A stretch of DNA of 64,000 bases from Podarcis gaigeae. Lineage: Eukaryota. Numbering within the stretch: the stretch's first letter is position 1; every line of letters starts with the position of its first letter. Location: NCBI GenBank assembly GCA_964106915.2, contig OZ066917.1. One strand, given 5' to 3'. Positions 1-64,000 of this stretch are shown piece after piece. The notes under the pieces were generated by a model. The model had not been told where the DNA came from. It was given only the letters and a program-made list of their open reading frames with translations, and searched no databases. The translations under genes were made by a program, and so were the position numbers.

Positions 1-480
1 TTTATTGGTTTTCAAAAATACCAATGTAACAGAATAATATTTCCCCATAAGTCCATGTATATGGGCAGTGGGTGCTAGTCACCAGGGTGTTCATTGGAAT
101 ATTTTATACAATTTTAACAAAAATCATCCATATCGGATACATTGTTCAAGGCACATACCCCCTAAGTTATTTTCTCAGATAAAGCAGTTGTCCATATGTT
201 CTGTTTCCATTTGAGATGTGCAGGTGATCAAGTCCTTTCCAATTCTTTGCCACAAGTAATCGTGTTGCCACCAGAAGAAAAGTAACAAGTTCCTTGTATA
301 ATAAATTAAGCTGAATATATTTGAAAATTGTCGATAAACATAGGCTCGGATCACATTGTATGTTCTGATTTGTGATTTTGCTTATTTCTGTAAATACTCT
401 TTCCCAGAATGGTTGCACTCTACTTGAAAATGGAAATATTGCTACATCCTGCCCCAAAAGACGCTTCAGCTTTTGGTGAA
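1..480 (-). mobile_element. Degenerate L1/Tx1-type LINE ORF2 C-terminal fragment
   Basis: Minus ORF 167-457 (FWERVFTEISKIT...DPSLCL...LLVATRLLVAKNWK) resembles the C-terminal end of vertebrate L1-clade ORF2. Confidence 0.55.
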
Positions 481-573
481 ATTCTTGTCTCTGATCTGAA
501 GCAGTCTACTACTGTGTGGTGCTCTCCAGATACTTTGGATTGCATTTCACATCAGCCTCAACAACGATTAAAG

Positions 574-709
574 CAGGCATAGGCAAACTCGACCCTCCAG
601 ATGTTTTGGGACTACAACTCCCATCATCTCTAGCTAACAGGACCAGTGGTCAGGGATGATGGGAGTTGTAGTCCCAAAACATCTGGAGGGCCTAGTTTGC
701 CTGTGCCTG
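574..709. mobile_element. Short palindromic hAT-type MITE
   Basis: TIRs caggcataggcaaact...agtttgcctgtgcctg; 8-bp TSD gattaaag/gattagag. Related copies or partials at ~3618, 10258, 16065, 17320, 21286, 31610, 33790, 45520. Confidence 0.8.
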
Positions 710-1288
710 GATTAGAGATTATGGGAATTGTAGTGCTCAACATTTGAATGGCCCCATGCTGGATACCCCAGTTAGCATGTGCTGCTAGCACTTGGCCCAG
801 TTAAGAGTGTGGCAAAGCATTTATATCTTGTTGTCAAGGTTCTAGTACCAGTTCAGGTAAACAGATGAAGTTCTGAATTGGGGTTGAAGATTGGGCTAGA
901 GTATTGCTCCAAGCCCCTAAAGGTTTGCAGGAGGGGGGGAACATGTTGGAGGAAATATTCTGAAAAACAGCCTTGCCAACAATGTGGCCATGAGTACTAT
1001 GACATTGCCACAGACTAATGTTAATCCAAACCTCATCCCACCCTCAAATTTTGCAGGAACAAGAAATAGCTAACAGCCTTGTATTCTCACAATAGTCTCT
1101 TTTGAAAGATAATAAGGTGTAGAGAGAACAAAAAATGTTATAGGCTGCGTTGAGTAGGAGTTTTGCTCTCAAAGAAGCTACCAACCTGTCATAAGCCACT
1201 ATGGTATGAATGTTATTCCCATAGAGTGAAAAAACAAATTGAGGGTGAAGCGGGAAATACAAATATGGTTGAGAGGGAGCATAGGGTA

Positions 1289-1530
1289 CAGTGGTACTTC
1301 GGGTTACATATGCTTCAGGTTACATACGCTTCAGCTTACAGACTCCGCTAACCCATAAATAGTATCTCAGGTTAAGAACTTTGCTTCAGGATGAGAACAG
1401 AAATCGTGCTCTGGCGGCGCGGCAGCAGCAGGAGACCCCATTAGCTAAAGTGGTGCTTCAGGTTAAGAACAGTTTCAGGTTAAGAACAGGCCTCCAGAAC
1501 GAATTAAGTACTTATCCCGAGGTACCACTT
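1289..1530. mobile_element. Tc1/mariner(pogo)-type MITE, family A
   Basis: TA-flanked, TIR cagtggtac(c/t)tcgggtta...cccgaggtaccact; highly similar to 23964-24205 and 61622-61857. Confidence 0.85.
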
Positions 1531-1751
1531 TATAGTACTGTGTGTGCCTTTATGGGAAATGACATAGTGATCCGATACAGCTACAAAGAAATGCAGAAAG
1601 ATTGTGTTTTCTCTGAATAAACCTAGCATTGAATTATAACGAATAACATTTTTCATTCCTCCCCCCCAAATGTGAGAAACCTCTTTATGTTGCAGTGAAA
1701 TTTCTCTAGTTCGTTTCATATAAGTACATGTTTACCTGTCTTCAATTTTAG

Positions 1752-1947
1752 GCGAGACAGGAATTGGGAAATCAACTTTGACTGATAGTTTGTTTAATAC
1801 CAGTTTTGATGACCGTGTGTCAACACACTTTCAGCCAAATGTAAGACTTAAAGCCGAGACATACGAACTCCAAGAAAGCAATGTTCGACTGAAGCTGACC
1901 ATTGTCAATACCGTTGGATTTGGTGACCAGATAAACAAGGAAGATAG
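1752..1947 (+). CDS. SEPTIN10: Septin-10 (copy 1) internal exon, G1/G3 motifs (GETGIGKST...NTVGFGDQ)
   Basis: ttttag|...AG|gttagt, 196 bp; P-loop septin motifs; upstream exons lie outside the window. Confidence 0.95.
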
Positions 1948-2680
1948 GTTAGTATCTGCTCACGTAAATAATGTCCTCTTAATTTGCCCTGTGACATGTC
2001 AACTTGGCTCTGACAAGTGGGTGGTATTGATAGTATTTCTGATGCAATTCTATTTTATTTTTTGACATCATGTTCCCACTTCCCCTTTGCTAGAAATCTC
2101 TGGGAAGTTTGCAATACAAATGTTAAACAACAATACATTGAACAAAATATTTAGAGAAATTGCCCATTTATACAGGCTAATATGGGAAGCATTTATTTTA
2201 AATCACAAAATAAAGCCTACTATCATTTTATCGACAGATTATTTTGGGAAAACACTCCAATCCTAGAGGCAATGGTCAGGATCCAAACGCCTACTGTATG
2301 CTTGCCCAAAGGCTTGTTTGTGACCGTTGTAATGTCAATTTTTTCCCCACTGGGCAGCTGAAAGCAGTCTGCCATCTGTCATGTAGGAACAGCCGTTAAA
2401 AAAACGAAGTCCCTTTTGGCTAAATGAACAGCTCTTTGGACTTTGGCCATTTTCTTAGGATTAATTAAAACGATCCGGTGATTTTATTTATTTTATTTTA
2501 ATTTTGTCTGTTGTACTACGTTATGTTTCGTTTTTTTAATTGTATTTTTGTGTGTGTGTCAAGCTTTATTCGCACTTCTGTACAGCACCCTGTAATCTTT
2601 TTTTGATGAAGGGCCATGAATAAATATTTTGAATAAAAAAGTAATAAAAGCTAGTTCCTGGAATGTATGGAACTAAAATA

Positions 2681-2948
2681 CTGTACAAATTTAATTTTTT
2701 GCTCTTTAAGACTCACTTTTTCCCTCCTAAAAAGTAAGGGGAAATGTGTGTGCGTCTTATGGAGTGAATGCAGGCTGCGCAGCTATCCCAGAAGCCAGAA
2801 CAGCAAGAGGGATTGCTGCTTTCACTGCACAGCGATCCCTCTTGCTGTTCTGGCTTCTGAGGTTCAGAATATTTTTTTTCTTGTTTTCCTCCTCCAAAAA
2901 CTAGGTGCGTCTTGTGGTCTGGCACGTCTTATAGAGCGAAAAATACAG
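2681..2948. mobile_element. mariner/pogo-type MITE, family B
   Basis: TA-flanked, ends gtcttatagagcgaaaaatacag; second copy at 45682-45936. Confidence 0.8.
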
Positions 2949-3967
2949 TACATTCATTAATAAATAAAAAAATCCACCATGGAACAGTTGTGGCCAAGGC
3001 CATGCAACTAATTTGTGCAGGATTCTCAACCATTCCTAAATCTGCTCACCATAGCAAGGTGCACTTGCCCTTCTGGTGAGTGTGACAAGCCATCCCAACC
3101 ACCCTAAGCTGCAGGACGGCCCCATCCATGTAGCAGACTGAGGTGCTGCTTTGGATGACAGAATCCAAGGGGCACCTGCTGCCAAAGCGAGGAGAAGCGG
3201 CTACAGTGGTTTCCAGCGGGATCTCATGTGATTCCTGTGAAATTGCATGGTGGCCTCTGGAAATCTCACCAGAGCTTGAAAGCTGCAGTTGTGCAACCCC
3301 GATATGTGAGGCTTCGGCAGGGGCATTGTGTGCAGGGTGGCACCTTCCCGTTTTGCCTCGGTCAGCAAAATGGGACAGGCCACCCCTTGTGACATTTGTG
3401 TGCTCCTGTCTCTCTCCAGCTCCCATTTAACCCATTCCCAGCCCCAACTGGTGCTGACCAGCCTCCCTCGCCTCCTGGCCTTTTTCAGTGCTAAGCATCG
3501 GTTGCCTGTGAACAAGCACTGGGCTCTTCCAAGGCACCCCCACCCCTTCCAGTCAGAGCTGATTGTGATGGGGTTATGTGCTATATGATCAGCGGCGGTA
3601 GGAGCTTTGCCTAATGCAGGCATAGGCAAACTCGGCCCTCCAGATGTTTTGTGACTACAATTCCCATCATCCCCTACCACTGGTCCTGTTAGCTAAGGAT
3701 GATGGGATGCTCTTTGGGGTGCATGGGCCCGTTTGCAAATTGAGAAACTGTTGTGGGCACCACAAACACCACAACCAAGTACATATCATAACCTATTCTA
3801 CTGGTGACAGCAGAATTCTTCTTTCAAGCCTAATTTCAGCTGTTGTGGGATAGGGGACCCTGAGGGCCTCAGTGAAGGCCTCTGTGGGCAAATGGGGACA
3901 TGGGCTCATGTATTGGAGTGAAACTCACTTCTGTCTTCTAATATTGTATTTCCCCTCCTCTTTCCAG

Positions 3968-4154
3968 CTACCAGCCAATAGTGGATTACATAGATGCACA
4001 GTTTGAGTCTTACCTCCAGGAAGAGCTGAAAATTAAACGCTCTTTATATAATTACCATGACACTCGCATCCACGTGTGCCTCTACTTTATTTCACCCACA
4101 GGGCATTCCCTCAAAAGTCTTGATTTATTAACCATGAAAAATCTCGATAGCAAG
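3968..4154 (+). CDS. SEPTIN10: Septin-10 (copy 1) exon [26 protein letters not shown]...KNLDSK
   Basis: ttccag|...AAG|gtaaga, 187 bp, in phase with flanking exons. Confidence 0.96.
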
Positions 4155-4705
4155 GTAAGATGTTAAAGCCAGCTTTAGAGGAAAAAATATAGCAATAATC
4201 TTTCTTGCAGCTGAACTCTTAGAGTATTCACAGGGGCCTTTAAAAAAATATAGCAGCATTATGAAAATATATTTAAGATGCCGTTTTAACTGCAATCCAG
4301 TCTTGTTGTCAGGGACAAATAAAGGTTTCAATGAAAATAAGCATTTCGTAAGTGAAATTGAGTAAGCCTTTCCCCTGTCCAAAGTTTACTTAAACATCGT
4401 TCGTCATGTTCAGTTTTTAAAAGCCTGTTACTTTGAAGAAAACTCAGGATAAAGTTATTTTGCCTTTGAACAAGCAAAGGGATTATAGAGCTTCATAACA
4501 GAGTTGCAGAGAGGCAATGATGCCTGAGGTGAAATCGGTGACTAGATGCGATGAAATATCTATGCACTCTTACCTCTCCCTCACTAGAAACCTGGTTTTG
4601 GTCACCTGTTTGGTGATTTCATGCTCTAGGCCTATTCTTGGGGAAGTGACAGGAATAAAGGGCAACATTTTTTTAGTAGGAAAAGGTCTACTAACCTACC
4701 TTTAG

Positions 4706-5044
4706 GGATAAAACAGTTAAAAGACTGAGCCTAGGGCTTGCCAATCAGAAGGCTGGCAGTTTGAATCCCTGCGACGGGGTGAGCTCCTGTTCCTTGGTCC
4801 CTGCTCCTGCCAACCTAGCAGTTCGAAAGCACATCAAAGTGCAAGTAGATAAATAGGTACCACTCCAGCGGGAAGTGAACGGCATTTCCGTGCGCTGCTC
4901 TAGTTCACTAGAAGCGGCTTAGTCATGCTGCCCGCATGACCTGGAAACTGTATGCCGGCTCCATCGGCCAATAAAGCAAGATGAGCACCGCAACCCCAAA
5001 GTCATCTGCAACTGGACCTGACGGTCAGGGGTCCCTTTACCTTT
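4706..5044 (+). mobile_element. Sauria SINE
   Basis: gagcctagggcttgcc...gcaagtagataaataggtacc...ggtcaggggtccctttaccttt tail. Confidence 0.9.
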
Positions 5045-7821
5045 ATGTACATTATGCCCATAATTTATGTGCATTAATCTTGTGCTCATTTAGCTTTACA
5101 TGCTTGGTAAAATGTTTTAAAAAATAATAAAGGGGGCGAACTTTGGCAATCCCACCCGCCATTGCACCCAGTGTGTTTTGACTAGATGTGATTTTGGCCT
5201 TAGGCATGATCCCCGGAATTTAACCCTTGTGTAAGTTGTAGGCTTACTATACATTGTTTTGAATTTATATTAACTTTGCCCATCAGGAAATGTGGGCTTT
5301 TTACATCTTTGTTATTACTGCTTCTTAAAAATTTATGACTATAGCTCATGTTGATATTTCAGTATAGACCCTGACACAAATATAGTCTGAAAAATGCATC
5401 TAAGCACCTGCCAGATGAGAGTATAGTTGGTTTTTTTTAAAAAAAAAATGACAGAAGATAGAAACTGCTTCTGAAGTGCTAATATACTGATCTCGGCCCC
5501 TCTAAAAATGTTGTAGAGATAAACTGTACTGCAAAACAAAAGCATTTCAAGATACTTGTCCTGCTCTTTTTATAGCTTCATGCAATTTCACTTCTTAATC
5601 AGTAAGAGGGTGAGGAATGTAGGAAAGAAATTGAAGCAGCTGGTACCAGCAAGCTAGATAGTTGTGACCGATTGCATGTTTATTTTCTGGTTATTAGAAA
5701 TCCCAACTCTAGATTTAATATCATCTCATTTTAGAAGTCACATGTTAAAAAGAAAACAAGAACTTTGCCCAAACAGTCACTGGGTTTTGTTTGTTTGCCA
5801 AAGCAGTTGCTGGGTTTTGTGTGTGGAAACGTGATCTCTAAAATCAGATGAAATTAAAACACATTTATTAGGCAATTGGAATTCATATCAACTCTCCAGG
5901 ATGGATGTTTAAACAATTTTTCACAGTTATCATTTCAGATAAAATAATAGTTCATGTATAGTTAAGGTCTGACTGTGCATATCATCTTAATGAAAGGTGA
6001 ACAAAATGTTTAGGTGGCCCAATTCTATAGAGCGTATGACCTGCTGACTTGCTGCATTTTCCAATGAAGCCCTAGTATGGGTCAAAGCATCTAGATTTCT
6101 ATGACCGACGTCCTTGGTTATGGCTGTCAACCCAAGCTGCATGTGTGTATGGAACTGTCACAGCCAGCGATGGCAGATGGAGCTGTGTAAGCACGTAGCG
6201 TGTGTGTTTTTATACCATTGCCAACAGTGAGTCAGTTCTGCTCCTGCCTATGTGCAGCTGGGGTTTGTAGCTCTTTATTTACAGAGGAGTTCATGGTGTT
6301 GTTGAACTGTAGCTAATTCAAACTAGACTATTTCTAATTTTAGATTTATATTGATATGGTCTAGGTAAACATTTTGACTTCTGGGGGTGAGGCTTTACAT
6401 TAACCCATGTGGCGTTTTGTTCAGCAGCCTTTCCTCTGCCGTTTCGTTGTGTAAGCTCTTCCATGTTAAATAAAATAACAGCCTTTCGTACTTTTTTTTT
6501 TTTTTGAGATGCAAGTACCATTAACTAAAACAAGTACTCCTCAGAGGGAGTGTAAAATTAATTTAAAATCAAAGAGCAGAGTCTTCTGTACATGTTTAAA
6601 TAATTAAATCGCAGGTTCAGCAAGTTCTATTTAAAGCAATGGCTGTTCTAAAACGGCAATGTATCATCATGAATTGTGGAACTCAAGGAAGGTACATGCC
6701 TCAAATGCTTTATCATTAGCCTAAATTGCCAGGAGAATGCCCTTGGTAGCAACCTGAGGAAGTGTAGGTGTGGTCTTAGTTGAACAAGGAACTGGAGAGG
6801 GACACAAATGAAGTCGCTTTCAATCTGACTCTTTCCCCTTCACCAGGCCATCAACTCTACCCAGGTCCCACAATTTTGCCCAACCCTTTCTCTCATTTTC
6901 TTAACTCTTCCGCTTCTATTTCTCAGTGAGGGTAGCTGGAGAAGTTTTAATCGAGGTTTCACCAGTGACTCACCTAATTAGCTAGGAATTCAGGTTGTTT
7001 TTTTTTTTAAAGGTGTGAAAGACGTAGATCTGATTTCTTTTTTAGCTTGTAGCTGAGTCAGAGGAAAACATCTAGAAATGTGGATCAAGTACAAAAGAAA
7101 CATTATACAAGCAGCAATATAAATAGTCTTTCCTATAACTTTAACCGGATGGCAGGCAGACAGGAAAGCTAGGATTCATCCTATATCAAGCATTTGAAAT
7201 TGGTTATGATTGCCAGCATTTATTTAGAAGCCCAAGATAATTTTGACTGATAAATCAGGAGGCTCTGAAACACTTCCAGAGATAAGGAATTTATTTAAAA
7301 GTTGCAGAGCATTTTACTGAAGTGCAAATTGCTAGCAGAGGACCCTTTGTGAAGATCATTACTGTTTTCTTAGGTAGTTCATTAAACATAAAGCATAATA
7401 TAACCAAGATTTCACCTTTCCCTCTGAAAAGTAAACAGATTCCTTAGTAAAAAAAAAAAAGTTTAAAAAATACTGAATTGCTGTCTTTTTTTATGTTCAT
7501 CCATTTGGATAGCTCATTATTAACAGGTAAAGTTTTAGTATAATTTTCATGTCTTTTTTAACAATGTTGAATGTATGGTTTTAGTTAATGTGGATCAAGG
7601 TCCAAATGACACTACAGATAAATGAAAACTATAAGTTCTTTGCTTGAGTTTTCTCTGAAGCAGCTTGTAGTACTGAAGAGGTTACTTGGTTGAGTCAGTA
7701 ACCGAGTATCTTGTTGTAACAGCTTATTCAGTGATTATGATAATTTGTGTCTAAGAAATTACATGCAGGAATTTGACAAGAACGTATATCACAACCACAT
7801 ACTTCTTACTTCTTTAAATAG

Positions 7822-7983
7822 GTGAACATTATTCCACTTATAGCCAAAGCAGATACAATTTCTAAATCTGAACTGCAGAAATTTAAGATCAAAATCATGA
7901 GTGAGCTGGTCAGTAATGGAGTCCAGATCTACCAGTTTCCAACAGATGATGAGAGCATTGCCAAAATCAATGCCAGCATGAAT
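7822..7983 (+). CDS. SEPTIN10: Septin-10 (copy 1) exon with G4 motif AKAD
   Basis: aaatag|GTG...AAT|gtaagt, 162 bp. Confidence 0.96.
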
Positions 7984-8205
7984 GTAAGTACTTCACTGAC
8001 CCCACAACAACATATTCAAACAAATCTGTACTGCCAATTGTTTGCCATTATAGCTATAGTGGATACATCTCACTCATACAAGGGATAGTGATAACAAAAT
8101 GGACCCTGAGGAAAATTCTTTTGAGTGGGACATGGCACTATACTGGTTGCAAAGACTGACATTTTGAAACTAGGCCAGGAATGTTAAAAAATCCCCCTGT
8201 TTTCC

Positions 8206-8288
8206 CCCAATGGTATTTAACCATTGGTAAATACCCATTGGTAAATACCCAATGGTATTTAACCATTTCCCCCAATGGTATTTAACTG
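8206..8288. repeat. Local direct/inverted micro-repeat cluster (cccaatggtatttaac x3, ccattggtaaatacc x2)
   Basis: Read directly; absent from the shorter paralogous intron of copy 2. Confidence 0.7.
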
Positions 8289-8454
8289 ATTCTTAAATTC
8301 TGAACTATTTCTATATTTCACAGAGGCACTTCCATGTTCTTAAATGGTGCAGTTATCTTTCATGTAATTAGGATATATGTTATTGTTTATATTGTACTTT
8401 TTAATATACTTATTGAGCTGATAGCAATGCACCTTTATTTACTCTGTTTCACAG

Positions 8455-8551
8455 GGACACCTGCCCTTTGCCGTAGTGGGGAGTACAGAAGAAGTCAAAA
8501 TTGGAAACAAAATAGTAAAAGCTCGCCAGTATCCTTGGGGCATAGTGCAAG
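8455..8551 (+). CDS. SEPTIN10: Septin-10 (copy 1) exon [10 protein letters not shown]...RQYPWGIVQ
   Basis: tcacag|...G|gtactg, 97 bp; PFAVVGS and YPWG septin motifs. Confidence 0.95.
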
Positions 8552-8648
8552 GTACTGAAATAGGAAGTCCTTGTGTAAGTACTGTTTTGGAAACATTGCA
8601 TAGTAAATGCGAAAGGTATGCAAGTAATATCTTATTTCGTTTCATTAG

Positions 8649-8817
8649 TGGAAAATGAGAACCATTGTGATTTTGTGAAACTTCGGGAAATGCTGATTTG
8701 TACAAATATGGAAGACTTGAGAGAGCAGACTCATATGCGCCACTACGAACTGTACCGGCGGTGCAAATTGGAAGAGATGGGCTTCCGAGACACCGATCAA
8801 GAAAACAAACCCGTCAG
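8649..8817 (+). CDS. SEPTIN10: Septin-10 (copy 1) exon [16 protein letters not shown]...[15 protein letters not shown]
   Basis: cattag|...AG|gtaagt, 169 bp; septin unique element. Confidence 0.96.
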
Positions 8818-10710
8818 GTAAGTGAGTGAGCCTTCCCGATGTTTCAACAATTAAAACGTTTATTTACCCTCCTAGCAGCAGGATGGGGAAACGTAGCATT
8901 CGAAAAATATTGCAAAAAACTAAATACGTCTCTTACTCTTTTACTTAAAGCACTTAGCTAGTCATCATTCTGAACGCTGTTGGGTCAGTCCCTAGTTCAG
9001 TGGTAATTAGGCAGTATGAAATATACCGTGGTGGCAGCAAGAGTTGCATTAGTGCTAAAATTGCAAAGCAAATCAGCAGGGGACATCTGGCTGTCAGGTG
9101 CAGCTGTGGATTATAGCCCAAGGAACTCTGTTGCTGTGCTGAATGGTGCTCTGTTCAGATTACAGCAGTCATCCAGCTGGCTCAGGAGCGCAGCACTGAT
9201 GCTGGAGGTTGTGTCAGTGGGCACATGGTTGCCTTCTGTGGTCCTGCAGCAATATTGGCGCTACTGCTTCTGAACTGAGCATGATGCTGACAGAAGTGGA
9301 AATGGTGCTTTTTCAGTTGAGAGTGGCTTGAAGAATGGCGAGTCCTTGCATTATCCTCTACTGAAGTGGTCCTTTTCTTCTCTGAGAACAAAGAAATTGA
9401 AAGTAACTCTGTGGAGAGAGTATAAGCTTGAAGTGGTCCAAGGTAATTGTATTCTCAGGCAGGAAGGTAAACCTAAGACCTTTTCTAATTTCTTTCAGAA
9501 TTCCTTTTTGCCAGTGCCAGTTCTTCCTTCATGTGCACTATCTTCTTTTCCTTTCCTTTTGTCTTTCCGACTAATGTAAGTAAAAACTTTCTCTATAAAC
9601 TTTCTTCTTTGTGTTTCATTCCTACTGTCCTTCCTCTCCTGTTACTAACACCTAAACATCTAAAGTTGTGCTGTTGATGCTTGTGCTGAAAAAGTTTAAG
9701 CAATAACTGAGTGGATTCACTGGCACCAAAAGTGACTTGGGTGGAATCTGCGCACATATTAAAAAACGCTGTGAAAATGCTTTTTTAAAGAATGTTCTGA
9801 AAAATACACTGAATTTGCCATAGCTCACCGTCACCATCTAGTGTCACATTTGTATATTGCAGTTTACAACACACTTAAAATGCTTTATTTGTGTAGCTAA
9901 GTCCTTGTTATTTACTCTCCAGGTACTGACTGGGTTTCTGTGATAAGCCAAGATAGGCCCTTTCCATATGTTACAGTATTGCACTGACTGGAAATGCCAA
10001 TTGATTTTGTGCAATTCATTGGGGAGCAAAAAAATAGATAAGCATCAGCTTATCTATTTAAGGATCAGACTATGGCAGGATTGCCAAGACTCAAGACCAT
10101 TGCTGACAATATGGTTTTCCATACTTCTCTTCAGCCATAATCTCTAGGGAGGGAGGATCCCAAATTCCCGGGCAATTTGTACAGTCTTCAGCAATTCTTA
10201 AGACTTCGGAATGAATCACATTCAAGGTGGCAGTGCTGAACTAGTCAGGGTGTAAAGCAGGAATGTGGAACCTGTGGCCCTCCAGATGTTTAGCTGCACA
10301 GTTCTACCAGCATCACTGACTATTAGTCATGTTGGCTGGGCTGATGGGAGTCAGGTGTCTAACAGCATCTGGAGGGCCGGGGTCCCTTGCTCCTGGTGAA
10401 AATAAAAACCAGTGGCATCTCAATAACTCGGTTCCTCTTTTCTTTTTACAAAATTCTAAATTCAAAGGCACCTTTTCTCCTTAATAGATGCCAGGAGTGG
10501 GATATTTGGAAGACCTCTGGCTGTTTTCATTGTATTTATTAGAGTGATATTGGACTCGGCTTTCAGCCGTAAGATCAGCAAGTTTTTTTTTCTGATTCAG
10601 AGTAGTCTCTTTTACTGGAAAGTGACTTTGTAGCGAGAACAGCTGCGAGAATATCAAGCTGTCCTTGTGCAAGGAAGGAAGGACACTTCCAGCATTCTAT
10701 GAGGAAGTTT

Positions 10711-10713
<3 letters not shown>

Positions 10714-10760
<47 letters not shown>
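10714..10760. repeat. (GA)n microsatellite
   Basis: Direct observation. Confidence 0.95.
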
Positions 10761-10763
<3 letters not shown>

Positions 10764-12949
10764 GTTCCAGACCTGGCATGTGAAGAAGAGAAGAATTGGA
10801 AAGCCAGGCAAACAATGAGAAAATGACATTCTGTGTGTATATGCACCATTAGGCTGACATTCAGAGGCTCAGTGCCCTTGTGAACTTATTGCTTAGCATT
10901 TGTATCCTAACCATTCCCCCCCCCCCCAGAATTAAGTTCCCTTTCTATCATACAGGCTTACCTCCAAGTTTAGGGTCAAGGCTTAAGAATGAAATCCCAC
11001 AGCCACTCATGCAGGGGGTTTTGCCCACTTCGCCACGATTCATTTATTGCCCTGCATTCTATTCATAATATCGCTGCATGTCGCATCCTGATACATTTTT
11101 AGAGCTGACATGCATTTTGGCCACAATAAATACTGTGGTGAGACACCAGACTTCAGACATTTCCCCCACTTCTCACAGTGCGTTGTAGGCAATGTCCCAC
11201 ATTCTTTTGCCTCAAAATAAGGACTGAAGGATGGCGCAATTGGAGACATTGGGTGAACCTCTGAACTGCAGCCCCCCTGAATTTCTCACCACCTGCCCTA
11301 CAACATTGATACGGCTCAGTTTGACTGGAATGTTGTATTTATTCTTTATGCCAGTTGGCTCAACCTGTTATAGTAGTATGACCATAGATATGGGGTTAAT
11401 GTCTTAGACCAATTTCCCCCAAACCAATTTTTGTTGTTATTTAAGAATTATTAAGGCAAGAAGTTAAACAGTTTTTGAGAAAACTATTTATTGCGGGCTA
11501 TGTGTGTTGTTTAAAAATAACATAAACAGAGATGAACACATCCAGCCAAGCCCATCTATTCTGGACTGCAATAGTTTGCACCCCTCACTTTAGCTTCTGA
11601 GACCTTTTCCTGTTTTCGCTCCTTTCCACTCTTGTAACGCTTTTGCAGTGTTTCAGTCCCTTTCTCCGTTGCAGGTCTTCAAATCCACTTCTTCTAGTTT
11701 CTGGTGCCACAGCCTGCTTAACAGCTACCCTGTCTTCTCGCTTGACTTATCTACAGTATTTTCACGCCCCTACCAATCTTTTAGCTAGTTGGGAGAGGAG
11801 TGTTCAGCTGCAATCCAAACCCTGGCTGGGGAGTGACACAACTTAACAGAGCAGTGGGGTCACCTCTGCATTCGCAGCTCTGCTGATCACGCTGATTGTA
11901 GGAGAGGGTGGGGGGCAGGCAAACTGCTCACCCAGCCTATGGAGACTTGCAGAACTAGGCAGACTGACACCTCTGCAACAACTCCCACAGCTTGGCTCAG
12001 TCGCCAGGTTCTTAGGATGAGCTGCTTAACAGGGCTGCTTAATCCTCATAAGTAAAACATCCCTGTAAACTTTTTACCCTCCTGTGCACAAGAGCCTTTA
12101 AAGCAAAAAAGGAACAATTTAAGAACTCAAAACCAACACGAAATGACTTCACACCTCACAATAAGAGGAAAATTCTACAAAACCTTGACATAAATAAGCG
12201 TTTATTTATGCAAAAATAAAGCAGTTCTGGAAATGGAATCTATTTGCATAATTTTGCATGGATTATAGCATTAGGATTTCCTTGATGTGAGCAGCTGTGT
12301 ATTTATTTCCAGCTATTGGAAGGCTAGTTGGTGATACCTGCCCACAACCTGTCCTCTGTAGAATAATTTGTTTGCTTTTATCCTTCATGCTTTTAAATTT
12401 TTATTTTAATTGTTATGTCATGTGGGCCTTTTAGCCCCTTATGGACTTGAATTTGTTGTTGTGAAAGTTCTAAAATGGTAATGTCTTTTAAATAGTGAGA
12501 TTGAATCTAACTACTGTAAGAACAGAGGATATTAGCTGAAATCGGAAAAACTTTCTCAATCCCCACAACCTATGCTTTTAAGTCTGTGCACAGTGTATTT
12601 ATGGTAATGTGACTGTCTGTTCTGTTCATTTTGCACACGGCAGACTGACCTTGCATAGTTCCTGAAATGCAGGTCATTGTCACAAAGGAGCATTACCTTG
12701 CTACAACTGTTCTGGGTCAGAGAACATCTCAGATGAAGCTTTTCAAAGGCTCCAGAATCTTTTTGTTGAAGCCAAATCTGAAGGGCTGTTTACCACCCTT
12801 GTTACAACTTGAATAACCTGTGCTGCCTTTTCCTCTAATTGAGCTCAGAACTGCAACGTTGCTTGGTGAAGAACTGGTCTGTATTCTTGCTATTAAGATT
12901 AAGATCAAATTAACTAATGACTTTGCATTTGTTACTCGAAAGGATTACA

Positions 12950-13192
12950 GAGAGCCAGTGTAGTGGTTAAGAGTTGTAGTCTCGTAATCTGGGGAACCAG
13001 GTTCACGTCTCCGCTCCTTCACATGCAGCTGCTGGGTGACCTTGGGCCAGTCACACTTCTCTGAAGTCTCTCAGCCCCACTCACCTCACAGAGTGTTTGT
13101 TGTGGGGGAGGAAGGGAAAGGAGAAGTGAGCCGCTTTGAGACTCCTTCGGGTAGTGATAAAGCGGGATATCAAATCCAAACTCCCCTTCTTC
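12950..13192 (+). mobile_element. tRNA-derived squamate SINE (Squam3-like)
   Basis: gagccagtgtagtggttaagag head, ...aagcgggatatcaaatccaaactc(ttc)n tail; internally deleted copy at ~42162-42230. Confidence 0.75.
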
Positions 13193-13260
13193 TACAGTAT
13201 AGTAAAGAGATAAATGGGGGGGGGGAATGCATAAAATTGCTTACATTTTATGATCCTCAG

Positions 13261-13393
13261 TCTACAGGAGACGTACGAAGCCAAGCGGCATGAATTCCTT
13301 GGTGAATTGCAGCAGAAAGAAGAGGAGATGAGGCAGATGTTCGTCCAGAGGGTCAAGGAGAAAGAAGCACTGCTGAAAGAAGCTGAGCGAGAA
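13261..13393 (+). CDS. SEPTIN10: Septin-10 (copy 1) coiled-coil exon [12 protein letters not shown]...KEAERE
   Basis: cctcag|...GAA|gtaaga, 133 bp. Confidence 0.96.
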
Positions 13394-14798
13394 GTAAGAA
13401 TGCCTGCCTACTGTTCTGAATTTGATCTGGTTGCAGTGGTAGTGTGAACAGATAAAATACTGTGTTTAAGAAAGAAACAGAATAGGTTGGCTAGCTTCCA
13501 GCAAAATAATGCACTGAAGAGAATCGCATGCACGAGCTGGAGCTTTGCTCTTTCCACAGAACTATGGTTTGTCTCTTTGGCAGCAAAAAAAGAATAGCTT
13601 TGGCTGTATGTGCTCTGTCCCATTTATGGAAGGGCCTTCTCTGCATCCTGATCATGGCTGGAACTAGATCAGGACCAGTAGGAGTTGGGAAGAAAATATT
13701 GTGCTGTGCACATGATGCTTCCACTCGCTTTCTTTTCCAAAGCCTCACCTTGGGTCACAGAGTTCTTCCTCCTCTTCCTTCTGCATGCAGTGAGCGCCAA
13801 TTGGGAATTTCAGCAAAAGGTTTCTTGGAAGAGTTATGCACTTTTGCCCCTGTAGAGGCAGAATTGGGAAACAGCTGGAGAAAACGAGGGTCTTTGGTTA
13901 GGTTCTGAGCTCTGGCTGAAGCTTGGTTGACTCCCTGCCCCCCCCCCCAAAGGTTTCTTTGGTTTACAAATATGATAATTCTTATGTACAAATAGAGTAA
14001 GTCCTCTGATTATGCAGAAACCACTAGCATATCTGTGAGTGGTCATGTTTTGCTTCCCAGCTGATTGGAACAGGAGAAGCCACTAAATTAAGCATTTTAT
14101 GTATATCTAAGATGGCAACTCCTTGTTGTCTTTAAAGAGGGTTCAACGATACAGTATAAGGCAGCAATTTATAATTGCTCAGTGGTCTCAAAAGTTGACT
14201 TTAAGAGGATTAAGAGGGGTCAGTCCCTTCAAGCTGGGAATACACTGTTGACCCAAAGCCATAGTTTCTCTCAGTACCATATGCATATTGAGAGATGGGA
14301 TTGATTGAGGTAGAAATCTAGGATTGCCATACATCCATAATTTCCCAGAAATAGCCAGGAAACTCTGTCCGGGTGGAAATCGCTGAAATGTCTGGGAAAA
14401 TCTGGACGTATGGCAACCCATGTCTTCCTCCTCCTCCTCCTCCTCCTCCTCCTACGATTTTGACCTGTTCTCCATTTACCAAGAAAAGGAAAACCGAATA
14501 TGGAATAATCCTAAAGGCTGGTGCTCCTTTTGAAAAGTTTACTTAATATACTCTTTTCCGCATTTGTCGTTAAAAAGGATTTAAATTTAAGGCATTGGTC
14601 TTGTAGACGGCTCTAGGTTGCATTCCTAACCCTACTCACCTTGGAGTAAGCCATGCTAAATTCAGAAAGGGTTAGGATTCTACTGTAAGTGCAGGTGTGC
14701 GTAATGTCAATAAAATAGGAACACGAAGCTCAAAATTCTGACTCTTAGAAAACCAGTCTCTGTGTTCTGTTGTGTGATTACTGAGGATGGAATGCTAA

Positions 14799-14814
14799 GT
14801 GCCACCTTGTGGCC
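14799..14814 (-). promoter_or_regulatory. CTCF-like motif GGCCACAAGGTGGCAC
   Basis: Close match to the CTCF core; paralogous, one-base-weakened site at 35717-35732. Confidence 0.45.
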
Positions 14815-14846
14815 GAAATGACTTTTTTTTTTTTGCTCTACTTCAG

Positions 14847-15037
14847 CTACAAGTGAAGTTTGAACATTTAAAACGGCTTCATCAAGAAGAGAGGATGAAA
14901 GTAGATGAGAAAAGAAAGCTCCTGGAAGATGAAATGAGTGCATTCAGTAAGAGAAAGGCTGCTTCAGACATACTCCAAGGGAGGGCCCTGCCCCCCACAC
15001 CCACGGTTGGTTTAAAAAAAGACAAGGATCGGAAAAA
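14847..15037 (+). CDS. SEPTIN10: Septin-10 (copy 1) coiled-coil exon [10 protein letters not shown]...KKDKDRK
   Basis: cttcag|...AA|gtaagt, 191 bp; intron read-through would give ...RKK-stop. Confidence 0.95.
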
Positions 15038-15238
15038 GTAAGTAATCAGTTTCAGAGGATCTTAGGATTTAGGGAGAACTTGTCCAATTCAGATGAATAT
15101 TTTAAGTAGTATAAATTATTCAGCCATGAAGTATGAAAAATAAGTAAATTTTGTTGCAAGTTGTTTGAGGTTTTCTTATTGATATCATCAGGCACTTTTA
15201 TGAAAACTCTTCTTTTTATGTCCCCTTCCCCACCAAAG

Positions 15239-15332
15239 GGAACAAGATTTTCGGCTTGAGCTGCTGTGTTTTGATATCGGAGATCAGGAAGTTGTGAATA
15301 TACAGGAAGCGAGAGAGAGAGAGAGAAATTAG
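15239..15332 (+). CDS. SEPTIN10: Septin-10 (copy 1) terminal coding exon (K)EQDFRLELLCFDIGDQEVVNIQEARERERN*
   Basis: Pyrimidine tract + aag acceptor; block conserved in copy 2 (36158); resembles a recalled mammalian SEPT10 isoform tail (RFELLCID). Confidence 0.7.
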
Positions 15333-16840
15333 AAAGGGAAAGAACACAGTGACTAGAGCTTGGAAGTAGTTTACAAATGTTGTATGGTTAGGGTATGTTA
15401 GTTTTGTAAGTCATTGAAAACAGATTCGCATGGTCACAATGTGCTTTAATACTTGAGTTTTTCATTCCAGAGAATGCTATTGAAATTCCCAACAGCTTTT
15501 GTAGTTTGGTGGTCGTGGCAGAAGCTGTTATGGAACAGTCAACAATCTAAATCTGTATTGTGTATGGGCAGCTGTTGCACTCATTGGGTGGTATCCAACA
15601 TGCTCTGAGTAGACTCATTGAAATCAACAGGCAACTTATTTTTAGCCCAGTGATTTCTGTGGGTCTGCTCTGAGTATTCCTAATGCTGAATATTAGCCAC
15701 TGTTCTGCCCAAAATCTCAACTGCTGCAAGGAATTACTGCATGTAAAGCAAAATTTTATTAATGGTTTTCACAATAGAAATGTGCACTTTTAAATTATGA
15801 AATCGTTCAATGAGAACATTTCCTATCTTCTCAGTAGTGAAAGTAGGGAGTCATCCAATGATGTCTGCCCACTTCTGCAATGGAACTCGGCTTGTGCAGT
15901 GGGACTTCCCTTCTCTCTGCCCTCCACCACTGCCCTAGCGTACCTCCCAAATCTTCTCTGGAGGTCTACCTACTCTCTGGGGAAGATTTGGGGTATGAGT
16001 GGGGCTGCTAGGGGGAGGAAGGTTTGCTTAAAATGGCTTTTGTTCTCCATTCTGCTGGCAGAAGAGTACTCGGCCCTCTAGATGTTTTGGGACTACAACT
16101 CCCATCATCCCTAGCTAACAGGACCAGTGGTCAGGGATGATGGGAATTGTAGTCCCCAAACATCTGGAGGGCCGAGTTTGCCTATGCCTGTTTTACATGA
16201 TTTATATTTCACACTTTCAACATAACAGCTAACAGAGTTGTAGAAAACAAAAGGGAAATTGAAGGCTATACCATGTGATATTTCTCTACATTTAAGTCGG
16301 TTCAAGTTTTGTCTAGTCGGGACTTATCAAAGTAAATGAACAAATTGAAGATGGAAGCTTTAATACTGCAAATAGACTTTGCTCTCTGTGGATAAAGGCA
16401 CATCTGATACGCCTCTTTCTGTTTCAGCTCTGGCTTTATGTGAAATTGAAGATACAAGGAGAAATTCTTCACAGTTCCCCATGATGAAACGTCGATCACC
16501 CTCCCCCTTTTTTAATGCAAGCGAACTTGAAAACTGATCACTGCTTAATCAATGGAAAAGTATATTAAAATGTATAATCAGTTTTGCATAATGTACTGTA
16601 GGGTTGCTGTTGCATTAATATATTTAAAAGGATGTTTCTTTTAAGCCGCCATTGATATGCACTTAAACTATATAGCCGTGGCCAAGTTGCACACACCAAA
16701 GATTACTGTGCCATAAAACAGTTTTCATTTGAGTTATGAGCACTGTAGTACAGAAGTGAATATATATTACATATGTTTTAAAGAACTGGTGCCTTTTATC
16801 CTGTTTTAGCTATACACAATTGAATGCATTTATTCAGCTG

Positions 16841-16846
16841 AATAAA
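16841..16846 (+). terminator. Polyadenylation signal of septin copy 1
   Basis: AATAAA inside ctgaataaaatatgtaaacctgttt, conserved in copy 2 at 38126; second AATAAA at 16864. Confidence 0.7.
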
Positions 16847-18272
16847 ATATGTAAACCTGTTTAAATAAACACTTCCTTTCCTCAAAACGGACTTACAAAT
16901 GTCCTTTCCAGGCCTGTGATAATGATAAGCTTTTGAATTATTCGTGGAAGCATTAAGCTTCATTCCCAAATATATTTTGAGAACCAGCTTGGTTTATAGA
17001 CATACCTTCCACTTGATCAGGCTTTGCTGTTCTTCAGCTTACATTACATGCCGCCAGTCGAGTGGAAACTAGAAATTTCCCAAAACAAATAAAACCAGGT
17101 TTGGTTCATGAGAACCCTGACAAACTGAGTTTGTAAGATGATAGATCAAGTGCCTTGGAGAGAGGTCTTCCTTCAGTTTAGCACTTTGCTAACTAAATTT
17201 GCAGAGCTGGCTGCAAAATCCTTCTTTGAACTCTGCAGTCCTGTGGTTGATCAACCAGAAGCAGGTTCTCTTGTGTTCAGTATGGGCAACGGGGCGGCTG
17301 ACTCCAAGTAAGTGCATAGAGGAGGGATGGGGGACCTGTGACTTCCAGGTATTGTTGGACTCCAACTCCTGTTGCTCTCAGATAGCATGGCCAAGTGGCC
17401 AGGGATAATTGACACTGTAGTCCAGCAACATCTGGAGGGCCACAGGTTCCCCATCATTTGTGTTTACAATTGCAGCCTAACTCGAGGCTAAGGAAGTACT
17501 GAGTAACCGTGTAGAATATTGTACTCTAAATGTAATCTTAACTTAATTTTAAAGTTATTGTACAACTTATTGCAGCCGATAGGTTTTTAACCTTTGTACG
17601 GTTCCTTTTTACTAATAAGCAAAAGCAGCTGTATCCGCAATCCTCGTAGATTTCTGCAGGACTTAAAAAACATGTATATATAAATGCATAACTTGGGAAA
17701 TAAACACACAATGTTATCCATAAGCTACACGAATCCCTTATTTTCTTGAGAAATACTGCTGTATGGTCCTCAAGCCAGCTTCCGTCTAATTTGAAAACTT
17801 AAGCAGAGGTGTTTACGTTTGAGACAGCCATTGCACACATGCAGATGACATCTCAGTGTATAGGAGGTTGGTTGGGAAAAACAAAATAAGGTAATGTGCA
17901 TTGAATGGATACATACCTGCCCCTTCTCAGATGTGTACGGTAATGTTAAAAGTTACTTGAGGCATGGGGGGCGGCCTACCTCATGTTTGAAGGTGCTAAT
18001 GTGCACATAGCCTAGATTTCAAATCTCATGTTGTTGAACTATTTTATCATAAATGCAATTTCTAAGAAGAAGACATGAAGGCAACAGAACCAATGAGGGG
18101 AGGGGTGAAAGAAACTGGCTGTTGTGGGCGGGGAATTGAGTGTGAAAGAATGGGAGAAGATATTATAGGAGATGGTTAAAAATATTCTGTTATTCTGAGT
18201 CTGAATTACTCTGAATCCGTCACAACGAGGTAATGGAGTATCCTTTCTTCTCCAATTTGGAATAGATATTGG

Positions 18273-18285
18273 GTTGCTAGGCAAC
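18273..18285. promoter_or_regulatory. RFX X-box GTTGCTAGGCAAC
   Basis: Near-palindromic match to the RFX consensus; identical in the paralogous block at 43978-43990. Confidence 0.6.
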
Positions 18286-19924
18286 ATTTTCCATGTTCCT
18301 TGCTCCTGAGCTAAAATAATAATTAAAAAATACCTTCATCTGGGTCATGTTATTCTGGTGATGTGATAAGAAATGAAGCTAGAAAAATCATTCTCAAAGC
18401 AACACTGTCTGTATTTTAACCCGTCCTTCTGGGTTTCTTCTGATCTATTTATAGATCATACTTTTTTTTTTTACTGCCTAATAATCTGGCAAAAACTTTG
18501 AGTGAATTCATTCTGCAATCCCCGGGGCGGATTTAGGGGAGGGTTCAGTCACACTGGGCGTGAAACCTTGGGGTGCAGCAACTATTACTTTGAATGCAGC
18601 AAGAGAGGTGGGGTGAGGTGGTGGGGACCCCAAATTTTGGCGTCGCACAAGGCAATGCTGAAACTCGAGACCAGAAGATCTGCCCCTGTTGCAAATCTCC
18701 TTTCGGTTTTAAGAGCAGGCCTCTGTTGTCTTGTATTCCAGTTCTGAGGATTCTTGCAGCCTTGCCAGCGTTAGTTTTGCCCTTCTCCTATCCTGGTGAT
18801 AAAAAACAACAACTTGAAGGAAACTCCTATCACATGACTAGACTTCTGGAAGGTTCAGTTCAACGCAGCCACTTTAGGAGGCCACACCTCAGAGCCCAGG
18901 GCTGAGACAAGGCCTTGGTTGAGGAGCTAGGCCCAAGCAAGCTGAAGAAAGGTAGGCCGAGAAGCCTGAGGCCTTGCGACAAACAGCAGGCCTGTCGGAA
19001 ACGGTGGCGGCATTATGCCCGTAACTGATGGCCGTGGCACAGATAGCGCTGTAATTAATCCATGAGCCCCTTACCACAGGCAGTAATTTTGCAGGTTTGG
19101 AGCAGCCAGCAGCCTTCATGAATTGTTATTTGTTCTATCACAGTAAACAGAAGCCAGATCTTCAGCAGGGACACTAACTGCATTGCCACAGAGGGCAAAT
19201 TGCAGCTGGCACATAACTATGATTTTTTTCAGGGGGGAGGCCCTGTTACACTTTTTGTGGAGAGAATGGGGAGACTCAATTTACAGTTGGGGAAAGGGAA
19301 CTAACCTAACTGTTGGTGGGGAGGGACTTCTAATTCCCCCCATTCTTTTTCAAGGCAAAAAAATCATCATGGCTGTGCAAATTTTTGTGGGCTTCCCTTG
19401 GTGAAGCTTTGAAATGAATCATATACAGAGGTTAATGAGAGGGAGAGCATGTTCACAGGCTTGTTACTGTCGTGGGTTACTTTAAAAAAAAAAATTGGGA
19501 GTAGGTGAACGCTTCAATTTCATGTTGTATTTAGTTGCAAAGAGGTGGGTTCTGGCTGAGGAGGAAACGCCAGCTTACTTTACTTGTGTTTGGATGCCAC
19601 GCTAATAAAAACAAAAAACAGGGTTTTGTTTGATGCGAACAAGAGACAGCGGGCCTAGAGTTTGCGAACTTTCCCTCCCTTCTAGGATGCAGCTTCGAGG
19701 AGGAATTTGTAAACATCCGGCTTTGCTTAGCCAGATGTTGTTGTATCATAGGGACCAACAAATGGGATAAGTGTGGTTTGTTTGAAAAATGCCCACTGCA
19801 CATGGCAAGTGTCATTTTCTCCTCACTTAACAGCTCCTTCTTGCATGCATGCATGCTCCCCAAACCACAGTGCTTCTTCCAACATAACATGCTGCATATG
19901 TATCACCTAAAAACAGCATATGGG

Positions 19925-20247
19925 CAGTGCCGGATTTACGTATAAGCTAAACAAGCTACAGCTTAGGGCCCCACTCTCTTGGGGGCCCCCAAAAAAAATT
20001 AAAGAGGAAAAAAACCTGGATGTACATTTCCAAAATTTAAGATAAGTTCCACAATTACTTTGATAAAATACATATTTTGTTATGTGCAAATGGCTTTAGA
20101 TACCTATTAGGTCCATAAATTTCCATATAGCATATATTCAACACAAAAAACAGAGGCAATTTGTTGTTGACAAAGGACAGCTGGACATATAAAGGGCCCC
20201 ATTACCTTCAGTAGCTTAGAGCCTCATCAAACCTAAATCCAGTCCTG
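19925..20247. mobile_element. Non-autonomous hAT element
   Basis: TIR cagtgccggattta...taaatccagtcctg; 8-bp TSD catatggg/cgtatggg. Confidence 0.75.
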
Positions 20248-20695
20248 CGTATGGGTAGCACCCAACAAATGCATCCTATCAGCAAAAACATTTATGCTTC
20301 CACAATGAACTTTCCTTCCTCTCTTCTCCCTGTGCTTGCCCCTCATCTGCTCCGAAGGGTTGGGGGAACTTTTAGAATACATTTAGAGGACGCATGCATG
20401 GGAAATTTCTGCAGAAGCAGAAATCTTACTGTTGATGGGACATGTTAGTTGGATACCACATGCCTCAATGTGTTTGTTTTTAACTCATATACAAAATAGG
20501 TCCGATTAATCAAATAAATAAATTTCATATGATTATTCAATTATGATTTTATTTAATCTAGTCCTACCACTTTTTCCTTAGCCAGTTGTTTTATTATTTT
20601 TTTTAAATATTTAGTCAAATTTTAGTCCTACCTTTTCCCCCTAACCCCATTTGTTCTTTATTTTAGAAAATCATTTGAACTACTTTCCCCCCCAG

Positions 20696-20761
20696 AAGTA
20701 TAAGTCTGAGACGAGAATGAGAGCATCCTATTCACCAGTCAATAAAGAAGAAACAAGGAGT
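20696..20761 (+). CDS. Septin-10-like (copy 2) candidate N-terminal exon KYKSETRMRASYSPVNKEETRS (in-frame ATG at 20717)
   Basis: tttcccccccag|66 bp|gtgagt, phase 0-0, open frame, similar size and position to SEPT10 exon 2; ATG has A at -3. Confidence 0.6.
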
Positions 20762-21469
20762 GTGAGTAAAGTAATCGATGAGTATTCTCTTTGTATTGCT
20801 ATAGTACTACAGAAATAACAAAGAGTCTTGCGGGAATTCTGAAGACTTTCTGAAGAATTCATGCACTTTCAGAGACTACTGTCCACAATGGCTTATGCCA
20901 TAGTAAATTTATAAGGAGCCACAAGATGCTTCCCCCCTGCCCTGCTGCAACTGTCCAACATGGTTAAATGTTGTTACCTTTTTAGATAATGTACAATAAT
21001 TGTTTTTAAACCTTCTCGATATAAAAAAGAATGATAGAACATAATTTGGCATGCACTGTTTGAATTACAATTGTGGTCAGCAAAGTAGAAATTCAAATAA
21101 AATGTGAATTCACCCAAAATTAAATTGCAATTTGGTTTTGTTTGTAGAATTCTAACTATACTGTGTAACCAAAAAAAAAATCTATCAAAGGCTTTTTTCT
21201 TTCAGTGCTTTTTAGCAGTTGTACAATTTGTTGAGCAGAACAAAGTTAAAAAATTGCCATTGATTACTGTACCCTTCTTTTAGATCAGGGTTTCGCAAAC
21301 TTGAATCTCCAGCTGTTTTTGGACTACAACTCCCATCATCCTTAGCTAGCAGGACCAGTGGTCAGGGATGATGGGTGTTAACTTATTTAGACTTTGCAAC
21401 AACTTGCAGCCAACATAGTAGTAATAGTGCTGCAGCCTTGTATTCCAGTTTATATTATTCTTTCCACAG

Positions 21470-21581
21470 CAGAGTTCCCGACCCTTATCCTTGTCTGGTC
21501 ATGTTGGCTTTGATAGTTTACCAGATCAGTTGGTTAATAAATATATCCAACAGGGGTTCTGCTTCAACATTCTCTGCATTG
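21470..21581 (+). CDS. Septin-10-like (copy 2) exon [37 protein letters not shown]
   Basis: NAGNAG acceptor ccacagcag, donor G|gtaagt; SEPT6-group signature [13 protein letters not shown]; not in the ORF track. Confidence 0.93.
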
Positions 21582-22012
21582 GTAAGTAAAACAGCAGTTA
21601 GTAGTGAGTTATTTTATTTTAAAACTCATTACTATTGAAAAATGTGAAGGAGAGAAAAGTGACAAAGGTATTGCTCTTTTCCATTGGCATTGTACTAGTT
21701 CAGATAAACAGAATTCCTTAAGTGGGGTTAAGTTTTCCCTAAGCCCCAAAAAGTTTGCAGCAAAAATAGTAATGGAACAAATATTATATGCATCCTTTGA
21801 GGAAATCCCATAGCATAATGATCAAATACTGCTATCAAGGAATAAAAAAGAGACAATGGCCTCTCTGAACTAATTCCTTAGTTACAGCAAATGCCATTTT
21901 GCATTCCATCCCCCACCCCCTGGGGAATGTGAAAAAATTCAATTACCCTCATTGTGTTATGGTGAAATTTGTGTGGCATGTATGTAAATTTTTTATTTGT
22001 CTTTAATTGTAG

Positions 22013-22208
22013 GGGAGACTGGAATTGGGAAATCAACTTTGATTCATAGTTTGTTTAATAACAGTTTTGATTACCGTGTGTCAACACACTTTCAGCCAAA
22101 TGTACGACTTAAAGCTGAGACGTATGAGCTCCGGGAAAGCAATGTTCGATTGAAATTGACCATAATAGAGACAGTTGGATTTGGTGATCAGATAAACAAA
22201 GAAGATAG
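22013..22208 (+). CDS. Septin-10-like (copy 2) G1/G3 exon GETGIGKST...ETVGFGDQ
   Basis: ttgtag|196 bp|gttagt, paralogous to 1752-1947. Confidence 0.94.
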
Positions 22209-23963
22209 GTTAGTATCTCCTCACTTGAATAATGTCATATTAATTTGCCAAGTGACATGCCATCTAGGATCTGACATTTGTGTCATGTAGTGGTATTGAT
22301 AGGCTTATTGATTTCATTTTATTTAAATTTATTGACATAGTTAACACACCCACCCATAACCAGAGTTATTTAGAGAAATGAGGTAAACATTTCCAGATTT
22401 ATGACTTATCAGCAAGAATTTCACTTTATGTGTGCTGATCTGGAAAACAATTTCAGTTATCACTAAATTGACAGAATATTTTAGAAAAGGACTCCAGTTC
22501 TGATAACATTGTCTAGGACCCAGATACCTACTTCATTCTTACCCAAAGGCTTATGTATGCCCACTGCAACTTTGACTTTCTCCCCAACTGAGCAGCTGGA
22601 AGGAGTCTGCTGCCTGTCACATAGGAACAGCTGTTTGAAGAAAAACAAAGTGAATTGGCACGATCCAGTGATTCTGTTTATTTTATTTTAATTTTGTCTG
22701 TTGTATTTTGTTACTTTTATTTGCTTTAAATTGTATTTTTATGTCTTGTGAATTTTATTCACATTTTTGTGCATTGCCCTGGAATCTTTTGAGGAAGGGT
22801 CGTGAAGAAATACCTTAAATAAATACGGTAAATAAAGTTAAAGGAATGAAGGTCCTGTGATGTGTGGAACTGAAGCGCCATTGAAACAGTTATGGCCAAG
22901 GGCACTTGAAAGCAATTGGTTTGTGCTGGATTGTCAGTCATTCACAAATCTGCTCACCATTTCCCGTCTGGTGAAGCCCTTTCCCCTCTGGCCAGCGTGA
23001 CAAGCTGTCCCCACCAACTCAAGCTATGTGCTCCTGTATCCTCACTCTCATTTAACCTGTTCCCAGCACCATCTCTATTTCCCCCCTTCCCAGCACTTCT
23101 TTGTGCTAAGAACTGGTTGTGTGTGAACTAACTACATCCTTCCAGTGCAACCCCTTCTCTTCCACCCTGAGCTGAATATAATGGGGTTGTGTGGTGCTGC
23201 ATATTGGGCAACAATGGCAGCTTCCCTACCCATCATTGTCTAGTGCTGAGTGTCCATTTCCACAGGTCAGGAAAGCTGGAACTTGGAGCTAGGCTGAGTT
23301 CTGGGGCTTCAGCAGTGAAGAAACTCAGACAACCAACTTACACTGACGCTGAAGGTTCAAGCTGTTTCTGACTCCTCTCAGACCATGATCCAAGCAGTTG
23401 TTTCTGTGTTCTTCCCACTCCTCCCAAGTAGCCCTTGTGCAGCTAACTAAGTACTTAGGCAACGGCTCTGATGTTCTTCCCTGGCTTACTGTCTCCTCTG
23501 TTCTTGTGGCCCTGGGGGAGATGAGGGGAGGTGTGAGAGCTGGGCAGCTGGGGTCAGGACTGTTATGGACAGGCTCTGGGTCTGCCTCCTGGTGACCCAG
23601 CAACCAGTGAGAGCTGGCGAAACCAGCAGCCAATCAGGAGAGTGTGTGTGTGTGGAATTCAAGTGAGATGCTGACAGTTTAAGAGTCATATAAGGACTTT
23701 TCTGTCTAGGTGGGCAGATGGCATCTCTGACTATCTGGAGTGGGCTCAGATAGTGATTATCTGTCAGCAGGGACAGTCTGAATTGATTCTCAGAGATTGG
23801 GATTTTGCTGTCAGCGGGAGAGGGACCAACTATCAGTGTGGGCCTGGTATCTGTGCTTGACCAGTGGGAGAGCTAGACAGCTTTGACAATGATGCTTGCT
23901 AAAAGCAATTCAAATGTATATAAGCCATTCAGAGTTGGGCCATTTGTCTTCCCTTTAGAACTA

Positions 23964-24205
23964 CAGTGGTACCTCGGGTTACATACGCTTCAGGTTACAT
24001 ACCCTTCAGGTTACAGACTCCGCTAACCCAGAAATATTACCTCGGGTTAAGAACTTTGCTTCAGGGTGAGAACAGAAATTGTGCTCCGGCGGCACAGTGG
24101 CAGCGGGAGGTCCCATTAGCTAAAGTGGTGCTTCAGGTTAAGAACAGTTTCAGGTTAAGAACGGACCTCCGGAACGAATTAAGTACTTAACCCGAGGTAC
24201 CACTG
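23964..24205. mobile_element. Tc1/mariner(pogo)-type MITE, family A
   Basis: TA TSD, perfect TIR cagtggtacctcgggtta. Confidence 0.88.
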
Positions 24206-25423
24206 TAGTTAGAAAACATACTTTGCTGCATTGCAATTGATATCAACTACCTTTACCCTTTTCTTTTCTGCATTAGGAACTTTATAATATATTATTCCTT
24301 ATAAACTATTTCTGGTGTTTTCTGATAAATTGTCCAGCTGATTGGCAACAACCTTACATAACTACAATCTGCTTGATAGTTGAAAGAGCTGCAATCAGAT
24401 ATCCTGATTTGCTTAATGTCATATCTCCAGAGAGGTGACCCTAAATTAAAATCCTTCAAGACTCCCTGTCTCAAACTTGGGAGATCCACTGCCAGCCAGT
24501 GCAGGCAGCATTAAGCTAGATGGACCCATGGGTCTTACTCAGTATGTAAGGCAACTTCCTATGCTCCAGGTCAGGGTAAAGCTTGCACCCCAACACTGGA
24601 GCTGGAGAGAGAGGCGGTAGAAGCAACTGCTTGTTTCTCACTTTAAGCAATGGGAAGAGAAGAATGGGCTGTTACAGCAGTCACAGAGCTGGGAGGACAG
24701 ATTGGGGGGCGGGGAGGCAACGAGGAAGCAGCATGGAGTCCCATCTAAGCTCAGGAAGAAGTTAGGGGGTCATTTATGTGATGCTGTGTTTTAAAGGTGC
24801 TCTGCAAAACACCGAACTGTATGGAAGATCACTTGCCCTTTTGATCTTCTTCCTCTTCTTCACACCTGTCAGTGCTATCCCACTCCTCCAGTTAGTATGG
24901 GCTGGAAAGGACGGGGATGCATTGGTGAGTGAGCACTGCTAAGTGCGGAGAGGTGATGTTGATGGTTTAGATTCACAAGCATCCTGGAGAGGAGGTTGGA
25001 AGAGCAGTGCAACATCGCCCTTCTCAGTTTGGAGCTTGGCAGGGAGATAATGGGATAACAGTTGATGGCACTGAGCTTCAGAGGTGCTTGCCTCCAAAGT
25101 TTTGTGTGAGGTCAGTAAAACACCCAGTTATTTTTCGGCAGGGTTGAGGCAACTCCCGATTTGGTTACCAAGGCCAGCCAAAATGTATGGACTTCTGTGG
25201 ATGTGCCCTTGTTTTGGTTTAGGATGATAATATTCAGGTCAAGAGGCTTTGTCTTTTTATGAGCATATACTTTAGAGAATAATTTTTAAGAATTTCGCTG
25301 AATTTATACTAATGTCACTGCTGTTTTACTGTCCCTTGGCAATTTGTGTTTATCAATGTATTAGAGTTACGGTAAACTCAACCTTTGTCCTCTTACATCA
25401 AATATTTTCCCCCTTATCTGCAG

Positions 25424-25610
25424 CTATCAGCCAATAGTGGATTATGTAGATGCACAGTTTGAAGCCTACCTCCAGGAAGAGCTGAAAATTAATCGTTCCT
25501 TGTATAATTACCGTGATACTCGTATCCATGTGTGCCTCTACTTTATTTCACCCACAGGGCATTCCCTTAAAACTCTTGATTTAGTAACCATGAAAAATCT
25601 TTCTAGGAAG
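25424..25610 (+). CDS. Septin-10-like (copy 2) exon [15 protein letters not shown]...KNLSRK
   Basis: ctgcag|187 bp|gtaaga. Confidence 0.94.
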
Positions 25611-26308
25611 GTAAGATATTAAAACCAGAATTCATTCAACTTCAGTATTTTATGTCGTGGTTTGATAAGGCTCTAACTTGTGCAAGATATTCCCTGCTAA
25701 TTAAAATAAATCCTCACCTTGCTTTTAAGATCTTACAACGTTAAGTAAAACAAGCGCTACTCAGAAGGTGAGAAAAATCATTTTAAATTTTAAGTACAGA
25801 GTCTTTTGCAGATACTTAAATAATAAATCACAGTGGTTCAGCCGACTATTTAAATTTTTGACTTTTATAAAGCAGCAACGTCAGTAAGTAAGTTAAAACT
25901 CTAGTACAGTTATATAGGCAGAATTACCTTCTTATTCATTTGCCAGTCGTCACTTTAGTCTTGTCTGGTACCTATCTTCCAATGTGGCCTAGTTCTAGCT
26001 GAGGATGTAAACCAGAGGTGGGGCCCTCCAGCCAGAGGACCACATTCCCTTGTCAATAGTTTTCCAGGAGCCACATGGCAAGAGTAAAGGATGTGACTTT
26101 TAGAAGGCTGTTTTCCAACCACATAAATTTAAAGGTCTCTACGTATCTCTCTATCCAGGCAAGCAAGTGCCATAACCAGTCTCCAAATACAACTTCCGTA
26201 AAGGGTATGACGCTGGAAGGGGCTGAGGCTATCAACCTATGCCTAAGCTGTACCTCTCTTTGAGGTGTACCTTAAATTATTTTCAGGATTTTAAGGCAAC
26301 CTGGGTTT

Positions 26309-26647
26309 AGGTAAAGGGACCCCTGACCATTAGGTCCAGTCGTGGCCGACTCTGGGGTTGCGGCGCTCATCTTGCTTTATTGGCCGAGGGAACCAGTGTA
26401 CAGCTTCCGGGTCATGTGGCCAGCATGACTAAGCTGCTTCTGGCGAACCAGAGCAGCACACGGAAATGCCGTTTACCTTCCCGCCGGAGTGGTACCTATT
26501 TATCTACTTGCACTTCGTGCTTTCGAACTGCTAGGTTGGCAGGAGCAGGGACCGAGCAACGGGAGCTCACCCCGTCGCGGGGATTTGCACTGCTGACCAG
26601 CAAGCCCTAGGCTCTGTGGTTTAACCCAAAGCGCCACCCGTGTCCCT
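26309..26647 (-). mobile_element. Sauria SINE
   Basis: Reverse complement of the Sauria consensus; flanking ctgggttta duplicated. Confidence 0.9.
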
Positions 26648-27876
26648 AATCTGGGTTTAAATGGAGTTTAAATCAGTAGCTCATTTTATAAACATGTGAT
26701 TTGACAATGTTGGCCATGGACTAGGTCGCTTTCAGTCTTACCCTTTCCCCTTCACACAATCACCTCTACCCCATAATTCCACCCAACTCTTCCACTTGCA
26801 TTTCCATTCGACTATAGGTGGATAAACTTTAATGCACAGGTCCTTTTTCAGCTAAGGGCCGTTTCCCCTTCTAGGCAGCTTTCTGAGGGCCACTTAGCAA
26901 TGGTGGATGGGGCCAGAGGCAAAAGGGGATAGAGGAGCAACAGATTTTATCTTTGTAAAGTAGGTTAGTTTCCGCACACACTTGCACACCCCTCTTTCCT
27001 CCATCCAGATAATAATGAAGCATTATTGAAAGAGGTTCCCCAACCTTACTTTAAGGGCAGAAGATTGGTTGCCTTAAAAATCCTAATCAGGTATTTTGAA
27101 TGTGCGGAAGACTTAAATCTGACCTTTTTTTTATTTAGTTTGTGCTGAGTCAAGGGAAGACGTATAGAAATGTGTACAGAGTACAAAAACCTTATACTCC
27201 AAGCAGCAATATAAACAGTCACTCCTATACCTTTAGCCAAATGGCAGGCAGACAGGAAAGCTAGTTCTCTGCATGATTCATACCATATCAAGGGTTTTCA
27301 CTTGCTTACATTTGCCAATAGTTCTTCAGAAGCTCTAAAATGCTGTCAGCTCACAAGGGATATGTTTGGTTTGTAAACGAGGAAGGCAAAAGAAAAGGCA
27401 CATCCAGAAACAAGAAACGTATTTCACAGTAGCTAGCAGTACGTTTTGTTGAAGTACAAAAAGCCTACAATTGCTTGCAAGGGAATCATTGTGGAAATCG
27501 TTGCCTTTTTGTTAAGTAATTCATTATACATAAAACATTACAGTATACAAAAAGCAATACATCGATGCCCTAGTAAAACAAACAAAAAAACCACTTTGTG
27601 ATAACTGTTTTTGATGATCATGTTTTATTCTGGTAAAGTTTTCACAGTATTTCTGGTAAAATGGAAAACTGAGCTATACGGATAAATAGAAACTGCAAGT
27701 TTATTATTATTATTACTATTATTATTTTAGCAAGTTCATGGTACTGAAGAGCTATTTTGCTACTCTGTTTAAAAAGCACCTTGCTTTTTCATTGACATGG
27801 TAATTGGTGTTTAAAAAGTTCAGATTATTTGCAGATTTGGCTTGTATGAGTACAATACTTCTTATTTCTTTAATAG

Positions 27877-28038
27877 GTGAACATCATTCCCCTTATAGCC
27901 AAAGCTGATACAATTTCTAAAACTGAACTACAGCAGTTTAAGGTCAACATCATGAGTGAACTGGTCAGTAGTAGACTCCAGATATATCAGTTCCCAACAG
28001 ATGATGAGAGCATTGCTAACATTAATGCTAACATGAAT
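27877..28038 (+). CDS. Septin-10-like (copy 2) G4 exon [11 protein letters not shown]...
   Basis: taatag|162 bp|gtaagt. Confidence 0.94.
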
Positions 28039-28210
28039 GTAAGTACTTCACTACAAGTATTAGAATGTAAGTATTTTAATGGGATTTCACCTTATTTTTG
28101 ACAGGTGTGATGGTCTTTCATGTAATTAGGCTACATGTTGTATATATTGCATTTTTCATTTATTCTTAGTGTTGACAGCAATACAAATTTATTTACTTCC
28201 TGTTTTGCAG

Positions 28211-28307
28211 GCACACTTGCCATTTGCAGTAGTGGGCAGTTTGGAAGAGGTAAAAGTTGGAGACAAAACAGTAAAAGCTCGCCAGTATCCTTGGGGCGTA
28301 GTGGAAG
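28211..28307 (+). CDS. Septin-10-like (copy 2) exon [13 protein letters not shown]...YPWGVVE
   Basis: ttgcag|97 bp|gtaaag. Confidence 0.94.
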
Positions 28308-29450
28308 GTAAAGAAGAGTTTGAACTCTCACTTTTTACAGAATTAGTTTCCTAAGATAGTCAGCAGTGATAGTAACATTGCATGGTTAATTGTCTGCTTC
28401 TCAACTGATAAAGTTCACATTTTGCAGTATCTTTATAGAACTGCTTTCTTCTTTTTGAAGCCTAGTGAATCACGACATCTTTTTGTCAGATTTGTGAACC
28501 AGGCAATATTCTACGCTTTGTGATTTAAACTGGTGATCTGTAGCAGTACCATGAGTCTACTTTCCCAGAACTGTTCCTTTTTCACAGGCACATTCTGCAA
28601 CACGTCATCAACACAATAATATTGCATTAGTGATGGATTTAGACAGGACAGGACAGGACACTCCATGTATCAACCAGTCTGCTTTATTAGTTGCACAGTG
28701 ATACTTCCCCAATATTATTGTATTGTTGCCATCTGGAGGGGCACTCTTGCACTGTACATCAACAAAAGTGAAACAGCACACAGAACATTCGTGATCTAAA
28801 AAGGCACAAGATTTCAGCAGGAAATTATGGGACGCACGCTTACCAGCCACAAAGCAAAAAGGCAGCTTGTCAGCAGTCTGGATTGGCCACAGCAGCCGGA
28901 GCTTGCTAGGATTAGTTTAAGGAGAGCTGTTGCCTCAGAATTATGCTGAAGCCTTCTGAGACGTCATAAAGGCTGGCCCACACCCTCTTATTAGCCCTAC
29001 CCACTCTGAGTAACTGATCTATCTTTTAAAGGACTATTCTGCAAATTATGGCGTTTATGGTGTGGGGGTGGTGAGGGATGAATTGGAGGGGTGTTGTCTG
29101 AGCTGGAGAAGTCCAGTGAGGGCATATAATCTGTCCTGGATGGTGAGGAATTGGGATACCTCTTCTGCCTTCCAGTACCTCCCATCTGCCTCTGAGCTGG
29201 CAGATGCATTTGGAACGGGAATTTCCTGATCCCATCTTTGCAACTGCTACCCATCAGAAAGCCTCTCCTTGTGGTTCAGGGGACACTTGCAAAATGTATG
29301 AGATGGATGGGAAAGACTTCCGCTGCTCAATACCCCCCCTGCAATCCCTCACCCCGCAATCCCGGCGTGAAAGGGCTTTTGGGGGGTGTTTCCTGCATCC
29401 TGTGGTAAATTCCAATAGGATAGAGCTGATATCTTATTTTATTTCATTAG

Positions 29451-29607
29451 TGGAGAATGAGAACCACTGCGATTTCGTGAAACTCCGGGAAATGATGATT
29501 TGTACAAATATGGAAGACTTGATAGAACAAACTTGTTCTGTTCATTATGAACTGTACCGGCAGTATAAACTGGAAGAGATGGGCTTCCGAGACACTGATC
29601 AAATCAG
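29451..29607 (+). CDS. Septin-10-like (copy 2) exon VENENHCDF...GFRDTDQI (12 bp shorter than copy 1)
   Basis: cattag|157 bp|gtaaga; in-frame loss of ENKP. Confidence 0.93.
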
Positions 29608-30333
29608 GTAAGAGAGTGAGCCTTTCCTATGTTTTTAATAGTGAAACCAATTCCCAACATGGCTTTTGTAATTACTTCTCTGAAGGTATCTTGAATCTTA
29701 AGTGTGTAATTAAAACTGTTTGCAGACCCCTTAGCCAATTTATGGGGGTGCAGGGGGGGGGGGGAAATGGGCTATTGCACCGACTTCCACTAGTGGGGGC
29801 CCTTTGTTGAATCTGACCCCATAGCTTAGCTCCAAGTAGCATGGCAACAGCACGATTGGGGGAGGAGCGAAGTGGCTGCAGTTTTCCTTTTGGATCCCCA
29901 CGTGCTTGTTCTTTCTGACTTAAGTCTAAGCCATGTTTTGGCTTTGTGTTATATGAGTACAAGGCTTCTGAAAGCTTTATAAGTGTACTCCACATGCGTA
30001 GTTGTTTGTAAGTGCTAAATACAAATCTTAGGTGGTATTCAGTTAAGACTTACTCAGAATAAGGCCCATTAAAATTAATGAACAGGACTAACGATTGAAA
30101 TGTACCCTGAGTAAGTCTTAGCTAAATATTACCCATCATTTTAAAAATTAAATACATAATTGTTTCAGTGTTATATTTCCGTAAGAAAAAAAGCAAATTC
30201 CTTTAACTTTTAGAAACTTGGAATGGTATCAGTTTCTTTCTGTGAGCCAGGATAATATAAAATTGGGTTCCTTAGACAGAACTGTGGAAGCACACTACAA
30301 CTTGATAAATCTGTATCTTTGTTTTGTTTTTAG

Positions 30334-30369
30334 GATTCCAGATTCCAAAAAGACAACTCATAGAGAAAG
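30334..30369 (+). CDS. Candidate 36-nt in-frame micro-exon of copy 2, (R)IPDSKKTTHRE(S)
   Basis: tctttgttttgtttttag|36 bp ending AAG|gtatgt; phase 2-2 and stop-free in the septin frame. Confidence 0.5.
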
Positions 30370-30705
30370 GTATGTTGCCTTATAGCGTAGAATGAGGGAA
30401 TTAAAGTTTTTTAAATCCTGTCTCTCTCTCTGTGTGTGTGTTTTAGAAAGAGACAGCTTGGTCTTACAGGAACCAATAGTGACATGATCCCAGTACTGAT
30501 TTGGAACTATTATTGAATTCCCTCAAGTGCAACTCAGAATGTCTCCAGCTGTGTACTAATTCTTCAGCTTACAAATATGGGTAGGGGACCATAGACCCCG
30601 GAGAGAGGCATTTCCTGTCAGATTAGACACTATCTAGATCAGGTGGACAAATAGCCTAACTTAGTATAAGGAGTTGCCTATGTTCTTAAATACCAATTAA
30701 ATTGG

Positions 30706-30707
30706 TT

Positions 30708-30767
<60 letters not shown>

Positions 30768-30786
30768 TTTTTCTTTCTTTCTTTCT
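30706..30786. repeat. (TTTC)n microsatellite
   Basis: Direct observation. Confidence 0.95.
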
Positions 30787-32875
30787 CATTGATGTTCTAA
30801 ACAGATATGTGAGATGCGTGCTGGCCTCAAAACAGACTTTATTTACAGTAGTCGCTGCAGTACTAACATTTAACTTCTGCAATAGAACATGATCTGTGAC
30901 TAGAATAAATAATAGTTCTGTAAAAACAGGGAAGTTGACAATTAACTTGCCTTAAATGTGTTGGTAAGATCAGAATAAAAAAAGGGGACACAATCTCACC
31001 TTGGACATAACCTTTTTGAAAAGATGCTGCTGTTCTTCTCCCTGTTGAACAGTAAGGAGTTGAAGACTTACCTTCCAATGTGAGCTGGTAAATTGTTTTC
31101 TTATCCCCCCTGCGAGATGAACTTACATTTGGCTCTACCTCCACTCATCTAAGGCACATCTATGCCACTCTGAATCCAGCACTGGTCTTTGGTCTCCCCC
31201 CCCCCCCTTTTCCAATACTTCTTGCAGCCTACCTTTACACATGCCAGAAGCATGACATTAACCTGGATGGATTCATTGGTGGTTAGGGGTGTAGCCTTAT
31301 AATTGCCATAGCAGCCAACCAATAAACATCTTGCATCGCAAGTTGTTGCTAGAAACGGGATGAGCCAGCTGTTCCTCCCAAAGTTGCTTCTCTAGGAAAA
31401 GTTATATGCCTGACTAAAAAGGAATGGGTACCGATTTGCAAAGGGGTAGCTTCATCTGCTTATATCCAGTTAGAAACTGAACTTGAAGAAGCTGTAACTG
31501 GTTTTGTTATCTCAGTTTAAAAGCAGGGAAGAAGCACATGCAGCAGTTAGACTTTGTGCAATAAGATGATATCACCTAACAGCAAACCTAGTTAGGGTGG
31601 AAAACGGGGTGGAAAATCTGTGGTCCTCCAGATGTTGCTTTGGGCTGTGGCTGATGGGAGCTGGACACCCAACAACATCTGGAGGGTGGCAGGTCTCCTG
31701 CCCTTGGTGTAAAAAGTTACAACAATGACATCTTAACACCTGGGTTCCTTTAAAAAGAATTAGAATGCTTTCTAAGCGAAAGGCACCTTTACTCCTTAAC
31801 AGATGCCAAGAGTGAGATGGTTGGAAGACCTCTGGCTATTGACATTGTATGTATTACAGTGAGATTGGAATCGGCTTTCAACTGTAAGATCAGCAAGTTT
31901 TACTCTTTGTCTGGTTCAGAGTAGTCTCTTTACTGGAAAGTGACTTTGTAGAGAGAATATCCAGTTGTCAGTGTGCCAAAAAGGAAGGACACATCCAGCA
32001 TTCTGAGAGGAGGCTTAAAAAACTGATAGAAGAGATTCTAGACTGGCATGTAAAGAGGAGAAGAATGAGAAAGCCAGGCAAACAATGAGAAAATGACATC
32101 TTCTTTTGCCGTCAAACATAATCACTACAGATTTTGAAATGTGGCAATAATTCCAGTGGGTACATTAGTTGATGTAGATAGATAGATAGATCTGTTTGGT
32201 GGTCTGCAAATGCACAGTGATAAAAGAACTGAATTTTCTCTGCTGAACAGGAAAGTGTGGAATAACACTTGCTTGACTTAATGTTGTCTAATCTCACAAA
32301 GAAATCAGAATAAATGCACATTAAATACCCTATGACTATGTTGTCTAATCTCTTCATAAGCAAATCAGGCTGAATGCTTATTAAACAAGTTATCTGGAAG
32401 TGACCAAATTTTTCTCAAATTAAGTTCTATTTCAATTGATTAGGTATACCCCCAAGTTAGATGCATTTAGGATCAAAAATAAAAGCCCAGGGCCACCTAT
32501 GCTTTGTCCACTTCACCATGATTAATTTGTTGCCCTGCATTCTATTCATAGCATCACTGCTTGTCCCGTCCTAGGAGCTTTTAGAACCAGTTTATAAATT
32601 TAACAAAAGGAAACACTGTGAGTGTGGTGAGACAGCAGACCACACCTGTTCTCATGCCCCCCCCTTAATTGCAAGGTTTGCAAGATGAACCAGGTGTAAC
32701 TCTCCAGTGCACACCTTCTTGAGCAAAACATCTCCTTGAACTTTTAATCTCCCTGTGAACTTTCACAGTCTCTCATGCACAGGAAAGCTGGTCAAATGTG
32801 GTTGGGTTTTGTAAATAAAATGGGTGAATGCGGCCAGCTCTGATTGAAGGCTATTTTACATTTTATGATCCTCAG

Positions 32876-33008
32876 TCTGCAGGAGACTTATGAAGCTAAG
32901 CGGCTTGAATTCCTTAACAGTTTACGGCAAAAAGAAGAAGAGATGAGGCAAAGGTTTGTTCGGAGGGTCAAAGAGAAAGAAGTACAGTTGAAAGAAGCTG
33001 AGCGAGAA
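32876..33008 (+). CDS. Septin-10-like (copy 2) coiled-coil exon [12 protein letters not shown]...KEAERE
   Basis: cctcag|133 bp|gtaagc. Confidence 0.94.
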
Positions 33009-33935
33009 GTAAGCCCATCTCTCTTACAGTTCTTGATCTGGTTGTAGTGGTAGCTTGAAGACATTATGTGGAGCAGCAGAATAAGATGGCTAGAGTCTAG
33101 TGAAGAATGCACTGGAGAGAAAGGTGTGCATTGTACAGCCCTTCTTTGGAGATCATGGCTGGAATTCCATCATGAGTCAGGACCAGGGAGACTTGCAACT
33201 AAATATTCAGCTGTGTCCCAAATATGTCTCCTCCCCTGGTTTGTTTGTGTGTGTCCACATGCGCATGGTACCTCTCTCTTCTTCCCTTCCCAGTGTCTCG
33301 CAATGAGTGGCAGAGCCCTTCCTCCTCTTCCTTGTTCACACAGCTGGAGCTGATTGGCTAGGCACATTCAGCATTAAGGAGAAGGTTATCAGATTCTGAT
33401 TTGGTTGTTGATGTGATTTATTTATAGGAGGTTAGGATGGTCTCTACTGCAGTGTTGGTGTGCTGGGTCCATCCATTTCTTTTTCTGCTCCTATTTGCTA
33501 CGGTTGAGAACTGGAATGCCACACATTGCATAATGCAAATGAGATAACTGCCATACTAAAAAGACGATGGCCAGAGTTGAGATGTGTGTGAAGTAGAAGC
33601 CAGAGGCAGATGGAAGCCAGAGAGATAGAGCCATGTCTGCTTTCTGCTGGAATCCAAGGCTGTGGCTATGGAAGGAGCAAAACCCTTTTGGGGTACTAAT
33701 GTTGTGAGCTCCCCAGGTTATATTTATGTGTAAATAAACCATGTATCATAAATACACCACAGTCTTGGCTGTCCCTCATTCTGAGGAAACAGCCTTTCTC
33801 AACCTGTGGGTCCCCAGATGTTGTTGAACTACAACTCCCATAGCCCCTTGCTAGCAAGGCCAGAGCTCAGGGATGATGGGAGCTGTAGTCCAACAACATC
33901 TGGAGACCCACAGGTTGAGAACCGCTGGCCTAGAA

Positions 33936-34188
33936 CATGGGTAGGGAAACTAAGGCCCAGGGGCTGGATCTGGCCCAATCACCTTCTAAATCCGGCCCAT
34001 GGACAGTCCAGGAATCAGTGTGTTTTTACATGAGTAGAATGTGTGTTTTTATTTAAAATGCATCTCTGGGTTATTTGTGGGGCATCAGGAATTCATTCAT
34101 CCCCCCGCAAAAAAAATATAGCTCGCCCCCCCCCAAGGTCTGAGGGGCAGTGGACCGGCCCCCTGCTGAAAACGTTTGCTGACCCCTG
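33936..34188. mobile_element. Non-autonomous hAT element
   Basis: Perfect 8-bp TSD gcctagaa; inverted related copy at 36905-37138. Confidence 0.8.
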
Positions 34189-35762
34189 GCCTAGAATATC
34201 ACACTGACGGGGGTGGTGACCCCCATATTGAGGGGGGTTGGTGTCACGTTACCCGTCCTGCCTCTACCTGGCATGCCAGCCCTCGCCTCTTGGCAGTGGT
34301 GAGCGAGGAGGGTGAAAATCACCCTCCGCACCTCTTGCCACCCTGGCGGGCCAGCGCTTGCCCAATGGCAGCAGGGAACGCAGAGAGTGAAAATCACCCT
34401 CTGTGCCTTCTACCCCCACTCAGTAGGCCAGTGCTCAGCCGTCTGCATGGAGAATGCTGAGGGTGAAAATCATTCTCTATGCTGGCTTAGCTGTGTACAA
34501 GAATCATTGTGCAGTGCTGCCCAGCTGAGGAGAGAAGCATAAATGCTGCCACAACCCTTCTGCTTCTCTTCGTCTCCCAGGTCAGACCTGACCCAGGCAG
34601 AGGCGGAGTGAGCGGAGCACAGGCTGTGCACCCAGGGGCGGGGCTAGCCACCCATGGGGGCGGGGCAAGTGTCCCAGGGAGGCACCGCGAGTGGCCCCTC
34701 AGGGATGACACCCACTGCACCCCTTCCTCTGCCAGTGGGGCCCAGAAGCAGAGCTGCAGCTTGGTGCAAAGGAACTGTACAGCCCTGTACAGGAGAGGGG
34801 GGTGGGGGAGGGGATGGTGGGGGAGAAATATTGGGTACGGGACTCAGCCCCCTGCCCAGAAATATTGAGGGAGCTGAATCTCCATCCACCCCTATTGTTG
34901 GTGCCCCTGCGCACTGCTCAGACATTGGGGTGGTGTGCAGCGATATTAGATGGTGAAATAGGCATCTTATCTGTGGGGGACTCCATTTTCCTATCCAGCT
35001 GTTCAGCACACAAGGATCATCAAGTTCATGTGGCAACTTGCTGTTGATTTAGATCAGAGTTCCAGGAAACAATAGAAACAGCCTTTCATAATTGCATAAT
35101 GATAGGGGTGCCAACTTGAATAAAATATTGGGATATCCCAGGTAAGCCCTGCCCTGCATAATTGATCCTGAAACACACACACTATTTGAATGGCAATGTC
35201 AATCAACTGGGGTGTGTGGCAGCTCTCAAATATTTTATGGTGGGGTGGGGGTCGAAGGGACTTCAGCCCCTAAGAGCTGGCTCCTATGCCTAATGACATC
35301 ACAAGTTGAACTAACATAATTTACTGAAATCAGTCTCCTTTGATTTAAAAGTAAATTGTTGACCAGAAGCTTACAGTATAACTTATAGTATCATATGCAT
35401 ATTGAAAGATGGGCTAATTAAGGCAGTAACCCGTGTTGTTCAATTGGGAGATGTTTGATCCGTTCTTCATTTAGCAAGAAATGGGAAGTTAACTATGGGA
35501 TGCTCTGAAAGAATGATACCCCCGTTGAAAAGCTTTTATAAGTAAAACTGATGTCCACATTTGTCATTATAAAGAAATCAGTTCCAAGTTACTATAAGAA
35601 AAGGTTTTAGCGCGCTTGTGTCAATAAGCGAACTATGAAAATAGTAAGTGAAAATAAGGAAATCAGTCTCTTTTTTTGACCTTGTGATTACTCAAGATGG
35701 TATATTAAGTGCTAGGCTACCACCTTGTGGCAGAAGTGATACCTTTTTGTGCTTGACTTTAG

Positions 35763-35953
35763 CTACAGCTGGAGTTTGAACATTTAAAACAGCTTGATCA
35801 AGAAGAGAGAATGAAATTGGAGGAGAAAAGAAGACTCCTGGAAGAAGAAATTATTGCATTCAATGACAGAAAAGCTGCCGCAGAAATAATCCAAGGGAGG
35901 CCACTGCCCCCTACGCCCACTGTTGGGTATAAAAAAGATAAGGATCGTAAAAA
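35763..35953 (+). CDS. Septin-10-like (copy 2) exon [11 protein letters not shown]...[18 protein letters not shown]
   Basis: ctttag|191 bp|gtaagt, open frame; not in the ORF track on +. Confidence 0.93.
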
Positions 35954-36157
35954 GTAAGTAATCAATTCCATAAAATTTTAGGATTTGGTTTTTAGGACAG
36001 GGTACACTGTCCAGTTCAGATAAATATTTTAAACAGTATAAATGAATCAGGTACCAAATATGGGGGGGGGGGGAGTTTTGTATTAACTTGTTCAAAACTC
36101 TTACTGATACTATCAGACACTTTTACGAGAACTCTTCTTTTTAATATTTGTCCTAAG

Positions 36158-36284
36158 GGATCAAGGTTTTCGGCTTGAGCTCCTGTGCTTTGATGTCAGA
36201 GATCAGGAATTTGTGAATATACAGGAGGAGAGAGAGAAAGAGAGATTAGAAAGGGAACGAGCCCACAGGGAGCACCATGAATAG
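36158..36284 (+). CDS. Septin-10-like (copy 2) terminal coding exon (K)DQGFRLELLCFDVRDQEFVNIQEEREKERLERERAHREHHE*
   Basis: cctaag acceptor, paralogous to 15239. Confidence 0.7.
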
Positions 36285-36904
36285 AATTTGGAAGCAGTTT
36301 GAAAACGTTATATGGTTAAGGTATGTTATGTTTAAAAGTCATAGAAAACAGATCCATATGGCCACAGTGTGGTTTTTTTCATTCCTAGGAATATTCTGAA
36401 ATTCACAAAAGTCTTTGTGGTTTTGTGGCGATGACAGAAGTTATTACAGAATTATAAACAACCTCAAACAAACATTGTGGAGAAGGGGGTTCTTGTTGCG
36501 CTAACTGTTCTGCTCTTATTCTTAAGGAATAACTATGCTAAGCAATTCATTTTAATGCTAGAAATCTGCTTTTAAATGATGACAAGGTCATTAAATGACC
36601 AGAAATATCATCCTCTCAGTAGTGACTGTTGGGCAACATAGAACAATTTCCACAAACTTGCACAGCAGAAATCTGATTGCACTATGTGACTTTCTTTTCT
36701 CCTACCTCCAACCTCTTGCACGCCCCTATTTTTTTTTTCAGAGGAGTGACCCCCCCCTGCTGAGAATAGTGTATATAAAAGGACATTTCTTTTAAGTTGC
36801 ACTAAACTGAGCAGATTTTGGACTGCAGGGGGACAGAAGGAGAAACTCAATGGAATGGACAGACACCAATTCACACTGCATTTATTCTCACCTGTGAATT
36901 AATT

Positions 36905-37138
36905 CAGGGGTCAGGAACCTTTTTCAGCTGTGGGCCAGTCCACCATCCCTCAGACCATGTGGTGGGCTGGACTATATTTTGGAAAAAGAAAAAAAAAGAA
37001 CGAATTCCTATGCCCCACAAATAACCCAGAGATGCATTTTAAATAAGAGCACACATTCTACTCACGTAAAAACACGCTGATTCCCAGACCATCCGCGGGC
37101 CGGATTGAGAACCCCGGGCCTTAGGTTGCCTACCCCTG
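36905..37138. mobile_element. Non-autonomous hAT element in the copy-2 3'UTR
   Basis: cagggg...cccctg termini, TSD aattaatt/atttaatt. Confidence 0.75.
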
Positions 37139-38125
37139 ATTTAATTCAGCCTTGAAATACATTCATGGAAATTACTAAATATTCAGTTATCAGGGCACAT
37201 TCCGAAGGGATGTGATGCAAACACTTTGCTGAAACTAAGCAGGTTTGAGTTTGATCAGTGACTGGATTGGAATCTGTCAGGGAAACCCATGTCCACCACC
37301 AACGAAAGAAAGGTAGGAAGAATAGCCACATATTAAATAAATACGATTTAGCAACTACTTTTAATACTTCAGAAGCCTGTGTAAATATTTTAGTCATTTG
37401 TTGCTATCACATCAGGGAGAAGGCTAAGCTGTAAGCCTTCGTGTGCCGTTGAGTTCTGGATGAAAGGACCGTTAAACCAAGGGACCTTCATTGTAGTCTG
37501 AAGTGATTCAGTCAAAGAAAGTCTGTACCATGGTGATATTTCTCTACCTTTGAGTCAGTTCAAGTCCTCTCCATTTGATATTCATCAAAATAAATATAAA
37601 TACATGGAAGACAAAAGCTTTAATACTTTATGAATAGTCTTTGCTTTCTGTGGAGAAAAGGTATACCTAATATAACTCCTTCTGTTTCAGCGTTGGCTTT
37701 ATGTGAAAGAAGAATAAATACAAGAATAAATTATTCACAGTTCTCTATGAAGAAACTTGGGTCACCTTCCCCCTTTTTAATGCAAGTTAACTTGAAAACT
37801 GACTCCTGTTTAACAAAGGGAAAAGTATATTAAAATGTATAATTAGTATCACATAGTGTACTGTAGGTTGTTGTATTAAAATATATAAAATGACAGTTCT
37901 TTTAAGCTATTGATGTGCATTTAAACTATATACCTGTGGCCAAGCTGTACTCACTTTAAGTGCTGTACCTAAGATCACTGTGCCACAAAAGAATTTTTAT
38001 TTCTGTTATGAATACTCTTAGCATAGAAATGATTATATATTGCAACTGTTTTAAAGAACTGGTGCTTCTTGAATGTGTTAACTGCATATCAATGAATATC
38101 CCCATTTGAAACATTTATTGAACTG

Positions 38126-38131
38126 AATAAA
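38126..38131 (+). terminator. Polyadenylation signal of septin copy 2
   Basis: AATAAA in a context conserved with 16841. Confidence 0.7.
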
Positions 38132-38552
38132 ATATGTAAACCTGTTTCAGAAAACATTTTCTTTTCTGAAAATGTTTTTTTTATAAATGCACATGCTAGC
38201 TCTGTGATAAGCTTAAATTAAAATGGACCATGATTGCCTTTGCAGTGGCAGTATTCATGCAAACATATGGTTTACTTGAAAATAGATATTGAGAAGTATT
38301 GAGAAGGGAATCTGGTGTTCCAAGGAAAGTCAAAACCCCACTGCACTAGGGCAAGCCCCCTTGTACGAGGTTAGGCCCAGGAGTTCTTTGCAAACAGATC
38401 CCTGCAGACAATCCATAAATCTGCAGAGTGACATTCTAAATATGAATGTGCCCTTTAAAAAGTGCCTCGAGAAAGTTCAAATGGTGAGTGGTGCATATCT
38501 TTAAAGCAATGGCAAGAGTTCTTAATGACCTTCCTTGCTAAGTTGCTGAAAT

Positions 38553-38906
38553 GGGGATGCGGGTGGCCCTGTGGGTTAACCCACAAAGCCTAGGGCTTGC
38601 CGATGAGAAGGTTGGTGGTTCGAATCCCCGTGACGGGGTGAGCTCCTGTTGCTCAGTCCCTGCTCCTGCCAACCTAACAGTTTGAAAGCACGTCAAAGTG
38701 CAAGTAGATAAATAGGTACCGCTCCAGCGGGAAGGTAAATGGTGTTTCCGTGCGCTGCTCTGGTTCACCAGAAGCGGCTTAGTCATGCTGGCCACATGAC
38801 CTGGAAGCTGTACACCGGCTTCCTCGGCCAATAAAGTGAGATGAGCGCCGCAAGCCCAGAATCGGCCACGACTGGACCTAATGGTCAGGGGTCCCTTTAC
38901 CTTTAC
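38553..38906 (+). mobile_element. Sauria SINE, full length
   Basis: ggggatgcgggtggccctgtgggtta head, (accttt)n tail. Confidence 0.92.
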
Positions 38907-39800
38907 ACTGCAACTGGGAGCAGCACAAATTGTTTTGTCAAAGCAGGTTTTTGATATGTGATGGCTGGTTATAGATGAGGAAGGGTGTGATAACTTAAGG
39001 CAGATGGCAGAGAGAGTTATCACTCAGACTGACATTTCAGAAACACATTTTTATGTCCTGCACCATGTCACTGAGACTTTGGTTAGTGAAATAATCCCAG
39101 AGCCTTCCATTAGACTTCACAGTAAAGGGAGACCTGAACTTACAATACAGTTGGAACAAAATGAACCTATGATGTGCTTGCTTTTCTTTCTGCTGTGTGG
39201 CGCTTAAGGAATCCAGGAAAAATAATAACTGAAAAGTGGGCAGTATTTTCAGTTCAGCTATTTTTAGCTGAAAGAAAACTCCCTGGTCAGGCCTACCCTT
39301 CCCAAATGCAGAAATATTTGAAGAAGAAAAGAGAGCGCAGAGCTGTCAGTTTCAAGTCAACTGCCTTTTCAAGGTTATACTTTTAAGACGCTTTTACTGT
39401 AGTGATTTTTTTTAAAAAAGAGATCACAATATTTGTAGATGAAAGTCCAGCAATAGCCTGGCAGGAAGGGAGCTGGCCTACAAGCTTTGTTATATAAAAA
39501 GCAAAGGCATTTTTTTTAAAAAAAATCAAAATTCTTATCAGGGCATTACCCTTGGTAGGACAACCAACGTATCACAAAATAGTGTGCAAGTCTCCATATA
39601 TATATATATATATATATATATGCTTTCGTAGATATATATAGTTGCAAACCAAAAACAACTGTAATTTGTAGTGGAAAAAGGGAACCTTATTAATGGTTGA
39701 GAAAACACAATCACCATCCGAAACCTGCCTAACCAGCAGGTTGGTAGGACCAACCCTTGGTAGGACAACCAACGTATCACAAAATAGTGTGCAAGTCTCC

Positions 39801-39831
<31 letters not shown>

Positions 39832-39914
39832 CTTTCGTAGATTTTCACGGGTACAGGAATGCAGGTTTTGGTGTCCTCGGGTGTCTTCCCGTGTAAAAGT
39901 TGGGGTGTCTAGGC

Positions 39915-39948
39915 GACGTTTCGACGAGGTCTCACTCGTCATCTTCAG
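39915..39948 (-). ncRNA. Minimal hammerhead ribozyme motif (left arm)
   Basis: Reverse complement reads CTGAAGA-T-GACGAG-tgagac-CTCGTC-GAAA-CGTC. Confidence 0.6.
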
Positions 39949-40206
39949 GCTGGTGCTTTCGGCTTCTTGTTACTGGAACAGAGCGGGATCTCAATGTTTG
40001 AGTTCCTATAAATACTGTAGAGGGGGTGTGGTGTCTAGCCTCCAATGTTCTGGGCAGAGAGGAAGTTCAGAGGCACACTAGCCTGGGAACTTCCTCTCTG
40101 CCCAGAACATTGGAGGCTAGACACCACACCCCCTCTACAGTATTTATAGGAACTCAAACATTGAGATCCCGCTCTGTTCCAGTAACAAGAAGCCGAAAGC
40201 ACCAGC

Positions 40207-40240
40207 CTGAAGATGACGAGTGAGACCTCGTCGAAACGTC
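40207..40240 (+). ncRNA. Minimal hammerhead ribozyme motif (right arm)
   Basis: CUGANGA box, 6-bp helix II (GACGAG/CTCGTC), GAAA box, palindromic ACGU, GUC cleavage triplet. Confidence 0.6.
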
Positions 40241-40291
40241 GCCTAGACACCCCAACTTTTACACGGGAAGACACCCGAGGACACCAAAACC

Positions 40292-40322
<31 letters not shown>

Positions 40323-40559
40323 GCTTTCGTATATATATATAGTTGCAAACCAAAAACAACTGTAATTTGTAGTGGAAAAAGGGAACCTTATTAATGGTTG
40401 AGAAAACACAATCACCATCCGAAACCTGCCTAACCAGCAATTCATATACGTAAGACAAGCGAAGTAAACGTGATGAATTAGACACCATACCAAGCCCATA
40501 ATGTAAAGCGGGGGGGGGGGGGGGAGGAGATGGGAGGCAAGAAAAAGAAAGAATACTGC

Positions 40560-40870
40560 AAGCAACCAAATATATGAAAGTACAACGAGGCAGATCCTGT
40601 AAAGGGAAAGTAAAAGATGATAACATTGACAGAATTAAGCATCCCAAATATTCTCGTAGTGTTAAGGTAGGTGCTGTTATGTTCACTGTTAACGTAAGCA
40701 ATATAGGACTACTATGTTGAATTAAATATCTGTTTTTGAAAAGGCAAGGAAAACTCTCAGTTTCTGAGTCAGTTTCTCCATGAATGCTATATACCACACC
40801 TTGTGATACCAATAAACACAAATCTTTCCAATGTTTGACCATAGTCAACCCAGCTGCCATCAATTAAGTG
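40560..40870 (-). mobile_element. Degenerate L1-type LINE 3' fragment
   Basis: LIDGSW / AAGLTMVKHWKD-like translation similar to the fragment at 1-480. Confidence 0.35.
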
Positions 40871-43800
40871 GTTAATTAGGTCCTGATCTTTGAGGTCTGC
40901 ACCTGTGTTAAGTGCAAGCTTTTGAGTTCCCCAGGGCTCTTCATCTGGGTAAATGGTGAACAGAGCAAGCAAGCAAGCGAGGGAGGAGAGGAAGAAAGTT
41001 TGCTGAATTGAAGCCACAGAATCTTCATCATTTAGGAGACCTAAGATGGAAACAACAAAAAGGTAAGAGACATTCAAATAACAATGTTATTTGGTAGGCA
41101 GGTTGCACCCAAGCCTTCTAGGAAGAAGCAGCATATAATGTTTGATGCCCTGTATTTGAAAATAAAAATTCAGCTGCTAGCCAGATTCACCTCCACCTTT
41201 AGGCAAAACTCACAAGTTCCTCAGTACAGTAGTGGAAAATAGGAATAAAGAGAAGCTAGGCAGCTTATATATTAACAAAGCAGGAATTAACTATATTTCC
41301 TGGCCAGTTGTTTTTTTGTTAGTGGTCACTCCCAACTGCATTGTTCCTGGGCACATCCTGTTCATTCTGCAACATTTCATTGCTTTGCCCTGCAAATATT
41401 AGTCAGACACATTAATGCCTTCAGTACACCAGTCTCAGTTAATCTAGCATTTCCATGTTCCATATCTAGTAATACAAAAATTCAAAGTGGTTAAGGGATT
41501 TGCTATAATTTCTTTTGGTAGACTTCTGATGTCAAAACTCACATTGTTAAGCTAACTATGCATAGCATTCACCAGCAGATGCTGCTCAACAGCCACTGTT
41601 TCATCGCTTCCTATTGCACAATCATTGCAAACGAGCAATGAAATGTCCTAGATATTTTTCTTCATTTTAATTAACAGTTTTATGTAATCTACATCCTAAC
41701 CCTTTGTGTATTATTCATACATTTAAATGCTAAAACCAGTAGCTTCCTCTAGGCTTCGAGATGTATTTATGGATTGATTCGGTGCTTAAATCCAAAACAC
41801 CTATGAATAAAAGATTGTTCTCTTGTCTCATGATATGGATGATCAATCAGGCTGGCAGGCAGGGCAAAAGCGTGCTGGATCCGGATGAATTTGGCCATTC
41901 AGCAGGAGTTCACTTGTAAAGAGCCTTGATAGGCCTGCCTGAGAAGACAGTTGCAGAGCTTAGATGTGGCAGTTTAGAAGGTCATATTGCATATTCACAC
42001 TAAACACACTAGTGTGAGGCAATTGTGGAGCAATTAGCCTCATATAAACAACATGCTTAAGTCTCCTTAATGCATGAATAGGTTAATACCATAGAGTAAG
42101 CTGTCCGGCCAGGCTCAGCCTATGTCACTTCCCCTCACTTTGGAAGGAAATGGGCACACTGGAGAGTCAGTGTGGAGCAGTGGTTAAGAGCGGTAGACTC
42201 AGGATATCAAATACAAACCTCCTGCTGCTGCTGCTTATTTTTCAGACAAGAAAGGAGTCTGAAGTTAGGGTTTTACCATTTTGTAACCAAGCAACGTTGA
42301 ATTGCCTGTGTATTGTTTCGGACGGCTGTATGGAAAAACACATGAATCTAACCTTTAACGAGGTTTGTAAGTAACCCATTTTACGTATAACTTACCAAAC
42401 GTATCATCTACCTGTGTGCTAGGGAAGTGGGATACTTTGGAGTTCAGTGAAAAAGCCACATTTTAAAAGGTTTGCAGTCTTTATTTCCACGCTTTTATTT
42501 GCTCCATGTTTTGCTGCGGTTCTCTCACCAGAGAATACTTGCCTCAGACTTGGGTCTTGGCTTCCAGGGTTTCCAACAATAAGCACCCTGACACACACCC
42601 CCCCCCCCACTAAAAAGGGACTGTGGCTTCCTTCTTTAGTAAATGGGCCCCTCAGGAAGTTCTCAGCATCTGGTAGGTTCCTGTGGGAATAAGTATCCCT
42701 TAGGATATGCTGGTCCTAAGCCATGAGGAGCATTAAAAGCCAAAACCAAAACGTTCAACTGTGCTCAGGAGATGGGCCTAAAGTCAGTGCCGTGCTATTA
42801 AAAGGTGGCTTCACTGACTGTAATCTAAAATAATGGTGTTTAGCTGCTCAGAACACTAAATCCGTTGCTGAAAACACTAACCCCTATTCCCTCATGACCT
42901 TCTCTGCTGTTGGGCAGGTCTGCCCAATCACTGGACAGAGTGAGACAAATTCTTTTGTAGGTATGTGAATAGATGCTAGGAGAAAGGTTACATTTATTAG
43001 ATATTATCCTTCTTCCCTTACATTTGTGAGTTCAGCAGAGTGCATCCCTTTGCAGCTTAAAAGATAGGCAAGTTTTAGCCTTTTGGTTGAAGTCATCCAG
43101 GATGCTTTAAGGCGGACTGGATTCTCCCAGTATTCCCCCCTTTAAACAATAATCAAACACACAGTCTTGTAAAAAGTAGCAATAACATTTACTCACTCAG
43201 AGTTTCTGTTGCGGAATAACAGATACAGCAGCTTTGTTCAGGCAGGCTTAAAATGGCAGTTCAGTTACAAGGACGTACTTTAGTCTACCTTAAGATGGGC
43301 TCTGAGCCGTAGGTCAGATTTAGCAGTGGTTCTCACCTTTTTTTGCTTGATGATGAAGTTGGAAGAGAAAGAGGAGAGGTTGTGCCCAGGTAGGTAAGGA
43401 CAATATATGTCGCTACACCCTCGCCTTGACAGGGAACAGTGGGAGAATATTTCAGAGGGTTCTCTCTAGCAAACACACAGAAAAACTCTGTGAGCTTCAG
43501 CTCCTATCCTGTCCCTATCTAGCACCATTGGTTTGGCTGTATTGTAAATACAGTATCCCACATCCTTAAGTGCCAGATTCCAGGGGAGAAGAGAAAAGGC
43601 AGGGGAAAGAGATGGTTGAAGGCAGTGTTGGGGGACAGAGCTGTGCCGTCAGGTGTGGTGGAAGATGCTGTCCTGTTGCCAGTTCTCAATTTTTCACGTA
43701 GAAAGGGAGGAGGGCATCAGCCGGTGATTCACCTCAGGTAGCAAAATGTTTTGAACTGGCCCTGCTGTTGAGGGCCTGCTGTGATGAAAAGTGACGTAAA

Positions 43801-43977
43801 TGAAAGCAAGGAAGGTCAGCTCAAATCAGCCATCCGATTCTCGCATCTGACAGTATAAACTGGAAGCTCCAAATCTCAGGCATTTAAGTCGGGAGCCGTT
43901 CTGTATCCCTCATGATGAGGTAATGGAGGGTCCCAGCAAGCAATTTCTTTTCTGCTCCATTTTGGAATAGATACTGG

Positions 43978-43990
43978 GTTGCTAGGCAAC
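43978..43990. promoter_or_regulatory. RFX X-box GTTGCTAGGCAAC (3' flank of copy 2)
   Basis: Identical to 18273-18285 within a duplicated ~300-bp block. Confidence 0.55.
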
Positions 43991-44646
43991 ATTTTCCATG
44001 TAGCTTGCTCCTCATCAAGCGAACCAGATAAAAATCAAAACAATTTTTTTAACCTTCTCCTGGGTCAAGTTATTTTGGCAATGTGACAAGATAAATTAAG
44101 TTAGGGAAATCGTCCTCAAAGGGAGACTGCCTCAAGTTTAACCTGCCTAGGTCTCATCCAATTTATTTATAATCTGTCAATAAAATTCTTACTGCCTGAT
44201 AATCTGTTGAAAGAAATGTTCAACAAAGGGGGGGGGGGGATTGAGACTAAGAGTGTAGAAAGGAAGATTGCTTGTTCTATTATATTCAAATAGATTATTG
44301 AATATTACTTTATTTCATATAAGCCATTCTATTTTAAAGTTATGTTTTATTAGGACTTTCTGTATTGGATCAGATTATTATAAGGTGTGTGTTTGTTGTG
44401 TATTTTGTTGCCGTAAACTGCTCTGTGTATAGTAATATAGAAGGGTCATTTTACAAATTGAAATGAAGTGAAGATTGGCAATTAAATTTATAGGAAAGCA
44501 AGCCCCGCCCCCCCCCCTTTTTAAAGGGGTCAATAACACTTTAACAGAAGGAGAATCTGTGCTGGCAAAAAATATCCCTCTCTACAAATACTTACTTTGT
44601 AGGATCCCTGTATTGAAGTGGAGAGGTGTGTGAGTCTGGAAACTTA

Positions 44647-44692
<46 letters not shown>
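44647..44692. repeat. (TAA)n microsatellite (probable retroelement tail)
   Basis: Direct observation. Confidence 0.9.
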
Positions 44693-44693
<1 letters not shown>

Positions 44694-45681
44694 TTTATTT
44701 TATTTTATTTGTACCCCGCCCATCTGACTGGATTGTCCCAGCCACTCTGGGTGACTTTGAACACATATAAAAACATAATAAAACCTTAAACACATAACAA
44801 TGCATATAGAATGTATCTATTTGAAGGAATATGCTGTATAAATGCTTCTGGGTTTTTATGAGGATATTTTTCTTAATTGCAAAATTTGTAGAAGTGAATT
44901 TGAGATTTGAAGAATTAGAAATGGAGAGAACCAAAATGGACAGAACCTGTAGTTTATGCCCATTAGCTTTTGTTCTGCCCTCTGGTCTTTGCCCTCCTCT
45001 TTGCAACATCCCTTCAGGTGTTTTAAGAGTCTTAACATGCCCACCTTCCTTTTTTCTCAGGACTCCTATTCCATTCTCCTGACCATTTTTGCCATTCAGG
45101 TTTTTATTTTCTTCCAGCGTCATATTTCCCTGCTCCCAACCCCTCTGAAATGATGAATGGGTGCTAATAGATGGGCCACAGGCCAGCTGAAGTGGCAAGC
45201 TGTGCTGTTTTGTGAGCATCTCGGCTGCGCATGCTGCCGATGCAGGCCATTACTCACACAGTATGTCCCAGTTCAATGGCTGATCTAATTGACTTTTTTG
45301 TTTCACCTCCCAACTGAGCAAGGCAGTAATAAAACAACTCTGAAAGATGGATGCTGTATCCAGCGATGCAAAGGAAGGATGGATTCAGAATGCCAAGTGG
45401 TGGAGGAAGTTAAGGTTCTGGCGCCTTGGACCATTCTGAAGTTGCTCCTGCTTTTCCTTTCATAACAGCTCCAGGTTGTCTCCTTGAAAAAGGAACAAGT
45501 TGTTTTAAGACAGCTTTTGCTGCCCTCCAGATGTGTTGGGTTGACTAGCACAGATGAGAGTTGTAGTCCAAAATATCTAAAGTCTACCATTTTACGTTTT
45601 TGAATCATCCCAGGCTTTTGTCATTTTGAAAGAAATAATCTGCAGCTTTTGGAGACTTATTTTCTCCAAACGGACTACTTA

Positions 45682-45936
45682 CCGTTTTTTTTGTTCTATA
45701 AGACTTACTTTTTCCCTCCTAAAAAGGGGAAATGTGTGTGCGCCTTATGGAGCGAATGCAGGCTGCGCAGCTATCCCAGAAGCCAGAATAGCAAGAGGGA
45801 TTGCTGCTTTCACTGCGCAGCGATCCCTCTTGCTGTTCTGGCTTCTGAGATTCAGAATATTTTTTTTCTTGTTTTCCTCCTCCAAAAACTAGGTGCGTCT
45901 TGTGGTCTGGTGCGTCTTATAGAGCGAAAAATACAG
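45682..45936. mobile_element. mariner/pogo-type MITE, family B
   Basis: Highly similar to 2681-2948. Confidence 0.8.
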
Positions 45937-47401
45937 CATTTCCTCCCTGCCCACCAAGCTATAGTATATTCTGCTTGGTACATGGTCTGTTGTGCTTTTT
46001 TAAAAAAAACAAAAAACAAAAAAAACACACCATGTGCAGCCCCCCCCCAGGGTAAATCTATATGTTTATTTATAGCCAGCAACTTTTTACCTCCCAAATG
46101 TGTGTAGCCAACATTCATAGCTACCTCCAGCCCGCTGGGCATTCCTCAACTTGTTGACTCCCTCTGTGTAGGGCAGAAATAGCAATAGGTCTTCTAGTTT
46201 CCAGGCATCTGACTGAGCACATATTTTGGATGCCACAGACTATTGCCTTAAGCGTACACTTCCACACTCTGTGTTTTAAAAGGGACTCGGTGCTCCCATG
46301 CCCAGTGAAAAGGGAGTAGAAATTAATAGGGAAGAAAGGGCAACGGGCCGGCTGAAATGTGGAGAGTTGTGGAGGCTTACAGAGCAAACACAATAAGTAG
46401 CCAGTGCTAAAGACCTTCCATCTAGGTCAGTATGCAGCTCATGGCTTATTTGAAGTGAATATTCGAGCGGTTTGGTTGTCGCCTGTGAGAAAATCGCATG
46501 TTTTTACTGCAGTGATTTAGAATATAGAAAGCCTAATCCTATCCCTCAGTGATTATTCTCAGTTGCAGGGATATATTCAAATAAGCAATCTTGCACTGTG
46601 AGTCAGGTTCTCCTTGATCACAGAACACAGAAAATAGGCTGTAAACTCAGGGCCGGCCTCCCCATGAGGCAAGGTGAGACGACTGCCTCGGGCGGCAGGA
46701 TCCACAGGGGCGGCACATCCAAGGAACGTGCCGCTTGCCACCATGCCACAGTGGCTGGGGTGTGCTCCTTGGAGACTGGATTTGCCGCTGCCTCGGACTC
46801 CACCATGCTGTCTCCGCAGCAGCCTCTTGCTGAAAAGAAGGCTCTGCTGGTGTCCTTGCACCCTCAGTGAGGAAGTGACAGGAGTTGCCCTCTGGGCTCT
46901 TCTGGGCCTCGGCATCCACCCGGTGCGATTTATGTGGGAATGTTCAGGGAGGCAGGAGAGGATATATTGTTTAATAATATCCTTCCTAACTTGCGCTAGC
47001 AAGTTCAATAACTTAGCAGAGTTTTACATTCCCCTTTTAAATGCACAGCAGGTAGCTGGTTGCAGGCTTGTGTAAGCCTCTCACTATTAGGTTCCTGGTA
47101 GGTTCCCTTATATCCCTCTAAAAAGAATGAACACGCCACAATCTTATTTAAGATATATAAAAGTAGTTTACTCACATCATCAGTTCACAGATGGATCCCT
47201 GAAGGCAGACTTAGTTACAGATATATACATGTGGGTCTATCCCATATGGAGGTAGTCTCTTTGTCCTCTGTTGGCTGAAAGCATCTCTGGCTAAAAAGCT
47301 GCTGCTCCAACGGCGAGGTCCAAAAAAGAGAAAGATGGCTGCATGCCTCGTCCATTTGTGTTACCTGAACAAGTAAGGTCACGCCCACCTCTAGTCACAT
47401 G

Positions 47402-47548
47402 CAGTGGCGTAGCGTGGGGGGTGCAGGGGGGGCCGGCCGCACCGGGCGCAACATCTGGGGGTTAGGGTTAGGGGGCGCAAATCCATGGGTTAGGGGGCAC
47501 AAATTACATGCCTTGCCCCGGGTGCTGACAACCCACGCTACGCTACTG
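47402..47548. mobile_element. Young hAT MITE
   Basis: TIR cagtggcgtagcgtggg/cccacgctacgctactg, perfect 8-bp TSD gtcacatg. Confidence 0.85.
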
Positions 47549-48765
47549 GTCACATGCAAAAGGAAAGATGCTCCAGCCCAGGAGCAAACAGTAAGTTTTT
47601 GACTGGCTGGAACAAACATCCCCTTTGTATGTCCACTCTAGGCAAACAGAGAATGTTGTACTTGACTGCTACTTATGTTTCACACCCCACAATTTAGAGC
47701 AGGCCCTTTATCTCTGCGAAGGCCTTTGCTTACTAGTTCAACCAATGGGTAGGGTTGATTTGATTCCCTCTCTTCTCAATGTTGATCTTATACCCCCTCT
47801 CCCCCCGATGTAGAGATCTTGATTCCCCCCTTCTTCCATGGGGGGTGGGCACCATTTTTGTGGCTTGCCTCGGGTGCCAAAATGCATTGGGCCGGCCCTG
47901 CTTACACTGAATCAGACCATTGGCCCATCAAGCTCACGATTGTCTACACTGATTGGTAGCTGCTGAGATCTTTCCCAACCCTACCTGCAAATGCTGGGGA
48001 TTGAATCTGGGACATTTGGTATATAAAGCAGATGCTCCACCACTGAGCTAAGGCCCTTCCATTGGGGCTAAATATTTTAAAAATCAAATTGCAAGTATAT
48101 GCCTTTGGAGGGCAAGGAACCTCACCCGTATTTCCCTTGCTGGCTGCAAGAAAAGCACAAGGCAGAGACATGGAAGAGAAGCAAGAGACTGTCATGAACA
48201 ACAGCCTAGGTGTATGATGTCTAAACTTGCCCTCCTTGTAATAATATCAAGATAGATTTCCTAGAGTACGTTCTAAAAATAAATGGGAAAATTGAATTAT
48301 GTTTATTAGGCTGTGATGAACGTTTAAGTAGGGCATTAAACGGAAGGGGGGGGAGAATGTTCAGGGTAGCATATTGGATTTGCCATCATTTTATTAAGTG
48401 AAAGGTAGCACTGGCAGGAAGCCCTCCTTCTGTTTGCAAAATCCACTGTGTGCAGCTGCTTGACCTGCAGGAAGGGCTATATGAAGGAAGGAAAACACAG
48501 GATTGGTTGTGTTTAACAAGGCTGGTAGAGAACGTTCATACGTGGGGAAAGCTATCTGTCTACACACCATACAATGGGGGAGTGGAAGAACAGCACCAAG
48601 GAGCATAGCTTTTTCCAGAGGAGGAGTGATGGCATCATCAAAACTGCTTGGGTAATTGATGGGCCCTCCTTGTTCTTCCTGGCAAGTAAATGAGGTGATA
48701 ATGAGGCCTTCAAGTCTGTTCTGAGGCAGATTAGGATAGACGGGGCCAGAGAAGGAGGAAAATAA

Positions 48766-48906
48766 TCATAGAATTGTAGAGTTGGAAGGGACCATAAGGG
48801 TCATCTAGTCCAACCCGCTGCAACTCTGGAATCTTTTGCCCCATGTGGGACTTGAACCCATGATCCTGGATTTAAAAGTCTCATGCTCTACCAGCTGAGC
48901 TATCAC
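48766..48906 (-). mobile_element. SINE with tRNA-Lys-like head and CR1-type tail
   Basis: Minus strand gatagctcagctggtagagcatgagact...ggttcaagtcccac followed by gttggactagatgacc...cccttccaactctacaattctatga. Confidence 0.75.
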
Positions 48907-51134
48907 GCCAGCTGTTTAAATGATAGCACTTCTTTGCAAGATGGTTTGCACTTCTATTTAAAAGCTAAATTTGCATTTAAACTGGCTGAGGCTCTTTTCT
49001 TCAAATTCAGTGTGTTTTACTATTTGGGTCTTTGAGTGGTATTCAGCTAAAACCATCTATATCTTCCCCAAAACAAAAAATATATATGTAGATGCATCAA
49101 ATTGTGCTTCTATAGTTTTGCCTAAAGAGCCTGATTTTATTTTAATTCACAGATAGAGACTGAGCACTGATATAGTTCCAAGTTTCTAAGAGTTAAAGGA
49201 ATTTGGGCCTCCCCCCGCCCCTTACAGAAACATAACATTGTCACAATTCTGATTTTAATTTTTTTAAAAAAAATATGCGTAGCATTCAGCTAAGACTTAC
49301 TCAAAGTGGACCCACTGCAGTTCATGAACATAAGTTAGATCCATTTATTTCAATGAGTCTACTCTGAGTAAAAACTCAGTTGAGTCCCACCCTGTGCGAT
49401 CCAAAAGCAAATACCATTCAGTTATTTTGCTGCGTACTGTGCCTGATCTTCGGAGTGGGTGCATGTGTTTGTGTCTTATTTGGATCACCACAGATCCCTG
49501 CACTTTTGGATTCCTTTTGGACCATGTCTGCTGTCAGGATGACCTGCACACTGGCCACAACACTACAACTATGTAATATAGACAGATAGTTTTTCTGCCC
49601 ATGCTGCATATTTCAAGCTAATCCCGAACACCTTTTTTTGTTTTTGTTTGTGCTGACATTACAGAACACGATGAAAAACAGAAATGAGGTTCCCTGCTCT
49701 GTTCAGGGAGAGGTGGATTTGAGGCACAACACATAAAGCTTGATCTTTTTACGATGACAAGAAGTTCTCTTGATGTGAAAATGGGAAGGCTCATCTGGAC
49801 AGGACCATAATGGCACTAAACTGAGTTTTGGTTCCCTTCAGTGTATGCCACAGTCTGTATTCTTAATTGAAACCGATGGCTCCCTGGGTAGCTGGGAGCC
49901 GCATGGCAGCTTTTTATTACACCCTCTATTATCTTTGCTGTTACCTTGGAAAATGTAGTGTGCCTTTTATTGATACGGGAACAAACGTTGCATTATTCCT
50001 CCCTTTCCCGCAAAGCACTTTTGGGGGAGTTTAGGAAGAGAGTAGCATCTTGGATTTTGACTTAAGACCGAATTGCATGCAGTCGTTACCAGAGTTGTCA
50101 GGAAAAGGGGAAAATACTAATGGTGGGTTTTAAACAGGCGAAATAAGCCAAAATATGCATAATTTTCTAAAGGCAGCTGTCTTGAGGGGTTCATTCATCA
50201 AATGGAGGAGATTATAAAATATATGTGGTTTTTGCATATTCATTTAAAGCCTCTGCTTTAGAAAGCCAGATAAGACTAATGGCAAAATAAATCACTTTGT
50301 ATCCATTTAGTGATGGCACTTTATGACTAATGAACAATTGGGGAGTGGGGCGGGGGAGGGGGATGACCTTTGCTGAGGTATTGTAGGCTTTGCTGTAGTA
50401 ATGGTTTGCAAACACCACGGTTGTGCCTGAGTACATCATAATGGAAGGAAATCCATGACAGGATGCCAATTATGACATATACATTCCATTAATTTACACC
50501 CAGCCCCCAGAGGAATGCATGTTGCCCGGAAGGTCTGTGCATGGACAACAAGATCCTTCTGTTATTTTGTGCAAAAGAGCCAACTGTATGTTGCGACCCA
50601 ACATTCTGTACTAGATAATGTGTTTCTCCGTGGAGGAAAATGCCCAGACTGCTTACTGTGCAGATATTGATCATGTGCGCCACAATCTGGCTACAATCTC
50701 GTATGGCCTCTCTCTCTGAAGGCAAAGATTGGCAGGGACATCTCTGCACAATCCAATCGCCTGCCAGTGCAAAAAAGGTTTCAAATTCCTTTGCCATCTA
50801 AAACTGGTTATAAGTAAGCTCTTACATAAATAAAAAGGAGCTTTTCATGTTAACTGTAAACTCAAAAGAACAACGGGTTGGCGGGCTCACCTTAGCAGAA
50901 ACACTGTTCCATATTATATATTGGAGAGTGGCACCTTTATTTACACGGTTATTTTTAAATGTTCTTGCTGCTGCCTTGAAAAAAAGACTGTAATAAATAC
51001 TATGGGCTTTCCCTACGAAGGCAGTATTAATAGCCCAGTGATAGCAGTATTAATAGCTCAGTGATAGCCCAGGAGTCAGTATTTGTAATAGAGACAGACA
51101 ACCCCGCACCAATGTTAATTTGGAAATAAGTAAA

Positions 51135-51330
51135 AAATAAAATAAAAAAATTGTCCAGTAGCACCTTAGAGTCTAAGTTTGTTCTGGGTATAAGCTTTCA
51201 GATACACTGAAACAGAAGTCACCAGACCCTTATATATACAGTGGGAGGGTGGGGTGGGGTTTTTCTCAGAAGGGTAGTAGGAGATGGGGGATTGACTCAG
51301 TGGGTATGGTAAACCTGTTAATTTGGAAAG
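51135..51330 (-). mobile_element. Degenerate Penelope-like terminal repeat fragment
   Basis: gtccagtagcaccttagag...gctttcagatacactgaaacagaagtcaccagacc resembles a recalled squamate PLE end. Confidence 0.5.
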
Positions 51331-51989
51331 GGTGGGTCGTTTTCTCTGCCTGCCTACCATTTCATGACACCTTGAGCATTCACTTACTTGTTTCTGCTGA
51401 ACCAAAAAAAAAAAAAAAAAAAAAAAGTAGGGACAGTTTGTAGCCACTATAATTTTTAGAAATGTCCGTGTTTGTTATTTACAATCTCTGCACCATGCTG
51501 TAAAGGTGACTGGGGTGAGAGGAAAGATGAAATTGTTTCCTTGGAGATTTCTTATGGGTTCGCTCAGGGCAAAACAAGAGTCTGTGCTGACTGGGATTTC
51601 AAATTGCGTTGTCTGTCTGGATTCATGGTTCAGTAATGAGGCAAAGCAACTCATGACATGCACCTGTCCTTAACTTCCAGAGGGAGGAACACCCTCTCAT
51701 TTGCACTGCAGCAAAATTTTGGTTGTAGGTTTACATAGAGGTGCAGAGCTGTCTCCTTGCTAATTCAGCTTTAAAAAAATCACCTGATTTTGTGCTTGTC
51801 TCATACGTAGAAAGCATGGGTCCAAGCAGTTTTCCACTTGTCCCGGGCATGGGTCTGGGTAGTTTTGCCCTTTCCTTGCTGTCCTGTTGGGCTGTGTGTG
51901 TAATAAAGGGGAGCCACACTAGGGTGAAGGCGTCCTCTTTTATTTGTTCCTGTGCCAGTTTCAGTTTGTTGGTTAGCTTTTCTAGTAAG

Positions 51990-52154
51990 CATAGCTGTCA
52001 ACCTTCCCTTTTTTTGCGGGAAATTCCCTTATTCCAGTGCCGTTTCCCGCTGCTTCCCACTGCTATCCCGGATTTTTAGATATCCCGTAGACTGTCCCTG
52101 GGACTGGTGAGGCTGCTGATCCCTTATTTTCAAATCTGAAAGTTGACAGCTATG
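51990..52154. mobile_element. MITE with TIR catagctgtcaac
   Basis: 13-bp TIR, flanking duplication tctagtaag (9 bp). Confidence 0.8.
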
Positions 52155-53869
52155 TCTAGTAAGGCTGTTTCCCAGACAGTTTGGTACTAGTAGTCCATGT
52201 TCACTGCTGACAGATCCCTCCAGCATCTAGCTAGGGTGCTCTTGGCTGCTGAGAATAGGTGGCTTATGAGCTCTTTGTAGTGTGAGTGCACATGGCATGC
52301 TTAACTTAGGGCCAAATTCCAGTATTTTGGTGCTTTAAAAAAAATACAGCAGTGGAGGAGGGGCGATGGTAGAGTTTGGGATCACAGCAGGTAGGGATTA
52401 GGAATATAAACAGAGCCTTCTTGCTGTGGTCCTGATGAAGAAGACTCCACTGTACCTGCCAATTGCATTTAGAAGAAAGCTTGGCAAAGTTATTTGCTTG
52501 TATACTAGGGATGCACACATGTGCCTAAACCCATTCTGACATTTGTTCTCATCAGGTATTTTCCCTTCTGCCACACGTCTCTATTCTGTTTTGCTGCCCG
52601 GTGATGTGGAAATACACTTTATTTTTTACATGTATCGTAGCTCACAATGGGTGTATGTATCTATGCCATCAACAAATGCTTACGAATGAATTACTCTCCC
52701 CACAAAGTTAATGTATTAACAGAGGGGTAGCCCTGTTAGTCTTTTTCAGCAAAAGCAACAGATAGTCCTATGAAACCTTAAAGACGAAGTTAACGGGGGG
52801 GGGGGGGAGTGTAGAAAATAACTCTGTTATTATTCTATGTGTGATGGGGTGAGATCCTACCTTAGGACTGATACTAAGCTGGTAGCTGCAAGTGACCCTG
52901 TTATCGCTATAGGAAGAGGCAAGTCAAAATGTGTTTCTGCAAATTGATTTGACCGTGTCTGTGAAAATACGCACCTGCTAATCTGAGAAGCCGAGTATGT
53001 CATGAGCACAGGATTTCTCTGTGCTCATTGTGTACAGAAAGCAGATATGACAGACCAGGATTTAGAAATAACAGGATTAAAGAGGGGGGTACATTGTAAT
53101 TTCCCGGGATTACCTTTCAAGTTTGCATATTGCTGGAATATGGGTAATATTCCTCAACACTTGTTTTGCTTCTTAAATGATGTGTAATAGAAAATGAAAA
53201 CAGAATAATTTAATCCAGTTCGTTTAAAATAATACAGAAAGGCTGACCTCTGTCATTGAACTGCTATGCACATTGATGATTTTTATGAACTGGAAGCCAA
53301 TTCCACCTTCCCACATTATCAAATAACCTCATCAAAAGTTAAAATACCCTCCTCCCAACCCCACCTAAATTTGCATTTAGATTGTTTGGTGCCAACGTTC
53401 TCAATAAGATACTTTTCAGCTCTGTCAAACAAAACCTGATTGTCATTTAGCACAGTGGCAGTCGATTTACATTTCCATTAACGTAGATCCCAGACAATTA
53501 TCGGAGGAAATAAAAAAAAAGAAAAAGAATCTTATAAAAACCAGCTTTCTGTCTGCAGTTTTTATGGAGCCCGGGAGTCGATAAAGGGTCGCTCTTATCA
53601 CCGTTGGCCCCAGGAATGGCCGTCACAAAGACGAGGCTCCTCTGAATGAAAGGAGTATCTAGAGGAGACACCGGTGATGATGCACAGGAAAGAAAGCTGA
53701 GCAGGTTGTCAGTCTGCAGGAGAACTGGGTAGGCAAACAGAGACAGGCTGAGAGAGGTTAGTCTAGGTCAAAGGGTGAGAGTGAAGGTCCTAAGGCAAGG
53801 AGCTGGAAGAGGCTCAGACTCAAGATTGGGTACACAGTGAGCAGGAGGCGGGGGTGATAAGACTTTATA

Positions 53870-54127
53870 CCATATTGACCTGAATATAAGCCGGACCTGA
53901 ATATAAGTCGCACCTTTAAAATTCAAAGGGGAAAGAAAGACAAAAAGACAATACCTGAATATAAGCCGCTCCCTTAAAATTCTGAAGGCACTCACACCTG
54001 TTCCATTTTACCGTATTTCTGTTTCAGCAGCGAATATTTGTAAGGTCGTGAATTTAAGCTGCACTTTTAACTTTTCATGGTCGGAATTTGGAAGAAAAAG
54101 ATGAGGCTTATATTTAGGCCGATACGG
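53870..54127. mobile_element. pogo/mariner-type MITE
   Basis: ccatattgacctgaatataagcc...ggcttatatttaggccgatacgg imperfect TIR, internal repeats of tgaatataagc. Confidence 0.65.
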
Positions 54128-57100
54128 AAAGTGTCATGAACATACATTTTCTGCCCTGGGAATTATTTATTAATTTAATTGCCTGCCCTTCACCAGCTGG
54201 CCTCAGGGTGGGATACCACAATTTAACATTCAGAACTAAAAACAAACCCACACAGTTAAAACATATTGCATTCACGGGAATAAGGTAGGTCTTGAAAACA
54301 CATCATGAATGCACTGGTGTATGTGTTCAAATCACCTTCCTCACACTTCCGATGGTTTGTTTCCCCCAAGCAGGAGCTGCAAATCAATCTGTAAATATTC
54401 TGAAAATAATTTAAGGATCTAGATGGATGTCTGCAATGTGAAGAATGGGGGTTTCCCCTCAAACTGTTATCATGCACTGGCTTTCTTGCTAGTGTACAGA
54501 TCATATATTTGACTTGGCACGGAGTAACCCAGCATTACCTCTGCCAGTTTTGCCATGTTGTAAAGAGCCGCTGAGGTCAGGAAGGGCTCATGGAACGGTG
54601 AAAAAACCACAAATGCCGGATCCTTTTTTCCAGGAAAGTTTAGAAATAGGCATGGCGTTCTTTTTTGAAAACAAACTGGAATGTTCCGAGAAAAAATAAA
54701 AAGACTTCAAGGCTCTCCAGTCCCTGGAAGCAAAGCTCTGCAAACTAACTGCATCCAGCTTCAGTTTTCTTGTTGCAGTCTCTGTGTGTAGTCTCTACAC
54801 CATAGAGCCTCTTACTTTTCATACTGCTGTGTGACCTAGTTTCTCTCTCCAATGCATAACATTCCCAAGACATTTCCTAGAATAGACCCCCTAGGTCCAG
54901 ACATGTGAAATGGCTGGTGTCTTGTAGTGAATCCTATGAAGTTGACAGTATCCCTTCACAGAGGCTGCTCTCGCAAATCGCACCAAGGGGAATTTTCCCG
55001 GTGTAAACACCTTCCTGAGCTATCCTATGGATGCTAAATGGAGCATTGATGGTGGCCCTAGGATGTCAGTCTAATCCTCGGGAACAATTTTAACAGGCTG
55101 ATACTGATGGGGCTCAGGCCAGATGTGCAGAGAAATGAATAGAATTTAAAAGATAGGCATTCATAAATATGCCTTATGTGCACCATTCAAATAAATCTGG
55201 AAAGAAATTGGGGAGGAAAGAGATCTCGGCGGTAGAGCCACATGATTTGCATGCAACACGTTCTAGGTTCAGTCCCTAGGCATCTCCAGTTCCAAGGATC
55301 AGACAGCAGGTGATGGTTGCATTTGTGTAGATTAAGAGGTCAATGCCATGATTTGAACAAGTAAACTTCAAGAGCAATGAGGCCAAAGTATTACAGAATG
55401 CAACCCTTTGCAAGAAAATTTGGGTGTGGATTTTTTTTTGCGGCTTACATTTGGAATAACTGGATCAAGTTCACATATAGCACCAAGTCATGATTTGGTG
55501 CTACATAGCTGAGCACTGGGCTCATATACTTTTGCTTCCTCTCTCTCCTCCTGCCTCTTAATTTGTGACTTGCTGGTTTGCAGCAAAGCATGATTTTGCC
55601 AGTACATCCAAACTGGAAAACTCTGCAGGTTGGACCAAAACATTTTGCTGCCTGAGGTAAAGGACAAGATCATGCCTCCTCCCATTACATCCTCAAAGTC
55701 TGTCCTGACTGGTAGTTGAATCTTACTTCAACACTGGTAACAAGGCAGCATGTCACTGCATCTGAGGGCAGCAGACTAGCTTAAGAGGCGCAAGACAGAC
55801 CAGGCAGCACACTTGGCTTGTCTACTTCTCACTCATTAGCATTTATCACCTGAGGTGGTGGCTTCATTCTGCCTAATGGTAGAGCCGTTCCTGAACCTAT
55901 GGCTTGGGTTTGCCCTGAAAACAAAGATCACACCAGGGTTTGAATCGGATTTACAACCTTGGTTTGATTATGCAAACCATAATTTGCTGGTTCTGATGTA
56001 ATGGCAAACAATGGTTTGCCACAAATCAGGAATGCAACTGAGGAGCATGTGAACAAAAATCCTGGCCCTGTATTACCATAGAATGATTTGGTGCTTCATG
56101 CATGACAGGCTGACCCATTGGGCCTTTGACTCTTATTTTTTCAATCTCTATTGCTCTCCATTCAATTTAAAAAAGAACCACACGTATTCATTTGGGTTAC
56201 ATTAATGGTTATTTTATTTAAAGGATGAGAAACACAGTAACTGCAGTTCGCTTGTACTCATAATAACCATTGATGTTTTTTCAAAATTGTATGTTAACAT
56301 CCATGTGTAACAAAAACCATTTTTTTCCTGAACTGTGCAAAGTACAAAGGGTTTGTTCAGTTAGCAGAAACCTTCTCCAGTACAACAAACCTGGCATTTT
56401 ACAAAACAAGGCTGCCAGGACAATTCTGTTCATTTGCTGTCTTAGGAAACGCACACATGCGTGTGCACACACTCCCCCCTCCCTCCCCATGCTTCCTGTC
56501 CTTTGAATGCCGTTTATCAACATGGACCACCGGAAGAGCTAATACTTTCCACACAGAGGTCACTATCCAGAATCCCTGCCTTGTCTTTTGCATTCTGTGT
56601 TTGTGCTACATATGTGAAACTGATCCACTACTACAGGAGACTGCTCCAAGCTACCATGATAGATGAGAACTAAGATCTGTTGTTCAAATGTTGTTGGAGC
56701 TTCAAACAGTCAAAGAAACACTTACCTCAGAGGAAATTCGAGGGATGGGTTTTTAAGCATCAAATGCTGGGATCGGAGTGAATGTGGGGGCACCAGTGGT
56801 GGAGCTTCATGCTCCAGCACGGGGTGTGTGTGGAGAGCAGGCGGGGGCGTGGCTGGCGTGCACCCCAGGGGCGTGGTGTGCTGCCTGAGGGGGCATAGTA
56901 CCCTACGTGGGCAGGGGGGCAGCTGCGATGGCACCCCACTGGGATCGTGCTGCTGGGGGCAGTGCGCTCTCCCTGCCCTCCTCTTCCTCCGCCAGTGGGT
57001 GGCACAACCTTTAAAAATACTGAATTCAGAAAAGATGTGTTTGCAAAGTGTTGCGTTTTGTCCTAGTGGAGTTTGTGGAATATGGATTAACACCTTCATA

Positions 57101-57604
57101 CAGAGATGTGCAAAAGCTTTTTGGCAAAACAACAGTGGCTATAATATCCCTGCCAAAGGGTGATGATTCCTTGGTGCTGTTGTTGTGTGAATGGCTGGCT
57201 GAATACACTGTGCAAGAGCTAAGATACTTCGCTGCTCTATATTCTGAGCACAGCAAAGAAACCAATTCTAGATAAGGGGTGGCCTTGTTTATCAAAGAAC
57301 AAGCAACTTTAGGTGCATGCATGGACATCTGTGTGCCTAGGAAGATTTGCGCCTTTTTTCTTTGAACAGCAACCCTACCCCAATAAATTGCCTTTGATGC
57401 TCCCCTTGGTTTCAAAAGTGGTTTACCATACAGCACTAGGCAGGGAGATTTGTTCAGGAAACATCTCTGAAGCCGCCTTAGATACGTGGAACTAGTTGTG
57501 TGGTTATTTGAATCCTGGCCTTTCATCTACAGCTGAAGTACACAATGCTCACATCTGACTTACTCGTGCAAAACTCTTTTGACACTATGTAAGAGAGGCT
57601 GTCA

Positions 57605-57968
57605 AGGGACGCAGGTGGTGCTGTGGGTTAAAGCCTTAGTGCCTAGGACTTGCCGATCGAAAGGTCGGCGGTTCGAATCCGTGCGGCGGGGTGCGCTCCC
57701 GCTGCTCGGTCCCAGCGCCTGCCAACCTAGCAGTTCGAAAGCACCTCCGGGTGCAAGTAGATAAATAGGGACCGCTTACCAGCGGGAAGGTAAACGGCGT
57801 TTCCGTGTGCGGCTCTGGCTCGCCAGATGCAGCTTTGTCACGCTGGCCACGTGACCCGGAAGTGTCTCCGGACAGCGCTGGCCCCTGGCCTCTTAAGTGA
57901 GATGGGCGCACAACCCCAGAGTCTGTCAAGACTGGCCTGTACGGGCAGGGGTACCTTTACCTTTACCT
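57605..57968 (+). mobile_element. Sauria SINE, full length with 15-bp TSD
   Basis: TSD taagagaggctgtca at 57590-57604 and 57969-57983; (accttt)n tail; CpG-rich (young). Confidence 0.93.
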
Positions 57969-59115
57969 TAAGAGAGGCTGTCACAACTATGGCAAACAGC
58001 CACCATTTTTGGTCCACTGTAGAGAGTCTTCAGTATTAAGCATATAATTATGTGCACTGTGCTGAACTGTTTGAGATTTATTTATTTATTTATTAAAAAA
58101 CCATGTATCTTAGGAAGTGGGAGAACGCAATGTCTTTAATCCCTGTTTACTTGTGAGAGGAATGTTTCCTTGCTCAAACTAAGGAAGCACCAACATGGAT
58201 TTGGTCCAGACAATTGGTTGCAATAATTCCAAAGCAAATCAGAAGAGAAACCATCTTCCTCTGCCCATTCCCTTCCATCTTTTCTCAGTTCTGAATACAG
58301 ATGCTGGTGAAGAAAATACTCCATCACCCTTTTACTTCCCCCAGGGGGGAAAATGACACTTTACATTGCCGGCCACAGATATTCTCACACTTGAAGTCAA
58401 AAGTCACAGTTGACCAGGGCATGCTACAGCTATATTTAAGGGTAACAGACACATCACACGCTAACACATGTAAAAGTACTGTAGTTCATTTTTTAAAAAC
58501 CAGCAAAGCCACTTCCGAGATTTCGAGCAATGAAGTGGCAGAGAAGGGAGCACCCATCCCATCCTTATGCCGTCCACTGTATTCCCTCTCCAAATCACAT
58601 TCCCAAGCAGCTCTTCCCTGAATGTGTCAAAGATGCATGCAAAAACACGGTTGGAATCCTGTATTGGGTAGGGAGCCATTGGGAACAAAACATCAGGCAG
58701 GGGAAGGGTTAAGTTGCACACCCTACCTATTTCCTCCCTCTAACTGCCCCTCCTGAAACAGCTAGTTTTGCTTTATTTCATTTTTTTTAATAAACAAATG
58801 GCATCATGGCACTCTTACATGTTTTAGTGTGCAATACACAGTTTGCCCTCCCCCCCCCCCGAGTATTTTGAAGTTTAAGGTGGAACTTAAGCACGTACCC
58901 AAACATCTTCTAGGGAAAACAAAATTTAAAAGTGTTAAGATTTGCCTTGATTGTGTCATTTGTTTTTAAATGATGAGAAGAGGTAGATGGGAAGGAGGGA
59001 ACAGAATGGGCTGGCCAAAGTGTGCGCTTCAGGACAATTCATGAGAAGGCTGACTCTGGCCAGACCAGTGCCTAAATTACTCCCATCTACAGGAGAGACA
59101 AGAAGGGCAGATCCT

Positions 59116-59116
<1 letters not shown>

Positions 59117-59153
<37 letters not shown>
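59117..59153. repeat. (GT)n microsatellite
   Basis: Direct observation. Confidence 0.95.
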
Positions 59154-59155
<2 letters not shown>

Positions 59156-60239
59156 GGGGGTATAATCGAAACGGGCTTGAGAGACGAGTGACAGCTGGAA
59201 ATAAGGGCATGCCGATATCCTCAGGTAAACTCCCCTTTGGGGAAGGCACAGGTGAGCCTTAGTCTCCTGTAGAACTGGGGGTCTCCCCTGGCCCACCCTC
59301 AAGCCCCTCCAAGTTTGGTAGCAGTGGCAAAAGAAACAACCATAAAAGTTGACACAGCCCTGGCAGGGGTTGGAGAGGTTTAGTAAGGCATGAGGCCCAG
59401 CGAATCTGACAGGGACGCAAATTGGCTCCCTGTCCAGTCATCAGAAGGATGATTTGATGAGCAGGAAGGTGGCAATGCCTCCCTTGTCAGCTGATCTGCT
59501 GTGGGAGGGGGCAGTGTGCCCGTGTGAGAGTGTGGGGGGCCACACCACTGACCTGTGGGTGCCACAGGGCTGGCTGAGGGCGATTCCAATCTTTGAGCCA
59601 AATAAGTTTAGGCATGTCTGCTCTAGGGTAGCTCTAGCTAAAGCTAGACGTTCTACCTAGAGTATCCCACAGAAGATGGAAAGTAACCTGAGTAACAGCT
59701 GAAATGTTTTTGAACTCACTTGTACTACTTCCACATACCCTCTTTTTAATCTTTGTGTGCCCTGGCGAATGAAATACATGTTGTTTGTATTGTTGTACCA
59801 GCTTTTCTATATATACGAGATTATCTGAATATTTCCATCAATGAATATGGCTTCCTAGAATATAGCTAGCACCCCATAATTATTTGTGTATGAGTATCTG
59901 CCCTCAGAGCTGGTGTCATCAGAAATGGGTCTTATCTATCCAAGTAACTGATGATTGTTCCAGCAAGTTTTAGGACTGGGCTGTTAGTCTGACATGTTAA
60001 AATTAAGAGAGTAAAAAAACATTACCCTACATTTTGAAGGAGCAACGGGCTATGTCTCTTGATTTCTGCCCATATCTTAGAATTTGAAGAGCGTAGCTTA
60101 TGCAGGACAAAGTAATACATTACAACAATGGGAAGATTTGGGGTGGTGTTTCCAGTATACACTGCCTGAATTAAACCGAGCAAAAGACATTGCTAAAAAT
60201 ATCCTTCTGTCTCTTTGACAATTTTTTTTAACAGATGTC

Positions 60240-63166
60240 ACCAACTGATTTATAACAGGTTTATTTTCTTGCTTCCTATTTATTGCACCTTTAAGTTCTT
60301 GGTTGCCGGAAGCGTCTATTGCCTGAATATTTTATTATTATGTAGCTTGACCCAGGTTAGAAAACCAAACACTGTTCAGAACTATACATTTCTACAGAAA
60401 CAAATCACATTTTGATAGTGGTAATTACAGCCATCTTCTCTCTGATGTTCAGAGACAGAAATAAGAATTCCAGCGTTCTGTGCTTGCGGGAACCTGCAGT
60501 GTTCTTTTTATTGCCATGTAGAAGTCAATTAAAATGAATCCTCCTGGAAAAGCTCCCAAATCTCCAGTAATTATCGCTGTCTAGACAGCGTACTATGCTT
60601 TGAAGAGGCTTCCGACACAATATATTTGTGTGTAAGGAACAGGCCACTGTATATTTAAGTGATTCTTAAGATTCCGACTCCACGCTCCCTCCTTTGGTTG
60701 CACGGAGCAAGCAATAGAAAGGTTTTGATCTTTAGGAGCCTGACATTAGCGACAATAAAGGATACAAAAATACACATAGGAGTATCTTCTAATACAACAG
60801 ATGATAAATGAATGTGTAGGTATCTGAGCTAACCAATGGAATTTCATTCAGTCAATGAATAATGGGTTGAATCCAAAGGTGCCCTTCTGGGTGTGGAGTG
60901 GGGCTTCCTCTCACAGCACAGCTGTTTTACAGCTCATGCAATAGCCTTGCATAAATCCACAGATGTTCTCCTGCAGTTGAAAGCACGAGTGCTGCTGTGG
61001 AGCATGCCTATTATAGCACTGTGTGATCTCTTTCGTAAGGGTTTGCTGAATGCCACTAGCAAGCTGTTTCCCTTCCACCCATGCGTCTTTGGATCAAATT
61101 CAATCGCTTTGCCTATTTGCCATCTCTTACTTCTTCTTCTTTTTGTCACACTCCATAGCAGTTGCTGACCAGAATCCAGAGATTTGCTTTTCACAAGCAG
61201 ATCAAGGTAATATTCCTTGTGAAACCAGCTCACGCGAGGTGCATTCAGAGTACACTTTCCCCGTGCGTAAGCCTGTTTCACGAAGCTACTTGTACGCATA
61301 GCTTGTGCAAAGCCTTCCACATAGAGCAGGGGCCCCCAAATGTCCCCCCATGGACAATTTGAAATTGCTAGGGGCTACTTGACGGTTTCTCTGCCTGTTG
61401 TAGCAATTGCAGTGCTGTATGATTTTTTTAATTGCATTGTTATTGCTTCTTTTATTTTGTATTACAATTTGAGTTCCACAGAATATAAGACATAAGAGCA
61501 ATAAAATACAATTAAAAATAAATATGTCTATTGGATGCAATGGATATGGGATCTCCCATCTTCATCCATAGACACGTGCTGGACCAACTGAATGAAACTC
61601 ATGGAGCACAGGTAGTATATACAGTGGTACCTTGGGTTACATACGCTTCAGGTTACATACGCTTCAGGTTACAGACTCCGCTAACCCAGAAATAGTGCTT
61701 CAGGTTAAGAACTTTGCTTCAGGATGAGAACAAAAATTGTGCTTTGGTGGCGCAGCAGCAGTGGGAGGCCCCATTAGCTAAAGTTAAGGTTAAGAACAGT
61801 TTCAGGTTAATAATGGACCTCCGGAACGAATTAAGTACTTAACCCGAGGTACCACTGTAGACCAGTTTGGGAACTCCTGATGCAGAGAGTTTCACAAGGA
61901 TTTCTTCTGCTTGTGGTCCTATCTGTATCCTGGCCCCAGTTGCTTCAATGTCAGTAGCAAGTATGGCAACAGTAACATCTTTTGCATACTTGAGAACAAT
62001 TTTTTAATTTGATATGCCAAATCAAGTATTTCTTAACTGGGTTTTTAAATGAAAAGTAGCGCCATTATGTATGCGAAGTAGGACTTTCCTTATCTATATG
62101 GAGTTTGCAATGTATAACATTTCTTGCATTAGAAAAGTATATTGTATAAAAGCTCTCTTATCTGAAATACATTAAAGCAACAATCAAAATTAAAATGCTG
62201 CAAAGGAAAGAAAAAGTAACGGCTAACCAAAACGTCATGTAGTTGATGATAGTCAGTCCAGCATATCAGATTGTTGGCTCTTCGTATGAAATCTTTGATG
62301 CGCTATTAAGCTAACTACAGGAGATGCAGTGACAAGAGAAAAAGTCTCAATGTGGTGTCCACACTGCTCGACGTGACTTGGCCATGCAGTCCATTGTCAC
62401 ACATAGGATTTGGCTTTCAGAATGGGTTGGGAAGTCGTGGGAAAATGCACTTTTCCAGTGTTGACTCACCTGACACTGGGAACGCTACTCTCAATATTTT
62501 TCTGGGGGTGCACGGTGTATGAAAAGGCCCTGACTAGTATTCTTAAGCAGAATATTTTGAGGTATCTATTAGAAAGGAATGCTGGCAATGTTTTGGACTC
62601 CCAAATTCTGTCTAGCCGAACAATGTGCAGATTTCAGCGGGTTGCGTTCCGTCCATGAGCTTCCTTTACCCCCACCTGGGAAAACAGACAAGTTCAAGAG
62701 TCCCCCTTGCACTCCTCTTGAAACTCAAGTCCCTCTTGCATAGGCCAGTAATAAGAACACTGCAGCTCAGACAAATAAATTACAGCAATATAACAAGTTT
62801 CTTAATTCCCCCCCTCTTTTTTTTAAAACATACTTTATCATTTACACAAAGTGTGGCGGCTGGACTTTAGCTTAAGTTACAACCCGAATGTGTGTCCTCT
62901 CAGTCTTCGACTCCGAGTGGAAGGCACGACTACAGCAATTCTGCTTGTATGTACCGTACGTGGGTTTGAAAGCACAGCGAGAGACCTCATCTCCTGGGCT
63001 GAATATCAAAGAGCCTGCGGAGTCTTTGGAAATAATAATAATTACAGTTCTTGTTATGGCAGTGGATATTAGGAAAGTTTCCCTTCGCTCTTTCTTTCTT
63101 TTTTTTTGTGCTATGGAATTTCCTGTGAAAGGTCCTTCGAGTCCAAAAAGCGTGGAGCTGAAGCCC
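60240..63166 (-). other. SH3RF3: Probable 3'UTR of SH3RF3, candidate poly(A) signals at 60260-60265 and 60279-60284
   Basis: Follows the stop codon; AATAAA cluster on the minus strand; the end point is inferred. Confidence 0.5.
61622..61857. mobile_element. Tc1/mariner(pogo)-type MITE, family A
   Basis: TA TSD, TIR cagtggtacct. Confidence 0.85.
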
Positions 63167-63335
63167 TCAGAAGCTCTCCACAAAGCTCCCAGGAAAGAGG
63201 CCTGACCTGCCGTTTCTCTGCAAAGTCCCTTTGTACCAACCGTCCTCCCTTTTCTTGTGGACAAACACGATGTCGCCTTCTTTCAGTTCAATCTCGGCTT
63301 CGCTTTGTGGGGGATAGGGGACCACAACACGATAC
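63167..63335 (-). CDS. SH3RF3: E3 ubiquitin ligase SH3RF3 (POSH2) last coding exon, C-terminal SH3 domain [55 protein letters not shown]
   Basis: Manual translation; acceptor tctcttaaag|G; canonical POSH-family SH3-4; SH3RF3 is the known convergent neighbour of SEPTIN10; missed by the ORF track. Confidence 0.93.
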
Positions 63336-64000
63336 CTTTAAGAGACAGAAGGGTAGACCTTATTGCAGGTGGTGGTTCATATACTCTACTTCTCTGTGGA
63401 AGGGTCAGAGATCTACATCTGGAACCAGCAACCGCATAGGTTGGCTGGGAATGATGATGTGGAAAGCTCCCACGCCAGAAACTCTTACACAATGCATATA
63501 TTTATGTCAGTTTTATCAATAAGCTGTCAAAAGTTACTGGGCTGCAGAATGCTTTACCAGCCTCTGGGGTGGTAACAGAAAAAGGACAGGGAGGCACGTC
63601 CCTCCTTCAGCAGCCTGCTGCATTTTACTTATTTAGCATTTACGTTTATTTTTGCCCCATAACATAGCTATCTGGATGCAGCTCAGAGACCATCTTCGCT
63701 CCAGCAGCCTGCTTAGTTTCTTGCTCACAGGCTTGCATAGAATTCCTGGTCATCTGTAGCTGCCAGGCAAATACACAAGCTGATTTATTGAGAGAGTATC
63801 TCTACCTTGCTTTTCAGCTAAGAGGATATATTTAAAAAGTCACTGGCTTCTTTTGTTTATTATACTTGCATTTCGCTGTTCCTTTAGCGGAGTGGCTGCC
63901 AGCATCTGATCATGGATCAGATGCATGACCGTTCACTAACAGTGTAACATCATCGGTTAAGCATAGGAGGGGTCACCATAACACTGTTGAGCATCATATT

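What the first reader, a model, noticed from the sequence alone, without database searches (positions are those of the whole stretch)
20696..38131. Intact tandem duplicate of SEPTIN10 - a lineage-specific extra SEPT6-group septin
Seen: a second full exon set follows copy 1 head-to-tail. All splice sites are GT-AG with matching phases and there are no stops (468 aa from ATG 20717). The 3'UTR and poly(A) context are conserved. Hand count gives 64 differences in 374 aligned aa (~83% identity), while the introns are heavily remodelled. Known: in human a single SEPTIN10 abuts SH3RF3. Inference: an open frame over this much divergence implies selection. Still-alignable intron blocks argue for a duplication within squamates rather than in the amniote ancestor.
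Basis: partly seen in the sequence, partly recalled or inferred. Interest (0 to 1): 0.8.

Follow-up and report, generated by a model that had tools for sequence, protein, structure and literature searches.

The report
Second SEPTIN10 gene in lacertid lizards
The window holds a real, intact, spliced and selectively constrained second copy of the cytoskeletal gene SEPTIN10, directly behind the first; lacertid lizards and a worm lizard share it, and public annotation already lists it under misleading names, so it is a solid but fairly ordinary lineage-specific gene duplicate.

Summary
Copy 2 (20717-38170, + strand) follows SEPTIN10 copy 1 head-to-tail. It has 11 coding exons, all ten introns are GT..AG, and there are no stops. 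Copies 1 and 2 differ at exactly 64 of 374 aligned residues (dN 0.090, dS 0.51, dN/dS 0.18).

It is a working gene:
- Contigs of an RNA-like public run join E1-E2-E3-E4 exactly at the predicted sites.
- Orthologues are intact in Podarcis raffonei, Zootoca and the amphisbaenian Rhineura, with dN/dS 0.07-0.24.
- 15 substitutions mark all copy-2 orthologues.

Trees place one copy-2 clade (100/99) inside squamate SEPTIN10. Only Lacertidae and Rhineura show a second gene, in tandem in both. The duplication therefore predates their split, and the ML tree puts it within squamates. It is not an orthologue of the SEPT14-like mammalian sequences.

The gene is not unknown. RefSeq already models it as "septin-10 isoform X5", "septin-8-A(-like)" or "septin-10-like". 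I found no paper on it. This scan has no finding of it on other DNA. Function as a SEPT6-slot filament subunit is inferred. Interest is modest.

The parts
1752..15041 (+). Copy 1 = SEPTIN10 proper, 3' seven coding exons in the window: 1752-1947, 3968-4154, 7822-7983, 8455-8551, 8649-8817, 13261-13393, 14847-15041. The 5' exons lie off the left edge.
   Evidence: Exon and splice mapping. The 378-aa translation is 99.7% identical to Podarcis muralis septin-10 P0186.
15234..15326 (+). Copy 1 alternative last coding exon (approximate limits), homologous to the copy-2 exon at 36158-36284.
   Evidence: tblastn of P0185 residues 455-485 and P0195 residues 559-587.
15042..16887 (+). Copy 1 3'UTR, ending after the AATAAA at 16841.
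   Evidence: Aligns with the copy-2 3'UTR. Poly(A) signal context shown.
20717..20761 (+). Copy 2 exon 1 with the ATG (MRASYSPVNKEETRS). The 5'UTR starts somewhere near 20650-20690, and upstream alternative first exons are possible.
   Evidence: Donor GTGAGT. The joint 20761>21470 is seen in contigs of runs X1 and X2. RefSeq P0286 has the same start. Longer N-termini in P0341 and P0343 extend upstream in frame.
21470..21581 (+). Copy 2 exon 2 ([20 protein letters not shown]...NILCIG).
   Evidence: Joints 20761>21470 and 21581>22013 in run X1.
22013..22208 (+). Copy 2 exon 3: P-loop GETGIGKST and the switch/G3 region ETVGFGDQ.
   Evidence: Pfam Septin E = 2e-11. Joints to exons 2 and 4 in run X1.
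25424..25610 (+). Copy 2 exon 4.
   Evidence: Pfam Septin E = 1e-20. PDB best hits are SEPT11/8/6. Joint 22208>25424 in run X1.
27877..28038 (+). Copy 2 exon 5 (G4 motif AKAD; copy-2 signature [17 protein letters not shown]).
   Evidence: Diagnostic residues 200, 204, 213 and 214.
28211..28307 (+). Copy 2 exon 6.
29451..29607 (+). Copy 2 exon 7, 12 nt (4 codons) shorter than in copy 1.
30334..30369 (+). Copy 2 36-nt cassette micro-exon (R-IPDSKKTTHRE-S), in frame.
   Evidence: Splice sites TTTTAG / GTATGT. Present in RefSeq P0286. Conserved in P. raffonei, Zootoca and Rhineura.
32876..33008 (+). Copy 2 exon 8 (start of the coiled coil).
35763..35957 (+). Copy 2 exon 9 (coiled coil). The stop TAA at 35955-35957 overlaps the donor AAAAA|GTAAGT at 35953/35954.
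36158..36284 (+). Copy 2 alternative last coding exon (DQGFRLELLCFDVRDQEF...HREHHE*).
   Evidence: Conserved in P. raffonei, Zootoca and Rhineura.
36285..38170 (+). Copy 2 3'UTR, with the poly(A) signal AATAAA at 38126.
   Evidence: Aligns with the copy-1 3'UTR. Same AATAAAATATGTAAACCTGTTT context.
63170..63337 (-). Context, not part of the gene: terminal SH3-domain exon with stop of the convergent neighbour, an SH3RF family member (SH3RF3 by synteny).
   Evidence: Pfam SH3_9 E = 1.6e-14. Best solved match is SH3RF1, E = 8e-31.

Best explanation
Window 20.7-38.2 kb encodes a functional paralogue of SEPTIN10, called copy 2 here. A tandem, head-to-tail duplication of the whole SEPTIN10 gene created it in the gap between SEPTIN10 and SH3RF3. 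This happened before the ancestors of lacertid lizards and the amphisbaenian Rhineura split, and after squamates had begun to diversify according to the best tree. Shown: copy 2 has its own first exon and ATG, 11 coding exons with canonical splice sites, and two in-frame optional exon choices (a 36-nt micro-exon, and a terminal exon reached through a donor that overlaps the stop). Shown: it is spliced as predicted in RNA-like public data. Shown: after duplication its protein changed about three times faster than SEPTIN10, fixing 15 substitutions shared by all orthologues, several at sites invariant in SEPTIN10 from mammals to lizards. Since then it has evolved under purifying selection. Inferred: it keeps the P-loop, the AKAD G4 motif, the septin-unique region and the long C-terminal coiled coil. 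By the Kinoshita rule it should therefore occupy the SEPT6-group position of septin hetero-oligomers as an alternative, probably tissue-restricted, subunit. Its AT-rich, CpG-poor start region fits a tissue-restricted promoter.
For: Structure and intactness. Family: Pfam Septin on four exons; PDB best hits SEPT11/8/6; the nearest database proteins are all septin-10. Expression and splicing: run X1 contigs join 20761>21470, 21581>22013 and 22208>25424 at GT..AG with 0-2 mismatches. Coverage lies on the exons, and the introns are empty except for repeats. Run X2 also shows the E1-E2 joint. Orthologues: RefSeq 480-aa models of P. muralis, P. lilfordi, Lacerta agilis and Zootoca are 97.5-99.0% identical to the window's model. 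The tandem arrangement is seen in P. raffonei L001, Zootoca L003 and Rhineura (L004 then L002 on one chromosome, 21.9 kb apart, same strand). Selection: copy 1 vs copy 2 dN/dS is 0.18. Copy-2 orthologue pairs give 0.07-0.24, against 0.04-0.06 for SEPTIN10, and no stops occur in any exon of four species. Phylogeny: the copy-2 clade has support 100/99 in the protein tree and 100/100 in the codon tree. It nests in non-gekkotan squamates (95/80) and is sister to lacertoid SEPTIN10 (87/79). 15 substitutions are diagnostic of copy 2. In Rhineura, dS between the two copies (0.285) is smaller than dS of either copy to Hemicordylus SEPTIN10 (0.42-0.44). CpG o/e is 0.2-0.3 around the start. The Kinoshita rule and SEPT6-group membership of SEPT10 are from PMC8801916.
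Against: The public runs are recorded only as 'RNA?', a guess, and they are contigs. They give no tissue, strand, level or transcript ends. Strong support comes from one run (X1), weaker support from X2 and X10. The AU test does not reject copy 2 lying outside all squamate SEPTIN10 (p = 0.23). Lacertid copy 1 vs copy 2 dS (0.48-0.52) is about as large as dS to Hemicordylus (0.50-0.55), so the date is soft. Absence outside Lacertoidea rests on annotated proteomes and one 10-kb flank (Hemicordylus). Teiids could not be checked at the DNA level. Nothing here tests assembly into filaments or nucleotide binding.
Confidence: 0.85

Rival explanations
1. Copy 2 is not an independent gene. It is mainly a block of alternative downstream exons of one long SEPTIN10 transcription unit. 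Read-through transcripts from the SEPTIN10 promoter splice copy-1 exons onto copy-2 exons and give hybrid septins.
For: RefSeq models of P. muralis (P0185, P0184, P0177, P0178) and P. raffonei (P0189, P0193, P0191, P0192) join copy-1 exons up to E7 or E8 to copy-2 E8/E9 plus the copy-2 terminal exon. In P. raffonei the 'septin-10' gene range spans both copies (L001 10001-94584). All exon phases are identical, so any such join stays in frame.
Against: Contigs start in copy 2's own exon 1, with its ATG, and run E1-E2-E3-E4. Newer RefSeq builds separate copy 2 as its own gene (L001 78220-94584 with a 480-aa product; L003). The G-domain exons E2-E7 of copy 2, which the chimeras skip, are just as constrained. 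Hybrids may exist in addition, but they cannot explain conservation of the whole copy.
Confidence: 0.08
2. The duplication is much older (stem squamate, lepidosaur or amniote, possibly the same event that gave mammalian SEPTIN14). Copy 2 was then lost in most lineages, and its nesting within squamates is an artefact of gene conversion or long branches.
For: The AU test does not reject copy 2 outside squamate SEPTIN10 (p = 0.23). Lacertid copy 1 vs copy 2 dS is about 0.5, comparable to dS between lacertid and cordylid SEPTIN10. Copy 2 carries E at the position where, from my memory of human SEPT14, SEPT14 also has E (residue 105).
Against: The SEPT14-like representatives P0024 and P0010 group inside placental SEPTIN10, far from copy 2. 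The ML tree nests copy 2 within non-gekkotan squamates, next to lacertoid SEPTIN10. Intron and UTR blocks still align at 70-75%. Rhineura copy 1 vs copy 2 dS of 0.285 is below dS to Hemicordylus. No second SEPTIN10-type protein was seen in annotated geckos, skinks, cordylids, anguimorphs, iguanians, snakes, tuatara, turtles, crocodile or birds.
Confidence: 0.06
3. Copy 2 is a neutral, decaying duplicate, or an assembly artefact such as an uncollapsed haplotype.
For: None beyond the general frequency of such artefacts.
Against: 14% nucleotide divergence in the CDS and remodelled introns. The same tandem pair occurs in independent assemblies of four other genera. Frames are open and dN/dS is 0.07-0.24 over a dS of up to 0.32. 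Spliced contigs exist.
Confidence: 0.01

Closest known systems
SEPTIN10 (the upstream copy 1, and septin-10 of other vertebrates)
   Same: Same exon-intron structure and phases. Same alternative terminal exon reached through a donor that overlaps the stop. Same chromosomal neighbourhood (SOWAHC - SEPTIN10 - SH3RF3). 83% amino-acid identity. Same G1 and G4 motifs and coiled coil.
   Different: Separate first exon and N-terminus (MRASYSPVNKEETRS...). A 4-codon deletion at the end of exon 7. 15 fixed substitutions absent from 22 sampled SEPTIN10 proteins, including K204N, G213R, V214L, N252D and Q266E at otherwise invariant sites. dN about three times higher. CpG-poor start region.
RefSeq/GenBank models of the same gene in relatives: P. 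muralis XP_028583845 ('septin-10 isoform X5', later 'septin-8-A isoform X1'), Zootoca XP_034972598.2 'septin-8-A', Lacerta agilis XP_033003577-85 'septin-8-A-like' / 'septin-10-like', P. lilfordi CAI5771989.1, Rhineura XP_061485374.1 'septin-10-like'
   Same: Orthologues: 97.5-99.0% identical in lacertids and 84% in Rhineura. Same exons, including the micro-exon and the terminal exon.
   Different: Only the name differs. 'septin-8-A' is misleading, because every close relative found is a septin-10 and the gene sits in tandem with SEPTIN10. No SEPT8 sequence was put in the tree.
Mammalian SEPTIN14
   Same: Also an extra SEPT6-group septin derived from the SEPTIN10 lineage. In the tree the SEPT14-like fragments sit inside mammalian SEPTIN10 on a long branch. 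From my memory of the human sequence, it has E before TVG(F/Y)GDQ, as copy 2 does.
   Different: An independent event in a different lineage. In human it is not adjacent to SEPTIN10 (general knowledge, not tested here). That P0024 and P0010 are SEPT14 rests on my recollection only, because the library gives no names.

Membership tests
Septin family, SEPT6 group (SEPT6/8/10/11/14) | Septin-type GTP-binding domain (Pfam PF00735) | tested here: met
   Exons 3, 4, 5 and 7 each hit PF00735 above the curated cut-off, with E-values from 2e-11 to 1e-20, and together cover profile positions 12-275 of 280.
Septin family, SEPT6 group (SEPT6/8/10/11/14) | G1 P-loop GxxGxGKS/T and G4 AKAD motifs intact | tested here: met
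   GETGIGKST in exon 3 and IAKAD in exon 5 of the translated model.
Septin family, SEPT6 group (SEPT6/8/10/11/14) | Closer to SEPT6-group members than to the SEPT2, SEPT3 or SEPT7 groups | tested here: met
   Exon 4 against PDB gives SEPT11 3e-31, SEPT8 9e-31 and SEPT6 3e-29, against SEPT9/3/7/2 at 1e-16 or weaker.
Septin family, SEPT6 group (SEPT6/8/10/11/14) | Long C-terminal coiled-coil extension | tested here: met
   Exons 8-9 are homologous residue for residue to the SEPTIN10 C-terminal region, with no gaps or stops. No coiled-coil predictor was run.
Septin family, SEPT6 group (SEPT6/8/10/11/14) | Lacks the catalytic switch-I threonine, so it binds but does not hydrolyse GTP | not tested
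Septin family, SEPT6 group (SEPT6/8/10/11/14) | Occupies the SEPT6 position in hetero-hexamers and octamers (Kinoshita rule, PMC8801916) | not testable with these tools
   Needs co-expression or pull-down with SEPT2, SEPT7 and SEPT9.
SEPTIN10 clade (as a lineage-specific paralogue) | Falls inside the vertebrate SEPTIN10 clade in a tree, and sits at the SEPTIN10 locus | tested here: met
   Nested within squamate SEPTIN10 (100/98 for squamates, 95/80 for non-gekkotans). In tandem downstream of SEPTIN10 in the window, P. raffonei, Zootoca and Rhineura (with 32).
SEPTIN14 orthologue | Groups with mammalian SEPT14 to the exclusion of SEPTIN10 | tested here: not met
   The SEPT14-like representatives P0024 and P0010 sit inside placental SEPTIN10, while copy 2 sits inside squamate SEPTIN10. 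Caveat: their identity as SEPT14 is recalled, not given by a tool.
SEPTIN8 (the name 'septin-8-A' given by RefSeq) | Closest relatives are septin-8 proteins | tested here: not met
   Apart from three long invertebrate or fish entries, all 120 best G-domain hits of P0286 are named septin-10 or SEP10, or are unnamed 'Septin' or 'hypothetical protein' entries at 78-86% identity. None is named septin-8.

The most novel reading that the evidence does not exclude
Copy 2 is a specialised, tissue-restricted SEPT6-slot subunit that lacertoid squamates evolved in parallel with mammalian SEPTIN14, for example in testis or ciliated cells. The parallel includes the same N-to-E change beside the G3 motif. 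The tandem pair additionally makes regulated hybrid septins, with a SEPTIN10 G domain and a copy-2 coiled coil, by read-through splicing. This would be a natural experiment on how septin filaments gain new paralogue-specific properties.
Probability: 0.2. Interest if true: 0.5.

Novelty: new member of a known kind. Interest (0 to 1): 0.3.

Why it matters
Septin filaments are built from interchangeable paralogues, and how new paralogues arise and specialise is mostly known from mammals. This is a dated, independent second case of a SEPTIN10-derived extra subunit. It is still in its original tandem position, with orthologues in two squamate families. It shows a burst of protein change followed by constraint, at residues that are otherwise invariant. 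That gives septin biologists a short list of candidate specificity-determining sites. It also gives annotators a concrete correction: "septin-8-A" and "septin-10 isoform X5" in lacertids are a distinct SEPTIN10 paralogue. Beyond that it is an ordinary retained tandem duplicate.

Tried and rejected
1. Joined spliced model. Database searches used single exons by reference or stored protein ids. Joined translations were built only inside scripts, for local alignment, trees and dN/dS.
2. Look-ups that failed. The look-up of encoding contigs found nothing for Varanus P0416, Tiliqua P0152, Anolis sagrei P0410 and A. carolinensis P0195. The tool records only a gene's longest product, which probably explains this. 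The planned DNA-level synteny survey therefore shrank to Hemicordylus. There, no second exon set lies in the 12 kb after SEPTIN10's last coding exon. That flank is too short to be proof.
3. AU test of "all squamate SEPTIN10 form one clade without copy 2". It was inconclusive (p = 0.23).
4. Naming the SEPT14-like fragment P0024. The Atlas search gave only generic septin clusters.
5. Two paper searches found nothing that links septins to lacertids or to a reptile SEPTIN10 duplication.
6. SEPT14 orthology and the RefSeq name septin-8 were considered and rejected.

Full report
**What is in the sequence**

A self-comparison of the window shows a colinear, same-strand series of matches between 1680-16887 and 21947-38172. 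Identity is 80-88% at exons and 66-75% in scattered intron and UTR blocks. Six-frame reading and splice mapping give two full sets of septin exons.

Copy 1 is cut by the left edge of the window. It contributes seven coding exons (1752-15041), an alternative terminal exon near 15234-15326, and a 3'UTR ending after the AATAAA at 16841.

Copy 2 has eleven coding exons:
- 20717-20761 (with the ATG)
- 21470-21581
- 22013-22208
- 25424-25610
- 27877-28038
- 28211-28307
- 29451-29607
- 30334-30369, a 36-nt micro-exon
- 32876-33008
- 35763-35953
- 36158-36284

Its 3'UTR runs to about 38170. All ten introns are GT..AG with the same phases as copy 1. The window has no N runs.

The 468-aa product is reproduced exactly by the isoform without the micro-exon. 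With the micro-exon the product is 480 aa. If the last donor (AAAAA|GTAAGT, which overlaps the TAA) is not used, it is 427 aa.

The hand count of 64 differences in 374 aligned residues is exact, and CDS nucleotide identity is 85.7%. Both 3' ends carry the same AATAAAATATGTAAACCTGTTT context.

**What it is**

Four copy-2 exons hit Pfam Septin above threshold. Exon 4 matches solved SEPT11, SEPT8 and SEPT6 far better than the other septin groups. A whole-library HMMER search with exon 4 returned a skink septin-10, P0001. Word searches seeded from stored protein ids then showed that every close relative is a septin-10.

Copy 1 is 99.7% identical to Podarcis muralis septin-10, so the window comes from a wall-lizard-type lacertid. 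On the minus strand at 63170-63337 lies a terminal SH3 exon with a stop. Its best solved match is SH3RF1. SOWAHC lies on the other side of SEPTIN10 in P. raffonei, Rhineura and Hemicordylus.

It was built only inside scripts, for local alignments, trees and dN/dS.

**It is already annotated**

A search with the copy-2-derived tail of a chimeric RefSeq protein and the cluster look-up found copy 2 in public annotation:
- P. muralis XP_028583845, first called "septin-10 isoform X5" and now "septin-8-A isoform X1"
- Zootoca vivipara "septin-8-A"
- Lacerta agilis "septin-8-A-like" and "septin-10-like"
- P. lilfordi and P. raffonei, as "septin-10" isoforms
- Rhineura floridana, an amphisbaenian, as "septin-10-like"

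The 480-aa lacertid models are 97.5-99.0% identical to the window's model, and the Rhineura model is 84% identical. They use the same first exon, micro-exon and terminal exon.

The "septin-8-A" name is not supported. None of the 120 best G-domain hits is named septin-8, and nearly all are septin-10. Two paper searches found no publication on the gene.

**Synteny**

The tandem pair, same strand, is present in three other assemblies:
- P. raffonei: L001, with copy 2 called as a separate 480-aa gene at 78220-94584.
- Zootoca: L003, where the tail of SEPTIN10 ends 6.4 kb before copy 2.
- Rhineura: SEPTIN10 at 52,860,010-52,907,039 and septin-10-like at 52,928,910-52,952,494 of one chromosome.

In the cordylid Hemicordylus there is a single exon set. 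Nothing septin-like lies in the 12 kb after the last coding exon. Four other look-ups failed.

**Phylogeny and date**

In a 47-protein ML tree (LG+C20+F+G4), copy 2 of five lacertids plus Rhineura forms one clade (100/99). Lacertid copy 1 groups with Rhineura SEPTIN10 (96/91). The two clades are sisters (87/79). All of this nests inside non-gekkotan squamates (95/80) and squamates (100/98).

A codon tree of eight sequences again gives a 100/100 copy-2 clade, with a near-trichotomy at its base. Fifteen substitutions are shared by all copy-2 orthologues and absent from 22 SEPTIN10 proteins. They include changes at sites invariant in SEPTIN10 from mammals to lizards: K204N, G213R, V214L, N252D and Q266E.

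So copy 2 arose once, before Lacertidae and Rhineura split. In Rhineura, dS between the copies (0.285) is smaller than dS of either copy to Hemicordylus (0.42-0.44). That puts the event within squamates.

Two cautions apply. Lacertid copy 1 has a raised dS, so lacertid copy 1 vs copy 2 dS (about 0.5) is not informative by itself. The AU test does not reject a position just outside crown-squamate SEPTIN10 (p = 0.23).

Unnamed fragments that I recognise as SEPT14-like (P0024, P0010) sit inside placental SEPTIN10. Copy 2 is therefore an independent, parallel duplication and not a SEPT14 orthologue.

**Selection**

Pairwise Nei-Gojobori estimates:

| Comparison | dN | dS | dN/dS |
|---|---|---|---|
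| Copy 1 vs copy 2, window | 0.090 | 0.51 | 0.18 |
| Copy 2, window vs P. raffonei | – | – | 0.07-0.11 |
| Copy 2, window vs Zootoca | – | – | 0.09-0.13 |
| Copy 2, window vs Rhineura | 0.057-0.067 | about 0.32 | 0.18-0.21 |
| SEPTIN10 (copy 1) orthologue pairs | – | – | 0.04-0.06 |
| SEPTIN10, lacertid vs Rhineura | 0.018 | – | – |

Every exon, including the micro-exon and the alternative terminal exon, is open in all four species. Copy 2 is therefore constrained. The constraint is about three times looser than on SEPTIN10, and much of the change is concentrated on its stem (branch lengths).

**Expression**

The one run search, made with the last exon plus 3'UTR, listed small contig sets flagged "RNA?" and large DNA-like sets. 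I laid four of the small sets on 20300-25700 at 92% likeness or better, which excludes copy 1.

Run X1 gave contigs with 0-2 mismatches that join 20761>21470, 21581>22013 and 22208>25424, all at GT..AG. One 936-nt contig continues 613 nt beyond exon 4. Coverage falls on the exons only, apart from two high-copy repeats. Run X2 also shows the E1-E2 joint and covers exon 4, and X10 covers exons 3 and 4 thinly.

This is the signature of spliced mRNA that starts in copy 2's own first exon. The runs are contigs of uncertain library type, so tissue, level and transcript ends remain unknown. An X2 contig has 24 unplaced letters before 20687. P. lilfordi and L. agilis models have N-terminal extensions. 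Upstream alternative first exons are therefore possible.

**Mechanism**

Shown: the gene is intact, spliced and constrained, and it keeps all the sequence features of a SEPT6-group septin.

Inferred from the Kinoshita rule (PMC8801916): its product takes the SEPT6-group position in septin hetero-oligomers as an alternative subunit.

The start region is AT-rich with CpG o/e of 0.2-0.3. This hints at a tissue-restricted promoter. That is a suggestion only.

**Verdict**

The gene is a lineage-specific (lacertoid) SEPTIN10 paralogue. Annotation pipelines already predict it, under inconsistent names, but I found no paper that describes it. It is a new member of a known kind and of modest interest.

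Noticed in passing
window 8817/13393 (copy-1 donors) to 32876/35763 (copy-2 acceptors); proteins P0185, P0184, P0177, P0178, P0189, P0193, P0191, P0192: RefSeq 'septin-10' isoforms of P. muralis and P. raffonei are chimeras. Copy-1 exons up to E7 or E8 are joined in frame to copy-2 E8/E9 plus the copy-2 terminal exon. They are either real read-through hybrid septins or gene-prediction artefacts.
   Followed up: partly
window 30334-30369: The 36-nt micro-exon noted separately as 'new' (s1-701551) is already in RefSeq copy-2 models (RIPDSKKTTHRE in P0286). It is conserved in P. raffonei, Zootoca and Rhineura. Anolis SEPTIN10 isoform X6 has a similar 12-residue insert. No counterpart was detected in copy 1 of the window.
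   Followed up: partly
window 15037-15043 and 35953-35959: In both copies the stop codon of exon 9 overlaps a strong donor (AAAAA|GTAAGT). Without splicing the protein ends ...DRKK*. With splicing it continues into an alternative terminal exon (copy 2 at 36158-36284, copy 1 near 15234-15326). RefSeq also has a copy-1 ending ...DRKN-SGFM, whose exon I did not locate.
   Followed up: partly
It therefore dates to the copy-2 stem. That position varies among SEPT6-group members (from memory).
   Followed up: partly
window 63170-63337, minus strand: A terminal SH3-domain exon with a stop, whose best solved match is SH3RF1 (E = 8e-31). It is the convergent downstream neighbour, presumably SH3RF3.
   Followed up: partly
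window 21295-21379 and 23962-24207 (also 583-700, 1287-1532, 3626-3707, 16076-16181, 33814-33916): Interspersed repeats inside copy-2 introns reach summed contig depths of 10^4-10^5 in the RNA-like runs, with many variant contigs. They are expressed SINE-like families. The 21.3-kb element also occurs in inverted orientation elsewhere in the window.
   Followed up: no
window about 9400-9580 (copy-1 intron 7): The Lerista edwardsae protein P0001 ends in a read-through tail (..LAVPILPSCALSSFPFLLSLQL..). This resembles an ORF in copy-1 intron 7 (..LPVPVLPSCALSSFPFLLSFRL..), and Phrynosoma P0217 also hits 9497-9578. It may be a conserved alternative 3' exon or retained-intron product of SEPTIN10.
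   Followed up: no
tree (P0024, P0010): Unnamed fragments that look like SEPT14 nest inside placental SEPTIN10 on a long branch. This suggests SEPT14 is a mammal-specific SEPTIN10 derivative. Their identity rests on my memory of the human sequence.
   Followed up: no
codon comparisons: Lacertid SEPTIN10 (copy 1) has a higher synonymous distance to everything (0.43-0.55) than Rhineura SEPTIN10 or copy 2 do (0.28-0.44). This points to a local rate or composition shift in lacertid copy 1.
   Followed up: no

Follow-up and report, generated by a model that had tools for sequence, protein, structure and literature searches.

Poseidon of Anolis carolinensis (PAc) is among the closest described systems: according to the available text of PMC11167929 it cuts and extends both target strands, has two start sites bounding a tail, is predicted to form a dimer and uses uncut RNA. 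The inverted pLTR layout of EN+ Penelope-like elements (PLEs), its one-sided tail and the opposed minimal hammerheads have likewise been published (PMC8557442, PMC3846280, PMC2377424, PMC4209133). In the parts of these sources available, dual motifs 100-700 bp apart on opposite strands are already reported, minimal hammerheads are described as having low activity even as dimers, and a D. virilis Penelope variant is described with a 2-bp helix I (PMC4209133). The available texts of PMC8557442 and PMC11167929 call the origin of PLE inverted repeats and of the tail open.

Here we analyse one such insertion from the window (the whole 64,000-nucleotide stretch of Podarcis gaigeae DNA) together with related loci across the genome. 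New here are the counts of start-site pairing, the concordance between arms, the counts of joint microhomology and the finding that cDNA ends are not concentrated at the ribozyme cut site; in the freely accessible literature searched, we found no paper counting long/short pairing or testing arm concordance.

Layout of the palindrome and its source element

The two 210-bp arms are exact reverse complements (210/210 bp) separated by an 18-nt spacer, as the preliminary description had reported, and the mirror symmetry does not extend outward beyond them (Table 1). The spacer mini-hairpin it had proposed is present as a 4-bp mini-stem (40071-40074/40081-40084), across which a repeat search carries the arms. 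Numbering the A of the ORF ATG as +1, the arms correspond to element positions -126..+112 and -142..+84 and are 100% identical to an intact copy elsewhere in the genome (L082). Within the right arm lie the final ORF codons, whose stop TGA (40221-40223) falls in loop II, and, from the ATG at 40213, the opening 28 codons of the following unit. The preliminary description understated the insertion, which also includes a left-arm tail of 28-30 nt (its start read as 39829 or 39831), (AT)14 at both ends, a flank duplication and two stubs. No short target-site duplication was readable, (AT)n on both flanks masking any.

Table 1. Coordinates of the insertion, its flanks and the nearest gene signal (window positions)
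Feature	Position	Strand	Description
Likely poly(A) signal of upstream septin copy	38126..38131	+	AATAAA; 1.73 kb upstream of the palindrome
Flank tandem duplication unit	39548..39752	+	205 bp; flanks A and B plus 14-nt filler
Stub 1	39622..39633	-	First 12 nt of the long-start-site cDNA, after (AT)13 at 39596-39621
(AT)14 target repeat, left	39801..39828	.	
Left-arm tail	39829..39858	-	+85..+112 and TT (+113/+114), leading into (AT)n which agrees with +115..+118; long start site
Left arm	39859..40068	-	5'-truncated PLE end, element -126..+84; 100% identical to L082
Hammerhead core, mirror copy	39915..39948	-	Motif of the left arm
Head-to-head joint	40069..40086	+	2 extra nt, then right-arm element -142..-127 including the element's own 4-bp mini-stem
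Right arm	40087..40296	+	Ends at +82/+84 (short start site), without tail
Hammerhead core, minimal type I	40207..40240	+	C3-A9, extra U, 6-bp stem II, GAAA, C-G, U16.1, C17; predicted cut after 40240
(AT)14 target repeat, right	40295..40322	.	First 2 nt common to the arm
Stub 2	40323..40331	-	First 9 nt of the long-start-site cDNA, then back to (TA)n

We are close to certain, as to both family and layout, that a young Penelope/Poseidon-type retroelement, truncated at its 5' end and inserted head to head into (AT)n, forms the palindrome, in agreement with the Penelope-like origin and inverted-repeat insertion suggested beforehand. The intact copy encodes a 991-aa ORF with an RVT_1 match at residues 358-537 (E 6.9e-16) and a GIY-YIG match at 705-758 (E 7e-4), the latter scoring 20.2 against a Pfam curated cut-off of 22.6. 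Read by eye, its translation has DKG (PADKGN), a CCHH motif in the endonuclease (GIYEIPCKVC...FQH...GH) and one linker Cys, and is without the extra CX2-5CxxC linker finger found in Neptune and Nematis; by the criteria given in the available text of PMC8557442, this motif set points to Penelope/Poseidon rather than Neptune/Nematis. A PDB search with the protein returned distant RTs only. L082 carries a pLTR partial tandem (-194..+111) followed by a full 2,965-bp unit. Its ORF (L082:3607-6582) runs from hammerhead A9 (window 40213) into loop II of the following unit and occupies the entire unit; the stop sits 8 nt past the next unit's ATG, so that start, stop and ribozyme overlap.

The 34-nt hammerhead core has 6,685 exact matches in the genome (3,367 and 3,318 by strand) compared to 0 for a reversed control, and the motif is thus not a product of chance. 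Tail-end matches number 4,318, which puts the family at about 4,300 recent truncated insertions. Copies diverge from L082 by 0.13% over 71.6 kb aligned, which makes the burst a recent one; the same divergence, together with identical arms and identical duplicated flanks, supports the earlier proposal that this insertion is very recent.

Several further features of the element were observed. A TATA-like motif lies at -72..-65 (window 40141-40148). The 5' ends of copies are denser from -42 downstream (0.6 per nt versus 0.1 per nt upstream) and peak at -6..+1, where they possibly represent run-off at an RNA start. One long arm near 88.49 Mb on C3 (L153:2585-4732) contains a satellite of the element's own making, in which a 58-bp piece (+32..+91) recurs head to tail about 37 times, with a short microhomology where the units meet. 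Another locus (L148:3866-4696) has repeated pieces over -6..~+170, near the extent of the PAc minimal RNA (first 172 nt of the ORF).

The flanks of the palindrome are themselves duplicated: flank A occurs identically at 39548-39595 and 39753-39800, flank B at 39641-39738 and 40342-40439, and the 14-nt filler between the duplicated units (39739-39752) resembles nearby sequence. One stub lies beside each flank B copy. The duplication joint (39752 to 39548) was found in contigs of run X1, which is possibly the source sample and hence not independent, and in run X4, from a related species, a contig spans flank B without that joint. Run X3 lacks coverage of flank B and is uninformative about polymorphism. 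The sequence (AT)n-GCTTTCG-(TA)n, corresponding to the first 7-9 nt of the long-start cDNA, accounts for 65 of 71 matches to the pattern with the middle four bases left free, and 7 of the 12 examined loci with such a stub have no larger element within 1.5 kb. These 65 genome places (e.g. L094-L098) are insertions of about 9 nt of element tail inside (AT)n. Inverted copies of host flank occur at 2 of 54 loci (L052, L064) and a direct flank copy at none of the 54. At L052 the inverted copy is 171 bp and surrounds the insertion, and at L064:1974-2040 a 66-bp host palindrome lies at the 5' joint. We suggest that the stubs represent cDNAs whose synthesis was aborted and that the flank duplication is a by-product of repair; both may have arisen together with the palindrome, or before it.

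Paired start sites, joints and shared variants

Insertions elsewhere in the genome were examined in two sets: the 54 loci (C1, 0-17 Mb) to which the first 100 among the 6,685 core matches belong, taken in full, and 32 loci found by tail pattern among the first 100 of the 4,318 tail matches after removal of known ones, with the L005 cluster left out. By core arrangement, the 54 loci comprise 31 simple head-to-head pairs ('-+'), 16 single copies, 7 compound arrangements and no tail-to-tail order ('+-'). Element 3' ends fall into two classes, +82/+84 (short) and +112..+118 (long), and 167 of 179 primed ends adjoin (AT)4 or more. A long end is paired with a short end in 69 of 76 head-to-head pairs overall, giving the one-sided tail of 28-34 nt also seen in the window, and the remaining seven are long-long or short-short. 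Set 1 shows this pairing in 39/42 pairs by motif typing and 42/47 by BLAST typing, and set 2 in 27/29 (p=9e-4 against a null of 2/3, each pair having a long end by design). Two long arms (L063, L069) are tail-only and stop at +83/+84. The idea that (AT)n is added to the long start site in a telomerase-like manner was rejected for now, since 44 short and 56 long ends showed no difference in tract length (p=0.50).

We consider it likely that reverse transcription was primed from both ends of a single DNA cut, beginning at the long site (+113/+118) for one end and at the short site (+84) for the other. A narrower reading, slightly less likely than not, is that one RNA was copied twice by a dimeric RT from two start sites about 30 nt apart, once per end of a double-strand cut in (AT)n, giving both the inverted repeat and the one-sided tail. 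As reconstructed from the end products of insertion, the GIY-YIG domain would cut both strands in (TA)n, each 3' end would anneal to the element RNA through 1-4 A/U bases at the two start sites, and a probably dimeric RT would copy one uncut RNA twice, with the leading copy from +84 and the trailing copy from +113. Both cDNAs would terminate prematurely (in the window at -126 and -142, where the element has its mini-stem), and host end-joining of the polymerase-theta-like kind would join the cDNA 3' ends and fill in. Double copying of one RNA would explain the start-site coupling, the variants shared between arms, the lead of the short arm and the tail-only arms stopping at +83/+84. Against this explanation, the available text of PMC11167929 reports that PAc in vitro shows no start-site difference between strands and primes without homology.

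The joints between arms are scattered over the whole 2,965-bp unit with 0-5 nt of microhomology; 18 of 27 direct joints have at least 2 nt, compared to 13% in simulation, and 19 of 46 joints contain 1-51 extra nt, some copied from nearby element sequence. The lengths of paired arms correlate (rho 0.54), with 27 of 76 pairs falling within 30 nt of each other versus 6.0 by permutation; the other 49 differ by more than 30 nt, often by hundreds. The short arm extends further 5' in 47 of 69 pairs and the tail arm in 22, with the two sets differing in this respect (short arm further in 24/42 versus 23/27 and tail arm in 18/42 versus 4/27, p=0.018). A stop hot spot near -126..-142 was not supported, only 4 of 179 arm ends lying within -140..-121; loci L004 and L005 had been selected with a query of that length.

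A marker variant allowed the arms to be compared. G at -431 is present in 235 of 3,333 copies (7%), and it occupies both arms in 34 of 35 informative pairs, compared to 3.7% expected if arms were independent. By coordinates, 66 of the first 100 G matches form 33 '-+' pairs, 11 of which were viewed as sequence (9 long plus short, 2 untyped). The 34 single matches comprise one further G/G pair (L145), one G/A pair (L061), 19 loci whose partner arm falls short of the site and 13 without an adjacent inverted partner. Seven locus-private variants at five loci are also found on both arms. Discordant arms occur at L061 (-431) and L002 (-127), and at both L139 and L150 a short arm with G precedes, in the same direction, a long arm with A. 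The concordance and the near-equal arm lengths are accounted for as well by DNA fold-back, by a single dominant source locus in each cell or by subsequent conversion between arms as by one RNA.

The main rival to the one-RNA reading is fold-back with strand transfer, in which both ends are primed but one cDNA grows long, snaps back, is copied as DNA and transfers to the short cDNA, leaving a second arm that is mostly a DNA copy of the first. This would account for the -431 concordance, the private variants on both arms, the excess of near-symmetric arms and the inverted flank copies of L052 and L064; joint microhomology is predicted equally by copying with two RTs. By itself, however, it leaves the differing start sites of the 69 pairs unexplained, it is at odds with the discordant arms of L061 and L002, and the 49 pairs differing by more than 30 nt would need large loops. 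We regard it as somewhat unlikely.

Considerably less probable is self-priming on an antisense template at the pLTR palindrome (Arkhipova et al. 2013, PMC3846280, from the text available), or plain fold-back of a tail-primed cDNA. The window's joint does lie at the element's own mini-stem, and arms do share variants, but the joints elsewhere show no fixed palindromes, being spread across the unit with little microhomology, and the two 3' end classes match RT start sites mapped on the PAc sense RNA. Plain fold-back further needs the tail arm to be longer in all pairs, a pattern seen in less than a third of them. The pairing and variant counts, together with the few ends at the cut site (see below), disfavour plain self-priming, and the predictions made here are testable in the published PAc assay.

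Hammerhead motifs in the arms

Each arm contains one hammerhead motif, as the preliminary description had claimed, of the form CTGAAGA-T-stem II (40215-40220/40227-40232)-GAAA-CG-TC, with the proposed GUC at 40238-40240; the 64-kb window contains no others. The core has the features listed for minimal type I hammerheads in the available text of PMC4209133 (C3-U4-G5-A6-N7-G8-A9, G12-A13-A14-A15.1, U16.1-H17, G10.1-C11.1, an extra base after A9 and a palindromic 15.2-16.2), in support of the earlier reading as a minimal motif lacking helix III. Helix I has only 2 bp rather than the 4-5 bp of that list, as had been cautioned, and no better helix I partner was found nearby in the element unit. Compared by eye to the PAc RNA, a single homologue, stem II shows 3 double changes, 1 single change and 2 unchanged pairs, and both helix I pairs are changed on both sides with pairing kept.

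An Rfam scan of 36000-44000 yielded 19 matches at E up to 1, none of them to a hammerhead family; the matches were miRNA precursors only, under the gathering score, of the kind that any long hairpin gives. Motifs without helix III may fall outside the Rfam hammerhead models. RNA folding of the monomer and of a cofolded pair recovered stem II and not the hammerhead fold, and folding of the pLTR-ORF junction was no better than shuffles (z -0.24). A search for diverged hammerhead families in the genome found none, returning one variant copy and one chance match.

The two motifs lie on opposite strands and no transcript has both in sense, which excludes a cis dimer at this locus. Either transcript makes the antisense arm first, so that the ribozyme would be paired as it emerges. 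Judged from the sequence, the ribozymes here are probably passengers and their activity is unlikely, each transcript pairing its motif with a full antisense copy.

Ribozyme cleavage as the setter of cDNA ends was rejected, with 2 of 179 arm ends within +26..+33, around the predicted cut site; the first 54 loci were picked for an intact core and are biased against such ends, and the same 17 Mb yielded only 4 more tail-bearing loci, none ending at the cut site. Immediately beyond the core, at -6..+1, there are fifteen arm ends (p=1e-4 relative to adjacent positions, in a test chosen post hoc). The available text of PMC11167929 reports that the PAc motif cuts only with its protein and that uncut RNA is the main template, and the scarcity of arm ends at the cut site agrees with this use of uncut RNA.

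Host context and comparison with described systems

Two septin genes lie in tandem on the + strand of the window (1680-16887 and 21947-38172), about 20 kb apart and 66-88% alike in exons and UTR, with four exons of the second copy matching Pfam Septin. The poly(A) signal placed about 1.7 kb upstream by the preliminary description is there (Table 1). No empty insertion site was obtained from the paralogous septin copy. The window also holds four copies of a 330-360 bp repeat, 77-87% alike, which resembles a squamate SINE (4716-5045, 26309-26646, 38554-38906, 57606-57966), and MITE-like palindromic repeats of about 140 bp with 20-nt spacers, unrelated to the PLE (569-714, 16054-16195, 33790-33927).

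Polymerase II often transcribes past poly(A) sites, and the palindrome could in principle serve as a working host regulatory hairpin, in which read-through from the septin copy would supply dsRNA for dicing or editing, with an effect on the gene. Its arms are perfect and lie downstream of the AATAAA on the gene's strand, but it lies past the probable poly(A) site, was inserted very recently and has thousands of counterparts, and flank B is covered without the duplication joint in the related species of run X4; we consider such a function very improbable. Taken alone, this insertion is unremarkable among its thousands of relatives, and nothing points to a host function; the family as a whole makes a useful test bed for how PLEs form inverted repeats and the tail.

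A fold-back assembly artefact is extremely improbable: although assembly is difficult for perfect palindromes flanked by (AT)n tracts and no read was seen across the centre, the one-sided tail, the non-mirrored spacer made of element sequence, the recurrence of the long-plus-short rule with differing joints and the nearby duplication joint in contigs of X1 (maybe the source sample) all argue against it. A non-autonomous, MITE-like or retrozyme-like palindromic unit moving whole, for which the similar arm lengths of L004 speak, is hardly credible given that joints and arm lengths vary at every locus examined, L004 and L005 included, and that the locus has no tandem monomers.

The element is scattering thousands of nearly perfect inverted repeats through the genome's microsatellites, along with minor flank rearrangements and interruptions of 9 nt. 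If the one-RNA reading is true, the roughly 4,300 near-identical insertions and the marker variant would constitute a genome-wide record of that step, down to the 9-nt insertions.

The element shares the features of EN+ PLEs, namely an ORF with RT and C-terminal GIY-YIG, a pLTR partial tandem, an inverted truncated copy with tail and an AT-rich target. In L1 twin priming, both cut ends prime cDNA on one RNA and the products are joined by microhomology. The arms of L1 cover different parts of the RNA and give an inversion, whereas here the starts lie 29-34 nt apart and give an inverted repeat. The inverted pLTRs described in the available texts of PMC8557442 and PMC3846280 are alike in having a 5'-truncated head-to-head copy, a 30-40 bp tail at one end, microsatellite or AT-rich targets and microhomology at joints; there the tail is attributed to resolution by the endonuclease and the palindromes are explained by self-priming, and the window's copies are both tiny and have no readable short target-site duplication. 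The minimal hammerheads of metazoan PLEs (PMC4209133, available text) likewise lack helix III and have a palindromic 15.2-16.2, an extra base after A9 and a long helix II, but usually a helix I of 4-5 bp, whereas the Podarcis motif has 2 bp as in the D. virilis variant and its copies are almost invariant.

PAc, as described in the available text of PMC11167929, is alike in its single RT and GIY-YIG ORF beginning from hammerhead stem II, the same core with the extra nucleotide, an AT-rich target and two ends bounding the tail. That text contains no report of long-plus-short pairing or of variants common to both arms, though its figures S1-S2 may bear on pairing. The stem II and helix I sequences differ between the two elements with pairing kept, and the Podarcis element targets (AT)n nearly always, with a 1-4 nt match to its RNA. 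Aligned by eye, PAc codons 34-46 (ESLRQHIEHLYGE) correspond to codons 33-45 of the Podarcis element (ENLRKQISYLYGE), which puts the PAc start region at +111-118 at the long end of the Podarcis insertions.
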